A stretch of 61,630 bases of DNA, counting the filler. It is 4 parts of 4 records of this genome, joined end to end, with 100 filler letters (N's around TTAATTAATTAA, not from the genome) between each part and the next. Parts side by side here need not be neighbours in the genome. Positions count along the whole stretch, not along the records: positions 18,683 to 31,822 come from SRR20825019_1480; 3 more parts are not named here. One strand, given 5' to 3'. Positions 1-61,630 of the stretch are shown one piece after another (positions within the stretch are counted from its first letter, which is position 1; each line of letters opens with the position of its first letter). The notes beneath the pieces are model-generated. The model was not told the origin of the DNA and ran no database searches. It saw only the letters and a list, made by a program, of their open reading frames with translations. A program made the position numbers and the translations under genes.

Positions 1-63
1 AGCGGTATGTTTTAGCCTTACTCCTGTTAGTTTTTTGGTAACAGCGGTATGTTTTAGCCTTAC
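1..63. repeat. Direct repeat AGCGGTATGTTTTAGCCTTAC x2, 42-bp period, truncated by window edge
   Basis: Identical 21-mer at 1-21 and 43-63. Confidence 0.85.
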
Positions 64-68
64 GGTAT

Positions 69-563
69 TCACCTTTCTTTCGGGCCGCCTTTCTTCTTAA
101 CTTGGTCTGTATGGTTTTTAAACCGCCACTCCAACTGTGTTACCGCTGCCTTGGCGTCGGGCACACCTGCTTTAGCCCCAATTTGGTAAAATTTATACTG
201 CATCAGCGCCATCCCATAGGCTTCATGCGCTACAATGCGTTCCACATCTGCCATAACTATTTCCAAGTTTTTTACGCGGCCGCGTATTTCCTTCATTTGT
301 TTGTAAAGTTTCAAGTCTGTAGTCATACTATCCGTGTTTAGCGTGGGCGGCAGCAAGGAACCGTTGTTGTTGTGTTGCACCTTTACGGCATCTTCTACAA
401 AAACTAGGTTACGAACCTCTAAGCCCCGATACCGCTGGCGTTGCACTGTAGTAAGCGTACCTTTGGGAAGTAAGTTTATTATTTCATTTAGCTTCCCAAA
501 AATAGTTGCCATCGTAGCTTCGTCTAGCGTTTCGTGAATTTGGTTGTAGCTTATGTTTGCCAT
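69..563 (-). CDS. Uncharacterised alpha-helical protein (164 aa)
   Basis: ATG-started ORF with AT-rich upstream region; resembles a widespread hypothetical family ending EAY..AL..Y...AKAGVPDAK...L..RF. Confidence 0.75.
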   Translation of the reverse strand: MANISYNQIHETLDEATMATIFGKLNEIINLLPKGTLTTVQRQRYRGLEVRNLVFVEDAVKVQHNNNGSLLPPTLNTDSMTTDLKLYKQMKEIRGRVKNLEIVMADVERIVAHEAYGMALMQYKFYQIGAKAGVPDAKAAVTQLEWRFKNHTDQVKKKGGPKER

Positions 564-674
564 ACAATTTCAGTTTAAAAAAACAGTGAAGCAGGTTAAA
601 GCGTGGCAGGAGCCACAAAGGTGGAGCATGCTAAATTTAATGAAAAAACAGAAGGGTTTAAGGAGAAATTACTT

Positions 675-682
675 CAAAATTA
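675..682 (-). promoter_or_regulatory. Bacteroidetes -7 promoter element (TAATTTTG) for the 69-563 gene
   Basis: Matches TAnnTTTG on the minus strand. Confidence 0.45.
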
Positions 683-861
683 AAAACTTTAAAAACGCCG
701 CCACACGTATATTTCATTGATGGATACAGTATATACTCCTGAAATAGTAAAGAAGTTGCTGTTTTAATTATAACTTTGCTACTATGCAACTGAGGCTGCA
801 AAAATGTAGTTGCAACCATTTTGCATACAGGTTTTACATCCGTTTTAAAAAATTTTATACA

Positions 862-1413
862 ATGAAAAAATTTCTTTTACTAGCCATTATACTACCGTTG
901 TTTACATTTTGCGGTCAAAACGAAACCAAAACGGAAACTAGCAGCGAAGCAGTAGTAAGTGAAACTAATACTCCTACAATTTCAGCTACCTATTATTTAA
1001 TTCGTCACGCAGAAAAAATTCGTACCAACCCAACTGATCCAGACCCTAGTTTAGAGATTAAAGGGATGCTTCGTGCAAAACGTTGGGCAGAATATTTTGA
1101 GCCTATTAAGGTTGATAATATCTATATTACCAAATACATTCGTACAAAACAGACCATTTCGTTTGTGGCGCAGCAAAAACAGGTTTCTCCTGTAGTGTAT
1201 GTTCCCAACGCGCTCTATTCGGAAGCATTTTTGAATAAAACCAATAACAAAACCACTATAATTGTTGGTCATAGTAACACCATTCCACAATTGGTTAACA
1301 AACTTATTGGGGAAAAAAAGTTTGAAAACATGGACGATAGCGATAATGCAACGCTATTTAAGGTAACGATTGATGGAAATTCTAAAAAAGTAGAAACGAT
1401 AACGGTAGAATAA
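862..1413 (+). CDS. Histidine phosphatase (SixA/phosphoglycerate mutase superfamily) lipoprotein
   Basis: LIRHAEK and VGHSNT motifs; signal peptide with lipobox-like LFTFC; start moved to ATG 862. Confidence 0.85.
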   Translation: MKKFLLLAIILPLFTFCGQNETKTETSSEAVVSETNTPTISATYYLIRHAEKIRTNPTDPDPSLEIKGMLRAKRWAEYFEPIKVDNIYITKYIRTKQTISFVAQQKQVSPVVYVPNALYSEAFLNKTNNKTTIIVGHSNTIPQLVNKLIGEKKFENMDDSDNATLFKVTIDGNSKKVETITVE

Positions 1414-1427
1414 TGTAATATTCATTC

Positions 1428-1435
1428 TATTTTTG
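1428..1435 (+). promoter_or_regulatory. Bacteroidetes -7 element (TATTTTTG) just upstream of smpB
   Basis: TAnnTTTG 5 nt before the ATG. Confidence 0.55.
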
Positions 1436-1440
1436 CAGCT

Positions 1441-1905
1441 ATGGCAATTCAGAAAAACGTAAAAATAAAAAACAGAAAAGCGAAGTTTGAGTACGAGATT
1501 CTCGATACTTTTACTGCGGGCATTGTATTGCGAGGTACTGAAATTAAAGCAATTCGCGAAGGAAAAGCATCCATAGCCGAGAGCTTTTGCGAATTTAGCA
1601 ATAACGAACTTTTTGTGATTAATATGACCGTTCAAGAATACAGTCATGCCACCTATTACAGCCATGCCCCAAAAAGTGAACGCAAACTCCTTTTAAACCG
1701 AAGCGAGCTTAGAAAGCTTGAAAAACAAGTAAAAAACTCAGGCCTTACTATTGTTCCATTGGTGCTTTTTACCAATGATAAAGGCTTGGCAAAAGTAGAT
1801 ATTGCGCTTGCACGTGGTAAAAAAGAGTACGATAAACGTGAAGTTATTAAAGAACGTGATTCTAAAAAACAACTTAGTAGAATCAAGAAGGCTTTTAATA
1901 ATTAA
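1441..1905 (+). CDS. smpB: SsrA-binding protein SmpB
   Basis: NRKAKFEY, AGIVLRGTEIKAIR, RKLLL, ARGKKEYDKRE motifs. Confidence 0.98.
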   Translation: MAIQKNVKIKNRKAKFEYEILDTFTAGIVLRGTEIKAIREGKASIAESFCEFSNNELFVINMTVQEYSHATYYSHAPKSERKLLLNRSELRKLEKQVKNSGLTIVPLVLFTNDKGLAKVDIALARGKKEYDKREVIKERDSKKQLSRIKKAFNN

Positions 1906-2038
1906 TGTTTTCTATCTATACAGCCTACCGCAACGGAAGCAATCTAAATACACCCTCAATATCTTCACTTTATTAACAAGTTTAAAATCATTTTATTAGT
2001 ATTTTGCATTCAAGAATTAACACTTTTCAACACACTTG

Positions 2039-4519
2039 ATGCACCTAAAACTCTTTCTCCTCTTTGCTTTTATTTCAGCAACAGTTTCTGCCCAAATAGT
2101 TGGGAAAGTTACCGATACCAACAACCAACCGCTATCATACGTAAACATCTATCTTCAAAATAGCTACACAGGAACCACCACCAACGACGATGGAAATTAT
2201 TCATTGAATGCTTCAGAGAAAGGAGAATACAAGGTTATTTTTCAGTTTTTAGGCTATAAAACGCTCTCCAAAACAGTTACACCAACTACATTTCCTTTTA
2301 TTTTAAATGTTTCCCTTGAAGAAGAAACCACAAGTCTAGACGAAGTAGTGGTTTCTACCTCTGAAGATCCTGCATACCGCATTATCCGTGAAACGATTGC
2401 GCAACGAAAGGAAAATCTTGAAAAGTTAAGTGAATTCACGGCAGATTTCTATTCCCGCGGACTGTGGAAAGTAAAGGATGTACCCGAAAAAATTATGGGT
2501 CAGGAAGTTGGCGATTTTGAAGGAATGCTAGATTCTACACGAACTGGAATTATTTACCTCTCTGAAACTATTTCAGAAATTGCATACCAGAAACCTAATA
2601 AATTCACCGAAAAAATAATTGCCAGCAAAGTAAGCGGTAATGATAACGGCTTTAGTTTTAATAGCGCCCAAAACGCAAACCTCTCTTTCTACGAGAATAC
2701 AATTGAAATGAATGCCGAGCTGGTTTCACCAATTGCTAGCAACGGGCTTAGCTATTATAATTTTAAATTGGATGGAATTTTTTATGAAGGACCCAAACTT
2801 ATTAATAAAATAAAAGTAATCCCCAAGCGCCCAAACGACAGGGTTTGGCACGGTTACATTTATATTGTGGAAGACGATTGGCAGCTGTACGGCATCGAGC
2901 TTAGCACCACTGGCGCCGCAATACAAGTTCCTTTTGTGAATAATTTGCAAGTAAAACAGAATTATAAATACGATGAAACCAATGACTTTTGGGTGAAGAT
3001 TTCACAAAATATTGACTTTGGTTTTGGGCTTTTCGGGATGAAAGGAGACGGTAATTTTATAGCAGTGTATAGCAATTATAACTTTAAGCCAGCATTCACT
3101 AAAAAATCTTTTACCAATGAAGTGCTTTCCTTTAAACCTGAAGCCAATAAAAAAGACAGCCTCTTTTGGAATGGAAACCGCCCCGTACCTTTAAGTGATG
3201 AGGAGCTTAAAGATTACATTAAAAAAGACAGTCTTCAAATCCTTAGAAGCTCAAAAACGTATCTAGATTCAATAGATACCAAGGCTAACAAACTGAGTTT
3301 GCTAAGCATTGTTACGGGTTATTCCTATACTAATTCATTCGAAAAATGGTCTGTAGACTATGAAGGCCCGTTGAAGAATACAAACTTTAATACCGTGCAA
3401 GGTTGGAATAGCAAAGCGGGACTTTCGTTTAGAAAATGGTATGATGACAACCACACAAACGTGTTTTTAGCAGCCGTTGAAGCAAATTATGGAATTGCAG
3501 AAGATCGCCTTCGGTTTACCGCAAACATCCTTAGAAACTTTAATTGGAAAGATAAGTTACGTATTTCGCTCGCTGGCGGTAGTAAAGTAACGCAGTTTAA
3601 CGAAACAGCGCCTATCGCTCCGTTTATAAATACATTCGCCACACTTTTCTTTGAACGAAATTATATGAAGCTTTACGAGCTTAATTTTGGGAAAATAAAC
3701 TACAGCCAAGAGGTTTTTAATGGGTTGCACCTATATGCTTCTGTAGCGTATGAAAACCGCCAACCGCTTTTTAACAATACAGACTACGTAACCATTCCTT
3801 TTGACGATGTGAGCTATACCAGCAACAATCCGCTTGCGCCAAATGATTTTAGCAATGCTGCAATCAAAGAACACGATATTGTAAAAAGTAAAATAAGGGC
3901 ACGAATTAACTTTGCCCAAAAATATTTTTCGAACCCCGATATGAAGTTTAATATTGGGAATACTAAATACCCCGAGCTTAATATTTATGTGGAGAATGGT
4001 GCTGCAATTAGTGAGTCTCATTACGATTACACACAAGTGGAAGCGAGTTTAAACCAAACTGTGTCATTTGGCAATAAAGGGCAGTTTTACTACAACTTAA
4101 AAGGTGGAAGCTTTGCAAACGGTGAAGGTATTTCGTTTGTTGACTACAAACATTTTAACGGCAACCAAACTAGAGTTGGTACCTCGGCTAATTACACCAA
4201 TGTGTTTAATTTGATGCCTTATTATGAGTTTAGTACCAACAAAAGTTATTTTGAAGGACATATTGAGCATGATTTTCGAGGCTGGGTTTTAGGTAAAATA
4301 CCTGGAATCAATCAATTAAATCTAAATTTGGTTGCTGGCGCACATTTTTTAAGCACTGAAGAAAGAAAGCCGTATTCAGAAATTTCAATAGGAATAGACA
4401 ACCTCGGCTTTGGAAAGTTTAGACTGCTTAGAGTAGATTATGTAAGGTCTTATTACAATGGTGGAAGCATGGGTGCTTTTATATTTGGTCTGAAATTTTT
4501 AGATATGTTTGGGTTTTAA
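2039..4519 (+). CDS. Outer-membrane protein with N-terminal CarboxypepD_reg-like domain (DUF5686 type)
   Basis: Signal peptide, GKVTD..PL.YVNI..GTTT..DGNYSL..FLGYKT domain, beta-rich C-terminus. Confidence 0.8.
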   Translation: MHLKLFLLFAFISATVSAQIVGKVTDTNNQPLSYVNIYLQNSYTGTTTNDDGNYSLNASEKGEYKVIFQFLGYKTLSKTVTPTTFPFILNVSLEEETTSLDEVVVSTSEDPAYRIIRETIAQRKENLEKLSEFTADFYSRGLWKVKDVPEKIMGQEVGDFEGMLDSTRTGIIYLSETISEIAYQKPNKFTEKIIASKVSGNDNGFSFNSAQNANLSFYENTIEMNAELVSPIASNGLSYYNFKLDGIFYEGPKLINKIKVIPKRPNDRVWHGYIYIVEDDWQLYGIELSTTGAAIQVPFVNNLQVKQNYKYDETNDFWVKISQNIDFGFGLFGMKGDGNFIAVYSNYNFKPAFTKKSFTNEVLSFKPEANKKDSLFWNGNRPVPLSDEELKDYIKKDSLQILRSSKTYLDSIDTKANKLSLLSIVTGYSYTNSFEKWSVDYEGPLKNTNFNTVQGWNSKAGLSFRKWYDDNHTNVFLAAVEANYGIAEDRLRFTANILRNFNWKDKLRISLAGGSKVTQFNETAPIAPFINTFATLFFERNYMKLYELNFGKINYSQEVFNGLHLYASVAYENRQPLFNNTDYVTIPFDDVSYTSNNPLAPNDFSNAAIKEHDIVKSKIRARINFAQKYFSNPDMKFNIGNTKYPELNIYVENGAAISESHYDYTQVEASLNQTVSFGNKGQFYYNLKGGSFANGEGISFVDYKHFNGNQTRVGTSANYTNVFNLMPYYEFSTNKSYFEGHIEHDFRGWVLGKIPGINQLNLNLVAGAHFLSTEERKPYSEISIGIDNLGFGKFRLLRVDYVRSYYNGGSMGAFIFGLKFLDMFGF

Positions 4520-4533
4520 ATAAGTATGAAGAG

Positions 4534-5004
4534 ATGCCAAGAATAGAGCTAAAAACGATTGTTAAGGCAGATATAAATATTGTTTTTGATTTATCAAGAA
4601 GTATAGACTTGCACAAAATATCTACAAAACACACTAATGAAAGTGCTATTGCAGGTAAAATGGAAGGGCTTATAGAGCTAAACGAATGGGTTACATGGAG
4701 AGCAAAACACTTTGGTGTATATCAAGAATTAACTTCAAAAATCACGGAATATGAATATCCAAAATATTTTTCCGATGAAATGGTAAAAGGAGTATTTAAA
4801 AGTTTTAAGCATGAACATTATTTTGAAAATAATACAAATGAAACCTTAATGACTGATGTTTTTAACTACAAATCTCCGTATGGTTTTTTGGGAACTATAG
4901 CAGACAAGCTTTTTTTAAAAACTTATATGAAGAACCTTCTTATTAAAAGAAATTCTATAATTAAGGAATTTGCAGAAACTAATAAATGGAAAGAAATAAT
5001 ATAA
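4534..5004 (+). CDS. SRPBCC family protein
   Basis: VFDLSRSIDLH, VTWRAKHFG, F.DEM.KG.FKSF.HEH. Confidence 0.85.
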   Translation: MPRIELKTIVKADINIVFDLSRSIDLHKISTKHTNESAIAGKMEGLIELNEWVTWRAKHFGVYQELTSKITEYEYPKYFSDEMVKGVFKSFKHEHYFENNTNETLMTDVFNYKSPYGFLGTIADKLFLKTYMKNLLIKRNSIIKEFAETNKWKEII

Positions 5005-5006
5005 CC

Positions 5007-5522
5007 ATGGCCATACCCTTCCCAGTACTAAATACCGAACGTTTATTTTTACGAAAAATCAATCAATTGGATGTTGACCGAATCTATTATTTTCGTTCGG
5101 ATAAAGAAATTAATAAATACATAAAGAGAGAACCGCAAACGCGAGAAATGGCTGTTGCACATATTGAATTATTGAACGATAATTTAAAAACAGACAAGGC
5201 TATTAGTTGGGGAATATTGATGAGGGATTCTGAAATGTTAATCGGTTCAATTTGTCTTTGGAATTTTTCAGAAGACAAAAAAACTGCAGAAGTGGGTTAC
5301 GACCTAGATCCAGAATTTCAAGGCAAAGGAATAATGAGTGAAGCACTAAAAGCTGTGTTGAATTTTGGGTTTAGCCAAAAGGGGTTTGAAACCATTGAAG
5401 CATATACAGATTATCGGAACATTGCATCAAAAAAGCTTCTAAAACAACATGGATTTATTCCAAGTCCAAACAAACAAGATTCTGATAACCAAAACAATGA
5501 AGTATATTACCTAAACCGTTAG
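5007..5522 (+). CDS. GNAT N-acetyltransferase (RimJ/RimL type)
   Basis: L.TERL.LR, AEVGY, FQGKGIMSEAL, N.AS.KLL. Confidence 0.9.
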   Translation: MAIPFPVLNTERLFLRKINQLDVDRIYYFRSDKEINKYIKREPQTREMAVAHIELLNDNLKTDKAISWGILMRDSEMLIGSICLWNFSEDKKTAEVGYDLDPEFQGKGIMSEALKAVLNFGFSQKGFETIEAYTDYRNIASKKLLKQHGFIPSPNKQDSDNQNNEVYYLNR

Positions 5523-6160
5523 TTCTTGTCCTCTAGCAAGGGTACAAAACGGAATTCACCATAGGTTTCTTTCTCAAATTCCAGCTCAGATTTACGTAAA
5601 AACACTGTCATAATCTGAACATTTTCACCTACAGGAATCACTAATTTACCGCCAATTTTTAACTGAGCTAACAACGGATTTGGCACAAAAGGTGCGCCAG
5701 CTGTAACGATAATTCCATCGAAAGGAGCTTCCTCTTCGAGCCCAATATAGCCATCTCCAAAAACCATTCTCTTTGGTTTATACCCAAGTTTTGGAAGAAA
5801 AAGTTTTGTCTTTTTAAACAGTTCATTTTGCCTTTCAATTGTAAAAAGCGTTGCGCCAATTTCTAAAAGTACGGCTGCTTGATAGCCACTCCCCGTTCCT
5901 ATTTCTAAAATTTTATCACCCTTTTTAACACCTAAAAGTTCCGTTTGTTTTGCAACAGTATAAGGCTGAGAAATGGTTTGATCTGCAGCAATCGGAAAAG
6001 CTTTATCAACATACGCATGGTTCACAAAACCAGAATCCATAAAAAGATGTCTCGGTATATTCCCAATAGCTTGTAATACATTTTTATCAGTAATTCCTTT
6101 CTTTTTAAGAATTTCTACTAACTTTTTGCGCATTCCTTGATGAGTAAATGTATCCTTCAC
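5519..6160 (-). CDS. pcm: Protein-L-isoaspartate O-methyltransferase
   Basis: QTISQPY, LEIGTGSGYQAA, APFDGIIVTAGA, FVPL; GTG start. Confidence 0.96.
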   Translation of the reverse strand: MKDTFTHQGMRKKLVEILKKKGITDKNVLQAIGNIPRHLFMDSGFVNHAYVDKAFPIAADQTISQPYTVAKQTELLGVKKGDKILEIGTGSGYQAAVLLEIGATLFTIERQNELFKKTKLFLPKLGYKPKRMVFGDGYIGLEEEAPFDGIIVTAGAPFVPNPLLAQLKIGGKLVIPVGENVQIMTVFLRKSELEFEKETYGEFRFVPLLEDKN

Positions 6161-6321
6161 TTGTATTGTTTTGAGGTTTGAAACTTAAAATTTTAGGCTG
6201 TACAAAGTAATCAAATAAGTGGGGTATGTACCAAATTTCAGGAGTCAAATTCTAAATAAAAAGGAAGTAAGAAATACAACAATCAAAGCACATAAACTTT
6301 TAAACTTTCCATCGAAACCCG

Positions 6322-6329
6322 TACATTTG
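6322..6329 (+). promoter_or_regulatory. Bacteroidetes -7 element (TACATTTG)
   Basis: TAnnTTTG 16 nt before the ATG at 6346. Confidence 0.55.
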
Positions 6330-6345
6330 TGAAAAACACACGCCA

Positions 6346-7314
6346 ATGCTAAAAGCGGGAGTTCTGGGTGCAGGGCACTTAGGAAGAATACATCTAAAAT
6401 TGCTGCAACAATCCACAAAGTATGAATTAGTGGGTTTTTATGATGCAGACAAAAAGGCTTCAGAGAAAATAACTTCAGAATTTGGGTATAAAAGTTTTTC
6501 AACCATGGAAGACCTTATTACCGCAAGTGATATGGTTGTGGTAGTTACACCTACCAGCAAACATTTTGAATGCGCTGAGAAAGTTCTTAAAGCAGGAAAG
6601 CACATATTCATTGAAAAACCTATCACCCAAACTGTTGCTCAAGCTGAGCAAATTAGGGACTTAGCGAAGCAAAATAAACTTCGTGGTCAGGTTGGACAGG
6701 TAGAACGTTTCAATCCAGCTTTTCAAGCTATTAAAGATAAAATTAGCAACCCTATGTTTATTGAAACACATAGACTTGCTGAATTTAACCCCCGCGGAAC
6801 AGATGTTTCTGTGGTTTTAGACTTGATGATTCACGATATAGACGCTATTTTGAGTGTTGTAAAAAGCAATGTAAAAGCTGTGAGCGCAAGTGGAGTTTCA
6901 GTAATTAGCGAAACGCCAGACATTGCAAACGCACGAATCGAGTTTGAAAATGGCTGTGTAGCAAACCTTACTGCAAGCCGAATTTCCTTAAAAAAAATGC
7001 GGAAAGCGCGTTTCTTTCAGCGTGATGCATATATTTCAGTGGATTTCTTAGAGAAAAAATGTGAAGTTGTAAAAATGAAAGACGCACCAAAGGAAACAGA
7101 TGATTTCGCAATGGTTTTAACAAATGCGGAAGGCATCAAAAAGCAGATTTATTTCGAGAACCCAAAAATTGAAAACAATAATGCTATCCTTGATGAACTG
7201 GAAAGTTTTCACGATGCCATACAGGCAGATAGAACCCCAGTTGTTTCGCTACAACAAGGAACCGAAGCACTGCGTGTTGCTATGATGATTATTGAAAATT
7301 TCAAAAAAATATAA
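6346..7314 (+). CDS. Gfo/Idh/MocA family oxidoreductase
   Basis: GAGHLG, IEKP, ERFNPA, DLMIHDID. Confidence 0.92.
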   Translation: MLKAGVLGAGHLGRIHLKLLQQSTKYELVGFYDADKKASEKITSEFGYKSFSTMEDLITASDMVVVVTPTSKHFECAEKVLKAGKHIFIEKPITQTVAQAEQIRDLAKQNKLRGQVGQVERFNPAFQAIKDKISNPMFIETHRLAEFNPRGTDVSVVLDLMIHDIDAILSVVKSNVKAVSASGVSVISETPDIANARIEFENGCVANLTASRISLKKMRKARFFQRDAYISVDFLEKKCEVVKMKDAPKETDDFAMVLTNAEGIKKQIYFENPKIENNNAILDELESFHDAIQADRTPVVSLQQGTEALRVAMMIIENFKKI

Positions 7315-7360
7315 AACCAGAAGTTTAATTTAAAAGACACCCTTTTTTACGGGCATACTT

Positions 7361-8251
7361 ATGAAAAATATTGCAGTAATAGGCGCTGGAACCATGGGCA
7401 ATGGAATCGCTCACACCTTCGCACAATTTGATTATAAAGTACAATTGATTGATGTTTCACAAACATCACTTGATAAAGGAATTGCAACTATCACCAAAAA
7501 TTTGGACAGAATGGTTGCAAAAGAATCCATTACTGAAGACCAAAAACAACAAACATTAAAGAACATAACCACGTATACAAACCTTGAAGAAGGTGTGGAA
7601 TATGCAGGCTTGGTAGTTGAAGCCGCCACTGAAAATGTAGATTTAAAGCTAAATATTTTCCGTGATTTGGATAAATTCTGCCCAGATGACACTATTTTGG
7701 CGAGTAACACTTCTTCAATCTCAATCACTCAGATTGCTTCTGTTACCTCACGCCCAGGAATGGTAATTGGAATGCACTTTATGAATCCAGTGCCAATTAT
7801 GAAATTGGTCGAAATAATTAAAGGCTACAGCACCAGTGAAGAAACTTTCAGAATTGTGGAAGATTTGTCGAAAAAACTAAACAAAGTTCCTGTAGAAGTT
7901 AATGATTATCCAGGCTTCGTAGCAAACCGAATTTTAATGCCAATGATTAATGAAGCTATTGAAACGCTTTACAACGGTGTTGCTGGAGTTAAAGAAATAG
8001 ACACCGTAATGAAACTTGGAATGGCGCACCCAATGGGACCTTTAGCTTTAGCAGATTTTATTGGTCTTGATGTTTGCCTTTCTATCTTGAAGGTTATGTA
8101 TGAAGGCTTCAAAAACCCAAAATACGCTCCTTGTCCTTTATTGGTCAACATGGTTATGGCTGGAAAACTTGGCGCTAAAAGCGGTGAAGGATTTTATGAT
8201 TACAGTCAAAACCGAAAAGCAGAAGACGTTTCAAAAATGTTTTCAAAATAA
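7361..8251 (+). CDS. 3-hydroxybutyryl/3-hydroxyacyl-CoA dehydrogenase
   Basis: GAGTMGNGIA, SNTSS, GMHFMNPVP, HPMGP. Confidence 0.95.
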   Translation: MKNIAVIGAGTMGNGIAHTFAQFDYKVQLIDVSQTSLDKGIATITKNLDRMVAKESITEDQKQQTLKNITTYTNLEEGVEYAGLVVEAATENVDLKLNIFRDLDKFCPDDTILASNTSSISITQIASVTSRPGMVIGMHFMNPVPIMKLVEIIKGYSTSEETFRIVEDLSKKLNKVPVEVNDYPGFVANRILMPMINEAIETLYNGVAGVKEIDTVMKLGMAHPMGPLALADFIGLDVCLSILKVMYEGFKNPKYAPCPLLVNMVMAGKLGAKSGEGFYDYSQNRKAEDVSKMFSK

Positions 8252-8313
8252 TTTTATAGGCAAATTGCCAACTTAAACAGTACGCTGACCCCGCAATACT
8301 GAACATTAAATTA

Positions 8314-9552
8314 ATGGCCAAAATCATCCCATTTAAAGCAGTGCGCCCAACGCGAGATAAAGTGAGTTTACTCGCAGCGCGCTCGTATGATAGTTACACC
8401 GCCGCGCAGGTGGAGTCTAGGTTGCGGGACAATCCCTTTTCATTTTTACACATTGTAAACCCTGGGTATAAATACCAAAAAGAAATTTCAGGAGAAGAAC
8501 GTTACGGACTTGTTCGCAATCGGTATCAGGAATTTAAGGAGGATGAAATTTTTATTCAGGATGAAAAACCTTCGTTTTACATCTATAAAATTGTAAATCG
8601 TGATGGTCTTGAATTCAAAGGTATTGTAGCAGCGGCAAGCACTCAGGATTACGAGAAAGATATAATTAAAAAACACGAAGACACTTTAGAGTTTCGTGAA
8701 ATTATCTTTAAAGAATACCTTAAAACAGTGGGTTTCAACGCGGAAGCTGTACTCCTAACCTATCCAGATAATAACGAATTAGAACACATCATAGATTTTG
8801 TGATGGAAAGTCGTGCAGAGTATGAATTTACTACAACCTATCGCGACACCCATTATGTTTGGAAAGTTGATGACGAAGCACTTCTGAAAAAAATTCAAGA
8901 TATATATAATGAAATTCCCGCCCTTTATATTGCCGATGGGCATCACCGCTCCGCATCTTCTTCGTTATTAGCAAACGATTTAAAAGGTGAAAACCCGCAG
9001 CATACTGGCAACGAGGCTTATAATTATTTTATGAGTTATCTAATTCCAGAAAGTGATTTGAAAATTTATGAATTCAACCGTTTGGTGAAAGACTTAAATG
9101 GTTTGAAGAAAGAAGAGTTTTTAATAAAGCTGGACGAATATTTCCGAATAGAAAACCGTGGAATGGAATACTACAAACCTTCCAAAAAGCATCATTTTAG
9201 CATGTATTTGGATGGTGAATTTTATTCACTATACCTTCGAAAAGGCAAATATGAAATCAATAATGCGCTTGACGCTTTAGATACTCAAATTTTATATACA
9301 ACTATTTTAAAACCGTTGCTAGGCATTGAAGATTTAAGAAACGATCAACGAATTGAGTATTCTCATGGAAAAAAAGACTTGGCTTATGTAAAAACTGTTG
9401 TCGACTCAAAAGCTTTTGCCGTGGGTTTTGGGTTATTGCCAGTAACTACAGGTGAAATGAAAATGATTGCAGATGAAGGTTTAAAAATGCCTCCTAAAAG
9501 TACTTACATTGAACCAAAATTGAGAAGCGGTGTCACCGTTTATGAATTTTAG
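8314..9552 (+). CDS. DUF1015 family protein
   Basis: IKKHE.T, YIADGHHR, MPPKSTYIEPKLRSG. Confidence 0.9.
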   Translation: MAKIIPFKAVRPTRDKVSLLAARSYDSYTAAQVESRLRDNPFSFLHIVNPGYKYQKEISGEERYGLVRNRYQEFKEDEIFIQDEKPSFYIYKIVNRDGLEFKGIVAAASTQDYEKDIIKKHEDTLEFREIIFKEYLKTVGFNAEAVLLTYPDNNELEHIIDFVMESRAEYEFTTTYRDTHYVWKVDDEALLKKIQDIYNEIPALYIADGHHRSASSSLLANDLKGENPQHTGNEAYNYFMSYLIPESDLKIYEFNRLVKDLNGLKKEEFLIKLDEYFRIENRGMEYYKPSKKHHFSMYLDGEFYSLYLRKGKYEINNALDALDTQILYTTILKPLLGIEDLRNDQRIEYSHGKKDLAYVKTVVDSKAFAVGFGLLPVTTGEMKMIADEGLKMPPKSTYIEPKLRSGVTVYEF

Positions 9553-9574
9553 TTGTGTGAAAAAAGAACAAATA

Positions 9575-10234
9575 ATGCGTATTTCTGAAAATTTAAAAAA
9601 AATAAATAGCGAATTGCCAGAACATGTTACGTTGGTGGCAGTTTCAAAAACAAAGCCTGTTGAAGCTATTAAGGAAGCCTATAATGCTGGTCAACGTGTT
9701 TTTGGTGAAAATAAAATACAAGAAATGGAGTCTAAATGGCAGGAGATGCCTAAAGACATTCAATGGCATATGATTGGCCATGTGCAGCGAAATAAAGTAA
9801 AGTTTATGGCTCCTTTTGTAAGTTTGATTCATGCTGTAGATAGCTTTAAACTTTTAAAGGAAATTAATAAAGAAGCACTAAAAAATGAACGAACAATTGA
9901 GTGTTTGCTTCAAATAAAAATAGCTGAGGAAGAAAGTAAATTTGGGATGGAAAAAGAAGATGCTTCAAACCTTCTTGCTTCAGAAGAATTTAAAAAACTT
10001 GAAAACGTAAAAGTCGTTGGATTAATGGGAATGGCAACATTTACCGATAATAAAGTGCAAATTTCAGAAGAATTTCAGAAATTGAAAGAAATATACAACG
10101 AGTTAAAACCCCAGAACCCTATGTTTAGAATTTTAAGCACCGGAATGAGTGGTGATTATGCTTTAGCCATTGAAAATGGAAGCACAATGATACGTGTGGG
10201 AAGTGCAATTTTTGGAGAACGCAACTATATTTAA
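9575..10234 (+). CDS. yggS: PLP homeostasis protein YggS
   Basis: LVAVSKTKP, FGENKIQE, WHMIGH.Q.NK, GMSGDY, RVGSAIFG; start moved to ATG 9575. Confidence 0.95.
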   Translation: MRISENLKKINSELPEHVTLVAVSKTKPVEAIKEAYNAGQRVFGENKIQEMESKWQEMPKDIQWHMIGHVQRNKVKFMAPFVSLIHAVDSFKLLKEINKEALKNERTIECLLQIKIAEEESKFGMEKEDASNLLASEEFKKLENVKVVGLMGMATFTDNKVQISEEFQKLKEIYNELKPQNPMFRILSTGMSGDYALAIENGSTMIRVGSAIFGERNYI

Positions 10235-10279
10235 CAGCGCTTAATTCAACAAAAAAATAGAGAATACTTAAGAAGGAGA

Positions 10280-11659
10280 ATGTACGCAATTTTAGACATA
10301 GAGACTACGGGTGGAAAGTACAATGAGGAAGGAATCACGGAAATTGCGATTTATAAATTTGATGGCCATAAAGTGGTGGATCAATTTTCCAGTTTAGTAA
10401 ATCCTGAAAAACCCATTCAACCTTTTGTAGTAAACCTTACGGGCATTAATAATGAAATGCTTCGGCAAGCACCAAAATTTTACGAAGTTGCCAAGAGAAT
10501 CATCGAAATTACGGATGATTGTATTCTTGTAGCGCATAACGCACTTTTTGACAATAGAATCCTAACTACAGAATTTGACCGTTTGGGTTATAATTTTGAA
10601 AAGGAAACGCTTTGCACGGTAGAATTAGCTAAAAAACTAATTCCAGATATGCCTTCGTATAGCTTAGGAAAGTTAGTTCGTGCATTAGGAATCCCGCTAA
10701 GTGACCGTCATCGGGCACAAGGTGATGCAAAAGCTACAGTGGCTTTATTTAAAATGCTTTTAGCAAAAGATACTTCAAAAGCAATAATAACAGAGACGCT
10801 TCGTAAAGACCCAAAGCGGCAATTAGAGCCAAAATTACTTGATATAATTCAAAATGCTCCTTCAGAAACTGGGGTGTATTATATGCACAATGAGGCTGGA
10901 AATATAATTTATATTGGTAAAAGCAAGAATATCAAAAAAAGGGTAACGCAACATTTTACAAGTGATAACCGAAAATCAAAAAAAATCCAGCTGGAAGTTA
11001 AATCGGTTACGTATGAAAAAACTGGAAGTGAATTAATTGCGCTTTTAAAGGAATCTGAAGAAATAAAACAGAACAAACCCATATTTAACAGAGCGCTTCG
11101 CCGCACTACGTATACGCATCAACTAACCTCTTTTATTGATAATAATGGATATATAAATTTAAAAATAGAAAAAGCAGACGATAGAAAAAAAGCAATCATT
11201 ACCTTTAGTAATTATCAACAAGCAAAATTATCGCTTTTCAAAATAACAGAGGAAAATCAACTTTGCCAGAAACTTACCGGACTTTATTCTACAAAAAAAT
11301 CATGTTTTAATTATTCGATAAAAGAATGTGCTGGCGCGTGCATTGAAAAGGAAACGCCTAAAGAGTACAATAATAGAGTTACTGCTTTTTTAGAAAAGCG
11401 AAGTTATGAAAACCAAAACATGCTAATTATTGATAGAGGTCGTGAAATTGAGGAGCATTCTGTTATTTTAATAGAAAATGGGGTTTATAAAGGATTTGGG
11501 TTTTATAACTTAAATTATCAAATAAATAATCCTGAAATCCTAAAGGCTATCATCAACCCGATGAGTAACAATAGAGATGCCCAACACATAATTCAAAATT
11601 ATCTTAGAAAAAACAAAGTTCTAAAAACGGTAAACCTTTCAACCAACACCAATAATTGA
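10280..11659 (+). CDS. DEDDh (DnaQ-like) exonuclease fused to GIY-YIG (UvrC/Cho-like) domain
   Basis: DIETTG, AHNA.FD, HRA.GDA; then GVYYM..IIYIGKSKNIKKRV..HF. Confidence 0.9.
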   Translation: MYAILDIETTGGKYNEEGITEIAIYKFDGHKVVDQFSSLVNPEKPIQPFVVNLTGINNEMLRQAPKFYEVAKRIIEITDDCILVAHNALFDNRILTTEFDRLGYNFEKETLCTVELAKKLIPDMPSYSLGKLVRALGIPLSDRHRAQGDAKATVALFKMLLAKDTSKAIITETLRKDPKRQLEPKLLDIIQNAPSETGVYYMHNEAGNIIYIGKSKNIKKRVTQHFTSDNRKSKKIQLEVKSVTYEKTGSELIALLKESEEIKQNKPIFNRALRRTTYTHQLTSFIDNNGYINLKIEKADDRKKAIITFSNYQQAKLSLFKITEENQLCQKLTGLYSTKKSCFNYSIKECAGACIEKETPKEYNNRVTAFLEKRSYENQNMLIIDRGREIEEHSVILIENGVYKGFGFYNLNYQINNPEILKAIINPMSNNRDAQHIIQNYLRKNKVLKTVNLSTNTNN

Positions 11660-11696
11660 TTAAAGTTGTTTATTTTAGACTTTTAAATCCTTAAAC

Positions 11697-12563
11697 TTGA
11701 AACCATCCAATAAAAAATCCTGGCGTTATAAGCTACATGAAATTATCTATGAAGCAGATACCCCAATGGGGAAGCTTTTTGACGTTGTATTGCTGTTCTT
11801 GATACTATTAAGCGTAGTGCTTGTTATGCTGGAGAGCATAAAAGGAGTTGACGTAAAGTATCATTACTTTTTAAATATAAGTGAATGGATCATCACCATT
11901 TTCTTCACTATAGAATATATTGCACGAATAATTACCGTAAAAAAACCAAGAGCTTATATATTTAGTTTTTACGGTATCATTGATTTTTTATCAACCATAC
12001 CTCTTTATTTATCGATGATTTTGGCTGGAAGTCATTATCTTTTGGCAGTAAGAGCATTACGTTTGCTTAGAGTTTTCAGGATTTTAAAAATTACGCGTTA
12101 TGTTGGAGAATCAAACAAACTTGTTAAAGCTTTAAAAGATAGCCGGGCAAAAATTTTGGTTTTTCTATTTGCAGTTTTAATCATTTCAATTATTGCAGGG
12201 ACACTAATGTACCTAATTGAAGGGGAAGCAAGTGGTTTTGTTAGCATTCCTGTAAGTGTTTATTGGTGTATAGTAACTCTTACAACTGTTGGTTTTGGGG
12301 ATATTGCTCCCATCACGCCACTAGGTCAATTTCTTGCTGCACTTATTATGATTATGGGTTATGGCATTATTGCGGTTCCTACAGGTATTGTAAGTGCTGA
12401 ATACACTAAAACCATGGGAAAACAAGACATTTTAGGAAAAGATTACGTGCATGTAAATACCCAAGCATGTAGAAACTGTGGCTCACCAAAGCATAGAGAT
12501 GATGCAAATTTTTGTCATAAATGTGGTGAAGATCTTCATCCAGATGAAAACCCACTTATTTGA
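11697..12563 (+). CDS. Voltage-gated-type potassium channel / ion transporter with C-terminal zinc ribbon
   Basis: S4-like RALRLLRVFRILK, filter TTVGFGD, CxxC..CxxC tail. Confidence 0.9.
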   Translation: MKPSNKKSWRYKLHEIIYEADTPMGKLFDVVLLFLILLSVVLVMLESIKGVDVKYHYFLNISEWIITIFFTIEYIARIITVKKPRAYIFSFYGIIDFLSTIPLYLSMILAGSHYLLAVRALRLLRVFRILKITRYVGESNKLVKALKDSRAKILVFLFAVLIISIIAGTLMYLIEGEASGFVSIPVSVYWCIVTLTTVGFGDIAPITPLGQFLAALIMIMGYGIIAVPTGIVSAEYTKTMGKQDILGKDYVHVNTQACRNCGSPKHRDDANFCHKCGEDLHPDENPLI

Positions 12564-13483
12564 TGCCTTTAAATATCAAACCCACTCTAATTTGTATAGT
12601 TGGACCTACCGCAATTGGTAAAACTGCATTATCAATTAAACTAGCCAAAGCTTTTTCTACGGAAATAATTTCGGCAGATTCAAGACAATTTTTTAAAGAA
12701 ATGACCATTGGAACCGCAGTCCCTTCTTCGGAAGAACTAGCTGAAGCTCCGCATCATTTTATTCAAAATATTAGCATTTTTGAAGCGTATTCTGTTGGAG
12801 ATTTTGAAAGAGACGCCACCCAATTTTTAAAGCATTTTTTCAATAAAAACCCTGTAGCAATTATGGTTGGTGGTTCAGGGCTATACATTGATGCTGTTGT
12901 AAAAGGCTTAGATAAATTTCCAGAAACAACTTCTGAAACAAGACTGCTTTTGAATAAAGACCTAAATGAAAAAGGTATTGAATTTCTTCAAAACGAGCTA
13001 AAAACAGCAGATCCTAACTATTTTGAAAAAGTTGATGTTTATAATCCGCATAGAGTTATTCGTGCTTTAGAGATTTATCGTGAAACAGGTAAGCCCTACT
13101 CTTCATTTCTACAACAAGAAAAAGCAGTAAGAGATTTTGAAACTATCTTCATTGGTCTCACCGCAGAAAGAAAATTAATCTATGAACGCATAAACCAACG
13201 TGTAGATGCAATGATTAATGATGGTTTGATTGAAGAAGCAAAATCTTTATATCCTCATAAAGAAAAAAATGCGTTACAAACTGTAGGCTATCGTGAATTG
13301 TTTGAATATTTTGATGGAAATCTTACTCAAGAAGAAGCCATTTCTGAAATCAAAAAAAATACGCGAAGGTTTGCCAAAAGACAAAACACTTGGTTTAAAA
13401 AAAATGAAGCAATACATTGGTTTGATTACAAAACAGATGCCGGGACAATATTCAATTTTATAAAAGAAAAAAACGCCCTTTAG
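12563..13483 (+). CDS. miaA: tRNA dimethylallyltransferase
   Basis: GPTAIGKT, SADSRQ, VGGSGLY, TRRFAKRQ.TWF. Confidence 0.97.
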   Translation: MPLNIKPTLICIVGPTAIGKTALSIKLAKAFSTEIISADSRQFFKEMTIGTAVPSSEELAEAPHHFIQNISIFEAYSVGDFERDATQFLKHFFNKNPVAIMVGGSGLYIDAVVKGLDKFPETTSETRLLLNKDLNEKGIEFLQNELKTADPNYFEKVDVYNPHRVIRALEIYRETGKPYSSFLQQEKAVRDFETIFIGLTAERKLIYERINQRVDAMINDGLIEEAKSLYPHKEKNALQTVGYRELFEYFDGNLTQEEAISEIKKNTRRFAKRQNTWFKKNEAIHWFDYKTDAGTIFNFIKEKNAL

Positions 13484-13495
13484 AGGCGTTTTTTT
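13467..13495. terminator. Bidirectional intrinsic terminator
   Basis: AAAAAAACGCC-loop-GGCGTTTTTTT between convergent genes. Confidence 0.8.
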
Positions 13496-13520
13496 ACACA
13501 TATCTTAATTTTGATAAAAA

Positions 13521-14237
13521 TTAATTATCAACTTCATCTTTCACTACCAAACGGAAGCCTTCTCCGTGAATATTGATTATTTCAACACCATCATCCTTAC
13601 TTAAGTATTTACGAAGTTTTGCTATATAAACATCCATACTTCTAGAAGTAAAATAATTGTCGTCTCTCCAAATTTTGGTAAGTGCCAATTCACGTGGCAT
13701 CAGGTCATTTTTATGAAGCGCTAAAAGACGTAACAATTCGTTTTCTTTTGGAGAAAGTTTTATTGGAGTCTCTTTGTTATAGGTTAAGAAGCGCAATTTA
13801 GAATTCAAATGAAAATTACCAACTTGAAATTCAAATTGTTTACTATCTGCAATTGAATCTGTAGCTTTACGTTGAATAATAGCTTTAATTTTCATTAAAA
13901 GCACTTCACTATCAAAGGGTTTATTCAAGTAATCATCAGCACCAACTTTATAGCCTTTAAGCACATCTTCTTTCATTGCTTTGGCAGTTAAGAAAATAAT
14001 TGGCACATCTTCATTTTTTTCTCTAATCTCTTTGGCCAATGTAAAACCGTCTTTATATGGCATCATTACATCGAGGATACAAAGATCAAAATCATCTTTT
14101 TTAAATTTTTCAAAACCTTCCATTCCATTTTTCGCGTGAGTCACGTTATAATCGTTCATGGCTAGGTAATCTTTTAATACTGTTCCGAAATTCGGATCGT
14201 CTTCAACAAGAAGGATTTTTTTGTTTTCTGTTTCCAT
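13521..14237 (-). CDS. OmpR-family response regulator (RprY-like)
   Basis: LLVEDD, LDVMMP, GADDY..KPF, winged-helix C-terminus. Confidence 0.93.
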   Translation of the reverse strand: METENKKILLVEDDPNFGTVLKDYLAMNDYNVTHAKNGMEGFEKFKKDDFDLCILDVMMPYKDGFTLAKEIREKNEDVPIIFLTAKAMKEDVLKGYKVGADDYLNKPFDSEVLLMKIKAIIQRKATDSIADSKQFEFQVGNFHLNSKLRFLTYNKETPIKLSPKENELLRLLALHKNDLMPRELALTKIWRDDNYFTSRSMDVYIAKLRKYLSKDDGVEIINIHGEGFRLVVKDEVDN

Positions 14238-14242
14238 AATTT

Positions 14243-15802
14243 TTAAGATATTAAGTGTAATTTTAGTATAAAAGTACTGCCCTTTCCTTTTTCGCTTTCC
14301 ACGTATATTTGGGCGTCGTGGTCTGCTAAAATCTGCTTAACATAAGCCAATCCAAGTCCGTGACCTTTTACGTTGTGTATATCGCCGGTATGTTCTCGGT
14401 AAAACTTATCAAATATTTTTTTCTGAACAGGTTTGCTCATTCCAATTCCCTGATCGCGTATTTTTAAAATAACACTATTCTTTACGTTTTCTGAATAAAT
14501 ATCAATTTTCGGCTCGCCTTCAGTATATTTTACTGCATTGTCTAATAAGTTGACAATTACATTTCCAAGGTGTGACTCATTAGCTAAAACGGTCGACTTG
14601 AGAGCTCCAAAATGTGTGTTTATATAACCTCCTCTATCTTCAACAATTAAACTGACATGTGATATAGAATCTTCAACAATTTCATGCAAACTAACACGCT
14701 CTTTTGGTAAATCCAGCTCATTTTTTTCAAGTTTAGAGATTCTTAATACGTTTTCCACTTGGGCGTGCATACGTTTATTTTCATCTCTAATCATTCCCAA
14801 ATATCTCGTTAAAAACTCCTGGTTGTCTTTTACTTTTGGATTTTTCAAGGAGTCTAAAGCAAGATTGATAGTTGCTATTGGTGTTTTAAATTCGTGAGTC
14901 ATATTGTTTATGAAATCACTCTTAATTTGTGAAATTTGACGTTGTTTGTATATTTGTGAAATAGCACTAGAATATGCAAGGATAATAACACTTGTAAAAA
15001 CCAACGAAAGTATTGCCATTCCTAAGATACTGTTTAATACAAATTTTTCTTTTTCTGAAAAATTTACATGAAGCTCATACCCAATTTCATTTTCATTTCC
15101 AAAAAGAGGAACCATATAGGTACTTTCAGCATTGTATTTAAATTTCTTGGAACGAACTTTCGTTTCCATATTATTACTATAAATAGCGAATTCGAATTTT
15201 GAATTTAACCCTCTTTCTTTAATTTCTCTAGCTATCAAATCAGAAATTTCAGAAGCACTTACTCTTTTATATATTGGTGTAAGGGCTGTTATGTTACTTA
15301 CAAAACTTTCAAACTGATTTTGCTCATAATCTTTCATTCTAGAAAAAGACTCTACTCTAGTTTCTGTTGTGGTTATTCCATCAATGCCTTCAGATACTTT
15401 TGTTTTGGTTTTTCTATTTGTTAGTTTTTTAAACTGAATACTATCATTCTCCGTATCAAAAAGGCCAGCAGATAATTTATAATCTTGTTCTAAAATACCA
15501 TCTGTAAAGAAATACGTTTCGTTTGTAGCTTTATTTTGAATTCTATAGGCCAACTCCGTAAAACTCACATTATCTGGCACTTGAATGCTATCTACATAAG
15601 GAACGTAAAGTTGGTAGTATTTATTTATTTCACGCAACTTAATCTCCTTTGAAACGGATAAAAGCACCTGTTTTGCGTTAATAGTAAATTGATCTGCCTT
15701 GGTTCTGTATGCGTTTGAAATCCAGTACCCCTGAACAAATACTATTCCCAATAATGAGAGGCTCATGAGCGCTATAAGCAATACGAAAAGCTTTTTGTTC
15801 AT
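14243..15802 (-). CDS. Sensor histidine kinase (RprX-like)
   Basis: Two TM segments, NMTHEFKTP H-box, NLLDNAVKY, DQGIG, GHGLGL. Confidence 0.95.
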   Translation of the reverse strand: MNKKLFVLLIALMSLSLLGIVFVQGYWISNAYRTKADQFTINAKQVLLSVSKEIKLREINKYYQLYVPYVDSIQVPDNVSFTELAYRIQNKATNETYFFTDGILEQDYKLSAGLFDTENDSIQFKKLTNRKTKTKVSEGIDGITTTETRVESFSRMKDYEQNQFESFVSNITALTPIYKRVSASEISDLIAREIKERGLNSKFEFAIYSNNMETKVRSKKFKYNAESTYMVPLFGNENEIGYELHVNFSEKEKFVLNSILGMAILSLVFTSVIILAYSSAISQIYKQRQISQIKSDFINNMTHEFKTPIATINLALDSLKNPKVKDNQEFLTRYLGMIRDENKRMHAQVENVLRISKLEKNELDLPKERVSLHEIVEDSISHVSLIVEDRGGYINTHFGALKSTVLANESHLGNVIVNLLDNAVKYTEGEPKIDIYSENVKNSVILKIRDQGIGMSKPVQKKIFDKFYREHTGDIHNVKGHGLGLAYVKQILADHDAQIYVESEKGKGSTFILKLHLIS

Positions 15803-15806
15803 ACCT

Positions 15807-15814
15807 CAAAAGTA
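15807..15814 (-). promoter_or_regulatory. Bacteroidetes -7 element (TACTTTTG) for the two-component operon
   Basis: TAnnTTTG 4 nt before the kinase ATG. Confidence 0.55.
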
Positions 15815-15874
15815 ATATTTTAACATTTAGCTACTCGTTCATTTAACCAAATGTTAACAAACAAATACCTACAT

Positions 15875-16462
15875 TTAATTAGCTTCAATTTTAAGGGTAC
15901 GATCAATAAACTTAACCGTAGCTCTGGTTTCATCTAAATCTACGTTTTCAATAACCAAATCTGCTAATTTGCGCTTTTCCGCATCAGGCCATTGATTGTT
16001 CATCCGTGCTTCAATTTCTTTTTCCGAAGTTTTATCTCTTGCTGTAACGCGAGCAAGACGAACATCTTTAGGAGCTGTAACCAATAGCACCATATCACAA
16101 TTTTTATAACTACCATTTTCGAAGAGTATGGCAGCTTCTTTAATAACATATTTACTTTTTTGCTTCGAAGCCCACTTCTTAAAATGTGCAGCAACTCTTG
16201 GGTGAATAATAGCATTTACAGCCTCTAAAAGTGCTTTATCATTGAATATTTTTGAAGCTATAAACTTTCTATTTATCACATTTTCCACATAAGTTTCTTC
16301 ACCTAGAAGTGTAATTAATTCATTGCGAATTTCGGTTGAAGAGGCCATTAGTTTTTTAGCTTCTTCATCAGCAATATAAACCGGCACTCCCAACTGAGAA
16401 AACATTTTAGCAACAGTAGTTTTTCCACTACCAATTCCTCCTGTAAGTCCAATTATTTTCAC
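15875..16462 (-). CDS. coaE: Dephospho-CoA kinase
   Basis: IGLTGGIGSGKTT, IIHP.V, EAAILFE. Confidence 0.96.
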   Translation of the reverse strand: MKIIGLTGGIGSGKTTVAKMFSQLGVPVYIADEEAKKLMASSTEIRNELITLLGEETYVENVINRKFIASKIFNDKALLEAVNAIIHPRVAAHFKKWASKQKSKYVIKEAAILFENGSYKNCDMVLLVTAPKDVRLARVTARDKTSEKEIEARMNNQWPDAEKRKLADLVIENVDLDETRATVKFIDRTLKIEAN

Positions 16463-16489
16463 ACTAATTTTTTATTGAAGATTGAATTA

Positions 16490-17443
16490 TTATTTGAATA
16501 TAAAGAAATCAATTTTTTTAGGTTCAAAAACCACATTTCTGATGTGTTCGGGTTTCTTTTCTAATAACGGAAGCATAAAATTATCTTCTTGATTTCTTTG
16601 TGAATAATCACAAACCAATCTAAAGCTTTCGCTTGAAATTTCTGTGAAGTCTTTTACAGAAACATCAAAAGAAATAGAAACAGACTGCGGCACCAGTTTA
16701 ATGTCAATATTTGGCGGTAAGTTTATAACCTCAACCGGTAAAATAAATTGTTCTTGTGAAAACTCCGCCACAGTCAAATGTACGGCCACTTTTTTTGGGG
16801 CTACAGAAACAATTCCGTTACCAACGTTCGAAACATTTATTTCTTTAGAAATATTTTTCTCAACATTTCTAAAGGAAATAAGTTCAGTTTCAATAGTTGT
16901 AATGTTTTTTAAGCTTCCCGAGGGCCCTGAAATTAATACTGAATCAGGTTTTATTTGTATACTGTCTTCAGGCTTAAATCCGTCTTTAAATGTAATATCG
17001 GTTTTTGCAATTACACGCACTTTTTTTAACACAATTGGGTCTAACTTTACATTCAATTCATCAATTGAAAGATTTTTTATAGCCAGGTTTCTATTAAAAC
17101 TAGAGGAAACTAAACGCATTAATTCGTTTTTGCTAATTGTAAAGCCACCTTTTTCTTCAGTATAATATTGACTCACCTCTAAAGAAACTTTTGGTTTTTT
17201 AAATTTATAAAAAAGTATTTCAAACCCATTTGCGGTAAGATCAAATGTAATTTCATTTTCGTTATTTATGGAAAGGGCTGCAGATTCAGGAATATTTTCA
17301 TATTCAATTTTTGCTACCATGGTAGCGGTAAATTCCCTACTAAATTTAGTTAAAACCCAAAATATAGTAGCCAAAAACAGGAAAAGTAAAAATCGTTTTA
17401 CTTTTGTATTTTTAATATTTTTGAAAAAGTCCTTCTTCATCAT
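16490..17443 (-). CDS. YbbR/CdaR-like membrane-anchored protein
   Basis: N-terminal TM helix then repeated beta domains (PDSV.ISGP); position next to coaE. Confidence 0.75.
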   Translation of the reverse strand: MMKKDFFKNIKNTKVKRFLLFLFLATIFWVLTKFSREFTATMVAKIEYENIPESAALSINNENEITFDLTANGFEILFYKFKKPKVSLEVSQYYTEEKGGFTISKNELMRLVSSSFNRNLAIKNLSIDELNVKLDPIVLKKVRVIAKTDITFKDGFKPEDSIQIKPDSVLISGPSGSLKNITTIETELISFRNVEKNISKEINVSNVGNGIVSVAPKKVAVHLTVAEFSQEQFILPVEVINLPPNIDIKLVPQSVSISFDVSVKDFTEISSESFRLVCDYSQRNQEDNFMLPLLEKKPEHIRNVVFEPKKIDFFIFK

Positions 17444-17465
17444 TTTTGTTTGAAAGTCAATAAAA

Positions 17466-18467
17466 TTAACTAAAAAATAAGGAGGGAAATTGTTTCTGTG
17501 GATCTTTCTTTAAAAGAGCGATATAATAACTAGATTTTAGAAAAGCCAGACCGTAACCAAAAAACTGTACAAAAACCGCCGCTATTGAAAGCAATCCAAT
17601 ATAAACACTTTTGTTTTTAATAGTAGCGTCTACAAACACCAACCCTAAATAAAACAAAAGCGGCACCAACGCCATGGGAGTTAGTAGAAAATAGAAAAAA
17701 ATAGATGTTAAAGTAAAAAAAACAAATAGTGTTGGAAACCAATAGGTTATTTTTGAAGATGTAGGATGCCATTTGTTTAAAATTGGTCTAACAAGACCAA
17801 ATTTTTTAACTTGAATGTAAAATTTTTCCCATGAAATTCGTCTTTTATGATACACAAAAGCATTTGGTAAAAAAGTTGTTTTATATCCTTCTTTTAAAAT
17901 TCGTTGTGAAAGATCAGGGTCTTCCCCGGGGTGGATTTTAGCAAAGCCTGAAGTTTTTTCAAATACTTCTTTTGAAATACCCATATTAAAACTTCTGGGC
18001 TCAAACCGATTTATGCTATTTTTATTTCCTCGAATTCCACCGGTAGTAAAAAATGAGGTCATAGTATAGTTAATGGCTTTTTGCAAAGGCGTAAAACTAG
18101 CATGAGCGGCGTCTGCACCGCCAAAACAGTGATAAAATGTATTTCTTAAAAATGAATTTACTGTTTTTAAATAATGTGTTGGTAGTATACAATCTGAATC
18201 CAGAATTATAAAATAATCTCCTTTTGCACGTTTCATTCCATAATTACGTGAATCTCCAGGGCCTGAATTTTCTTTAAAATAATATGATATTGAAAGTCTA
18301 TTACTATATTCATTGACTATCGTTTCAGATTTTATAGTAGAACCATCTTCTACCAATACTATTTCAAAATCTTCATCAAATTCAAGATTTGTAAAACTAT
18401 CTAAAAGCTCTCTAACTTCCAGAGGACGGTTGTATACTGGAATTACAAAGGAAAAGTTGATTTTCAT
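17466..18467 (-). CDS. Glycosyltransferase family 2
   Basis: FVIPVYNRP, VEDGS, GPG.SRN.G, LDSD, GEDPDL, C-terminal TMs. Confidence 0.93.
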   Translation of the reverse strand: MKINFSFVIPVYNRPLEVRELLDSFTNLEFDEDFEIVLVEDGSTIKSETIVNEYSNRLSISYYFKENSGPGDSRNYGMKRAKGDYFIILDSDCILPTHYLKTVNSFLRNTFYHCFGGADAAHASFTPLQKAINYTMTSFFTTGGIRGNKNSINRFEPRSFNMGISKEVFEKTSGFAKIHPGEDPDLSQRILKEGYKTTFLPNAFVYHKRRISWEKFYIQVKKFGLVRPILNKWHPTSSKITYWFPTLFVFFTLTSIFFYFLLTPMALVPLLFYLGLVFVDATIKNKSVYIGLLSIAAVFVQFFGYGLAFLKSSYYIALLKKDPQKQFPSLFFS

Positions 18468-18486
18468 AATGCAAAGTTAGTTAAAT

Positions 18487-18519
18487 AAAAAAAGCCATCC
18501 ACTTTCGCGGATGGCTTTT
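18487..18519 (-). terminator. Intrinsic terminator
   Basis: AAAAGCCATCC-loop-GGATGGCTTTT stem with A/T tracts, downstream of the 18538 stop. Confidence 0.8.
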
Positions 18520-18537
18520 CGGCTTCAACTAAAATAA

Positions 18538-18582
18538 TTAATTCTTCAATATTTTAAAAGTACCAGTCTGACCATCTACAGT
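18538..18582 (-). CDS. 3' end of a probable T9SS type-A CTD protein (truncated)
   Basis: Minus strand reads TVDGQTGTFKILKN*, typical T9SS sorting-signal ending. Confidence 0.6.
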   Translation of the reverse strand, partial: TVDGQTGTFKILKN

Positions 18583-18682
18583 NNNNNNNNNNNNNNNNNN
18601 NNNNNNNNNNNNNNNNNNNNNNNNNNTTAATTAATTAANNNNNNNNNNNNNNNNNNNNNNNNNNNNNNNNNNNNNNNNNNNN
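18583..18682. other. Artificial contig linker
   Basis: N-run flanking TTAATTAATTAA (stops in all six frames). Confidence 0.99.
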
Positions 18683-19362
18683 CGTGTACTAGGACCGTTA
18701 GGACACCCCCTATCCGAGAGTCCATTCTAGACCCGGAACTAGGGAGCAGTCTCGCATACCGTTTCAAGATCACAGTCATCAGTTGACTTCGTATGGGCCC
18801 GGCCACCACGGTCCGATCGGAGCTTATTCACCTGGATCGTTGGATTGTCACGTGAGCCCGGGGATATTCTCTAATCAATCTCCCTATAGACTCGGAGCTT
18901 TTGGTGACATCTAATGGGGCCTAAGGGCATTCCAAGGTCTCCTTCGGTACTCATCCGACAGCCTGATCAAGCCCAGAATAGTCAGAATTTAAGACCACTG
19001 ACACTTCCACAGCGTCGCTTCGGACCAGTACGGTGACCCGCCGGGGGCTCGGCTGTCGTGCGTGCCCTCAGGGACTTCGCGGCTGATGGTCGCCAACTGA
19101 CTGGTGGCAGTCTTGTTACTGGTAGTGTGCCCTCTATTCTGTCCACTGAGCGAGCACTGGTGCTGGCAGAGCCATCCGCCTTGGTGCGCCTCGGCACTGC
19201 CAAACCGTGTCCAAGGACTGAACTTCGTTCGGGCCATAGTGTCATGCTTTCTAGCTGACCTTACACTCCTAGCCGGAGGCCGGGGACTTTGGCCGACAAA
19301 CATGCTTGCGAAACGGAACTTCATGGTTCCACCAAAGGCTTCTTCCGCGACAAGTGGCTCAG

Positions 19363-19375
19363 TATATAAATAAAA
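19363..19375 (+). promoter_or_regulatory. TATA-box-like element
   Basis: TATATAAATAAAA about 60 nt upstream of ATG 19435. Confidence 0.45.
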
Positions 19376-19434
19376 GTTTGCGCTCCACATTTGCAATGTT
19401 CAGACGACTTCTGAGTCAACAACAACAAACAAAT

Positions 19435-20343
19435 ATGTCCGAACAATACAATAACTTCAACAGTGATTTGTACCTGAGTAATGAACTGCCTAAGGATGGC
19501 CCAAAGCCTTACTCACGCTACAACCTTGTCAGAGGCATCGTCAACGTGGTCACCTTCGTGGTGCTTATTTTGATGAACTACGTTGCTGCGGCGTATGGTT
19601 TCTGGGGTGGAAAGACAAATGCTGAGATTGCCAATGAATACATGACTTACTTTACTCCTGCCGGATACGCCTTTTCAATCTGGGGCCTCATCTACACTAT
19701 GTGGGGCCTCTTTTCCGTATACACGGTTGTGTGCAACCGTGACTCCGCTGCTCATGAGGGCGTTGGGTGGCTTTTTGTGGCAATGTCTGCCGCCAACTCG
19801 CTTTGGTTGGTTGCATTTGCATTTGAAGTGTTCTGGCTGAGCACCATTCTTATGTTTACCTACTTTGGGTTGCTTATTGTAATGTATGTTCGCCTCAACC
19901 ACCTTGAGTCCAAGCATGGCCGCTTCTCTGTTCTTCAGCGTGTGTTCGTCAAGTTCACGGTTTCTCTCCAGATTGGTTGGATTAACGCCGCAAGCATTGC
20001 GCAGCTGTGCATTCAGGTGGTGTCATTCGACAAGTCATACATGGAGGAGTTTTGGGGTATCAGTGGGCAGACCTGGTCCGCAGGAACATCCTGCGCAGTG
20101 TATGTCATCGCTGTGATTGTTCTTGCTACCAACCGTGATATCACCTGGGCTATGGTGTTGGCTTGGGCTGTATTTGCTGTTGCGAAGCGCTTTGAGGATG
20201 TCCGCACCGTCGAGTTTGCCGCGCACTGTTCTGGAGCTGCCATTACTGCTAGCTGCATTATGGTCGCTCTTTTGTACTTCCGTAAGAACAAGGACTCAAG
20301 AGCCACCAGCCCCGTGAAGGAGCTCTGCACCCCTCTCGTCTAA
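19435..20343 (+). CDS. Multi-pass membrane protein, TspO-like / tryptophan-rich sensory protein family; intronless
   Basis: FTPAGYAFSIWGLIY motif, about 8 hydrophobic helices, A-rich context before ATG, AATAAA near 20408. Confidence 0.7.
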   Translation: MSEQYNNFNSDLYLSNELPKDGPKPYSRYNLVRGIVNVVTFVVLILMNYVAAAYGFWGGKTNAEIANEYMTYFTPAGYAFSIWGLIYTMWGLFSVYTVVCNRDSAAHEGVGWLFVAMSAANSLWLVAFAFEVFWLSTILMFTYFGLLIVMYVRLNHLESKHGRFSVLQRVFVKFTVSLQIGWINAASIAQLCIQVVSFDKSYMEEFWGISGQTWSAGTSCAVYVIAVIVLATNRDITWAMVLAWAVFAVAKRFEDVRTVEFAAHCSGAAITASCIMVALLYFRKNKDSRATSPVKELCTPLV

Positions 20344-21082
20344 GGGCTTTACAAGAAGCATCAGTGAACTCTCAAGAAAATTTTCCAGCGTGCTCTCAGA
20401 TGAGTTCAATAAATCCCTCAATACATTTCGCTTGGGTTCAGGCTCTGGACTAGAGGTGGCGCTGTGTGGTCCGATTCTGGAGTCACGCCTCCAAAACGGC
20501 TTTAGTTACCCGGCATGTGCCGAGATGTGAGATATGAACCAAAAACGCAAAGACGCCCAATCGTTCTTTACTGTATTATATATAGTAGCACATCGTATAC
20601 ACAAGATACATGTTTAACCTTGCATAACTCCAAAAAGGTTAACCACTCTGACGAGGGTATCTTTTTACACTGAGGACTCGACCAACCAGCCGGACCGCCG
20701 GGAGCTGCCCCCGGGCGCGGCTCGCCCCCGGCGCCGGGCCGCCGCCCACTGTCAGCCGCGCCTCACTCAGTCACGCAGTGCCGCCCCCGGCCCGCCCCGG
20801 CCGCCCCAGTCCGCGCGGACGGCCCCCGGGTGAGTCGTCCCGGCCAAGGAGTCCGGTGCGGGCTCCTGGATGGTGGACGGTGCCAGTGACCAAACCCGCC
20901 GGTCGACCGGACCGGCCAAGTGACCGTACATGTGGTCGGTCCACACAGAACCGCTACAGGTCGGTCTGGCTGGAAGTTAGGGCCAGCTGGCCACTGCTGA
21001 GCGGCCAAAGCTTCCTTTATTCCCACTCTGCAGGTTTATGTATTGCATGGTAGCCCGGGTATGTGGAGGATAAGCAGGAACT

Positions 21083-22390
21083 ATGTCTGACGCTGAGGAA
21101 CTTTTTGGTGTTCGGAACCACTTCTTTATGGGCAACTACCAGCAGGCCATTAGCGAGAGCTACTCGGTCCACACGGTGAGGCCTAGAGAAACAACTTTTT
21201 TATGATTGGACTCTCACCATCAACAGACAAATGAGAATGTCAAGAACGAGAAAGCTGCCTTCGTTTACCGTGCACAAGTGTATGTCGGCCTTGAACCCTA
21301 CTGAGCTACGACCACTTACTTGGCCTTGCTTGCAGAGCTTTAGGAAATCATCAGCTGGTTATCAACGAAGTCAACGAAAGCTCTCCTGTTCAGCTGCAGG
21401 CAGCCAAGCTTCTTGCAACATACACGAGCGATCCTGCCAATAAGGAAATTGCTATCATTACTTTGAAGGAGTGGTTGAACGTATGGTTTCTGTGAAGGGA
21501 TATGATAGTATTTGACTTGTTTGGCAGGATCCTGTAGCGGCGAACAACCCAACACTCGCTGCCATTGCGTGCACCATTTATATGAGGGAAGAGGACTACG
21601 AGAGTGCACTAAAGTGTGTTCACCAAGGGACTACACTGGAGATGTATGTATCCAAACAGCGACCTTATTTCGTTTGTGTTGATGAGTCTAATCTTGTTGC
21701 AGGCTTGCGCTCTCTATCCAGGTATTCTTGAAGATAAATCGCCTTGATCTCGCACAGAAGCAACTTGCGACGATGGCAAAGCAGGAGGATGATGCTCCAT
21801 TGACACAGCTGGCAGGAGCATGGTTGGCGCTTGCCCAGGGGGGCTCAAAGGTAGGTAATGCTTGTCGATGTTGTTGATAGTGTGACGGCCGAGTTCGTTG
21901 TATGTTTGGAGGCGTTGGTAGCGTGCGGGGGGCACGGGCTCAGCCTTGTTTGCTTCTAGGCCATGGATGCACACTACACATACCAGGAACTGGCAGAGAA
22001 GTACGACGATGCTCTTCCTCTCTTGAATGGTAACGCTGTTGCGCTGACTCAGCTGAAGAAGTATGACGAAGCGGAGCAGGTATGGATTTGATGTGTGTGC
22101 ATTACGTGCTGCTGAACTGAACACTGTGCAGGTATTGATGAAGGCCCTCGGAAAGGCGCCTACCGATGCGGATACGCTCTTCAACCTTGTCGTATGTTTG
22201 CAACATGCGCGCAAGCCTGCCGAGGTAGTCAACAGATTCTTGGGACAGCTTAAGGTAACAGTGGTGCCTTTGGTCGTTGTGGATGTACTGAGGTGCTCTT
22301 CAGAATGCCCTTCCAGACCATCCTTACGTGCGTAGGATGAATGAGCTTGACTCGGCTTTCCTCTCCGCAAAGAATCAGATTCAGGTGTGA
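21083..22390 (+). CDS. COPE: Coatomer subunit epsilon, 8 exons (21083-21175, 21227-21279, 21336-21480, 21528-21643, 21703-21850, 21960-22079, 22132-22254, 22304-22390), 294 aa
   Basis: Spliced product MSDAEELFGVRNHFFMGNYQQAISE..YRAQVALG..KEWLND..LTQLAGAWLALAQGG..PDHPYV; all introns GT-AG and frame-consistent. Confidence 0.92.
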
Positions 22391-23336
22391 AAGACGCGAG
22401 ATCTCACTGCCCGTAATGTGTAAAGATGCTACGGGAAGATCTATGCCATGAGTAATCTTATCTTGGGTTGGGTCGAGAGGGGCGGAGAGATTGTTTGGAA
22501 TATTGAGATGTCAAGGTTGGCCGTTTTCAGAAGCATTGGGAAGCTGAATGCTTGGTGCAGTCGAGGTTAAGAATCCCGTATAAGTGTATCCGAGTCACCT
22601 CCGTTCTGGTGATGAAATCAGTAGGCCGTTCGTGCTCACACACAGCTTACTGTACGCATGTCGCGTGGAACAAAGTAGACTCTGGGAACATGCATTTTGG
22701 AGGCCGGTTCCTCCAAAGGCAGCGTGGGCGCTCCTCGAGAAGCCCATATGGAGTACTATACGAAACCTTTCAGCTGACGATGCTCGGGCCAGTAAATCCG
22801 AGGCTAGCAAACTTGTTAGTTCCGGTCCTGAGAGCCACACCCGCTGCCCCCCCCCGCTGCAGCGGCTATTGGCCCTGAGCGTACCAGTACAACTGGCGTC
22901 ACGGTCGCGGCGGGCACCCCACCGGGCCGGTTGAGTCATCAGTCCTGGCGGGTGACCGGCCCGGGCCCCCACGGGGCGCTGGGCTCCGCCCGGACTGCTG
23001 CGGCACGGCTCAGTCCGCTGAGCCGGAGACCGGACTGCCGCGTGCCCCGGGGGCCGGGCCGGCCGGGCGAAGCGCCTGCCATCCGATCGGCGGCGGGCCC
23101 GGAGCTCACACCGGGCCACCCCAGCCGGCCGGCACGCACCGCGCTGCTCCCGTCTGACCTCAGCCTGCCGCCGGGACTGCCGCCTGGCGCTCACATGGCG
23201 CGCCACTCGCACGCTAAGTTATCCGCCCCGGGGGCAAAGCCCGGTGTGTTCAGGCGGCCGCGCCGGTCAGCGCTTCATTTCGTGTACGTATATCCACTTC
23301 AGGCTACACTATTCAACGCGAGTCCCGTGAAAAACC

Positions 23337-25501
23337 ATGTCATTCCTCGGGCTAGGCAAAAAGAAAAACCGAAAGCTCAGCTCTGATGTCAGTCGGGCAC
23401 AGATTCACGAAGTGCTTTTGAGAACACTGGGTATACTGCACGCACCTTCGTTCAGAAGTAAGTGTGAGCTGACTACTGTAGTGATGCTCCTAAAGTTCTA
23501 TTACAGAAAATGTATTCGAAGCGTCGGAAAAGGCCGGAGAGGAAAATAGTGACAATGCTATCCAGGCGCTCATAGAAAAAGAACAGCGTGCATTCATTGA
23601 GGATATGGGCCTTGCGCCGGAAAGTGAGTTCCTTATCAGTGATTTTAGTGTTCACTTCGGTGCTGACGTCGAATTGCAGGGGTCTTTGATGTACTTAAAG
23701 AGGTCCCAACGAAATACCGCGCAGACCAAGGCATGATTCGTCTTCTACGGCGGGTGGCGGACGAGGAAGTCGCTCTAGTTGTAAAGGCAAAGCTTGCGTT
23801 CGACCCCAGCCGCCAGGCGGAGAGCTCGAAGCATGAAACATGTACGCACTTATATTACAACACTTTCTCCATCTGTCTCAAGTGCGCCATAGGAGACAAG
23901 AAGGGTAAGCCAAGTCTTTGGAAACCATCTAAGGTGCTCACATTTCATCAGGATTTCGGTGGCAGGAAACCCCGGCGGTGGTGCAGCGTGAGGGTGACAA
24001 TGTGTGGTTGATCAAAAAGTGCAAAACTCACGGTGAAGAACGGGTGCTGTACTGCTCGAGTGTTGCGTTTTTTGAGCGGGTCCTGTCGTATACAACATCC
24101 GTAACCAACGGCGCCCCCGTGCGAATCTCTCCTGAGCACATTTCTCCGAGCTCCGGGACAGCGTCAGGCGGGCGCCCGCCGCTACAAAAGGGAAATACGG
24201 GGGGGTCTTGCGGAAACGGAGGCGAGGGCTCAGGTGAAGCTGTGAAGGTGCCACAGCAGGGCACAAGTGCGGGTGTTAAGGCACATCCGCACCACCGGCC
24301 TGCTCCGGAACCATTCTCGGACATCGCAGATCTGGAAGATTTAAGGGGTCGCTGCCACATGAAGAGTAGCCAGCAGGACTTCATGCGGCCGTTGGTTGCT
24401 GAGCTGAAGGTGTTTAGAGATGGATTTGCGAGCGAGGACGAGATCCGCGGAAAGGTGCAGAGCATCGTGCGAAACTATCCGGAGGGACAGCAGTTTGTGC
24501 TGAGGGTGAATGCGGGGCTGGCAGACGACATGAATGTTCTCAACAGCCGCCTCAAGTTTGTGGACAAGATCCTGCCGGATGGGCCCATGTTACTGGAGGC
24601 GTCCTTCGAACGCCTGATCATGCTCAGTCGACTTCCGGACACAGTCCTCTTCAACACGCGAGTGTACCCTGGAATCAGGTACTTTGTTGAAGCAGGAGCA
24701 ACAGACATGGCGCTTAGGGAGCTGAGAGACGCGGTGGCGGGCCTGAAGACTATAAGTGACATCCAGATCATGGTAACACTGTGCATTGACCGCCCGTTCC
24801 CTGACCTTAGCGTGATCCTTTCCTTCCTAAGATCTGAGGTGGGCTTTGTTCGGGGTATTGTCATTTCACCGGAGAGGTCGCCCAAGCAATTGGTGGAGGA
24901 GAGCATGAAGGTGGGATCCTCCATTAGCTCGTCCGTTGACCCCTACGATCTCCTTCTACACATCCAAGAATGGACGTCGCGCGATGGTGCACACGCGCCC
25001 ATTATGACATCAGATTTCACGCCTCTTCGGGTCTTTACTGTCTTCGAGCCTTTTCTCAAGGCCCTGGGCTACGGGAACTACAAGGTGCGGCCTTCACCAT
25101 ACTGCGGATTCTGTGTAGGCCTTATCAATACCAAATCACATCGGTCCAAGCCCGTTACGCAGTACGCCAATCTAGATAGGCTATACAGCAGTCTGCTGCC
25201 GCTCCTACCCCAGTTGGCTAAGATCAACCCCCTCAAACTATGGACCATGGTTGCCGTCAGAAAAATTGTATCTCAATCGTTGCATGCTGGGATGTCTAAC
25301 ATTGATTTCTTTTCGTATATGGTGGACAAATCCAAGCAACAGAAGGTCATACGTTTCCTTCGAGCCACGCAGTTCCTGGTCGTGCATAATAACATGGACA
25401 TTGGCAGTGTGGACATGCTGAGGCGATGCGAATGTCTCACGATTACCAATTCCTCCGTTGATGCCAACAGTGTCGCCGCGACATGTACGGGTTGTGTATA
25501 G
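23337..25501 (+). CDS. Tes/GDGT-MAS (MJ0619)-like protein lacking the radical-SAM motif; 4 exons (23337-23457, 23507-23623, 23680-23904, 23952-25501), about 670 aa
   Basis: Frame-consistent GT-AG introns; SICLKC..VWLIKKCKTHG, FVRGIVISP, DFTP, PSPYCG, HNNMD..DMLRRCEC, ATC blocks. Confidence 0.65.
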
Positions 25502-25531
25502 GTCTGTACACGAGGCCTCGACAGCCCATTC

Positions 25532-27794
25532 TCATGGAAGCACAAACTCTGGCGCGCTAGCCCTCAATACGGTCCTGGATGACGCATCTGCGTTGGTATC
25601 CACACCCGAGGTTGGCTCCGGGCTGTGCTTCGGTTCGCTGGCAGGGAGTGGCCCGGGAGCATTCTTCTCTGCTTTTTCGTGCTCTTCCTGCCTTTCCGCG
25701 AGCCTCTTTTGATCAATAGTCCACTGCTCACGAGCATCGAGGGCAAGAGAGTGGCACGACCTGAAATGACATCGTCAGATTAAACCACAAATACCACACC
25801 CTTTGCACTCACTTGAACACTTCGTGTGCACCATCGTAATTGAATATGGCGACGCAACTTATCCTTATAGTCTTGCCTAGAGCTCTTCCAAGGTTATTCC
25901 TGCTTAGGGCATATATCACGGCGATGTCATTCTCTTCAGCCTGCTCAATAATGCCTTCCACAAAGTCATTCAGTCCACCCTCGACATCACATTCCTCGAT
26001 GTTGTAGGCGACAATGAGTGCCTTGGCTCGCTTATTCTTGATAGCGCGCTTTACCTCGCGCAGCCCGCACACGTAGCGCCGCTTCATCTTGAACTTCATT
26101 GGTTCATTTGCCCGCACACGCTCCTGGAACTTCGTCAAGAGCTCCAACAACTCAGCGGCCTTCTTGTTTATGTCATCCGTAACTTTTTGGTTCACATAAG
26201 CACGTAGCCTGCGCTTGGCGGGCTTTGGTACATTCATTCGTTTCTGGATCTCCTGGATTTCACCCGTCTGTACTGCAACATCTACCATCTTGGGTTTCTT
26301 TCCCTTCACTTGAACCACCCGTCTGCTCTCTGATTCGCCCGGACCGACTTCACTGCTGCTGCCATCTGCACCCTCGGCACCGTCTTCATCATCATGCCCA
26401 TCATTCTCATCACCTTCATTGACGGATTCATCTGAGCCAGAACTTTCCACGTCGTCATCCATCTCCTCTTCATCGCCTGATGCCGCTCCAAATTCATTCC
26501 TGTCGCTCTTTCGCTTCTCGATTTCCGCCTTCCAGTTAAGGTATACAATCGAATCTTCTCCGTCACGTTGGCGGAGGAACTCCAAATACTGGGCTTCTCT
26601 GTGCTCCAAAATCACTCTCTTCATTCTGGATGGCTTCTTGACCTTGGTCTTTTCGCGTTCTTTTCCACGGGTCTGCCGGCGCTGATTAAGGCCCACAACA
26701 TCTGCCAAGGGGACCTTTCCCTTCGTTCGGTCGCGTGGTTCAACACCTGCCTTCGCCGAGGGCGCACCAACATATGGAACAAATGTGCCTACAACGACCT
26801 TCTGGTTCGATGCATTCTGGGATTCTTTCTTACTGGGAATCATCTTCACATTGAATAGTTCACCAAAATGGAACTGCCCTTTCTTCTTGTTCTTGGAGGG
26901 CTGGGCCGACGCAGGTGCCGCTGGCTTGGATTCAATGGACGCATTCTGCTTCGAACGGCCCTTCGCGCTGCCGGCAGTGGCCTCTACTAGTGTTGGACCT
27001 GCAAGAGCTAATGATGCCGTGGGCTTGGTCGAATCCGGAGGAGGATTTTCGGTGGAATCCGTCTCCGCCTTCGCTGCGGTATCGGCACCCTGATGGGTTT
27101 CGTTAGACCCTTTCAACCTATCGGCCCATGACATGGGCTTGGAAACAGAGGGTGCGGGCTCCGAAGGCTTGTCGGTGCCCGTGGTGGGCATTTCCCCGCC
27201 CACCTTTTCCTTCTTTGCTGGCTCCGCAACAGCCTTTGCATCTTTGTGCTTCGATACCCAAGCCCGATATTCTTCCCTCTGCTTCCATACGCCAACCGAA
27301 CCACCGCCAGGTCCACGAGCCGCCTCATTTCTACTAACCGATTCATGGGCAGCACTTGCAGACCCTGGCTTCCCTTTTCCTTGTGCCTTTCCTTGTGATG
27401 TAGCAGGATCCGGTTTCTCTCTGCCACCTAGTTTTGCATCATCCGGCTTAGCCGTCTGCTCCTTATTTTTTAACAGCGCTGTAGCAAATGAAACGGGGCC
27501 AGCAGCAGTGGCGGAGGCTGCTGGGGGTGCATCAGCACCTACACCGTTCTCTTCCTTGTTCTGTGCGCCCGCCTTACGGGACCTCCTTGTCCGCTTGCGC
27601 TTCTTCGCTTGCTCTCCAGTACCTTCTTCATCGCCTTCTGTAACAACGGGCTTTGCAGCCTCTATGGGCTGCACAGGCTGTTCGCTTTTCTTCTTATTCC
27701 TCCTCCTCCTTTGAGACTCGCGGACAGGAAAGTCGTCATCTCCACCGACACCCTTGTCAATTAACACAACCTCTGTCACTTGCCCGCTGGCCAT
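25532..27794 (-). CDS. SECISBP2: SECIS-binding protein 2 (SBP2 family); intron 25761-25812
   Basis: K-rich SID motif RGKERE..K.KKPSRMKRVIL, then L7Ae domain KRRYVCGLREV..GGL....IIE.A..ALSR..LGRAL..NYDGA. Confidence 0.88.
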
Positions 27795-28652
27795 GAGGAA
27801 CTGGTTCAACAAGTTATGGCTACTGAACACGCATATAAGTTGGTATGGCGCACGATGCTGACTTTTTCCGACGAAGAAGCGCTGAAACACACGACCACCC
27901 GCAAGGGCTACAGTGCACCACCCGCTTCCCCGATACCATGACAAAGACACCGACACCGCTCGCCCGTGCAATCGGACCGTGCCGCCCCGGACCGGCCGGC
28001 CCAGCGCTGGCGGCGGGCGGGGCGGCGGGCCGGACGGTGCCACCAGCCGGGCCGGCCACTCGCTGACGCCGCGCGGGCCGGGATTGACCTAGCCCCCCCC
28101 CCGGGACGAATCCCGGGGAGTCGGAGTCCCCCCCCCAGTCGACCAAGCGGCGGTCCGGCGCTCACTGACCCGGCTGGGCTGTTGGGGCTGGCGCCCGGCC
28201 CGAGGCCGGCCGGGCTCATCGCCGAGAGTCCCGAGGGCCCGCGGCTGGCGGCCCGTCACTCAGTGGCAGCCGCCATCATCGGCCGGACCGACCGGGGCCC
28301 AGCATTGAATCATCGATACTTATAGTTGGTACCAAGTCTGTATTTGCAGTATACGATACTTAAGGGCCGGGCTCCGGTTGGGCCACCAGTCGTCGGACAG
28401 GTTCCAGGATCGAGAACTAACTGCACTGGCTGGTCTCATCCTCTTGACGAAGACGAGTCCAGCCCTTCGTGGCCACGGATCACAGGCCCTAGGATCACAG
28501 TGGTTTGTCGAACGGTTTTGGAACCGTCAGGTGGAGAGCCAGTCAGACACGAAGCCGCCAATTTTCTTCCACCTCTTGGCGAGTAGTGACACTGTTGTCT
28601 TTATGTAATTGTATTACTACGAACATCTCAAAGTTTGCTGCGTTTTGCAAAG

Positions 28653-29828
28653 ATGGGTAACTTGTCAGGGAAGAAAGGAGAGGTGCATTTATCTGCTCAG
28701 CCTATTGCGCACCCTGGTGATCCTTCTGCTGACCCTACAGCTCCGGTTGGTACTCTTGAAGACTGCCACAAGGCTGGTGGGTGCGTTTTGAAAGCTGTCA
28801 TTGCACATGGAATGAAGTCTGTTTTCCAGGGAAAATGCGATTTGTGTGTGTCTCAGACACTCATAACCTTGCAGATAAACTTGAGATGCCTCCTGGAGAT
28901 GTTCTGCTTCATGGTATCTACTGTTTCTCCGGTGCTCGACGTCTCCTTATTGATTTTGGATGTTAGCTGGGGACTGGAGCAACACTGGAGTGTTGGACGA
29001 TGTCAAACAGTTTAATGACTGGCTGGGGACGTTGTCATACAAATACAAGATCGTTATTGCAGGTGTGGTATTGAATGTTTGATAAAAATGTGGCTTACCG
29101 CTATGTAGGAAACCACGACCTACCTTTCGATCCAGAAGGCTATGAGAAGAGGTGGTCTAGGTTTCACAAAGTTAAACAGGATCCAAAAGCTTGCAAGGCT
29201 GCTCTGACAAACTGCATTTATCTCGAGGATGAAGAATACGTGATTGAGAACCGTGTCAAGGTGTATGGTTCACCATGGCAACCTGAATTCTGTGGTATGT
29301 CCACTTGTCCTTGCATATGGACTTGCTTTAAGATCCAGCTTAGATTGGGCTTTCAACCTGCCCCGAGGAGCCCCCCTCAAGAAATACTGGGACAAGATTC
29401 CCGCCGACACGAGTATGTCTAGCAGAGCTTTGCCAGTGCCACTTGTGCCGCTCTAATCCACTCCTGAAGATGTACTCCTTACACATGGCCCGCCATGGGG
29501 AAACCATGGAGGTGTCACTTATAGCGGATTTGACGCCGGCTGTGAAGAGCTTCTTCTCGCTATCCAAAGGTTTGCGTCAATATATTGTGTTTTACTATGT
29601 GGCCTCACACAATGTACTCTTCGACTAGGATTAAACCCCAGGTTCATGTGTATGGACACATACACGAGGGGGCAGGAACAACATGGGAAGGACCGGTGAG
29701 TGGACTCAACACGTTTGGCATTAAGGAGGGTCCCATACCAACCAAACTACCAGACCAAATGCATCAATGCATCCAACTGCACATTGCAGTACCAGCCTGA
29801 CAACCCTCCGATCGTATTCGATATGTAA
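28653..29828 (+). CDS. Metallophosphoesterase, MPPED1/2 (239FB) family; multi-exon
   Basis: Spliced motifs RFVCVSDTH, VLLHAGD, VIAGNHD, YGSPWQP, WAFNLPRG, LLTHGPP, HVYGHIHEG, INAS. Confidence 0.9.
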
Positions 29829-29885
29829 TCTAGTGTGTTCCGCAGCGTCCATGCAGCAACGATTCCCGCGCATGGGCGTTGAATG

Positions 29886-31665
29886 TTACTTAAACCTACC
29901 AAACTGGTTTGCCTGTGCTCTTTTTGCGGCCACTATGTCCCGTGGAGTAGGGTCCTTATTGGTTGGCATTTCCACGAAATTAGTGGTTCTTCGCTGCCTC
30001 CTGGGGAGGTTGTTCCTAGGCCTATCCGTTTTGGGACCAGGCCTCACTGCAGGCGGTGCCTGTTGACCTATAGATGGCCGCGCCGATTCGTGCCGTGGAC
30101 CCTGATACTCAGATGAGCCGTCACTATGAATCGGACCTTGGAAGTTCAGGGCTGGCATCCCGCCTTGGTTCGAGATGAGGTTCTCCAAAGCAAGCTCCCC
30201 CTCCATCTCACCCAGGGTCATCCCTTCCACATCAGTGTGCAACTCCAGATTGTTCAGTCTTTGCAGCGTTCCATCCAATTCTCTATTTAGGGTTGCCGCC
30301 GACTGGAACACGTCCATCACACGCTGGAAGCGCTCTTCGCCAAAGCGAGCCTCCTCAGTCTTCCTGACCACCTTGCCTATCCAGTCCTTAATCCGCTTTA
30401 CCTCATCCTGCCGCTCTGTGCAATCACACCTGTATCAGACACCTACAAAATTGGGACACTAAATCATCTCACCCTGAACTTGTGTATGCATCAGCTTAAG
30501 CCCAGCCATTGCTCGCAGGGCTTTCCGTTCGCTCTCCTCAAGCTTTTCTTGCAAATGGTGCATGCTTTCCTGGTGCTGGTTTTTCTCCCAAGCAGCATTT
30601 TGTTCCAGTCTCTGGATCTGGAAGATGTATGTCGGCCCCCAGTCCTTCAGATTGTAACCATTTCACCTGGCTTACCTGCATTTCACTTGCCAATCGCTCC
30701 CGTTGCTGAATTGCAGCAACTTCATTCCGCATCTTGGTTACTTCGACCCTAAGCTTAATGTTTTCCTCCTGAAGAGCCTTAAATGCCGGGTGTGCCCTAT
30801 CTTCTTTCGACAAGTGCACCGGAACTGAGTGCTCAACCCGAGGCTGCAGTGTGCTTTGCGGGAATGAATGGAGACCCGTGAAATTGGGCAAGTTACTGTA
30901 CAAGGCACCGGGAACCTGCTGAGGAGAAGACGCGAATCCAACTTCCGCCGCTGCGTTATTCCCATACATGCTCTGTTGCATGTATGGCCCGACTTCGTTG
31001 GCGTGGTTGTATCCGACGGCCGGGGTCTGAAACGCCGCACCGGCTGATTGGAATGTTGCATTGGTAGTGCCACCGATATTCATCGGAGGCACGCCAAACG
31101 ACGTCAGCTGAACTTGCTCAGTGGGCAAGTATTGATTTGCAAGGGATTTCTCTGGGTAAACGGATTGTGCGGGAGCCAGCCCCCGAGGTGACACATATCC
31201 TCCCCCGGACTCAGGCACTGTCGGTGGTGACGCCCTTGCGTATCCTGAGGGCGCCTTCTCCGACTTTCCGGTGCTCGAGGCAGCATAGCCGCCGCGGTTA
31301 GCACTCTGCGTGACAGCTGGTGGCGATGCAAAGAACTCAGACGCCCGCGGAGTCGTAAGTTCAGCGACACCAGGACCACTTGCCGATACACCTGCACGTG
31401 CATACCCAACCACGGGTTTGTTGTTCCTCAATCCAGACACCGGAGGCTCAGCTACCTTCTTGGCTTTCAGTTGCCGCAGCGCCTGCGGGGGTACAGACAA
31501 CGGCTTCGGCGACCCTTTCGGGGGCTGCGCCCCCAATGGACTCTTCTTTGCAGTAGGGGCTGTCTTTCGGGACTCGGTGCCTCCAGTTGCCTCTGCTGCA
31601 GGAACAACCTTCAATCTCGGCAAGCGAGAGGGTGGGGGTTCCTTCGCGCCAATGTTGGGAGGCAT
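29886..31665 (-). CDS. Hypothetical protein: Pro/Ser-rich N-terminus plus coiled-coil C-terminal half; about 3 exons
   Basis: ORFs 30538-31665 and 29886-30371 can be joined through GT-AG introns near 30615-30675 and 30430-30470; heptad-rich exon IQRLEQNAAWEKNQHQESMHHLQEKLEESE. Confidence 0.6.
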
Positions 31666-31822
31666 TGTGTGGCCGGCCTCCTACCGCGGTCGTAAAGAGG
31701 GGAGACGACGTCTAGCTTAGATTCTGCCAAATTGATTTCTTGTACTCGAATAGGAACAAAGGTGGAATAGAGTGCAGCGTCTGTAAGACTCACGACGAGT
31801 GAGGCCAGGCACCCCCGCACTG

Positions 31823-31922
31823 NNNNNNNNNNNNNNNNNNNNNNNNNNNNNNNNNNNNNNNNNNNNTTAATTAATTAANNNNNNNNNNNNNNNNNNNNNN
31901 NNNNNNNNNNNNNNNNNNNNNN
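31823..31922. other. Artificial contig linker
   Basis: N-run with TTAATTAATTAA. Confidence 0.99.
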
Positions 31923-31949
31923 TGGGTTCGATTCCCATCACCCGCTCCA
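31923..31949 (+). tRNA. 3' end of a tRNA, probably tRNA-Gly (truncated)
   Basis: T-arm TGGGTTCGATTCCCA, acceptor strand CACCCGC, U discriminator and encoded CCA; anticodon not in the contig. Confidence 0.8.
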
Positions 31950-32026
31950 TTTGAAGTAGGTGAATGGGTATAGTTGTACTAGTTACTTTATAATATTTAT
32001 TAATGAAATTAAAATAGTATATCGAT

Positions 32027-33211
32027 ATGTCTAAGCAGAAGTTTGAAAGGAGCAAGCCGCATTTTAACATTGGTACCATTGGTCACGTGGATCATGGTAA
32101 AACAACCTTAACAGCAGCAATAACTAAGGTGCTATCACAAACAGGTGGCGCAGAAGTTAGAGATTATGACACAATTGATGCTGCACCTGAAGAAAAAGAG
32201 AGGGGTATTACAATATCCGCAGCTCACGTAGAATATGAAACTCAAAACCGTCATTATGCTCACGTAGATTGTCCTGGGCATGCTGACTATGTAAAAAACA
32301 TGATTACTGGTGCTGCTCAAATGGATGGATCAATCTTAGTAGTTTCTGCAGTTGATGGTCCTATGCCACAAACAAGAGAGCATATCTTGCTTGCGCGTCA
32401 GGTTGGTGTACCTGGTATTGTTGTATATCTAAACAAAGTTGACATGGTAGATGACGAGATGATGCTTGAGCTTGTTGAAGAAGAGGTGAGGGATTTGTTG
32501 AATAAATATGAATTTCCTGGAGCTGATATTCCAATTATTAGAGGTTCTGCACTTGCAGCCGTAGAAGGTAAACCAGAAGGGGAAGAATCAATTAAGAAAT
32601 TGATGGAAGCAGTTGATACATATTTAGTACAACCTAAACGTGAAATAGACAAAACTTTCTTAATGCCTATTGAGGATATCTTTTCTATATCAGGTAGAGG
32701 TACAGTTGTAACAGGTAGAATTGAAAAAGGTGTTCTTGAAGTTAACAACGAAATAGAAATTGTTGGTCTAAGAGATACACAAAAATCAACATGTACTGGA
32801 GTAGAGATGTTTAAAAAGCTTCTTGATAGAGGTGAAGCTGGAGATAATGTTGGAGTGCTTTTAAGAGGTACTAAAAGAGAAGAGGTAGAGAGAGGTCAGG
32901 TTCTTGCAAAACCAGGTACAATTACTCCACATACTGAGTTTGAAGCTGAGGTTTATGTTCTTAGTAAGGATGAAGGTGGTAGACATACCCCATTCTTTAA
33001 AAATTATAGACCACAATTTTATTTCAGAACTACTGATGTTACTGGAGATGTTGAGTTACCTTCTGATAAAGAAATGGTCATGCCAGGTGATAACGTCAAG
33101 TTAGTAGTAAAATTAATTGCACCTATCGCTATGGATGAAGGTCTAAGATTTGCTATCAGAGAAGGTGGTAGAACTGTTGGTGCAGGAATAGTTTCTAAAA
33201 TTATTAAGTAA
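32027..33211 (+). CDS. tuf: Elongation factor Tu
   Basis: [35 protein letters not shown]. Confidence 0.99.
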
Positions 33212-33222
33212 GAAGGTTATCA

Positions 33223-33531
33223 ATGAGTCAAGGGATCAAGATTAGGTTAAAATCCTTCGATCACAAAATACTAGATCATGCTACTAGGGAGATAGTAGGT
33301 ACCGTTAAAAGAACTGGCGCAGCAGTTAATGGTCCTATCCCTCTTCCTAGGGATATTTCTAAATATACAGTGAACAGAGCTCCTCATATCGATAAAAAAT
33401 CTAGAGAGCAATTTGAGATCCGTGTACATAAGAGATTGATAATAATAAATTATCCTACTCCACAAACAGTAGAAGCCCTGATGAAGGTAGATCTGGCTGC
33501 TGGAGTTAATGTAGAAATAATAGCTAGGTAA
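33223..33531 (+). CDS. rpsJ: 30S ribosomal protein S10
   Basis: [14 protein letters not shown]; operon order. Confidence 0.98.
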
Positions 33532-33533
33532 TT

Positions 33534-34169
33534 ATGAGAACTGGTATAGTAGCTACTAAACTAGGTATGAGTTCAATCTTTACACAAGATGGTAACAAGG
33601 TACCTGTAACACTTTTAGAAGTTAAGGATTGTAAGGTTGTAGCAATTAAGAATTCAGAAAACCATGGTTATGATGCATTGGTGTTAGGATACAACCTGAA
33701 AGATAGTCATAAATTAAATAAACCATCTTTAGGGTTTTATAAAAAAAATAATATTGAGCCACTTGGCAAGGTTATAGAATATAGAGTTTCTAAAGAAAAT
33801 ATGCTTGAAGTAAATACCAAAATTGATGCAAATCACTTCAAAATTGGTAGTTTTATCGATGTATCTGCAAAAAGTATAGGTAAAGGTTTTGCGGGTGTAA
33901 TGAAAAGGCATAATTTTGGTGGTTTAAGAGCATCTCATGGTGTTTCAATAGCTCATCGTTCTGGTGGTTCCACAGGTGGTTGCCAGGATCCAGGTAAAGT
34001 TTTTAAAGGAAAGAAAATGGCTGGTCAGATGGGTAACAAAAAAGTAACTATTCAGAATCTTGAGGTTGTTAGTGTTGATTCAGAGTCAAAGCTAATATGC
34101 GTAAGAGGATCAGTTCCTGGAGCTGTGGGTTCTGTATTAAAGTTACGTGATAGTGTAAAAAAATACTAG
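33534..34169 (+). CDS. rplC: 50S ribosomal protein L3
   Basis: GKGFAGVMKRH, QDPGKVFKGKKMAG. Confidence 0.98.
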   Translation: MRTGIVATKLGMSSIFTQDGNKVPVTLLEVKDCKVVAIKNSENHGYDALVLGYNLKDSHKLNKPSLGFYKKNNIEPLGKVIEYRVSKENMLEVNTKIDANHFKIGSFIDVSAKSIGKGFAGVMKRHNFGGLRASHGVSIAHRSGGSTGGCQDPGKVFKGKKMAGQMGNKKVTIQNLEVVSVDSESKLICVRGSVPGAVGSVLKLRDSVKKY

Positions 34170-34177
34170 GTATTTTT

Positions 34178-34801
34178 ATGGAAATTATTATACAAAGCAT
34201 GGATTTCAAGGAAAAAGGAAAAATCAAGCTTGATGACAAAGTGTTTGGCCTTGAAGTAAGACAGGATATCATCAAAAGAGTCATGGACTGGCAATTGATG
34301 AAAAGAATGTCAGGTACAAGTTGTACAAAGACAGTGTCTGATATATCTGGTACTACTAAAAAGCCTCACAGGCAAAAAGGTACAGGTAGAGCAAGACAAG
34401 GTAGCTTGCGTTCTGTTCAGATGAGAGGTGGTGCGGTTAGTCATGGTCCGGTTCAAAGAGATATGAGTACAGCTATTCAGAAAAAAGTTAGAAAGCTTGG
34501 ATTAAAGCATGCTCTATCTTATAAGTTAGGTTCTGGTAAGATTATAATTGTAGATAATCTTGATAGTGGGTCTTCAAAAACTAAAGATTTAATGAGTAAA
34601 CTAAATAAGCTTGGTGGAAGAAGCTATATGGCAGTTGATGCAGATAATTCTAATGTGAATTTTAAAAAAGCAGCTTCAAATATTCATTATGTTTCTTATA
34701 TACCTCAAATAGGTGTTAATGTTTATGACTTAATAAAGCATGATTTTGTTTTGATAACTAGTAGTGCAGTAAAAGATATAGAAAAGAGGCTAGCTGTATG
34801 A
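34178..34801 (+). CDS. rplD: 50S ribosomal protein L4
   Basis: KPHRQKGTGRARQGS. Confidence 0.98.
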   Translation: MEIIIQSMDFKEKGKIKLDDKVFGLEVRQDIIKRVMDWQLMKRMSGTSCTKTVSDISGTTKKPHRQKGTGRARQGSLRSVQMRGGAVSHGPVQRDMSTAIQKKVRKLGLKHALSYKLGSGKIIIVDNLDSGSSKTKDLMSKLNKLGGRSYMAVDADNSNVNFKKAASNIHYVSYIPQIGVNVYDLIKHDFVLITSSAVKDIEKRLAV

Positions 34802-35094
34802 GTATATTGTTCGATGTTGTAAGAAGACCAATTGTTACAGAAAAAACAACTGAACAATCTGAGTCAATGAATAAATATTATTTCGAAGTTTTAAAAGGTT
34901 CGAATAAGACATTAGTTAAAAAATCTATTGAGTCTATATTTGAAGTTAAAGTTGAGAAGGTTAATATAATCAATGTTAAGGGTAAAAATTGTACATACAG
35001 GGGCCGTAAAGGATTTAAATCCGGTATGAAAAAGGCTGTTGTGACTCTTAAAAAGGGGGATAATATTGATATAACCAGTATGGGAGGTAATTAA
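34798..35094 (+). CDS. rplW: 50S ribosomal protein L23
   Basis: PIVTEK, KKAVVTL. Confidence 0.97.
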
Positions 35095-35921
35095 TGGCTT
35101 TAAAAAAATATACACCAGTAACACCTTCTTTAAGAAATTTAGTTTCTGTTGATAGATCTAAGATTTGGAGAGGTTCTCCTTTAAAACACCTTGTAAAAGG
35201 TATGATAAAAAAGGGTGGTAGAAATAACTTAGGTAGAATTACTGCTTTCCACAGAGGTGGTGGGCACAAGAGACTATATAGATTTGTTGATTTTAAAAGA
35301 GCAAAGCTTGATTTAACAGCAGAAGTTATAAGAATAGAATATGATCCTAATAGAACATCTTTTATTGCATTAATTAAATATGAAGATGGGGTATATTCAT
35401 ATATATTAGCACCTCAAGGTTTAAAGGAAGGCGATAAAGTTTGTTCTTCAAATGACTCTGATATAGTTGTAGGTAACTCTATGGAATTAAGAGTTATACC
35501 AGTAGGTACAATATTACATAATGTAGAGATGAAGCCTAAAAAAGGTGGGCAGATAGCTAGATCAGCTGGGGCGTCTGTACAATTAATTGGTAAAGATAGT
35601 GGGTATGCTCTTTTGAAGTTAAAATCTGGAGAAGTTAGAAGAGTTCTTGAAACTTGTAGAGCTACTATTGGATCTGTTTCTAATACTGATCATCAAAATA
35701 TTAATTATGGAAAGGCAGGTAGAAAGAGATGGCTTGGTAAAGGCCCTGTTGTAAGAGGTGTTGCTATGAATCCTATCGACCATCCTCATGGAGGTGGTGA
35801 AGGTAAAACTTCAGGAGGTAGACACCCTGTCAGTCCTTACGGTAAACCTACTAAAGGTAAAAAAACAAGAAGTAATAAGTTTACTGATAAATATATAGTT
35901 AAAAGAAGGAATAAGAAGTAG
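35094..35921 (+). CDS. rplB: 50S ribosomal protein L2
   Basis: [23 protein letters not shown]. Confidence 0.99.
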
Positions 35922-35927
35922 GTAAAT

Positions 35928-36206
35928 ATGGCAAGATCATTATGGAAAGGTCCTTTTGTAGAGGCGAGTTTGCTAAAAAAAGTACAAAAAATGTCAGAAT
36001 CATCAAAGCCTGGCGTTATAAAAACATGGTCCCGTAAATCGACTATTATTCCTATGTTTGTAGGATTTAGTTTTGAAGTGCATAATGGTAAGAAATTCAT
36101 ACCTGTTGTAGTAAATGAAGATATGGTTGGTAGAAAATTCGGTGAATTTGCTCCAACTAGAACCTATTTTGGCCATGGTGCTGATAGGAAGGCTAAACGT
36201 AAATAG
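35928..36206 (+). CDS. rpsS: 30S ribosomal protein S19
   Basis: [20 protein letters not shown]. Confidence 0.98.
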
Positions 36207-36223
36207 TATTTAATGTTAATAAT

Positions 36224-36586
36224 ATGTCTAAAATAAAGAATAATCTTGAAAGTAAGTCTATATTAAAGAGAGTCAGGGTTAGTCCTAGAAAGCTATGCCT
36301 AGTTACTGATCTTGTTAGGAATATGGGTGCATATGATGCACTAAATCAGCTAAGATTTTGTAAAAAAGCAGCTGCTAAACATGTAGAGAGCTGCCTTAAA
36401 TCTGCTATAGCTAATGCTGAAAATAATCATGGTCTTGATATAGATAGTTTGTATATTTCTGAGATATCTGTAGGCAAGGCGATGGTAATGAAAAGAATTA
36501 TGCCAAGAGCTAAAGGTAGAGGATGCAGAATTAACAAATTTTTGAGTAATCTTTATTTAACTGTAAAAGAAAGAAAGGAAGCATAA
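36224..36586 (+). CDS. rplV: 50S ribosomal protein L22
   Basis: [19 protein letters not shown]. Confidence 0.97.
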
Positions 36587-37245
36587 TGGGACAAAAAGTA
36601 GATCCAAGAGGGCTTAGAACTGGGCCAACTTTAAATAAAGATTGGGAGTCAGTTTTTTTTGCTAGTAATAATTACAGACATTTTTTAATACAAGATATAA
36701 ATGTTCGTTCTCTTATAAAAAAGAAATTTGTTTCAGCACAAATTAGTTCAGTAAAAATAGAACGTCCTTCTGATAAAAAGTTAGTCGCAAATATATATGC
36801 TAAAAGACCAGGAGTTATAATTGGTAAAAGTGGTCAAGATATTGAGTCTCTTAAAAATGAGATCACATCAATAACTAGCTCCGAAGTATATATAAATATT
36901 GTTGAAGTTAAAAAGCCCGAAATAGATGCAAATATCATTGCTCATAACATAGTTTTGCAAATAGAAAAGAGAGTTTCTTATAAAAAAGCTATGAAAAGGG
37001 CTATTCAGACTGCTATGAAGCAAGGTGCTAAAGGAATTAGGGTTAATTGCGCAGGTAGACTAGGTGGAGCTGAAATAGCTAGAACTGAGTGGTATAAAGA
37101 AGGTAGAATTCCTCTTCATACTTTAAGAGCAGATATAGATTATGCAACTGCAAGAGCAAATACTACTTATGGAGTTATAGGAGTGAAAGTATGGGTATAT
37201 AGGGGAGATGCTACATCTTCAAAGAAAAGAAAATTAGAGCAGTAA
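36586..37245 (+). CDS. rpsC: 30S ribosomal protein S3
   Basis: [27 protein letters not shown]. Confidence 0.98.
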
Positions 37246-37249
37246 TATT

Positions 37250-37660
37250 ATGTTAAGTCCTAAGAAACAAAAATTTAGAAAAGCTCATAAGGGCAGAGTT
37301 CCTTCAAAATCTAAAGCAGGTAACGATATAGCTTTTGGTAGTTTTGGGGTTAAATGTCTAGATATGGAAAGAATAACAGCTAGGCAAATTGAAGCTGCAA
37401 GAAGAGCTGCTGTAAGATGTATGAAAAGGAGTGGTAAATTTTGGATAAGAATTTTCCCAGACCTTCCTGTATCAAAAAAACCTTTAGAGGTAAGAATGGG
37501 TAAGGGTAAAGGTTCTCCTGAATTTTTTGCAGTTAGAGTGTCTCCTGGAAGAATATTATTTGAAGTTGATGGTGTAAGTAATGAAGTTGCTATAGAAGCT
37601 TTAAGACTTGCATCTGCAAAGCTTCCCGTTAGAACTAAAATAGTAAAAAATTATGTCTAA
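37250..37660 (+). CDS. rplP: 50S ribosomal protein L16
   Basis: RQIEAAR, WIRIFPD, RMGKGKG. Confidence 0.98.
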
Positions 37661-37892
37661 GAAATCAAAAGAATTTGATAAAGAAGATATTAAAAAAAGC
37701 TCTATTAAAGATTTGATGCACAAGATCGAACATTATAAAAGAGAGCTATTTAATCTAAGATGTAGAAAAGCGGTTTCTAATGAGGCTCCGATGCATAGAT
37801 TTAAGATTGTTAGGAAAAATATCGCAAGAATCAATACTTTTATTAATATTAAAAAATCAGAAGAAATAACAAAAGAGGGTAAAAATGCCTAA
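37653..37892 (+). CDS. rpmC: 50S ribosomal protein L29
   Basis: ELFNLR, RKNIARI.T; position. Confidence 0.93.
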
Positions 37893-38109
37893 AAGACTTT
37901 TAAGTGGTACAGTAATTTCTAGTACAAATGATAAGACTATTCTTGTTAAGGTTGAAAATAGGTATAGACACCCTGTTTATCAGAAAACTGTAAAAAAATA
38001 CAAAAAATATCAAGCACATGATCAGGATAATAAGTATAAAGTTGGAGATAAAGTAGAAATAATAGAGTCAAGACCAATTTCAAAAAATAAAACATGGACT
38101 GTTTTATGA
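37885..38109 (+). CDS. rpsQ: 30S ribosomal protein S17
   Basis: DKTI.V, HP.Y.K, ESRPISK.K. Confidence 0.97.
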
Positions 38110-38111
38110 GT

Positions 38112-38140
38112 TTGACTTATATGATGAAAATGTGTATTAA
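38112..38140 (+). promoter_or_regulatory. Sigma70-type promoter of the spc operon
   Basis: TTGACT-17 nt-TATTAA upstream of rplN. Confidence 0.6.
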
Positions 38141-38166
38141 ATTAGGCTATTTAAAGTGGTAAGTAT

Positions 38167-38535
38167 ATGATACAAATGCAAACAATTCTAGATGTTGCTG
38201 ATAACTCTGGTGCAAAGAGTGTCATGTGCATAAAGGTTCTTGGCGGTTCTGGTCACATGAGTGCTTCTATTGGTGAAATAATAGTAGTAGCTGTAAAAGA
38301 TGCTATACCTAGGGCTAAGGTAAAAAAAGGTGAAGTTCATAGAGCTGTTATAGTCAGGTCAAGATATGGTATTGTTAGGGGAGATGGAAGTAAGATCTCA
38401 TTTGATAAGAATGCTGTAGTTCTTATTAATAAGCAAGGTGAGCCTATTGGTACCAGGGTATTTGGTTCTGTAGCAAGAGAGTTAAGATCTCTTGGTTTTT
38501 TAAAAATTATTTCTCTTGCGCAAGAGGTACTATAA
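38167..38535 (+). CDS. rplN: 50S ribosomal protein L14
   Basis: [21 protein letters not shown]. Confidence 0.98.
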
Positions 38536-38877
38536 ATGAATAAATGTAAAATTTTAAAAGGAGATACAGTAATTATAGTAACTGGCAAAGATAAAGGTAA
38601 AGTTGGGACTGTAATCAATGTTTATCCAAAAGAAGGAAAGATTAAAGTTTCTGGGGTTATGGTTGCGAAGAAGCATCAAAAGCCATCTAAACAAAATAAT
38701 GGTGGTATTATATCTATTGAGCAAAAAATAGATATTTCAAATGTTGCTTTTTATGATAGTTCTAGCAAGTCAAAGTCAAAAATTGGATATAAATTTTTGA
38801 CTGATGGAAATAAAGTGAGATATGCTAAAAAGTCTGGAGAAGTTATACAGAATAATGTTAAAACATCTAAAGGTTAA
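38536..38877 (+). CDS. rplX: 50S ribosomal protein L24
   Basis: KOW motif GD.V.I.TGKDKGK.G, ISNV. Confidence 0.97.
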
Positions 38878-38885
38878 TTGAAATA

Positions 38886-39428
38886 ATGTCCGAAAGATTT
38901 ATAGATAAGTATAAAAAAAATATTAGCAATTCTTTAAAAAAGGAATTTGGTTTTTCAAATGTTCATCAAATACCTGCAATAAAAAAAATTGTTATTAATA
39001 TGGGTCTTGGTTCTGCTGTAAAAGATTCTAAGGTTGTAGAAAATGCAATGAGAGATTTAGGTCTTATTTCAGGTCAAAAACCTATCGTTACTAAGGCTAA
39101 AAAGTCAGAAGCTGCTTTTAAATTAAGAGAAGGCATGAATATTGGATGTAAAGTAACTTTAAGAAAAGCAAGAATGTATGAATTTCTTGAAAGGCTTGTA
39201 TTAATTGCATTACCAAGAGCTAAAGAATTTAGGGGTTTTAATAAAAAAAGTTTCGACGGAAAAGGAAATTTTAATTTTGGTATAAAAGAGCAAATCATAT
39301 TTTCAGAAATAGAATATGATAAAATTGATAATATTAGGGGAATGGATGTGACTATTGTAACTACTGCAAGTTCTGATGATACTGCAAAGAGATTACTTGA
39401 AGGTTTTGATTTACCTTTTATAAATTAA
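38886..39428 (+). CDS. rplE: 50S ribosomal protein L5
   Basis: KIVINMG, GQKP, FKLREG, FDGKGN. Confidence 0.98.
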
Positions 39429-39449
39429 TATAGAATTATTTGATTAAAT

Positions 39450-39755
39450 ATGGCAAAACTTAGTTCAATAACTAGAAATACAAAAAGAAAAAATCTTGTT
39501 GATAGATTTAAGAAAAAGCGTCAAGAAATTAAGTCTAAGCTTTATGATAAATCTCTTGATATTCAAGAGAGATTTCAGCTACAAGTAAAACTTGATTCTT
39601 TACCTAAAAATTCTTCTAAAATAAGAGTTAGAAATTTATGCGCTATAACTGGAAGATCTCGAGGTTATTATAGGAAGTTTGATATGTCTAGGTGTATACT
39701 TAGAGATTTAGCTGGAGCTGGCCAAGTTCCAGGTTTAAGAAAATCTAGTTGGTAG
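39450..39755 (+). CDS. rpsN: 30S ribosomal protein S14 (long, 101 aa form)
   Basis: RNLC..TGRSRG.YRKF, PGLRKSSW. Confidence 0.97.
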   Translation: MAKLSSITRNTKRKNLVDRFKKKRQEIKSKLYDKSLDIQERFQLQVKLDSLPKNSSKIRVRNLCAITGRSRGYYRKFDMSRCILRDLAGAGQVPGLRKSSW

Positions 39756-39764
39756 GATATTATT

Positions 39765-40166
39765 ATGGTAATGACAGATAATGTAGCAGATATGCTAACA
39801 AGAATTAGAAATGGACAAAAAAGTAAGTTACTTGAAGTTTCTGTTCCATATTCGAATTTAAAATGTTCTATTCTAGATGTTCTAAAAGAAGAAGGTTTTA
39901 TATTGGGTTATAAAGTTTCATCTTTAAGGGATGGGATAAAAAATATAATCGTTGAATTAAAATATAGTGATATAGGAATGCCTGCTATTAAACAGATTCA
40001 AAGAGTATCAAAACCAGGTAGAAGGTTATATTCATCTATTGATGATATAAAAGATTATTATAGTGGGATGGGCCTTTATGTATTATCAACTTCTAAAGGA
40101 GTTATTTCTGATAGAAAAGCTAATGAGTTTAGAGTTGGTGGAGAATTAATTTGTAGAGTATTTTAG
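39765..40166 (+). CDS. rpsH: 30S ribosomal protein S8
   Basis: [24 protein letters not shown]. Confidence 0.98.
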
Positions 40167-40167
40167 T

Positions 40168-40701
40168 ATGTCTAGGGTAGGTTTAAAGCCAGTTATAATT
40201 CCAGATCAAGTTAAGGTTGAGCTATCAGGACTGAATATCAAAGTTATTGGTCCTAAGGGTAATATAGAAAAGAAATTTCAAGGAGAAATTGAGATTCATA
40301 ATAAGGACAATAAAATTGAAGTTAAGCCTACATCTGACTCAAGAAAAGCAAAAGCAATGTGGGGAACAGCAAGAAGTATTATTGCAAATATGGTAAAGGG
40401 TGTTCATGAAGGATTTAATCTAGATCTTGAGCTTGTAGGTGTTGGTTATAGAGCGTCTATGCAAGGAGAACTTCTTAATTTGGCTCTTGCAAAAAGTCAT
40501 AATACTAAAATTATGATCCCTTCTAATGTAGAAGTTAAAGTAGCTAAACAAAATTTAATTAATTTATCATCTCCTGATAAAGAAGTATTGGGTGAATTTG
40601 CAGCAAAGATAATTAGAGAAAGGCCTCCAGAACCTTACAAGGGTAAAGGTATAAAGAAAGCTGGTCAGGTAATTCAAATTAAACAAGGTAAGAAAGGCTA
40701 G
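40168..40701 (+). CDS. rplF: 50S ribosomal protein L6
   Basis: [20 protein letters not shown]. Confidence 0.98.
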
Positions 40702-40705
40702 TCTT

Positions 40706-41062
40706 ATGAGAAGTTCAAGAGATAAATTATTAACAAGAAGACAAAGAATTCGTACAAGAATTTCTAAATCTTCAGATAGATTAAGACTTTCAGTATTTAA
40801 ATCATGCAGGCATATTTATGCTCAATTAATTGATGATACTAAAGGAGCAATCCTTGCTTCAGCGTCAAGTTTAGATAAGGATATTAGAAAGATGTCAGCA
40901 TCAAATAATAACCTAGAATTTGCAAAAAAAGTTGGAGAATTAATAGGAAGTAGAGCTTCAGAAAAGGGGCATAAAAAAGTTGTTTTTGATAGAGGAGGAA
41001 GAAAATACCATGGTGTATTGAAAGCATGTGCAGAAGCAGCTAGACAAAAATTAGATTTTTAA
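40706..41062 (+). CDS. rplR: 50S ribosomal protein L18
   Basis: RLSVFKS..HIYAQ.IDD, VFDRGG..YHG. Confidence 0.97.
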   Translation: MRSSRDKLLTRRQRIRTRISKSSDRLRLSVFKSCRHIYAQLIDDTKGAILASASSLDKDIRKMSASNNNLEFAKKVGELIGSRASEKGHKKVVFDRGGRKYHGVLKACAEAARQKLDF

Positions 41063-41080
41063 GTTATAGGTAAGAATAAT

Positions 41081-41635
41081 ATGAATGAGGTTGAATCTCA
41101 AGATAAAGACTCTTTTGTTGAGACTCTTGTAAATGTTAACAGAGTTACTAAAGTTGTTAAAGGTGGAAGAAGGTTCTCATTCTCTGCTTGTGTAGTAGTG
41201 GGTAATAAAAATGGTCTTGTAGGTTATGGTCATGGTAAAGCTAAGGAAGTAACTGAAGCAAGAACAAAAGCTTCGCAATCAGCTAAAAAAAACCTAATAA
41301 GAGTACCTATTTATAAAAAAAGAACTATTCATCATGATGTTATGGGTACATCAGGTGCTGCTAAAGTTATTATGAGAAGATGCAAAGAAGGAACAGGTAT
41401 TATAGCTGGTGGAGCTATGCGTTGTATATTAGATTCTGCTGGTATTTCAGATGTTGTAGCTAAATCATTAGGTACTTCAAATGTGTATACTATGATAGAA
41501 GCTACTTTTGAAGCTTTTAGAAATCTTTCTTCACCTTCGCAAGTAGCAAAAAGAAGAGGTCTTGATTTAAAATCTCTTTCTAGTAAGAAATTAAAAAAAC
41601 CAATTTCTAAGGTGAAAAATGGTAAAGAAGAATAA
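41081..41635 (+). CDS. rpsE: 30S ribosomal protein S5
   Basis: [22 protein letters not shown]. Confidence 0.98.
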
Positions 41636-41816
41636 TAAGTTATTAGTTAAGCAAGTTAAAAGTGCAATAGGTAGAAAAAATGATCAAAATTCTACTTTAA
41701 TAGGACTTGGGCTTGGCAAGTTAAATAAAACTAGCATATTATTGGATCATCCTTCAGTAAGAGGTATGATTAATAAGGTTAAGCATTTAGTTGAAGTGAG
41801 TGAATATAATGGATAA
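41619..41816 (+). CDS. rpmD: 50S ribosomal protein L30
   Basis: [26 protein letters not shown]. Confidence 0.96.
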
Positions 41817-42276
41817 AAATATAATAGCACTTAATAACATCAAAGATATTAAAGGCTCTAAAAAGAAAGCTAAAAGAGTTGGAAGAGGAATGTCTTCAGG
41901 TACTGGTAAGACATCTGGTAAAGGTGCGAAAGGACAAAAAGCTAGATCTGGGGTAGCCATAAAGGCTTTTGAGGGAGGTCAAACACCTCTTATAAAAAGA
42001 CTACCTAAACGTGGATTTAATCCTATTAATAGAGTAAAAGTTACTATGGTTAACCTTTCTCAAATCGATTTGTTAATTAATGCAAATAAAATAAAAGAAG
42101 GAGATGTTATCGATAGTGATAAGCTAAGAGAGCTTGGAATCTTAAAAGGAAAATCTAAAAGTAAGCTAAAGCTACTAGCAAAAGGGAGTATAAAAAAGAA
42201 GCTTCAATTTAAGTTTGATAGTTATTCAAAAGGAGCTAAAGCATTACTTGAAAAAATAGGTTGTACAATTTTATAG
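41809..42276 (+). CDS. rplO: 50S ribosomal protein L15
   Basis: [34 protein letters not shown]. Confidence 0.97.
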
Positions 42277-42327
42277 TTTGAGAAATATTTTCTCAATCAA
42301 CATCGCATTAATTTCATATAAGCATTT

Positions 42328-43629
42328 ATGTTTCAAAGTGATTTGCTTCAAAGAATATTATTTACATTATTCATATTAGTTTGTTATAGATTTGGTTCAT
42401 ATATTCCAGTTGCTGGAGTAAATAGTTTTGCTCTAGATGAGCTAACAAGGCAGCATCAGGGTGGAATACTTGGAATGTTTAATATGCTTTCAGGTGGTTC
42501 TTTAGGAAGAATGTCTATATTTGCTTTAGCTATTATGCCTTATATTACATCTTCAATAGTAATGCAGCTACTTACTATGATATATGCTCCTCTTGAAAAT
42601 TTAAAAAAAGAAGGAGAAATAGGCAGAAAAAAAATCAATCAATATACAAGATATTTAACAGTAATACTTGCTTCATTTCAAGCTTTTGGTGTGGCTTCAG
42701 GACTTGCATCTACTTCAACAAGTTTAGGGCCTGTAGTAGTTGTTGATTTATTTTATTTTAAAGTTACTACTATAGTATCATTAGTGGTTGGAACTATTTT
42801 TCTTATGTGGCTTGGTGAGCAAATAAGTTCAAGGGGAATAGGAAATGGAACTTCTTTAATAATATTTGTTGGGATAGTTACTGGGATTCCTTCTGCTGTT
42901 ATAAATAGTTTTGAACTAACAAGAAAGGGTGTTTTATCTACTGTTTTGTTAATGGCTATAATTTTAGGTATAATTTTATTGATTTCTTTTATTATATATT
43001 TTGAAAGAGCTCAAAGAAAAGTTCCTGTTCAGTATCCTAAAAGACAAGTTGGAAATAAAGTATATGGAGGAGACTCAAGTTTTATTCCTTTGAAACTTAA
43101 TACTTCAGGAGTCATACCTCCAATTTTTGCAAGCTCAATATTATTATTCCCATTAACTTTATTGAATTTTTCAAGTAAAGCTTTAGGTCAAGAAGGAGGG
43201 GTTATAGAATCCATAGCTTATCATTTAAATCATGGAAGACCTTTGTACATAGTTTTATATGTGACATTAATTATATTTTTTAGTTTTTTCTATACAGCTA
43301 TTGTTTTTAATTCAGAGGAAACAGCAAATAATTTAAGAAAATATAATGCTTATGTTCCTGGAAAAAGGCCTGGTGCCAATACTTCTGAATATTTTGATTA
43401 TATTCTAAGTAGAATTACATTAGTTGGTGCTTTATATTTAGCTTTTATATGTGTTATACCTGAGCTTTTAATTGGAAAATATAATATGGCTTTTACTCTT
43501 GGTGGGACTAGTTTGTTAATTGTTGTAAATGTTGTTATTGATACTATTTCACAAGTTCAAACATATTTATTTAGTGGTCAATATGAAAAACTTATGAAAA
43601 AGATGCAAATTAAATCTAAGAGGGGATAG
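42328..43629 (+). CDS. secY: Preprotein translocase subunit SecY
   Basis: [46 protein letters not shown]. Confidence 0.98.
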
Positions 43630-44252
43630 TGATACTTGTTTTTGCTGGTCTTCCTGGAACTGGAAAAGGTACTCAAGCATCTAAGCTCAGTAAATTATCG
43701 GGTTTTGCTCATATATCTACTGGTAACTGTTTAAGAGAAAAAGCAAAAAATGATAGTAAATTAAGAGATGATCTAGTTTCTGGTGGTTTAGTTAGTGATG
43801 ATACTGTAAATGAAGTAGTTTTAAGTTTTCTTGAAAATAATAAGAATGATAATATTATTCTTGATGGTTATCCAAGAAATATCTTACAAGATGATTTTCT
43901 TAAAAGTAGATTAAAGGAAGATTTATATTTAGCTTATTTTGAAGCTGATACTGATATTTTACTAAAAAGAGTATCTGGAAGATTTAGTTGTAAAGAATGC
44001 GGTCAAATATACAATAAGTATTTTTTAAATACAAAAATTGATGGAGTCTGTGACATTTGTGGATGTAAAGAATTTTTGCAAAGAAGTGACGATAATGAGG
44101 AAAGTTTTAATAAACGAAAAGATGTTTTTTTTAAAGAAACATACCCTCTTATCGAAAGATATAAGTTAAATAATTCAATTTTTAATATAGATGCAAGCGA
44201 AAATTCTAATAAAATTACTGAAACTTTGATGAATATAGTAAAAATCCATTGA
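43629..44252 (+). CDS. adk: Adenylate kinase with Zn-binding LID
   Basis: G.PGTGKGTQA, LDGYPR, CKEC..CDIC, RSDD. Confidence 0.96.
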   Translation: MILVFAGLPGTGKGTQASKLSKLSGFAHISTGNCLREKAKNDSKLRDDLVSGGLVSDDTVNEVVLSFLENNKNDNIILDGYPRNILQDDFLKSRLKEDLYLAYFEADTDILLKRVSGRFSCKECGQIYNKYFLNTKIDGVCDICGCKEFLQRSDDNEESFNKRKDVFFKETYPLIERYKLNNSIFNIDASENSNKITETLMNIVKIH

Positions 44253-44277
44253 CTTTATGAGACTTTTCTATAATAAT
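44249..44277 (+). promoter_or_regulatory. Candidate sigma70 promoter of the alpha operon
   Basis: TTGACT followed by TATAATAAT upstream of rpsM; spacing not ideal. Confidence 0.45.
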
Positions 44278-44313
44278 CACGTCCTCGTTTTAATTAGTAA
44301 ATAAAATATAATT

Positions 44314-44691
44314 GTGGCAAGAATAGCAAATGTAAATATACCTGATAGTAAAAGGCTTGTGGTAGCTCTTACCTATATCTATGGAATAGGAAGAACTAGA
44401 TCTATGCAAATATGTAAGGCTACAAAGATAAGTCCAGATATAAGGGTAAAGGAAGTATCTGAGGATGATCTTGTAAAAATAAGAAATAATATCGAGAAAG
44501 AATATAATGTAGAAGGGGAACTTAGAAAAGAAGTTAACTTAAATATTAAGAAAAAAAAAGATATTAGATGTTATCAAGGAATGAGACATATTAATAGACT
44601 CCCTGTACATGGTCAAAACACCCACTCAAACGCAAGGACTAAAAGAGGAAAGGCCGTTGCTATAGCTGGGAAAAAGAAAGTTACTAAGTAA
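44314..44691 (+). CDS. rpsM: 30S ribosomal protein S13
   Basis: [21 protein letters not shown]. Confidence 0.98.
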
Positions 44692-44700
44692 AGTTGATAA

Positions 44701-45075
44701 ATGAGTAAAGTTAAAACTAAGAAAAAAACAATTACACTTGGTGTAGTTCACATTAAGTCAACCTTTAATAACACTATAGTCACATTTACTGATGTTCAAG
44801 GTAATAAGATTGCTGGTTCATCGTCTGGTGCATATGGTTTTAAAGGGGCAAAAAAATCTACACCATATGCCGCTCAAGTTGTGGTTGACAAAGTTTCTGT
44901 AATTGCTAAAGAGCATGGTCTTAAAACTGTATCTATTAAAATTTCAGGAGCTGGTTCTCAAAGAGAATCTGCAATGAGAGCAGTTTTTAACCAAGATTTT
45001 GTAGTAACATCTATATGTGATGTTTCACCTGTCCCTCATAACGGGTGCAGACCTCCAAAAAGAAGAAGAGTATAA
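44701..45075 (+). CDS. rpsK: 30S ribosomal protein S11
   Basis: [30 protein letters not shown]. Confidence 0.98.
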
Positions 45076-45081
45076 TTATCT

Positions 45082-46101
45082 ATGACAACAATATTAAATA
45101 AAAATTGGACTTCATTAATTAAGCCAAGTAAAATAGTTAATAAGAAGGGTAGGGATCCTAATAAAGAAACTATTATAATAGAGCCTTTAGAAAGGGGCTA
45201 CGGATATACTATTGGTAATGCTTTAAGAAGGATTTTATTATCTTCTATTTATGGATCTGCTGTTACATCAATAAAGATACCTGGTGTTGAGCATGAATTT
45301 ACAACTATTCCTGGAGTAGTTGATGATTTGGTTGATATTGTACTTAATGTTAAGTCTATAGTTTCTAAAAAACATGTTAATGATAAGAAAACTGGTACCA
45401 TATCAGTGCAAGGTCCTTGTGTTGTAACTGCATCTATGATTCAGCATGGAAGTGAGATAGAAATTATAAATCCAGAACAAGTAATATGTACTGTAAGCCA
45501 AGATATAGAATTTAAAATGGAACTGGTTTTTGAATCTGGAAAAGGCTTTTTGCAAGCTGCTTCAAAGAGAAATAATGAGATGTCCCTTGGAACAATACCG
45601 ATTGATGCATTTTTTAGTCCTGTAGTGAGGGTTGCATACAAAGTAGAAGATGCAAGGGTTGAGCAGATTACAGATTATGATAAATTAGTATTAGAAGTAG
45701 AAACTAATGGTTCAGTAGCTCCAGATTCTGCTGTTGCAATAGCTGCAAGAATATTACAAGATCAGCTTCAATTATTTATTAATTTTGAAGAACCAGAAGA
45801 GAAAGTTGAAGAAAAGAAAGAAGAATTGCCATTTAATCCGGTTCTACTTAAAAAAGTTGAAGAACTTGAGCTTTCTGTAAGGTCTCAGAATTGTTTGAAA
45901 AATGATTCAATTATATATATAGGAGATTTAGTAATAAAATCCGAAAGTGATATGCTAAGGACTCCTAATTTTGGAAGAAAGTCTTTGCTTGAGATAAGAG
46001 CAGTACTTGCAAGTTATGACTTAAGATTTGGAATGGATATAAGAGAATGGCCACCAAAAGATCTTGATAAGCTTGCAAGAAAATATGAAGATCCGTTTTA
46101 A
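45082..46101 (+). CDS. rpoA: RNA polymerase alpha subunit
   Basis: EPLERGYG.TIGNALRRILLSS, ELSVRS.NCL, PNFGRKSL. Confidence 0.99.
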   Translation: MTTILNKNWTSLIKPSKIVNKKGRDPNKETIIIEPLERGYGYTIGNALRRILLSSIYGSAVTSIKIPGVEHEFTTIPGVVDDLVDIVLNVKSIVSKKHVNDKKTGTISVQGPCVVTASMIQHGSEIEIINPEQVICTVSQDIEFKMELVFESGKGFLQAASKRNNEMSLGTIPIDAFFSPVVRVAYKVEDARVEQITDYDKLVLEVETNGSVAPDSAVAIAARILQDQLQLFINFEEPEEKVEEKKEELPFNPVLLKKVEELELSVRSQNCLKNDSIIYIGDLVIKSESDMLRTPNFGRKSLLEIRAVLASYDLRFGMDIREWPPKDLDKLARKYEDPF

Positions 46102-46118
46102 TAGAATAGAGAATAGTT

Positions 46119-46793
46119 ATGCGTCATGGAAATGCTTTAAGTAAGTTAAATAGAAAATCAAGTCATAGAAGATCTTTAGTTGCAAATCTCATGCAGTCAA
46201 TAATTTTGCATGGAAGGATTAGTACAAGTTTAGCTAAAGCAAAAATATTAAGGCCTTCTATAGAAAGATTAGTTACTAAAGCAAGAAAAGCTTCAAATAA
46301 TCTAGCTTTAAGAAGAAGAATAATAGCTGAAATTTATAGTAAAAAAGCTGCAAAACACCTTATTGATAATATTGTAAAATCAATAGGAGATAGAAAAGGT
46401 GGATTTACTAGAATCGTAAAGACTGGCTTTAGAAAAGGTGATGGTGCTCCTACAGCTATAATTGAGTTTGTAGATAAAGTAGAAAAACTAATTGAAAAAC
46501 CAGATGATTTAAAGGGAGTGAAAGAAATTGAAGCAGATTCATCATCTAAAAAAGATAGTAAAATTAAAAATGCTGAAAGCAAAGACAAAAATACATCTTT
46601 AAAATCTTCATCTACAAAACCTATATCAAAAAAAGTTACTGAATCTAAAAGTAAAGTTAAATCTGATACAAAAACAAAAGATGTTAAAGCTAAAACAAAA
46701 CTAGTAAAACAAGAAGATAAAAAATCATCAGCTATATCATCAGACAAATCAACTGATAAACCAAAAGGCTCTAAGGCTAAAAAAGAAAAGTAA
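46119..46793 (+). CDS. rplQ: 50S ribosomal protein L17 with long Lys/Ser-rich C-terminal extension
   Basis: MRH..KL.R..SHR, R.GGFTRI.K.G.R.GD.A. Confidence 0.96.
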   Translation: MRHGNALSKLNRKSSHRRSLVANLMQSIILHGRISTSLAKAKILRPSIERLVTKARKASNNLALRRRIIAEIYSKKAAKHLIDNIVKSIGDRKGGFTRIVKTGFRKGDGAPTAIIEFVDKVEKLIEKPDDLKGVKEIEADSSSKKDSKIKNAESKDKNTSLKSSSTKPISKKVTESKSKVKSDTKTKDVKAKTKLVKQEDKKSSAISSDKSTDKPKGSKAKKEK

Positions 46794-46817
46794 TAATAGA
46801 AAGGAAAATATATTTAT

Positions 46818-47078
46818 ATGGCAAATCACAATTCTACAAAAAAAGCTATAAGAAAAACAGCAACTAAGACTTTAGTAAATAAAAGCTATAGAAATATGGT
46901 AAGAACAGTTATTAAAAAATTTATTAAGGATTTAGGTTCTGAAACTAAAGAGAATTTAAAAGTAGCTTTTAGTAAAGTTCAATCATTAATCATGAAAGCA
47001 TGTTCTAAGGGTATATTTAAAAAAAACACTGCTTCAAGAATGGTCAAAAGTTTATCAGTACAACTTAAAAAGAAATAG
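46818..47078 (+). CDS. rpsT: 30S ribosomal protein S20
   Basis: MANH.S.KK.IR, KG..KKNTASR. Confidence 0.95.
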   Translation: MANHNSTKKAIRKTATKTLVNKSYRNMVRTVIKKFIKDLGSETKENLKVAFSKVQSLIMKACSKGIFKKNTASRMVKSLSVQLKKK

Positions 47079-47080
47079 GT

Positions 47081-47605
47081 TTGTTTAAGAAGTTATTTTT
47101 TTTAAGTTTATTTTTATTTATTAACTCAGCTCTAAACGTAATGGCAGATACTAATTTATTATTAAAACTTAAATATGGAGAAGTTAAGATTAAATTATTT
47201 GAAGATCTAGCTCCAAATCATACATCTAGAATAAAAGAACTTGTTAAGGAAGGCTTTTATAACAATGTTAAGTTTCATAGGGTAATAGAAGGATTTATGG
47301 CGCAAACTGGAGATCCTACTGGTACAGGTTATGGTGGTTCAGGTACTAAGATTAAAGCTGAATTTTCAGATTATAAGCATAAAAGAGGAGTTGTGTCTAT
47401 GGCAAGAAGTCAGGATATAAATTCTGCTGATAGCCAATTTTTTATTGTACTTGCAGATTCATTCCATCTTGATGGTAATTATACTGTTTTTGGAGAAGTA
47501 ATATCAGGTATGGAATATGTTGATATGATAAAAAAAGGTAATGATAATTATGGAGGCCAGGTAGAAGATCCTGATATAATCATCAGTTTAACTATATTAG
47601 AATAA
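47081..47605 (+). CDS. Cyclophilin-type peptidyl-prolyl isomerase (with signal peptide)
   Basis: FHRVIEGFMAQTGDP.G.G.GGS, SMAR, SQFFI, YTVFG.V. Confidence 0.95.
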   Translation: MFKKLFFLSLFLFINSALNVMADTNLLLKLKYGEVKIKLFEDLAPNHTSRIKELVKEGFYNNVKFHRVIEGFMAQTGDPTGTGYGGSGTKIKAEFSDYKHKRGVVSMARSQDINSADSQFFIVLADSFHLDGNYTVFGEVISGMEYVDMIKKGNDNYGGQVEDPDIIISLTILE

Positions 47606-47611
47606 AATTTT

Positions 47612-47641
47612 TTGCTAGTTATTTTTAACTACTAGTATAAT
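47612..47641 (+). promoter_or_regulatory. Sigma70-type promoter upstream of plsC-alr-mlaEF
   Basis: TTGCTA-18 nt-TATAAT. Confidence 0.55.
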
Positions 47642-47667
47642 ACTCACAAACAAAGTAGGTACTCGCT

Positions 47668-48411
47668 TTGGATTCTTTAAGTTTAATATTTTTTAGAGCT
47701 CGAGTAATGAGCTTTTATCTTACAATGATTATAGTAAGTATATTTTTTTATATACTTATGATGTTACTTCATAGTTTTTGTTTTAATTTTAATATTAAAT
47801 ATAAAATAGGTATAACTTACGCAAAGACATTTTTATTTTTGTTAAATTATATAGTTGGAATTAATCATAAAATAGAAGGAACTGAAAATATTCCAGGTAA
47901 TCCTTTTGTAATTGTATCTAATCACCAATCATTTTGGGATAATATATTCATGCCAGCTGAACTACCTTTGCAGTCATGGATTATAAAAAAGGAACTACTA
48001 GACTATCCTTTATTTGGAAGAGGTTTATCAATTCTTAGTCCTGTTGCAATAGATAGAAAGGATAGTTTTTCAGTGAGGCAGATTATAGATGGTGGATTGA
48101 ATAAATTAAAACAGGGATTTTCAATAGTAATATTTCCTGAAGGTACAAGGCTTAATCCTTTAAAAAGAAGAAAATTTAAACCAAGTGCAGCAAAACTTGC
48201 TTCAATGGCAAAAGTACCAGTTTTAATGATTGCACATAATGCCGGAAATTATTGGCCTAAAGGTTTTTGGATTAAAAAACCAGGTACAATAAAAGTAATG
48301 ATAGGACCATTAATATCACCTGAGGAGCATATAGAATTAGGTCCAAGAGAATTAAATAACAAAATTGAATCTTGGATAAATGATACTAAAGATAAGTTAT
48401 CTAGCCAATAA
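47668..48411 (+). CDS. plsC: 1-acyl-sn-glycerol-3-phosphate acyltransferase
   Basis: NHQSFWD and FPEGTR motifs. Confidence 0.9.
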   Translation: MDSLSLIFFRARVMSFYLTMIIVSIFFYILMMLLHSFCFNFNIKYKIGITYAKTFLFLLNYIVGINHKIEGTENIPGNPFVIVSNHQSFWDNIFMPAELPLQSWIIKKELLDYPLFGRGLSILSPVAIDRKDSFSVRQIIDGGLNKLKQGFSIVIFPEGTRLNPLKRRKFKPSAAKLASMAKVPVLMIAHNAGNYWPKGFWIKKPGTIKVMIGPLISPEEHIELGPRELNNKIESWINDTKDKLSSQ

Positions 48412-48455
48412 TTTATTATAGTAAAATATATTGGATAATTTAAAGAATTAAGTTT

Positions 48456-49544
48456 ATGAAAAATTCAGGTAAGCTCGTTATTGATCTTGGTATTATAAAA
48501 AATAACTATAAAATAATTGAAAATTTAGGAACTAAAATAGGTGTTTCAGTAAAAGCAGATGCATACGGACTAGGTTCAGTTGTGATTAGCTCATTTTTAT
48601 ACAAATTGGGATGTAGGGATTTTTTTGTAGCAAATCTAAATGAAGGAATAGAAATTAGGAATAAACTACCTAATGATTCATCTATTTATGTACTTAATGG
48701 AATTTTTGACGGTCAAGAAGATGATTTTATAAGTTATAATCTAACTCCAGTTTTAAATTCACTTTATCAAGTAGAATTATGGAACAATTATGCAAATATT
48801 AAAAATTCGTTATTAAGTGCAATTTTACATATTGATACTGGAATTAATAGGCTAGGTTTATATGGTAAGGAACTTAAGAAGATTCAAGAAAATAGTAAAA
48901 TTTATGAAAATTTAAATATAAATTATGTTATTAGTCATTTATCAAGTTCTAAAAACAAAGATTCAAGTTATAATATAGTTCAGTTAAACAAGTTTTTAGA
49001 TTATATTGAATATTTTAAAGATACAAAATATAGTTTATCGAGTTCTGATGGTATTTTTTTAGGTGAGAAATATCATTTTGACCTAGTAAGACCTGGTGCC
49101 ATTATTTATGGTATTGGAAGTTCTATAAAAAAAGATTATGGGATAAAAAATCCAGTATCTTTATATAGTAATATATTACAGATTAAAAAAATTGGTAAAG
49201 GTGAATATGTTGGTTATAACCAAACATACAAAACTGAAAAAGATATAGTAATTGGTATTGTAAATGCAGGATATAGAGACGGAATATTAAATTGTTTTAA
49301 AGATAAAATTTCATTATATATAAAAGATGTTCAAGTAAAAATTTTAGGTGCAATATCTATGGATTTAATTACTATAGACCTTACTGAAGCGATGAAAAAG
49401 CACGACATAAATATTGGTGAAAAAGTTGAGATTATTGGAAAAAATCAATCTCCAGATGATATTGCTAAAAAAACTGGATTTATAGCATATGAAATTCTTA
49501 CAAGTTTAGGAAATAGATTTCAAAGAGAATATATAGAAAAATGA
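48456..49544 (+). CDS. alr: Alanine racemase
   Basis: VKADAYGLG, IDTGINRLG, VRPG, G.ISMD, YEILT. Confidence 0.95.
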   Translation: MKNSGKLVIDLGIIKNNYKIIENLGTKIGVSVKADAYGLGSVVISSFLYKLGCRDFFVANLNEGIEIRNKLPNDSSIYVLNGIFDGQEDDFISYNLTPVLNSLYQVELWNNYANIKNSLLSAILHIDTGINRLGLYGKELKKIQENSKIYENLNINYVISHLSSSKNKDSSYNIVQLNKFLDYIEYFKDTKYSLSSSDGIFLGEKYHFDLVRPGAIIYGIGSSIKKDYGIKNPVSLYSNILQIKKIGKGEYVGYNQTYKTEKDIVIGIVNAGYRDGILNCFKDKISLYIKDVQVKILGAISMDLITIDLTEAMKKHDINIGEKVEIIGKNQSPDDIAKKTGFIAYEILTSLGNRFQREYIEK

Positions 49545-50371
49545 AACATAGATTAAACTTAAAAAAATCAAATTTTAATATAATGAATATTATTAAGTCT
49601 ATATTTATCATCCTTGAAAATTTAGGAGCTCTAACCTTATTCTTTTTTAGTTCTATAGGTAAATGTATGATATTTATATATAGATCATTTAAAGGGATAT
49701 TTAAATTATATGAATATAAAGATGTATTATGGGGGCAATTTATTCAAATAGGTTTTTATTCTATTCCTATAGTAGGTATGACAGCTTTTTTTTCTGGAGG
49801 AGTGCTTGCTCTACAAAGTTATACAGGATTTTCTAGATTTTCTGCTGAAAGCTCTATTGCTACTGTTGTAATACTTGCAATTACACGAGAGCTTGGCCCT
49901 GTTTTAACAGGTCTTATGGTATCTGGCAGGGTAGGTTCATCAATGGCAGCTGAGATTGGTACAATGAGAGTTAAAGAACAGATTGATGCTTTATTTGTAC
50001 TTTCAGTTAATCCGATTCATTATTTAGTTTCGCCAAGATTAATTGTAATGATTATAGTAATGCCACTACTTGGTATGGTTGCAGATGTTATTGGGGTACT
50101 AGGAGGTTATACTGTATCTACAATTATGCTCAATTTTAATGGTGATGTATATTTATCTAGTAGCTTTAAATATTTTGAATTATATGATGCATTACTTGGG
50201 CTATTTAAATCATTTGTATTTGGGATAATTATTAGTCTTGTAAGCTGTTATTTTGGTTTTTTTGCAAAAGGAGGAGCTAAAGGAGTAGGTATTGCAACAA
50301 CTCAAGGAGTTATGGTTTCTTCAATTTTAATTTTGTTATCTAATTATATAATAACTGCTTTATTTTTTTAG
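49541..50371 (+). CDS. mlaE: MlaE-family ABC transporter permease
   Basis: RELGPVLTGLMVSGRVGSSMAAEIGTM...EQIDAL. Confidence 0.93.
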   Translation: MKHRLNLKKSNFNIMNIIKSIFIILENLGALTLFFFSSIGKCMIFIYRSFKGIFKLYEYKDVLWGQFIQIGFYSIPIVGMTAFFSGGVLALQSYTGFSRFSAESSIATVVILAITRELGPVLTGLMVSGRVGSSMAAEIGTMRVKEQIDALFVLSVNPIHYLVSPRLIVMIIVMPLLGMVADVIGVLGGYTVSTIMLNFNGDVYLSSSFKYFELYDALLGLFKSFVFGIIISLVSCYFGFFAKGGAKGVGIATTQGVMVSSILILLSNYIITALFF

Positions 50372-50374
50372 TTT

Positions 50375-51115
50375 ATGAGTAAAATAAAAATAGTAAATTT
50401 ATTTAAGAAATTTGGTTCAAAAATTATTTTAAATAATATTTCTTTTGATATTAAAGAAGGTAAATCATATGCAATAATTGGCTCTTCTGGTACTGGGAAA
50501 TCTGTACTAATTAAATCTATAATTGGTCTTATAGAGCCTTGTAGAGGAAGCGTGTATATGTATAACCAAGATTACTTAAAGCTAAGTTATGGTCATAAGC
50601 TAAAATTAATGTCTAAATTTGGTTTTTTATTTCAAGGAAGTGCATTATTTGATTCATTAACTATTGAAGATAATATAAGTTTTTTTTATAGGCATAGATA
50701 TGCTTTTGATCAAAAAGAAATACAAAGAAAAATTCATCATAAACTTGAGCTTGTTGGACTAGATAATTCAATAGTAACAAACTATCCTTCTGAATTATCT
50801 GGTGGAATGCAAAAAAGAGTTTCTCTTGCAAGATCAATTTTTCATGATCCAGAAATTATTTTTTATGATGAGCCAACAACAGGACTAGATCCTATTATGT
50901 CTTCAGTTATCACTAATCTGATTAACAGAGTCAATAAAGAGCTCGGATCAACTTCAGTAATAATATCTCATGATATGGTAAATGTTAAAAAGGCAGCTAG
51001 TGAAATATTTATGTTACATGAGGGTAATATTATTTGGAAGGGTAAAAATTCAGAATTATTTAATAGCGGAAATGATATTGTTAATAATTTTGTTAATGGA
51101 ATCAGTTTAGTTTAA
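50375..51115 (+). CDS. mlaF: MlaF/Mkl-family ABC ATPase
   Basis: GSSGTGKS, LFQGSALFDS, LSGGMQKRV, YDEPTTGLDP. Confidence 0.92.
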   Translation: MSKIKIVNLFKKFGSKIILNNISFDIKEGKSYAIIGSSGTGKSVLIKSIIGLIEPCRGSVYMYNQDYLKLSYGHKLKLMSKFGFLFQGSALFDSLTIEDNISFFYRHRYAFDQKEIQRKIHHKLELVGLDNSIVTNYPSELSGGMQKRVSLARSIFHDPEIIFYDEPTTGLDPIMSSVITNLINRVNKELGSTSVIISHDMVNVKKAASEIFMLHEGNIIWKGKNSELFNSGNDIVNNFVNGISLV

Positions 51116-51302
51116 TTAGGTATATAAGAAAGACTGTGTAAGTGGTAGTGTTGTACTAATGGTCAAAAATTTAGTTTTTTGATGATTATTTATAATTTTA
51201 CTTAGCTATTTCTTAAAAATTATATAATTTTGGGCATTTTTAGATACTTTATTGTTAAATTTACAAATGTACTGGCTCAAATTCTTTGAAACAATGATCC
51301 TT

Positions 51303-52688
51303 TTACTCTTCAGATTCAATTGCTCCAAGTTCTTTGAGGGACTCTTCATATCTATTAACAAAACCTCTAAATTCTTCAGAATAATTATTACAATCATATG
51401 TAAATGCTTTAATAGCAGCTTTTACTTCTTTATCTCGATTTTCTGAAACTTCAGCTAAATTTCTTGCTATAATATATAGTATTTCTAAAGGTAAGTCTCT
51501 AATACTCACGCAATCTTCTATTTTTTTACTTGAAGTATTCAATTCTGAAAATAAGTTTTTACATGATATAGCTAAATTTTTAAGTGACCTAATATTTATC
51601 TGTTTATAGTATTCTAAATTTTCTGGGTATTTAAATGGCGGCCAACTATAAAAGGGTTCAATTGTAATTAGATACTTCCTTATAAATGGTGAACTGTAAC
51701 TAAAACCCTTGAATGCTCTATCATTATTTACATGAATCATTTTATTTCTAACTTCTGGATCCTGAGTTAATTCAACTAAATACCTAATCGCGCCAAAATT
51801 ATAATTTCTAATAGCAGTATCGAAATATTCAACTGAACCTTTATGACGAATTTCTTCAAGAATTTTTTCTCTTTGAGCCGGAAATAATTCAAGTAAATAC
51901 TTCCTTGCTATGTCTGAATCATTATTATCATTAGTACAAGCAAAATCGAAAGAATTATGAAAATCAACAGTATTAATCATCCTTTTCCTAGTTTCTGGAT
52001 CTGGAGTTAATTCAAGTAAATACTTTGTTGTGGCTGATTTATAATTTCTAAAAGCTGAAGAGAAAACTTCATCATTATTTTTATGAAGCATCCTCTCTCT
52101 CGTTTCTGGGTTCAAGGTTAAATCAACCAAATACTTCATTACATTTATATGACCTTTACCTGCAGCTAAACTAAAAACTATATCATTATTTATATGAATC
52201 ATTTTATCTCTAGTTTCCGTATCTTTAGTTAATTCAACTAAATACTTTATTTCTGATAAACGTCTTTCTTCATTAAATCCTGTATTATTTAAAACCTCTT
52301 CTTTTAAATTTGGGATTAAATCTAGCAAATAATTTAGTATCTCAACATGACCTACCTCAGCTGCTGTTCCAAAAAGTTCATAATCTATAACCAAACGTTT
52401 CCTAATTTTAGGGGGATTTAATTCCAATAAATATTTAACTATATCAAGATGAGCATTATCAATTGCCTCCATGATTGGGTGGTCAATGCCATCTTCATAG
52501 TACTGTTCAACCTCATCACACATTTTTTCTTTATTTTTTGGATATTGTGTTAATTCAGCCACATACTTAACTACCTCAATATGTCCACGTGACGCAGGTG
52601 ATCTAAATGCAAAGCATGCATTTGAAAAAATCATTTTTTTTCTTGCTTTTGGATTTTCAGTTAATTCAACTAAATACTTCATTACATC
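51303..52688 (-). CDS. Ankyrin-repeat protein with C-terminal F-box-like motif (5' truncated)
   Basis: Repeats AA..GH..V.KYLVELT..PE.R..MIH.NND; C-terminal IRDLPLEILYIIARNL; frame is open into the contig end. Confidence 0.85.
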   Translation of the reverse strand, partial: DVMKYLVELTENPKARKKMIFSNACFAFRSPASRGHIEVVKYVAELTQYPKNKEKMCDEVEQYYEDGIDHPIMEAIDNAHLDIVKYLLELNPPKIRKRLVIDYELFGTAAEVGHVEILNYLLDLIPNLKEEVLNNTGFNEERRLSEIKYLVELTKDTETRDKMIHINNDIVFSLAAGKGHINVMKYLVDLTLNPETRERMLHKNNDEVFSSAFRNYKSATTKYLLELTPDPETRKRMINTVDFHNSFDFACTNDNNDSDIARKYLLELFPAQREKILEEIRHKGSVEYFDTAIRNYNFGAIRYLVELTQDPEVRNKMIHVNNDRAFKGFSYSSPFIRKYLITIEPFYSWPPFKYPENLEYYKQINIRSLKNLAISCKNLFSELNTSSKKIEDCVSIRDLPLEILYIIARNLAEVSENRDKEVKAAIKAFTYDCNNYSEEFRGFVNRYEESLKELGAIESEE

Positions 52689-52788
52689 NNNNNNNNNNNN
52701 NNNNNNNNNNNNNNNNNNNNNNNNNNNNNNNNTTAATTAATTAANNNNNNNNNNNNNNNNNNNNNNNNNNNNNNNNNNNNNNNNNNNN
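52689..52788. other. Artificial contig linker
   Basis: N-run with TTAATTAATTAA. Confidence 0.99.
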
Positions 52789-54255
52789 ATAATTAAAACG
52801 TGCATAATCCATAATAGAACTGGTGTGTCCGTTTTTGTTGAGCCACTCATTATCTCTCAAACGCTCTACAGGTGTTGCATAACTTGCACCCATATTATGC
52901 CTTAGTCCGAGGGTATGCCCTACTTCATGCGAGGAAACAAAACGAATAAGCTCTCCCATCAGCTCCTCATCAAATGTCATTTTCCTTGCTCTTTCATCTA
53001 CAGCACCTGCCTGAATTAAATACCAATTATGAAGTAGGTTCATTAAATTATGATACCACCCCATATGACTTTCTAAAATTTCCCCACTTCTTGGGTCAAC
53101 AATATTAGGACCATATGCATTTTTAGAAGGCGAAGCAAAATATCTCAAAACAGAAAACCGAGCATCTTCCAAGCTCATAGAATCGTTAGCTTCTGGCCAT
53201 TCTTTTCCTACAATTGCATTTTTAAAACCAGCCTGCTCAAATGCTTTTTGCCAATCGTTAATCCCTTGAATAAGATAAGGTCTCCATTTTTTTGGCGTAG
53301 CAGGATCTATATAATATACAATTTGCTTTTTAGGCTCCACTAATTCGCCTCGTCTCCATTTTTCAATATCCTCCGCTTTTGGTTCTAATCGCCATCTATG
53401 GATATAAATATTTTTATCTACTTTTTGTTGATTATCGCCATACAAAAGATAAGAACTAGCAAAATACCCTACTCGGGGATCATAAAAACGCTTTTTCATT
53501 GGCTCTTTAGGCAATAAAATAAAAGAGTTATTTAGCTCTAAAGTAACAACTCCCGACAAGGCAGCAGCAGGAAGACTCTTTTTATTATTGTGAGCTATGC
53601 TTGCATTATACGTTTTAACCGTCTTAACTTCTGTATTTATAGGATAACTATTTATTGTTGAAATATAAGACTTGTCTTTTTCCAAAGAAGTTAAATTATA
53701 AGTCTCTTTTTGCGATGCACTTAGAGCTAAAAGATTGTTTTCACTATTTATAAAATCGGTAACTTTTATAACAGAAGCAGCATTTTCCTCATTTCTAGCT
53801 TTTACATCAAAAGCTTCTAAAATAGGGGTAACATTAGAGTTATTTACAGCTTTTGCAATAGCATCTTCTTCATTAGCCTGACTTACAAAAGTAGCCACTC
53901 TAAGGAATATTTTATTAGAAGGCCCTTTTTCAAAAAATATAGTTTTCTCTCCAATTTCTTCCCCCCCATAATTCCCAGCACCTCCAGGGGTTTTTATAAA
54001 CCTCGTAACTACCAATATTTCTCTATTTAGCAAACTATCTGGAATTTCAAAATAGTAATCCTCGTTTACTTTATGAACTGTAAAAAGACCTTTTTTAGAC
54101 TCTGAACCTTCAGGAATAACTTTATCATAAGGCTCAGTTGGCTCAAACGACATTCCTACCTCAGAAGTTTGAGACTGTTTTTGAGTTCCGCAGGAAATAA
54201 AAAATACAACCAACAGAATAAAATATATACTTTTTTGAAAAATGTTATTCTCCAT
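52789..54255 (-). CDS. Zinc-dependent metalloprotease lipoprotein (EcxA / DUF5117-DUF4953 type), 3' truncated
   Basis: Lipobox FISC, HEVGHTLGLRHN zincin motif, SSIMDY Met-turn. Confidence 0.9.
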
Positions 54256-54482
54256 GTATAATGCATTCAAATTAAACAAAATAAGAAGTGTAACAAGGCT
54301 ACATAATTGCATTACAATAACTAAATAGGCACGAATAGGTATTTTAAAGATATAAAATTGAATAAATACTTCCTACTGATTAGGAATGAGTTAACACTTC
54401 TAGAACAAGCTTAACAGAATATTAGGAAACTACACAATTGTTCTATAGTTTTACAAAACCAACCTATCTAATTTTTACTTTT

Positions 54483-55478
54483 GTGAAATTAAAAGATTTT
54501 CTTTTTTTCATCATTTTCTTAAGTTTTATTTTAAGCTTAAAAGCTCAAGAGAGTAATCTAGACAGCATCTCTGTAGAAGTAGGGAATATTACTAAATATC
54601 CAGATAAAATAACCTTACGCGTAGGTCTTACTAACGAAGCAAATTCTTACGAGATTACCACTCCTTCGGAAGATTTTTCTGTTACTATTGCTCCAAATCA
54701 ACGTTTGCGCTCTAATATTTCATTACTATTTAGATTTATAGAAATAAATATAGGATACACTCCAGCCTTTTTAAAATTTAATGACGACAACGATGAAAAG
54801 GGAAAAACTACTTTTTTCAACATAGGGACACGTTTTTACTACAAAAAATGGATGCAAAACCTAGAATGGAACAAAACAAAAGGATTTTATGTAGACCTAA
54901 ACGATATTGCGCCTGGGGAACCAAATATAATATTTCCCGACTTTGAAGTGCTTAGAATTGGCGGAAATACTTCCTATATTTTTAATGACAACTTTTCTTT
55001 TAGAACTATTTTTAAACAAAATGAATGGCAAAAAAGAAGCGCAGGAAGTTTTGTGCCTACTTTGAGCTATTATTACTCCAGAATTTCTAACGACTCCTCT
55101 GATAAAGATAAATTTATAGACATCACCATCGGTCCTTCTTATTTCTACAATTGGGTAATTAACAAACGGTTTATAGTTACTTCTGGTGCACATTTGGGGG
55201 TTGGTTACAGCCACATAACTTCTAAATCTAATAATGTTACCACAAGCATGGATGGCTTAAATTACCAAGGGCAAGTAACCTTAGGTTTAGGATATAATAT
55301 TCCTAATTTCTTTACTGGTGTAAGTCTCAATTCTCAATCTTTTAACCATAATACAGATGGAAACAACAAACTTTCCGACCAACATGCGTATGTAGAATTC
55401 CATATTGGCTATCGGTTTGATGCTCCCAAGAAAGTATTAGAAAAAATGAATCAACTACAACAAAAAGTTGGTTTATAA
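54483..55478 (+). CDS. Outer-membrane beta-barrel protein (DUF4421-like)
   Basis: Signal peptide, Q.EWQKRSAGSF, aromatic alternating strands ending IGYRF. Confidence 0.75.
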   Translation: MKLKDFLFFIIFLSFILSLKAQESNLDSISVEVGNITKYPDKITLRVGLTNEANSYEITTPSEDFSVTIAPNQRLRSNISLLFRFIEINIGYTPAFLKFNDDNDEKGKTTFFNIGTRFYYKKWMQNLEWNKTKGFYVDLNDIAPGEPNIIFPDFEVLRIGGNTSYIFNDNFSFRTIFKQNEWQKRSAGSFVPTLSYYYSRISNDSSDKDKFIDITIGPSYFYNWVINKRFIVTSGAHLGVGYSHITSKSNNVTTSMDGLNYQGQVTLGLGYNIPNFFTGVSLNSQSFNHNTDGNNKLSDQHAYVEFHIGYRFDAPKKVLEKMNQLQQKVGL

Positions 55479-55513
55479 AAAAACAGCCACCTCATTTTGA
55501 GATAGCTGTTTTT
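55478..55513. terminator. Bidirectional intrinsic terminator
   Basis: AAAAACAGC.A.CTCA-loop-TGAGATAGCTGTTTTT between convergent genes. Confidence 0.75.
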
Positions 55514-55546
55514 AAAAATTTTAATCTGCTAATTCTAGCCTATTAT

Positions 55547-56155
55547 TTATTTTTTAGAAGCATAAAGTTCTGCTACTTTCTCCCAATTAATTACATTAAA
55601 AAATGCAGAGATATAATCAGGACGCTTGTTTTGGTAATTTAAGTAATAAGCGTGCTCCCAAACATCCAATCCTAAAATTGGATCTCCTCCGCAACCAACA
55701 CCTGGCATTAGAGAATTATCTTGGTTTGGTGTAGAGCAAACTTCTACTTTTCCACCTTTATGAACACATAACCATGCCCATCCAGAACCAAATCTAGTTC
55801 CAGCAGCTGTTGTAAAAGCTTCTTTAAATTTTTCAAAAGAACCAAAAGCGCTATTAATTGCTTCTGCTAATTCTCCAGATGGTTCTCCACCACCGTTTGG
55901 AGACATTACTTCCCAGAAAAGACTGTGGTTAAAAAATCCTCCCCCGTTATTTCTAACAGCACCATTATTCATGTCTAGATTTTTAAGAATCTCTTCAATA
56001 GATTTTCCTTCTAAATCTGTACCTTTAATAGCATCATTTAATTTGCTTGTATATCCTTGGTGATGTTTTGTATGGTGAATTTCCATAGTTCTTGCATCAA
56101 TATGTGGTTCTAATGCGTCGTATGCGTACGGTAATTTTGGTAAATCAAAAGCCAT
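55547..56155 (-). CDS. sodA: Superoxide dismutase, Mn/Fe family (Mn-type residues)
   Basis: [31 protein letters not shown]. Confidence 0.93.
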
Positions 56156-56272
56156 TTTTATCTTTTTTTAGTTAATAATATTAGTTCTTCAAATTTAAGA
56201 AAAAGCTTCGGAAAACATGGTAATAATTTGTTAATACCTCATAGAGTTTCCTTATTTTGCAATAAACTTTTT

Positions 56273-59200
56273 ATGTTGAATTCTGCACCTTTTCAAATAT
56301 ATAATGCCTCTGCTGGCTCTGGAAAAACTTTTACGCTTGTAAAAAAGTACTTAAGCATCCTTCTGAGTACTTCAAACATAGACACTTTCAAGCAAGTTTT
56401 GGCTATCACATTTACAAATAAAGCGGTAAATGAAATGAAGGAGCGGGTGCTAAATAATTTATATGAATTCTCTCAGGAGAGTATTCTAACCAAACCTACA
56501 CCCCTTTTTTCTATTATTAGTGAAGAACTTGCTATTTCTGAAGAAGAATTAAATGCTAGATCCAAGAAAATACTTACAAGAATTCTACACAACTATGCCT
56601 TTTTTGATATTGTAACAATTGATAAATTTAACCATAGATTGCTTCGAACTTTTGCATTTGATTTAAAACTCCCCACTAATTTTGAAGTTTCTTTAGACGA
56701 AAAAACATTAACCCATGAGGCGGTAGACAATCTAATCTATCAGGCAGGAAACAACAAACTTCTTACCGATGTTTTAATAGATTTTGCATTAGAAAAAACC
56801 GATGATGATAAAAGTTGGGATATCTCTAGAGAGTTAAACGAAATTGCCAAGCTACTTTCTAACGAAGAATACATACACCATATTGAAGCCTTAGAAAGCA
56901 AAAATTTAGAAGATTTTAAAGCGCTAGGAAAACAACTAAAAGAACTGATTGCTGAGCTGGAAACTGCAATTACAAGTAAAGCAAAAAACGTAATTGAAAA
57001 ATTACACTCAAATCAGCTTGATGCCTCCTCTTTTAACCGCGGAACTTTATATAATCATTTCATTAAAATAATTGAAAATAATATTGCTAGATTATATGAA
57101 AATAAGTTAGAAGAAAATTTAATTAACAATAGCCAACTATACACTAAAACCACCAACGACAGTATTAAGTCTACAATAGATGAGATAAGACCTTTTCTGT
57201 TAGAAAATTACTTAGAAATTAAAAATCACTTCGGTCAATTAAACTTTCTAAAAAACTTTTATAAAAATTTAGTTCCATTATCTCTTTTAAATGCTATAAA
57301 TGCGGAGCTTAATAAAATTAAAGAAGAACGTAACTTATTGTTAATCTCCGAATTCAATAGGCTCATTTCTTCTGCTATTGCCAACCAGCCTGCTCCCTTT
57401 ATTTATGAGCGCATTGGAGAGAAATACAAGCACTATTTTATAGACGAGTTTCAAGACACCTCTTCTATGCAATGGAAAAACATTCAACCTTTAATTTCTA
57501 ACGCGCTAGAAGCCGAATTACCAAGCGGAAAAACTGGAAGTTTAATGATTGTTGGAGATGCTAAACAGGCTATTTATAGATGGAGAGGTGGAAAAGCAGA
57601 ACAATTTATAGATTTGTACAATAAAAAGAATCCATTTCAAGCGGAAATAAATGTTGAAAATCTGCCTAAAAACTTCCGTAGTCATGACAAAATAGTAGAA
57701 TTCAACAACAACTTTTTTCAGCATATTTCTCAATACTTAAATAACGAAACCTATAGAGAACTGTTTGAAAAATACAGTAAACAAGAAACTAACAACAAAG
57801 CTGGAGGTTTTATTAATCTTACTTTTATAAACGAAAAAGAGAATAAAGAAAGTGAGGATAATCTCTATTGTACAGCCACTCAAAATGCCATTTCCTCATC
57901 TCTAGAAAAAGGATTTACATACAATGATATGTGTATTATAACTAGATCTAAAGCACAAGGAATTACTATTGCAAACTATCTAGCTGAACAAGAAATTCCA
58001 ATTATTTCTTCGGAGACTTTACTTCTTAAAAACGATAAAAAAGTAGCTTTTTTAATAGATTTAATTACGTATTTTAATCAACCATTAGACGCTGAAATTC
58101 ACTTAAAGATATTGCGTTTTTTAGCTGAAAAAAATAAGGTAGAAAACCTACACGAATATTACAGTAAAAAGCTCTCCGATATAAATTCAGTATTCGAAGA
58201 AGAGAACTTTAATACCAAATATTTCCTACAACTCCCTTTTTATAACGCAGTAGAATATGCTATTAATGCGTTTGAAATTAGTAATGGCAACGAAGCTTAC
58301 TTACAGTTCTTTTTAGATGAAATAATATCTTTTACACAAAACAACAACGACAGTTTGAGTAACTTTCTAGCCTATTGGGAACAAAAGCAAGATAGTTTAA
58401 GCATTGTGGCTCCATCGTCTTCAAATGCTATTCAACTAATGACCATCCATAAATCTAAGGGTCTTGAATTTCCTGTGGTAATTTATCCTTTTGCAAACAC
58501 TAGTATTTACGACTCTCGGAACTTTAATTTATGGTTTCCAGTTGATAAAAACCTTTTTGGAATAGACTACAGTCTCTTTAATTCTAAAAGCGCTATTGAA
58601 AACATAAACGACACAGGAAAACTGTTTGTTAAAGAGTATGAGGAAAAAGAAGAGCTCGATAATTTAAACCTATTATATGTTACATTAACGCGCGCTGTAG
58701 AGCAACTTCATATAATTTGCAAAAGAGAAATTAATACAAAAGGAGAGGAAAATGTAAAAACTTTTGCGGGACTCTTCATTAACTTTTTAAAAGCTGAAGG
58801 ACTTTGGAATGATAACAACACAGAATACACTCTTGGAGCTCCAGAAAAACATTCAGAAGTAAAAAAGAAACACTTGAGTACTTCTGAAGATATTCCGTTT
58901 ATATCCAATGCTTCCTTTGGAAACTCCTTTGAATTAATTACTAAAAGTGGCTCTCTATGGGATACAAAGCAGCAAAGAGCTATAGATAAAGGAAATATTT
59001 ATCATCATTTATTATCTAAAATATTCTTCAGTCATGATGTAATTCCAACCATTGAAGAGGCTATAGGAAATGGCTTAATTCCTGAGACTGAAAAAGAACA
59101 ATTTGAAAATTATCTTACAAATTTAACTCAACATCCTATGCTAGAAGCCTACTTTACTTCAGCATATAAAATTTTTAATGAACGTGAAATTATTACTGCC

Positions 59201-59401
59201 GATGGAGTTTTTCTTCGTCCAGATAGATTTGTTGTTAAAAACAACGAAGTAACTATTATTGATTATAAAACTGGTTCTTTTTCTGAAACTTATAAAAACC
59301 AAATAAAAGGATACGCAAGCGCTATTTCTGAAATTGGTTACGAAGTGAAAGAAAAATTATTGGTTTTCGTAAATGAGAATATTGAAATTATAAAGGTATA
59401 G
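56273..59401 (+). CDS. UvrD/AddA-like helicase with C-terminal PD-(D/E)XK nuclease
   Basis: ASAGSGKT, TFTNKA, DEFQD, GDAKQAIYRWRG, TIHKSKGLEF, YV.LTRA, RPDR..IIDYKTG. Confidence 0.92.
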   Translation: MLNSAPFQIYNASAGSGKTFTLVKKYLSILLSTSNIDTFKQVLAITFTNKAVNEMKERVLNNLYEFSQESILTKPTPLFSIISEELAISEEELNARSKKILTRILHNYAFFDIVTIDKFNHRLLRTFAFDLKLPTNFEVSLDEKTLTHEAVDNLIYQAGNNKLLTDVLIDFALEKTDDDKSWDISRELNEIAKLLSNEEYIHHIEALESKNLEDFKALGKQLKELIAELETAITSKAKNVIEKLHSNQLDASSFNRGTLYNHFIKIIENNIARLYENKLEENLINNSQLYTKTTNDSIKSTIDEIRPFLLENYLEIKNHFGQLNFLKNFYKNLVPLSLLNAINAELNKIKEERNLLLISEFNRLISSAIANQPAPFIYERIGEKYKHYFIDEFQDTSSMQWKNIQPLISNALEAELPSGKTGSLMIVGDAKQAIYRWRGGKAEQFIDLYNKKNPFQAEINVENLPKNFRSHDKIVEFNNNFFQHISQYLNNETYRELFEKYSKQETNNKAGGFINLTFINEKENKESEDNLYCTATQNAISSSLEKGFTYNDMCIITRSKAQGITIANYLAEQEIPIISSETLLLKNDKKVAFLIDLITYFNQPLDAEIHLKILRFLAEKNKVENLHEYYSKKLSDINSVFEEENFNTKYFLQLPFYNAVEYAINAFEISNGNEAYLQFFLDEIISFTQNNNDSLSNFLAYWEQKQDSLSIVAPSSSNAIQLMTIHKSKGLEFPVVIYPFANTSIYDSRNFNLWFPVDKNLFGIDYSLFNSKSAIENINDTGKLFVKEYEEKEELDNLNLLYVTLTRAVEQLHIICKREINTKGEENVKTFAGLFINFLKAEGLWNDNNTEYTLGAPEKHSEVKKKHLSTSEDIPFISNASFGNSFELITKSGSLWDTKQQRAIDKGNIYHHLLSKIFFSHDVIPTIEEAIGNGLIPETEKEQFENYLTNLTQHPMLEAYFTSAYKIFNEREIITADGVFLRPDRFVVKNNEVTIIDYKTGSFSETYKNQIKGYASAISEIGYEVKEKLLVFVNENIEIIKV

Positions 59402-59415
59402 TTCCAATAATCCTA

Positions 59416-59423
59416 TAACTTTG
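59416..59423 (+). promoter_or_regulatory. Bacteroidetes -7 element (TAACTTTG)
   Basis: TAnnTTTG 16 nt upstream of kbl. Confidence 0.55.
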
Positions 59424-59439
59424 CAAAAAACAGAATACC

Positions 59440-60633
59440 ATGTACGGAAAAATAAAAGAACACCTAGAACAAGAATTAGCCGATATTAAAGAGGCAGGAC
59501 TTTATAAGAAAGAACGCATTATAACGTCCAAACAAGGAGCAGAAATTACTGTTGATACTGGAGAAACGGTATTAAACTTTTGTGCAAACAATTACCTTGG
59601 CTTATCATCACACCCAGAGGTAATTCAGGCAGCAAAAGACACATTAGATTCTCATGGCTTCGGAATGTCTTCGGTACGCTTTATCTGTGGTACACAAGAC
59701 ATCCACAAGGAACTTGAGGGAAAAATAGCCGAATTCTACGGAACTGAAGACACCATTCTTTATGCAGCCGCTTTTGATGCTAATGGAGGTATTTTTGAAC
59801 CTTTACTAACTGCCGAAGATGCTATTATTTCAGATTCCTTAAATCATGCATCTATAATTGATGGGGTTAGATTATGCAAGGCAAAACGCTACCGTTATCA
59901 AAATAGCGATATGGCAGATCTCGAAAAACAATTACAACAAGCAAATGCAGACGGATCACGCTTTAAAATAATTGTAACAGACGGAGTATTTTCTATGGAC
60001 GGCTTGGTTGCTCCTCTGGATAAAATTTGTGATCTAGCAGACAAATATGATGCCTTAGTAATGATAGACGAATGTCATGCTACAGGTTTTATTGGAGAGA
60101 CAGGAAGAGGTACTTTGGAAGAAAAAGGAGTGCTAGATAGAATTGATATTATAACAGGAACCCTTGGAAAAGCACTTGGTGGGGCAATGGGTGGTTATAC
60201 TACCGGAAAGAAAGAAATTATAGAAATTTTACGTCAGCGTTCTCGTCCATATTTATTCTCAAATTCTCTAGCACCGAATATAGTTGGCGCATCAATAAAA
60301 GTTTTCGACATGTTGTCAAAAAGTACAGAACTTAGAGATAAACTTGAAGAAAACACAAAATATTTCAAAAAAGGAATGAAAAATGCGGGTTTTGATATCA
60401 TTGACGGAGATTCAGCAATAGTTCCAGTAATGCTTTATGATGCCAAATTATCGCAGACTATGGCCGATGAGCTTTTAGAAAAAGGAATATATGTTATAGG
60501 ATTTTTCTACCCTGTTGTACCTAAAGAAAAAGCTCGAATTAGAGTTCAATTATCGGCTGCGCATACCCGAGAACACTTGGATAGAGCCATAAATGCCTTT
60601 ACCGAAGTTGGGAAGAAATTAGGGGTAGTTTAA
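59440..60633 (+). CDS. kbl: Glycine C-acetyltransferase (2-amino-3-ketobutyrate CoA ligase)
   Basis: [41 protein letters not shown]. Confidence 0.96.
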
Positions 60634-60742
60634 ACTACATCTCTTTTCATTTTAACTAAAAAATTATATATTTGTTTTTGTTAATAAGTTGTAACAACTT
60701 ACATTTGTCTTTAAATTAACACTTAAAATTAAATAATTGAAC

Positions 60743-61630
60743 ATGAAACATCTTAGCAAATTACTAGTTGCTGCGTTCCTTTTTGTAGGAATTAGCAACA
60801 TGAATGCTCAAGACCAAAACAATCCATGGCAAATCGCATTTGGGGTAAACGCAGTTGATGCATACCCAACAAATTCTGATAGACCATATGCTTCTGAAGC
60901 TTGGTTCGACGAGTATTTCAACGCAAGTGATCACTGGAACATCCTACCTTCTATTTCTTACGTATCTGTTTCTAAGTACGTAGGTAGTGGAATCTCTTTA
61001 GGAGTTCGTGGATCACTTAACAAAATTGAAAACCTTGGTGACACTAGTGTAGATGATTTATCTTACTACGGTGTAGATGGTACTATTAAGTACAACTTTA
61101 CTCAAGGTCATGTATTTGATCCATTCATCGAAATCGGTGGGGGTTATACATGGTTAGACGAAATTGGAGCTGGAACTCTTAACGGAGGTGTTGGTTTCAA
61201 TGTATGGTTTACTGAAAACCTTGGTCTTACTGTACAAACTGGATACAAGCATGTATTCGAAGATTACAGCACTCCTCACTTCCAACACTTAGCTGGTCTT
61301 GCTATCAAATTTGGTGGTACTGACTCTGACGGAGATGGTGTATACGATAAAGACGATGCTTGTCCTGAAGTTCCTGGTTTAAAAGCTTTCAACGGTTGTC
61401 CTGATTCTGACGGAGATGGTATCGAAGATTCTAAAGATGCTTGTCCTAACGAAGCTGGTACTGCTGACATGAATGGTTGTCCTGATTCTGACGGAGATGG
61501 TGTAGCTGATCCTCAAGATGAGTGTCCTAATACTCCAGGTCTTAAAGAATTAGCTGGATGTCCAGATGCTGACGGTGACGGTGTAGCTGATAAAGATGAT
61601 CAGTGTCCAGATGTTGCTGGTCCTGCTTCT
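60743..61630 (+). CDS. OmpA-family outer-membrane protein with thrombospondin type-3 repeats (3' truncated; absent from ORF track)
   Basis: MKHLSKLL signal peptide, beta-barrel region, then D.DGDG..D..D.CP...G....GCP repeats. Confidence 0.88.
61321..61630 (+). repeat. Coding tandem repeats, 81-nt (27 aa) period
   Basis: GA(C/T)TCTGACGGAGATGGT recurring every 81 nt, about 4 copies. Confidence 0.85.

Follow-up and report, generated by a model that had tools for sequence, protein, structure and literature searches.

A four-exon protist gene on a eukaryotic contig

Does an intron-containing gene of a protist encode a relative of Tes/GDGT-MAS (MJ0619), the archaeal tetraether lipid synthase, that has lost its radical-SAM motif, and, if so, what might such a protein do? 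Tes/GDGT-MAS was identified in 2022 and counts as a hallmark of membrane-spanning lipids in archaea and some bacteria. The gene that raises this question was found in the window, by which we mean the whole 61,630-nucleotide stretch of DNA that was analysed. The window joins contigs that are unrelated to one another; the gene lies wholly within one 13.1-kb eukaryotic contig (positions 18683 to 31822), which is flanked by two unrelated bacterial contigs. A eukaryotic island in a bacterial genome was ruled out because the contigs meet at N...TTAATTAATTAA...N spacers. EF-Tu is encoded on contig 3 of the window.

Splicing of four exons on the plus strand (23337 to 23457, 23507 to 23623, 23680 to 23904, and 23952 to 25501) gave 2013 nt, encoding 670 amino acids and a stop codon with zero internal stops, in agreement with the ~670-residue ORF across three short GT-AG introns proposed by a sequence-only reading of the window. 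The ATG at 23337 is the first downstream of an in-frame stop; Met98, within exon 3, is a possible alternative start. Exon 1 encodes residues 1 to 40 and then ends in phase 1, exon 2 encodes residues ~41 to 79 and joins with the frame left open, and exon 3 encodes residues ~80 to 154. Intron 1 (23458 to 23506, 49 nt) runs from a GTAAGT donor at 23458 to ACAG, intron 2 (23624 to 23679, 56 nt) from GTGAGT to GCAG, and intron 3 (23905 to 23951, 47 nt) from GTAAGC to TCAG; all three have CAG acceptors and an internal branch-like motif (CTGAC in the first two, CTCAC in the third), and their GC content is 41 to 45%, versus 47 to 54% in the exons.

Splice signals are the sole basis for introns 1 and 2; exons 1 and 2 have no homolog coverage, and the first ~130 residues of the protein are shared with no homolog. 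Intron 3 interrupts a zinc ribbon, the first half of which (Cys145-x2-Cys148, codons from 23874) is at the 3' end of exon 3 and the second half of which (Cys178-x2-His181-Gly) is at the start of exon 4 (23952 to 24060). Its removal creates exactly the junction string that had been predicted, and because this string is continuous in intron-free homologs, e.g., P0001, intron 3 is supported by homology. Exon 4 by itself is an open frame of 522 codons. A convergent neighbour gene has a 52-nt intron (GTGAGT..TTTCAG) whose removal keeps its frame open, and the local intron style is therefore one of ~50 nt. Pfam matches were found in none of the contig's 14 other ORFs of at least 90 amino acids, nor in two larger ORFs, and no Rfam families or tRNAs were found on the 13.1-kb contig.

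Relationship to Tes/GDGT-MAS

The start of exon 4 matched the Pfam zinc ribbon PF23545 (Zn_ribbon_HMPTM) with an E value of 1.7e-7, scoring 31.1 bits where the cut-off is 27, in the region corresponding to C9-x2-C12...C33-x2-H36 of GDGT-MAS. The exon-4 protein matched the NCBIfam Tes model NF045702 over its N terminus only (29.6 bits, E 2.7e-7), short of the curated cut-off of 450, which a bona fide Tes used as a control, P0156, exceeded (508.3 bits). NF045702 was also found above cut-off in 3 of 14 control genomes. Among 40 aligned family members, 37 matched NF045702 (best E 5.1e-23) and 9 matched the TrsS model NF045646 (best E 1.1e-6); TrsS has its N-terminal knuckle and its barrel family in common with the window protein, but it has the radical-SAM cluster and is a weaker match than Tes.

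As a single sequence, exon 4 had no phmmer match among PDB chains (best E 0.54), and GDGT-MAS was reached by profile only: a profile of the window protein and 39 relatives matched the GDGT-MAS structure 7TOL with an E value of 9.1e-20. The alignment is collinear, with profile positions 20 to 84 matching 22 to 91 of the 7TOL chain and 303 to 481 matching 309 to 491, and the C-terminal domain has an E value of 4.4e-12. With hhalign, this domain matched the true Tes P0156 at a probability of 97.3. For the barrel region, including the VRGIVISP block that the sequence-only reading had paired with a block of Tes, neither hhalign nor hmmsearch --max gave a sequence alignment to Tes, and it is covered by structural alignment only; Pfam Radical_SAM (PF04055) matched neither the window protein nor any of the 75 family members scanned.

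An AlphaFold model of the window protein (pLDDT 80.5, pTM 0.81) matched 7TOL in Foldseek with an E value of 2.2e-14, the next matches being at 3.8e-4 or worse. In VIA-align, residues 1 to 512 of the model were compared with 7TOM and 7TOL, giving a Z score of 24.4 and an rmsd of 4.0 over 399 to 400 aligned residues, and a model of the Hemimastix homolog P0003 (pLDDT 89.9) reached a Z score of 30.1 against GDGT-MAS with 420 of 457 residues aligned. The structural neighbours that follow GDGT-MAS are MoaA, viperin, SuiB, AbmM, TigE, and ChlB, with Z scores of 9.5 to 13; for the window protein, MoaA, viperin, and SuiB come next at 9.6 to 11.8. An ESM feature search pointed to Radical_SAM clusters at 0.92, which we treat as a lead only. 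The predicted models thus match the overall four-domain fold of Tes/GDGT-MAS end to end, and the order of domains is that of Tes: a rubredoxin-type knuckle, a partial TIM barrel, and a C-terminal cluster domain. Shared motifs are the Cys-x2-Cys...Cys-x2-His knuckle and, toward the C terminus, DFxP, P-x-C-G, xMD...D..R..C, and a late Cys. The sequence-only reading had staked itself on profile and structural matches to the Tes family, and with both in hand the conclusion that the window protein is a full-length evolutionary relative of archaeal Tes/GDGT-MAS is supported.

Loss of the radical-SAM and N-terminal auxiliary cluster motifs

Neither the spliced protein nor any of the 159 family proteins has the radical-SAM motif CX3CX2C, which is present at residue 133 of the Tes control P0156. 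None was found in the plus-strand frames of the 13.1-kb contig; a hidden exon carrying the motif was ruled out, the contig's two matches both being on the minus strand and outside the gene. CPxDCGxC, which in P0156 is at residue 108 and which provides N-terminal auxiliary [4Fe-4S] ligands, is likewise absent from the spliced protein. In GDGT-MAS these ligands are C73, C77, and C80 together with a His, according to the available part of Lloyd 2022. The family alignment has no conserved Cys between knuckle and barrel. In the window protein this place, which in Tes belongs to the N-terminal [4Fe-4S] domain, is taken by a linker predicted to be disordered, a Gly/Ser/Pro-rich stretch (24101 to 24331, residues ~205 to 281, pLDDT 32 to 48), as had been noted for the position of the lost motifs (residues ~205 to 280), at a site of variable length in the family; it ends in a conserved acidic D-x-E-D-L motif, of which D281, E283, and D284 are conserved. 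The barrel that follows (24374 to 24913, residues ~296 to 475), recognised by structural alignment, is a degenerate, partial radical-SAM (beta/alpha)6 barrel lacking CX3CX2C, with six beta-alpha units modelled at a pLDDT above 90.

Since the ligands of both the radical-SAM and the N-terminal auxiliary [4Fe-4S] clusters are lacking, neither reductive cleavage of SAM nor radical coupling of lipid tails is possible, and radical-SAM chemistry is excluded for the window protein. The earlier description of a radical-dead pseudoenzyme therefore stands in its first half; the word pseudoenzyme goes further, as what is excluded is radical-SAM chemistry.

Retained metal ligands and conserved residues

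Every other motif listed in the sequence-only reading was also found in the spliced protein, and the metal ligands said to be retained are conserved in the family alignment. The rubredoxin-type Cys3His site is kept as C145-x2-C148-x29-C178-x2-H181, with a CxxC column that is nearly invariant in the family; this CxxC aligns with C29/C32 of the 7TOL chain, i.e., native C9/C12 given a tag offset of 20 residues. The knuckle loop has 29 residues in the window protein versus 20 in GDGT-MAS.

The C-terminal auxiliary-cluster-type domain (24938 to 25501, residues ~484 to 670 and the stop codon), located by the profile match to 7TOL, contains DFxP, RPSPxCG, HNxMD...D..RRCxC, and a terminal C-T-G-C-V. 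C539, C649, and C666 line up with Cys338, Cys455, and Cys470 (native numbering) of GDGT-MAS (conserved in 36 to 38 of 40 sequences) and, judging from this alignment, are probably ligands of a C-terminal cluster. Together with His633 and Cys669, these cysteines form a set conserved in 36 to 39 of 40 sequences. His633 occupies the Met439 column of Tes, which is His in 39 of 40 family sequences; the Tyr459 column is variable in the family and is Thr653 here. In archaea, the accessible text of Lloyd 2022 gives Met439 and Tyr459 as completely conserved across 1000 homologs. Cys669 is an extra, terminal Cys, and the protein ends one residue past this additional CxxC. Also invariant, or nearly so, are the polar residues N352, R375, R463, and D484 of the barrel and, across very distant eukaryotes, D637, D642, R645, and R646.

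A large eukaryotic family with FYVE and PX fusions

A word-indexed protein search with exon 4 or alignment A1 as the query listed P0001 alone within a limit of 8000 candidates, which low-complexity words had probably filled, and an exhaustive search was used instead. It found 251 representatives at an E value of 1e-3 or below and 82 at 1e-30 or below, with homologs of exon 4 reaching 3e-95 and a best identity to the window protein of 41%. All of the top 150 representatives are without the radical-SAM motif. Eleven protists are named among the sources: Hemimastix, Dermamoeba, Cavenderia, Planoprotostelium, Naegleria, Entosiphon, Ploeotia, Rhodelphis, Pterocystis, Lotharella, and Amorphochlora. 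The gene thus belongs to a large, eukaryote-only family marked by loss of the radical-SAM motif. The family is not known to occur in animals, fungi, or plants. The loss that had been pictured as domestication within one protist is family-wide.

In a Pfam scan of 75 of the 79 proteins of at least 400 amino acids (P0001 and P0151 to P0153 were left out), an N-terminal FYVE or PX module was found in 20 of 75 members, FYVE in 14 (12 above the Pfam cut-off) and PX in 6, and a GOLD_2-like insert was found in 2. Neither FYVE nor PX was detected by Pfam in exon 3 or exon 4 of the window gene. A FastTree phylogeny was built from 72 rows (71 family proteins and P0156), leaving out family proteins shorter than 430 amino acids, the cluster duplicates P0151 to P0153, P0157, P0159, and P0161, and the long P0079 and P0124. 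When rooted on its single Tes branch, which is very long at 3.5 changes per column, the tree places the window protein within a mostly FYVE-less clade of 48 rows (support 98), where it shares an unresolved polytomy with Hemimastix, Cavenderia, Pterocystis, and Dermamoeba.

Proposed function

We consider it probable, at roughly 60%, that this real, four-exon protist gene encodes a Tes-related, putatively non-radical, metal-binding protein of the endomembranes that binds, transfers, or senses lipid. The product would be a cytosolic metalloprotein of 670 amino acids in which a metal centre, an Fe-S cluster or Zn, would persist at the C-terminal site with its ligation now complete, and in which the hydrophobic pockets derived from Tes may still accept lipid chains. 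FYVE and PX modules bind PI3P, and paralogs that carry them would be recruited to endomembranes in this way; the window protein, without either module, might be recruited through its own N-terminal extension or through a partner.

The protein may still be an enzyme, a minority reading that we nonetheless take seriously, in which the C-terminal Fe-S/His centre, together with polar barrel residues, would carry out non-radical lipid or isoprenoid chemistry without SAM, such as hydration or dehydration, isomerisation, or sulfur transfer. The near-invariance of the four barrel residues and of D637, D642, R645, and R646 in distant eukaryotes favours this, and N352, R375, R463, and D484, which a passive binder would not obviously need, may therefore point to a catalytic or head-group site. 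Between named protists as distant as Hemimastix and Dermamoeba, identity is 35 to 40%, which implies strong constraint, and the C-terminal cluster of GDGT-MAS participates directly in its chemistry, as stated in the portion of Lloyd 2022 at hand. However, the Tes cluster is open at the labile Met439 site, which His633 and the additional Cys669 would close here, the strict conservation of Tyr459 in archaea has no counterpart in the family, and no known reaction can be assigned.

A role as a zinc-stabilised scaffold or as an adaptor in membrane traffic is unlikely; the Tes fold would then serve as a structural platform only, and the old active site would no longer bind lipid. FYVE, PX, and GOLD-like fusions are typical of trafficking adaptors, and the acidic D-x-E-D-L of the flexible linker could be a short protein-binding motif, but conservation is distributed over the barrel and the C-terminal domain and not confined to one surface patch, and all Tes domains but one are retained end to end, which suggests that the internal architecture still matters.

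Origin

A prokaryotic origin of the family, as proposed at the outset, is plausible. As to when it was acquired, one scenario that we put forward tentatively, and regard as distinctly less likely than not to be correct, is that the family is a relic, dating from the ancestor last shared by all eukaryotes (LECA), of the Tes of an Asgard-type archaeal ancestor, stripped of its radical-SAM part and reused as a metal-containing, lipid-handling module. The radical-SAM machinery would have been lost once eukaryotes abandoned archaeal lipids, and the remainder would have been reused in the PI3P-dependent endosomal and phagosomal system. In the part of Chen 2025 (PMC12042123) available, tes is described as absent from most Heimdallarchaeia and Hodarchaeia, which is the basis of a contrary inference.

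That this one protist recently acquired the gene by horizontal transfer from an archaeon or bacterium, and that it then decayed, would fit with the closest characterised relatives being prokaryotic, but this is highly improbable given the 251 representatives, which include 11 named protists, the motif missing in the top 150 of the representatives, a best identity of just 41%, and introns of spliceosomal type. That the gene is artefactual (wrongly spliced, a pseudogene, or chimerically assembled), as the joining of unrelated contigs and the two introns without homology support might suggest, can be practically dismissed, as it lies inside a single contig, exon 4 alone is open throughout, the model is confident, homologs are strong, and removal of intron 3 restores a conserved domain.

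Relation to known systems and implications

From Tes/GDGT-MAS (7TOL, 7TOM; NF045702), which it resembles in a collinear, full-length fold, the window protein differs in lacking CX3CX2C and the C73/C77/C80-type cluster, in having His in place of Met439 and no conserved Tyr459, and in being encoded by a eukaryotic gene with introns whose relatives frequently carry FYVE or PX fusions. Bacterial Mss and bacterial Tes homologs are grouped with Tes in one radical-SAM clade that couples lipids, according to the accessible portion of PMC13459092, but are active radical-SAM enzymes with cluster motifs, a distinction we draw from their description only. TIGR04347, the "pseudo-SAM/SPASM protein," an example of radical-SAM-like families that lack the canonical cluster, shows by its name only that a family with this fold has been called pseudo-SAM before, but it would be prokaryotic, of SPASM type, and unrelated in its C-terminal domain. 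Endosomal FYVE and PX proteins share their N-terminal module with the fused family members, but not with exons 3 and 4 of the window gene.

Searches of the full-text literature found neither a FYVE or PX protein described as having a Tes-like body nor a description of a cluster-less eukaryotic Tes family, in keeping with the undescribed status that had been proposed, and eukaryotic relatives of Tes are not mentioned in the available parts of Zeng 2022, Lloyd 2022, Sahonero-Canavesi 2022, Chen 2025, and a 2026 review.

If the relic scenario is true, eukaryotes keep a molecular fossil of the lipid transition, and their archaeal parent still had tes, against the inference in the available text of Chen 2025 (PMC12042123). 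The phylogeny of the family bears directly on the replacement of the archaeal membrane during eukaryogenesis. The family also offers a natural experiment in which a four-cofactor radical enzyme has been turned into something else, and it is a new protein family for eukaryotic endomembrane biology, whose FYVE and PX fusions make its localisation testable. Two of its sources, the dictyostelid Cavenderia and Naegleria gruberi, are culturable amoebae that are open to genetic work.

Gene model and genomic setting

Runs of N flanking a TTAATTAATTAA spacer, which has a stop in all frames, were found at 18583-18682 and 31823-31922; with such spacers at both junctions, the window is three contigs set end to end and not one piece of DNA. 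Contig 1 (1-18582; 29-37% GC) is dense in open reading frames (ORFs) and encodes Bacteroidota-type families (DUF5686, a CarboxypepD_reg domain, a histidine kinase, and a GT2 glycosyltransferase), and contig 3 (31923-61630; 27-37% GC) encodes SecY, a UvrD-like helicase, and an EF-Tu at most 79% identical to those of proteobacterial genomes. Just upstream of the EF-Tu gene, the start of contig 3 (31923-31950) has the appearance of a tRNA 3' end (T-arm and acceptor end); ARAGORN called no tRNA there, as expected if the gene is truncated. Contig 2 (18683-31822), at ~50-55% GC with few ORFs and GC-rich spacers, is eukaryotic, and because the Tes-like gene lies entirely within it, the bacterial flanks are uninformative on the gene. 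The three contigs, which are unrelated, suggest a mixed assembly or bin that may combine a protist and bacteria living with it. Intergenic stretches of contig 2 (20600-20899, 22700-23299, and 27800-28399) have a GC content of 66-74%, compared with ~47-55% in genes, which is the opposite of the usual pattern; long ORFs in GC-rich stretches (e.g., 22595-23218, minus strand, and 22832-23386, plus strand) are probably artifacts of base composition. Elsewhere on contig 2, none of 14 further ORFs of at least 90 aa matched Pfam, and no Rfam family or tRNA was detected.

Joining exons 23337-23457, 23507-23623, 23680-23904, and 23952-25501 (plus strand) gave a frame open over 2,013 nt, encoding 670 aa with zero internal stops, so the proposal from the sequence-only reading that three short introns join the fragments into an ORF of ~670 aa holds. 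These introns (23458-23506, 23624-23679, and 23905-23951; 49, 56, and 47 nt; 41-45% GC, compared with 47-54% in exons) have the donors GTAAGT, GTGAGT, and GTAAGC, respectively, and all have CAG acceptors. Homology supports intron 3, which interrupts a zinc ribbon that is unbroken in homologs lacking introns. No relative has a counterpart of introns 1 and 2 or of the first ~130 residues, which were placed from splice signals, and translation could instead start at Met98 in exon 3 rather than at the ATG at 23337. The convergent neighbor on the minus strand (25531-28088), whose long, low-complexity product carries an L7Ae/L30e-type domain at its C terminus (Pfam E value, 1.1e-11), has a 52-nt intron of like type (25761-25812; GTGAGT...CTGAC...TTTCAG), indicating that short introns, all 47 to 56 nt here, are the local style. 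In all four, CTGAC or CTCAC precedes the CAG acceptor by ~20-30 nt, a candidate branch-point consensus of the protist. After intron removal, the neighbor's frame runs on for another ~94 codons and closes near 25531, which leaves only ~30 bp between its stop codon and that of the Tes-like gene. The spliced protein ends in an ...APEF..P-type tail that may resemble the PABP-binding PAM2 motif.

Relationship to GDGT-MAS

Exon 4 (residues 156-670; 23954-25498, plus strand) and exon 3 were analyzed separately. Exon 4 alone matched the HMPTM N-terminal zinc ribbon in Pfam (PF23545; E value, 1.7e-7; 31.1 bits against a cut-off of 27) and, over the first ~50 positions only, the NCBIfam Tes model NF045702 (E value, 2.7e-7; 29.6 bits against a cut-off of 450), and had no match among PDB sequences. 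An exhaustive HMMER search covering 1.84 billion representatives returned 251 relatives at an E value of ≤1e-3, 152 at ≤1e-10, and 82 at ≤1e-30, the closest being 41% identical to the window protein. The homology to Tes that had been proposed by eye was supported by a profile of the window protein and 39 relatives (A1), which matched GDGT-MAS chain 7tol_A with an E value of 9.1e-20. The match comprised two collinear segments, profile 20-84 on chain 22-91 and profile 303-481 on chain 309-491. Searched singly, 37 of the 40 A1 sequences matched NF045702 (best E value, 5.1e-23), and 9 also matched TrsS. One true Tes (P0156) was recovered, with both Cys motifs and 508 bits against the cut-off of 450; hhalign of the family against it gave a probability of 97.3 across the C-terminal domain.

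No sequence alignment to Tes could be obtained for the ~220 residues between the two matched stretches, a middle region that is alignable to GDGT-MAS by structure in the AlphaFold2 model. The model of exon 4 (pLDDT, 80.5; pTM, 0.81) has six beta-alpha units, with disorder confined to model residues 50-140. Foldseek ranked the GDGT-MAS structures 7TOL (E value, 2.2e-14) and 7TOM (5e-13) first, all others being at 3.8e-4 or worse, and VIA-align against GDGT-MAS gave a Z score of 24.4 and an rmsd of 4.0 over 399 aligned residues (model 1-512 and chain 11-471), followed by the radical-SAM enzymes MoaA (11.8), viperin (10.3), and AbmM, TigE, and SuiB (9.7-10.0). For the complete Hemimastix homolog P0003 (pLDDT, 89.9), the alignment ran from end to end and took in 420 of 457 residues (Z score, 30.1). 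Taken with the profile matches, these end-to-end structural matches identify the window protein, as modeled, as a full-length relative of Tes and not a chance sharer of its zinc knuckle.

Cofactor sites kept and lost

GDGT-MAS has four cofactors according to its structural description (Lloyd 2022; PMC9433317): a rubredoxin-type iron (C9-x2-C12-x20-C33-x2-H36), an N-terminal [4Fe-4S] cluster held by C73, C77, C80, and one His, the radical-SAM cluster (CX3CX2C), and a second auxiliary [4Fe-4S] cluster in the C-terminal domain, which has Met439 as a labile ligand and itself forms a C-S bond to the substrate; Met439 and Tyr459 are kept across 1000 archaeal homologs. PDB chain numbering is native plus 20, as checked with C29/C32 for C9/C12, M459 for Met439, and Y479 for Tyr459.

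Every motif listed in the sequence-only reading is present in the spliced protein, and CX3CX2C and CPxDCGxC are indeed absent from it. All four knuckle ligands are retained (C145, C148, C178, and H181), and the loop between them, at 29 residues, is longer than in GDGT-MAS. In place of the N-terminal cluster domain, the window protein has a variable, Cys-free linker, disordered and 80 residues long, which ends in a D-x-E-D-L motif (residues 281-285; about 24329-24343) conserved in 30 to 37 of 40 members; no counterpart of this acidic motif was noted in Tes, and it could serve as a short docking motif or pack on the barrel. The barrel has not one conserved cysteine in the 40-sequence A1 alignment. 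CX3CX2C occurs in none of 159 family proteins and in no plus-strand frame of contig 2, which answers the caveat that an exon bearing it had been missed, and Pfam Radical_SAM matched 0 of 75 members scanned. Radical-SAM chemistry is thereby excluded.

In the C-terminal domain, C539, C649, and C666 align with native Cys338, Cys455, and Cys470, each conserved in 36 to 38 of the 40 sequences, and are the putative equivalents of the GDGT-MAS cluster ligands. The Met439 column holds His in 39 of 40 (His633 in the window protein), the Tyr459 column is variable (Thr653), and an extra cysteine (C669; 38/40) lies one residue before the end of the window protein. Metal binding at two sites is likely.

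The eukaryotic family

The radical-SAM motif had been read as lost in a protist that domesticated the gene; the loss is real, but it is shared with relatives and not particular to the source protist. Members are named from 11 species in source records: Hemimastix kukwesjijk, Dermamoeba algensis, Cavenderia fasciculata (XP_004350726, "hypothetical protein DFA_11780"), Planoprotostelium fungivorum, Naegleria gruberi, Entosiphon sulcatum, Ploeotia vitrea, Rhodelphis marinus, Pterocystis sp., Lotharella oceanica ("FYVE-type domain-containing protein"), and Amorphochlora amoebiformis, which we take to span Amoebozoa, Discoba, Hemimastigophora, Archaeplastida, Haptista, and Rhizaria. Database labels otherwise read "hypothetical" or "predicted protein," with single metagenome labels of "acyl carrier protein" and [quoted passage not shown] A 49-aa "hypothetical protein [Escherichia coli]" (P0158; WP_175566211.1) clusters at 90% identity with the 562-aa member P0023 and is most likely eukaryotic contamination of an E. 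coli assembly.

A Pfam scan of 75 members of at least 400 aa placed an N-terminal FYVE finger in 14 (12 above the cut-off) and a PX domain in 6; these domains read phosphoinositides (PI3P) of endosomes and phagosomes. Two members (P0028 and P0046) have a weak GOLD_2-like (Golgi-dynamics) insert after the barrel (26.7 and 28.8 bits against a cut-off of 28.4), a third type of membrane-traffic module in the family. A quick tree, whose root is untrustworthy since it was placed on one very long Tes branch, put the window protein in a clade of 48 rows, most of them FYVE-less (support, 98), recovered a FYVE-rich clade of 18 (support, 95), and did not resolve its placement among Hemimastix, Cavenderia, Pterocystis, and Dermamoeba.

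Proposed function

The analysis shows, with high confidence, the Tes fold, the loss of clusters, the ligand columns that remain, and the fusions to other domains in paralogs. As a whole, we favor, at a probability of roughly 0.6, a Tes-fold metalloprotein, devoid of the radical-SAM cluster, that handles lipid on membranes by non-radical means. Such a protein would be cytosolic and peripherally associated with membrane, would retain the lipid-chain pockets of Tes, and would have a C-terminal metal centre now fully ligated by Cys3 plus His or by Cys4; it would bind, transfer, or sense lipid without radical chemistry, and its FYVE/PX paralogs would act at PI3P-positive membranes. Lipid binding on endomembranes is the tentative part, to which we give somewhat less than even odds.

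The main rival reading, to which we give about one chance in four, is that the window protein is still an enzyme of another kind: eukaryotes that are only remotely related share, with little or no variation, N352, R375, R463, and D484 in the barrel and D637, D642, R645, and R646 in the C-terminal domain, and a passive binder has no obvious need of such polar residues. We are more doubtful still that it is purely a trafficking scaffold. The breadth of the family and the quality of the model contradict both a recent transfer into the source protist, which is highly improbable, and an artifact, which is even more so.

The window protein uses the Tes scaffold, yet it is not a Tes: it has the overall fold of Tes, its knuckle, and its C-terminal domain, but it falls short of the curated score, is without the radical-SAM motif and the N-terminal cluster, and has neither Met439 nor Tyr459. 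We found no eukaryotic Tes relative in the open full-text literature, including Zeng 2022, Lloyd 2022, Sahonero-Canavesi 2022, Chen 2025, a 2026 Nat Prod Rep review, and a 2026 Nature paper on Asgard contributions; one is possibly in print in subscription journals or supplements. In one of these studies, tes is reported to be present in most Asgard lineages and absent from most Heimdallarchaeia/Hodarchaeia, and the ancestor of eukaryotes is inferred to have been bilayer-membraned (Chen 2025; PMC12042123). If the Tes-derived family dates to the last eukaryotic common ancestor, it would bear on that bilayer-ancestor inference.
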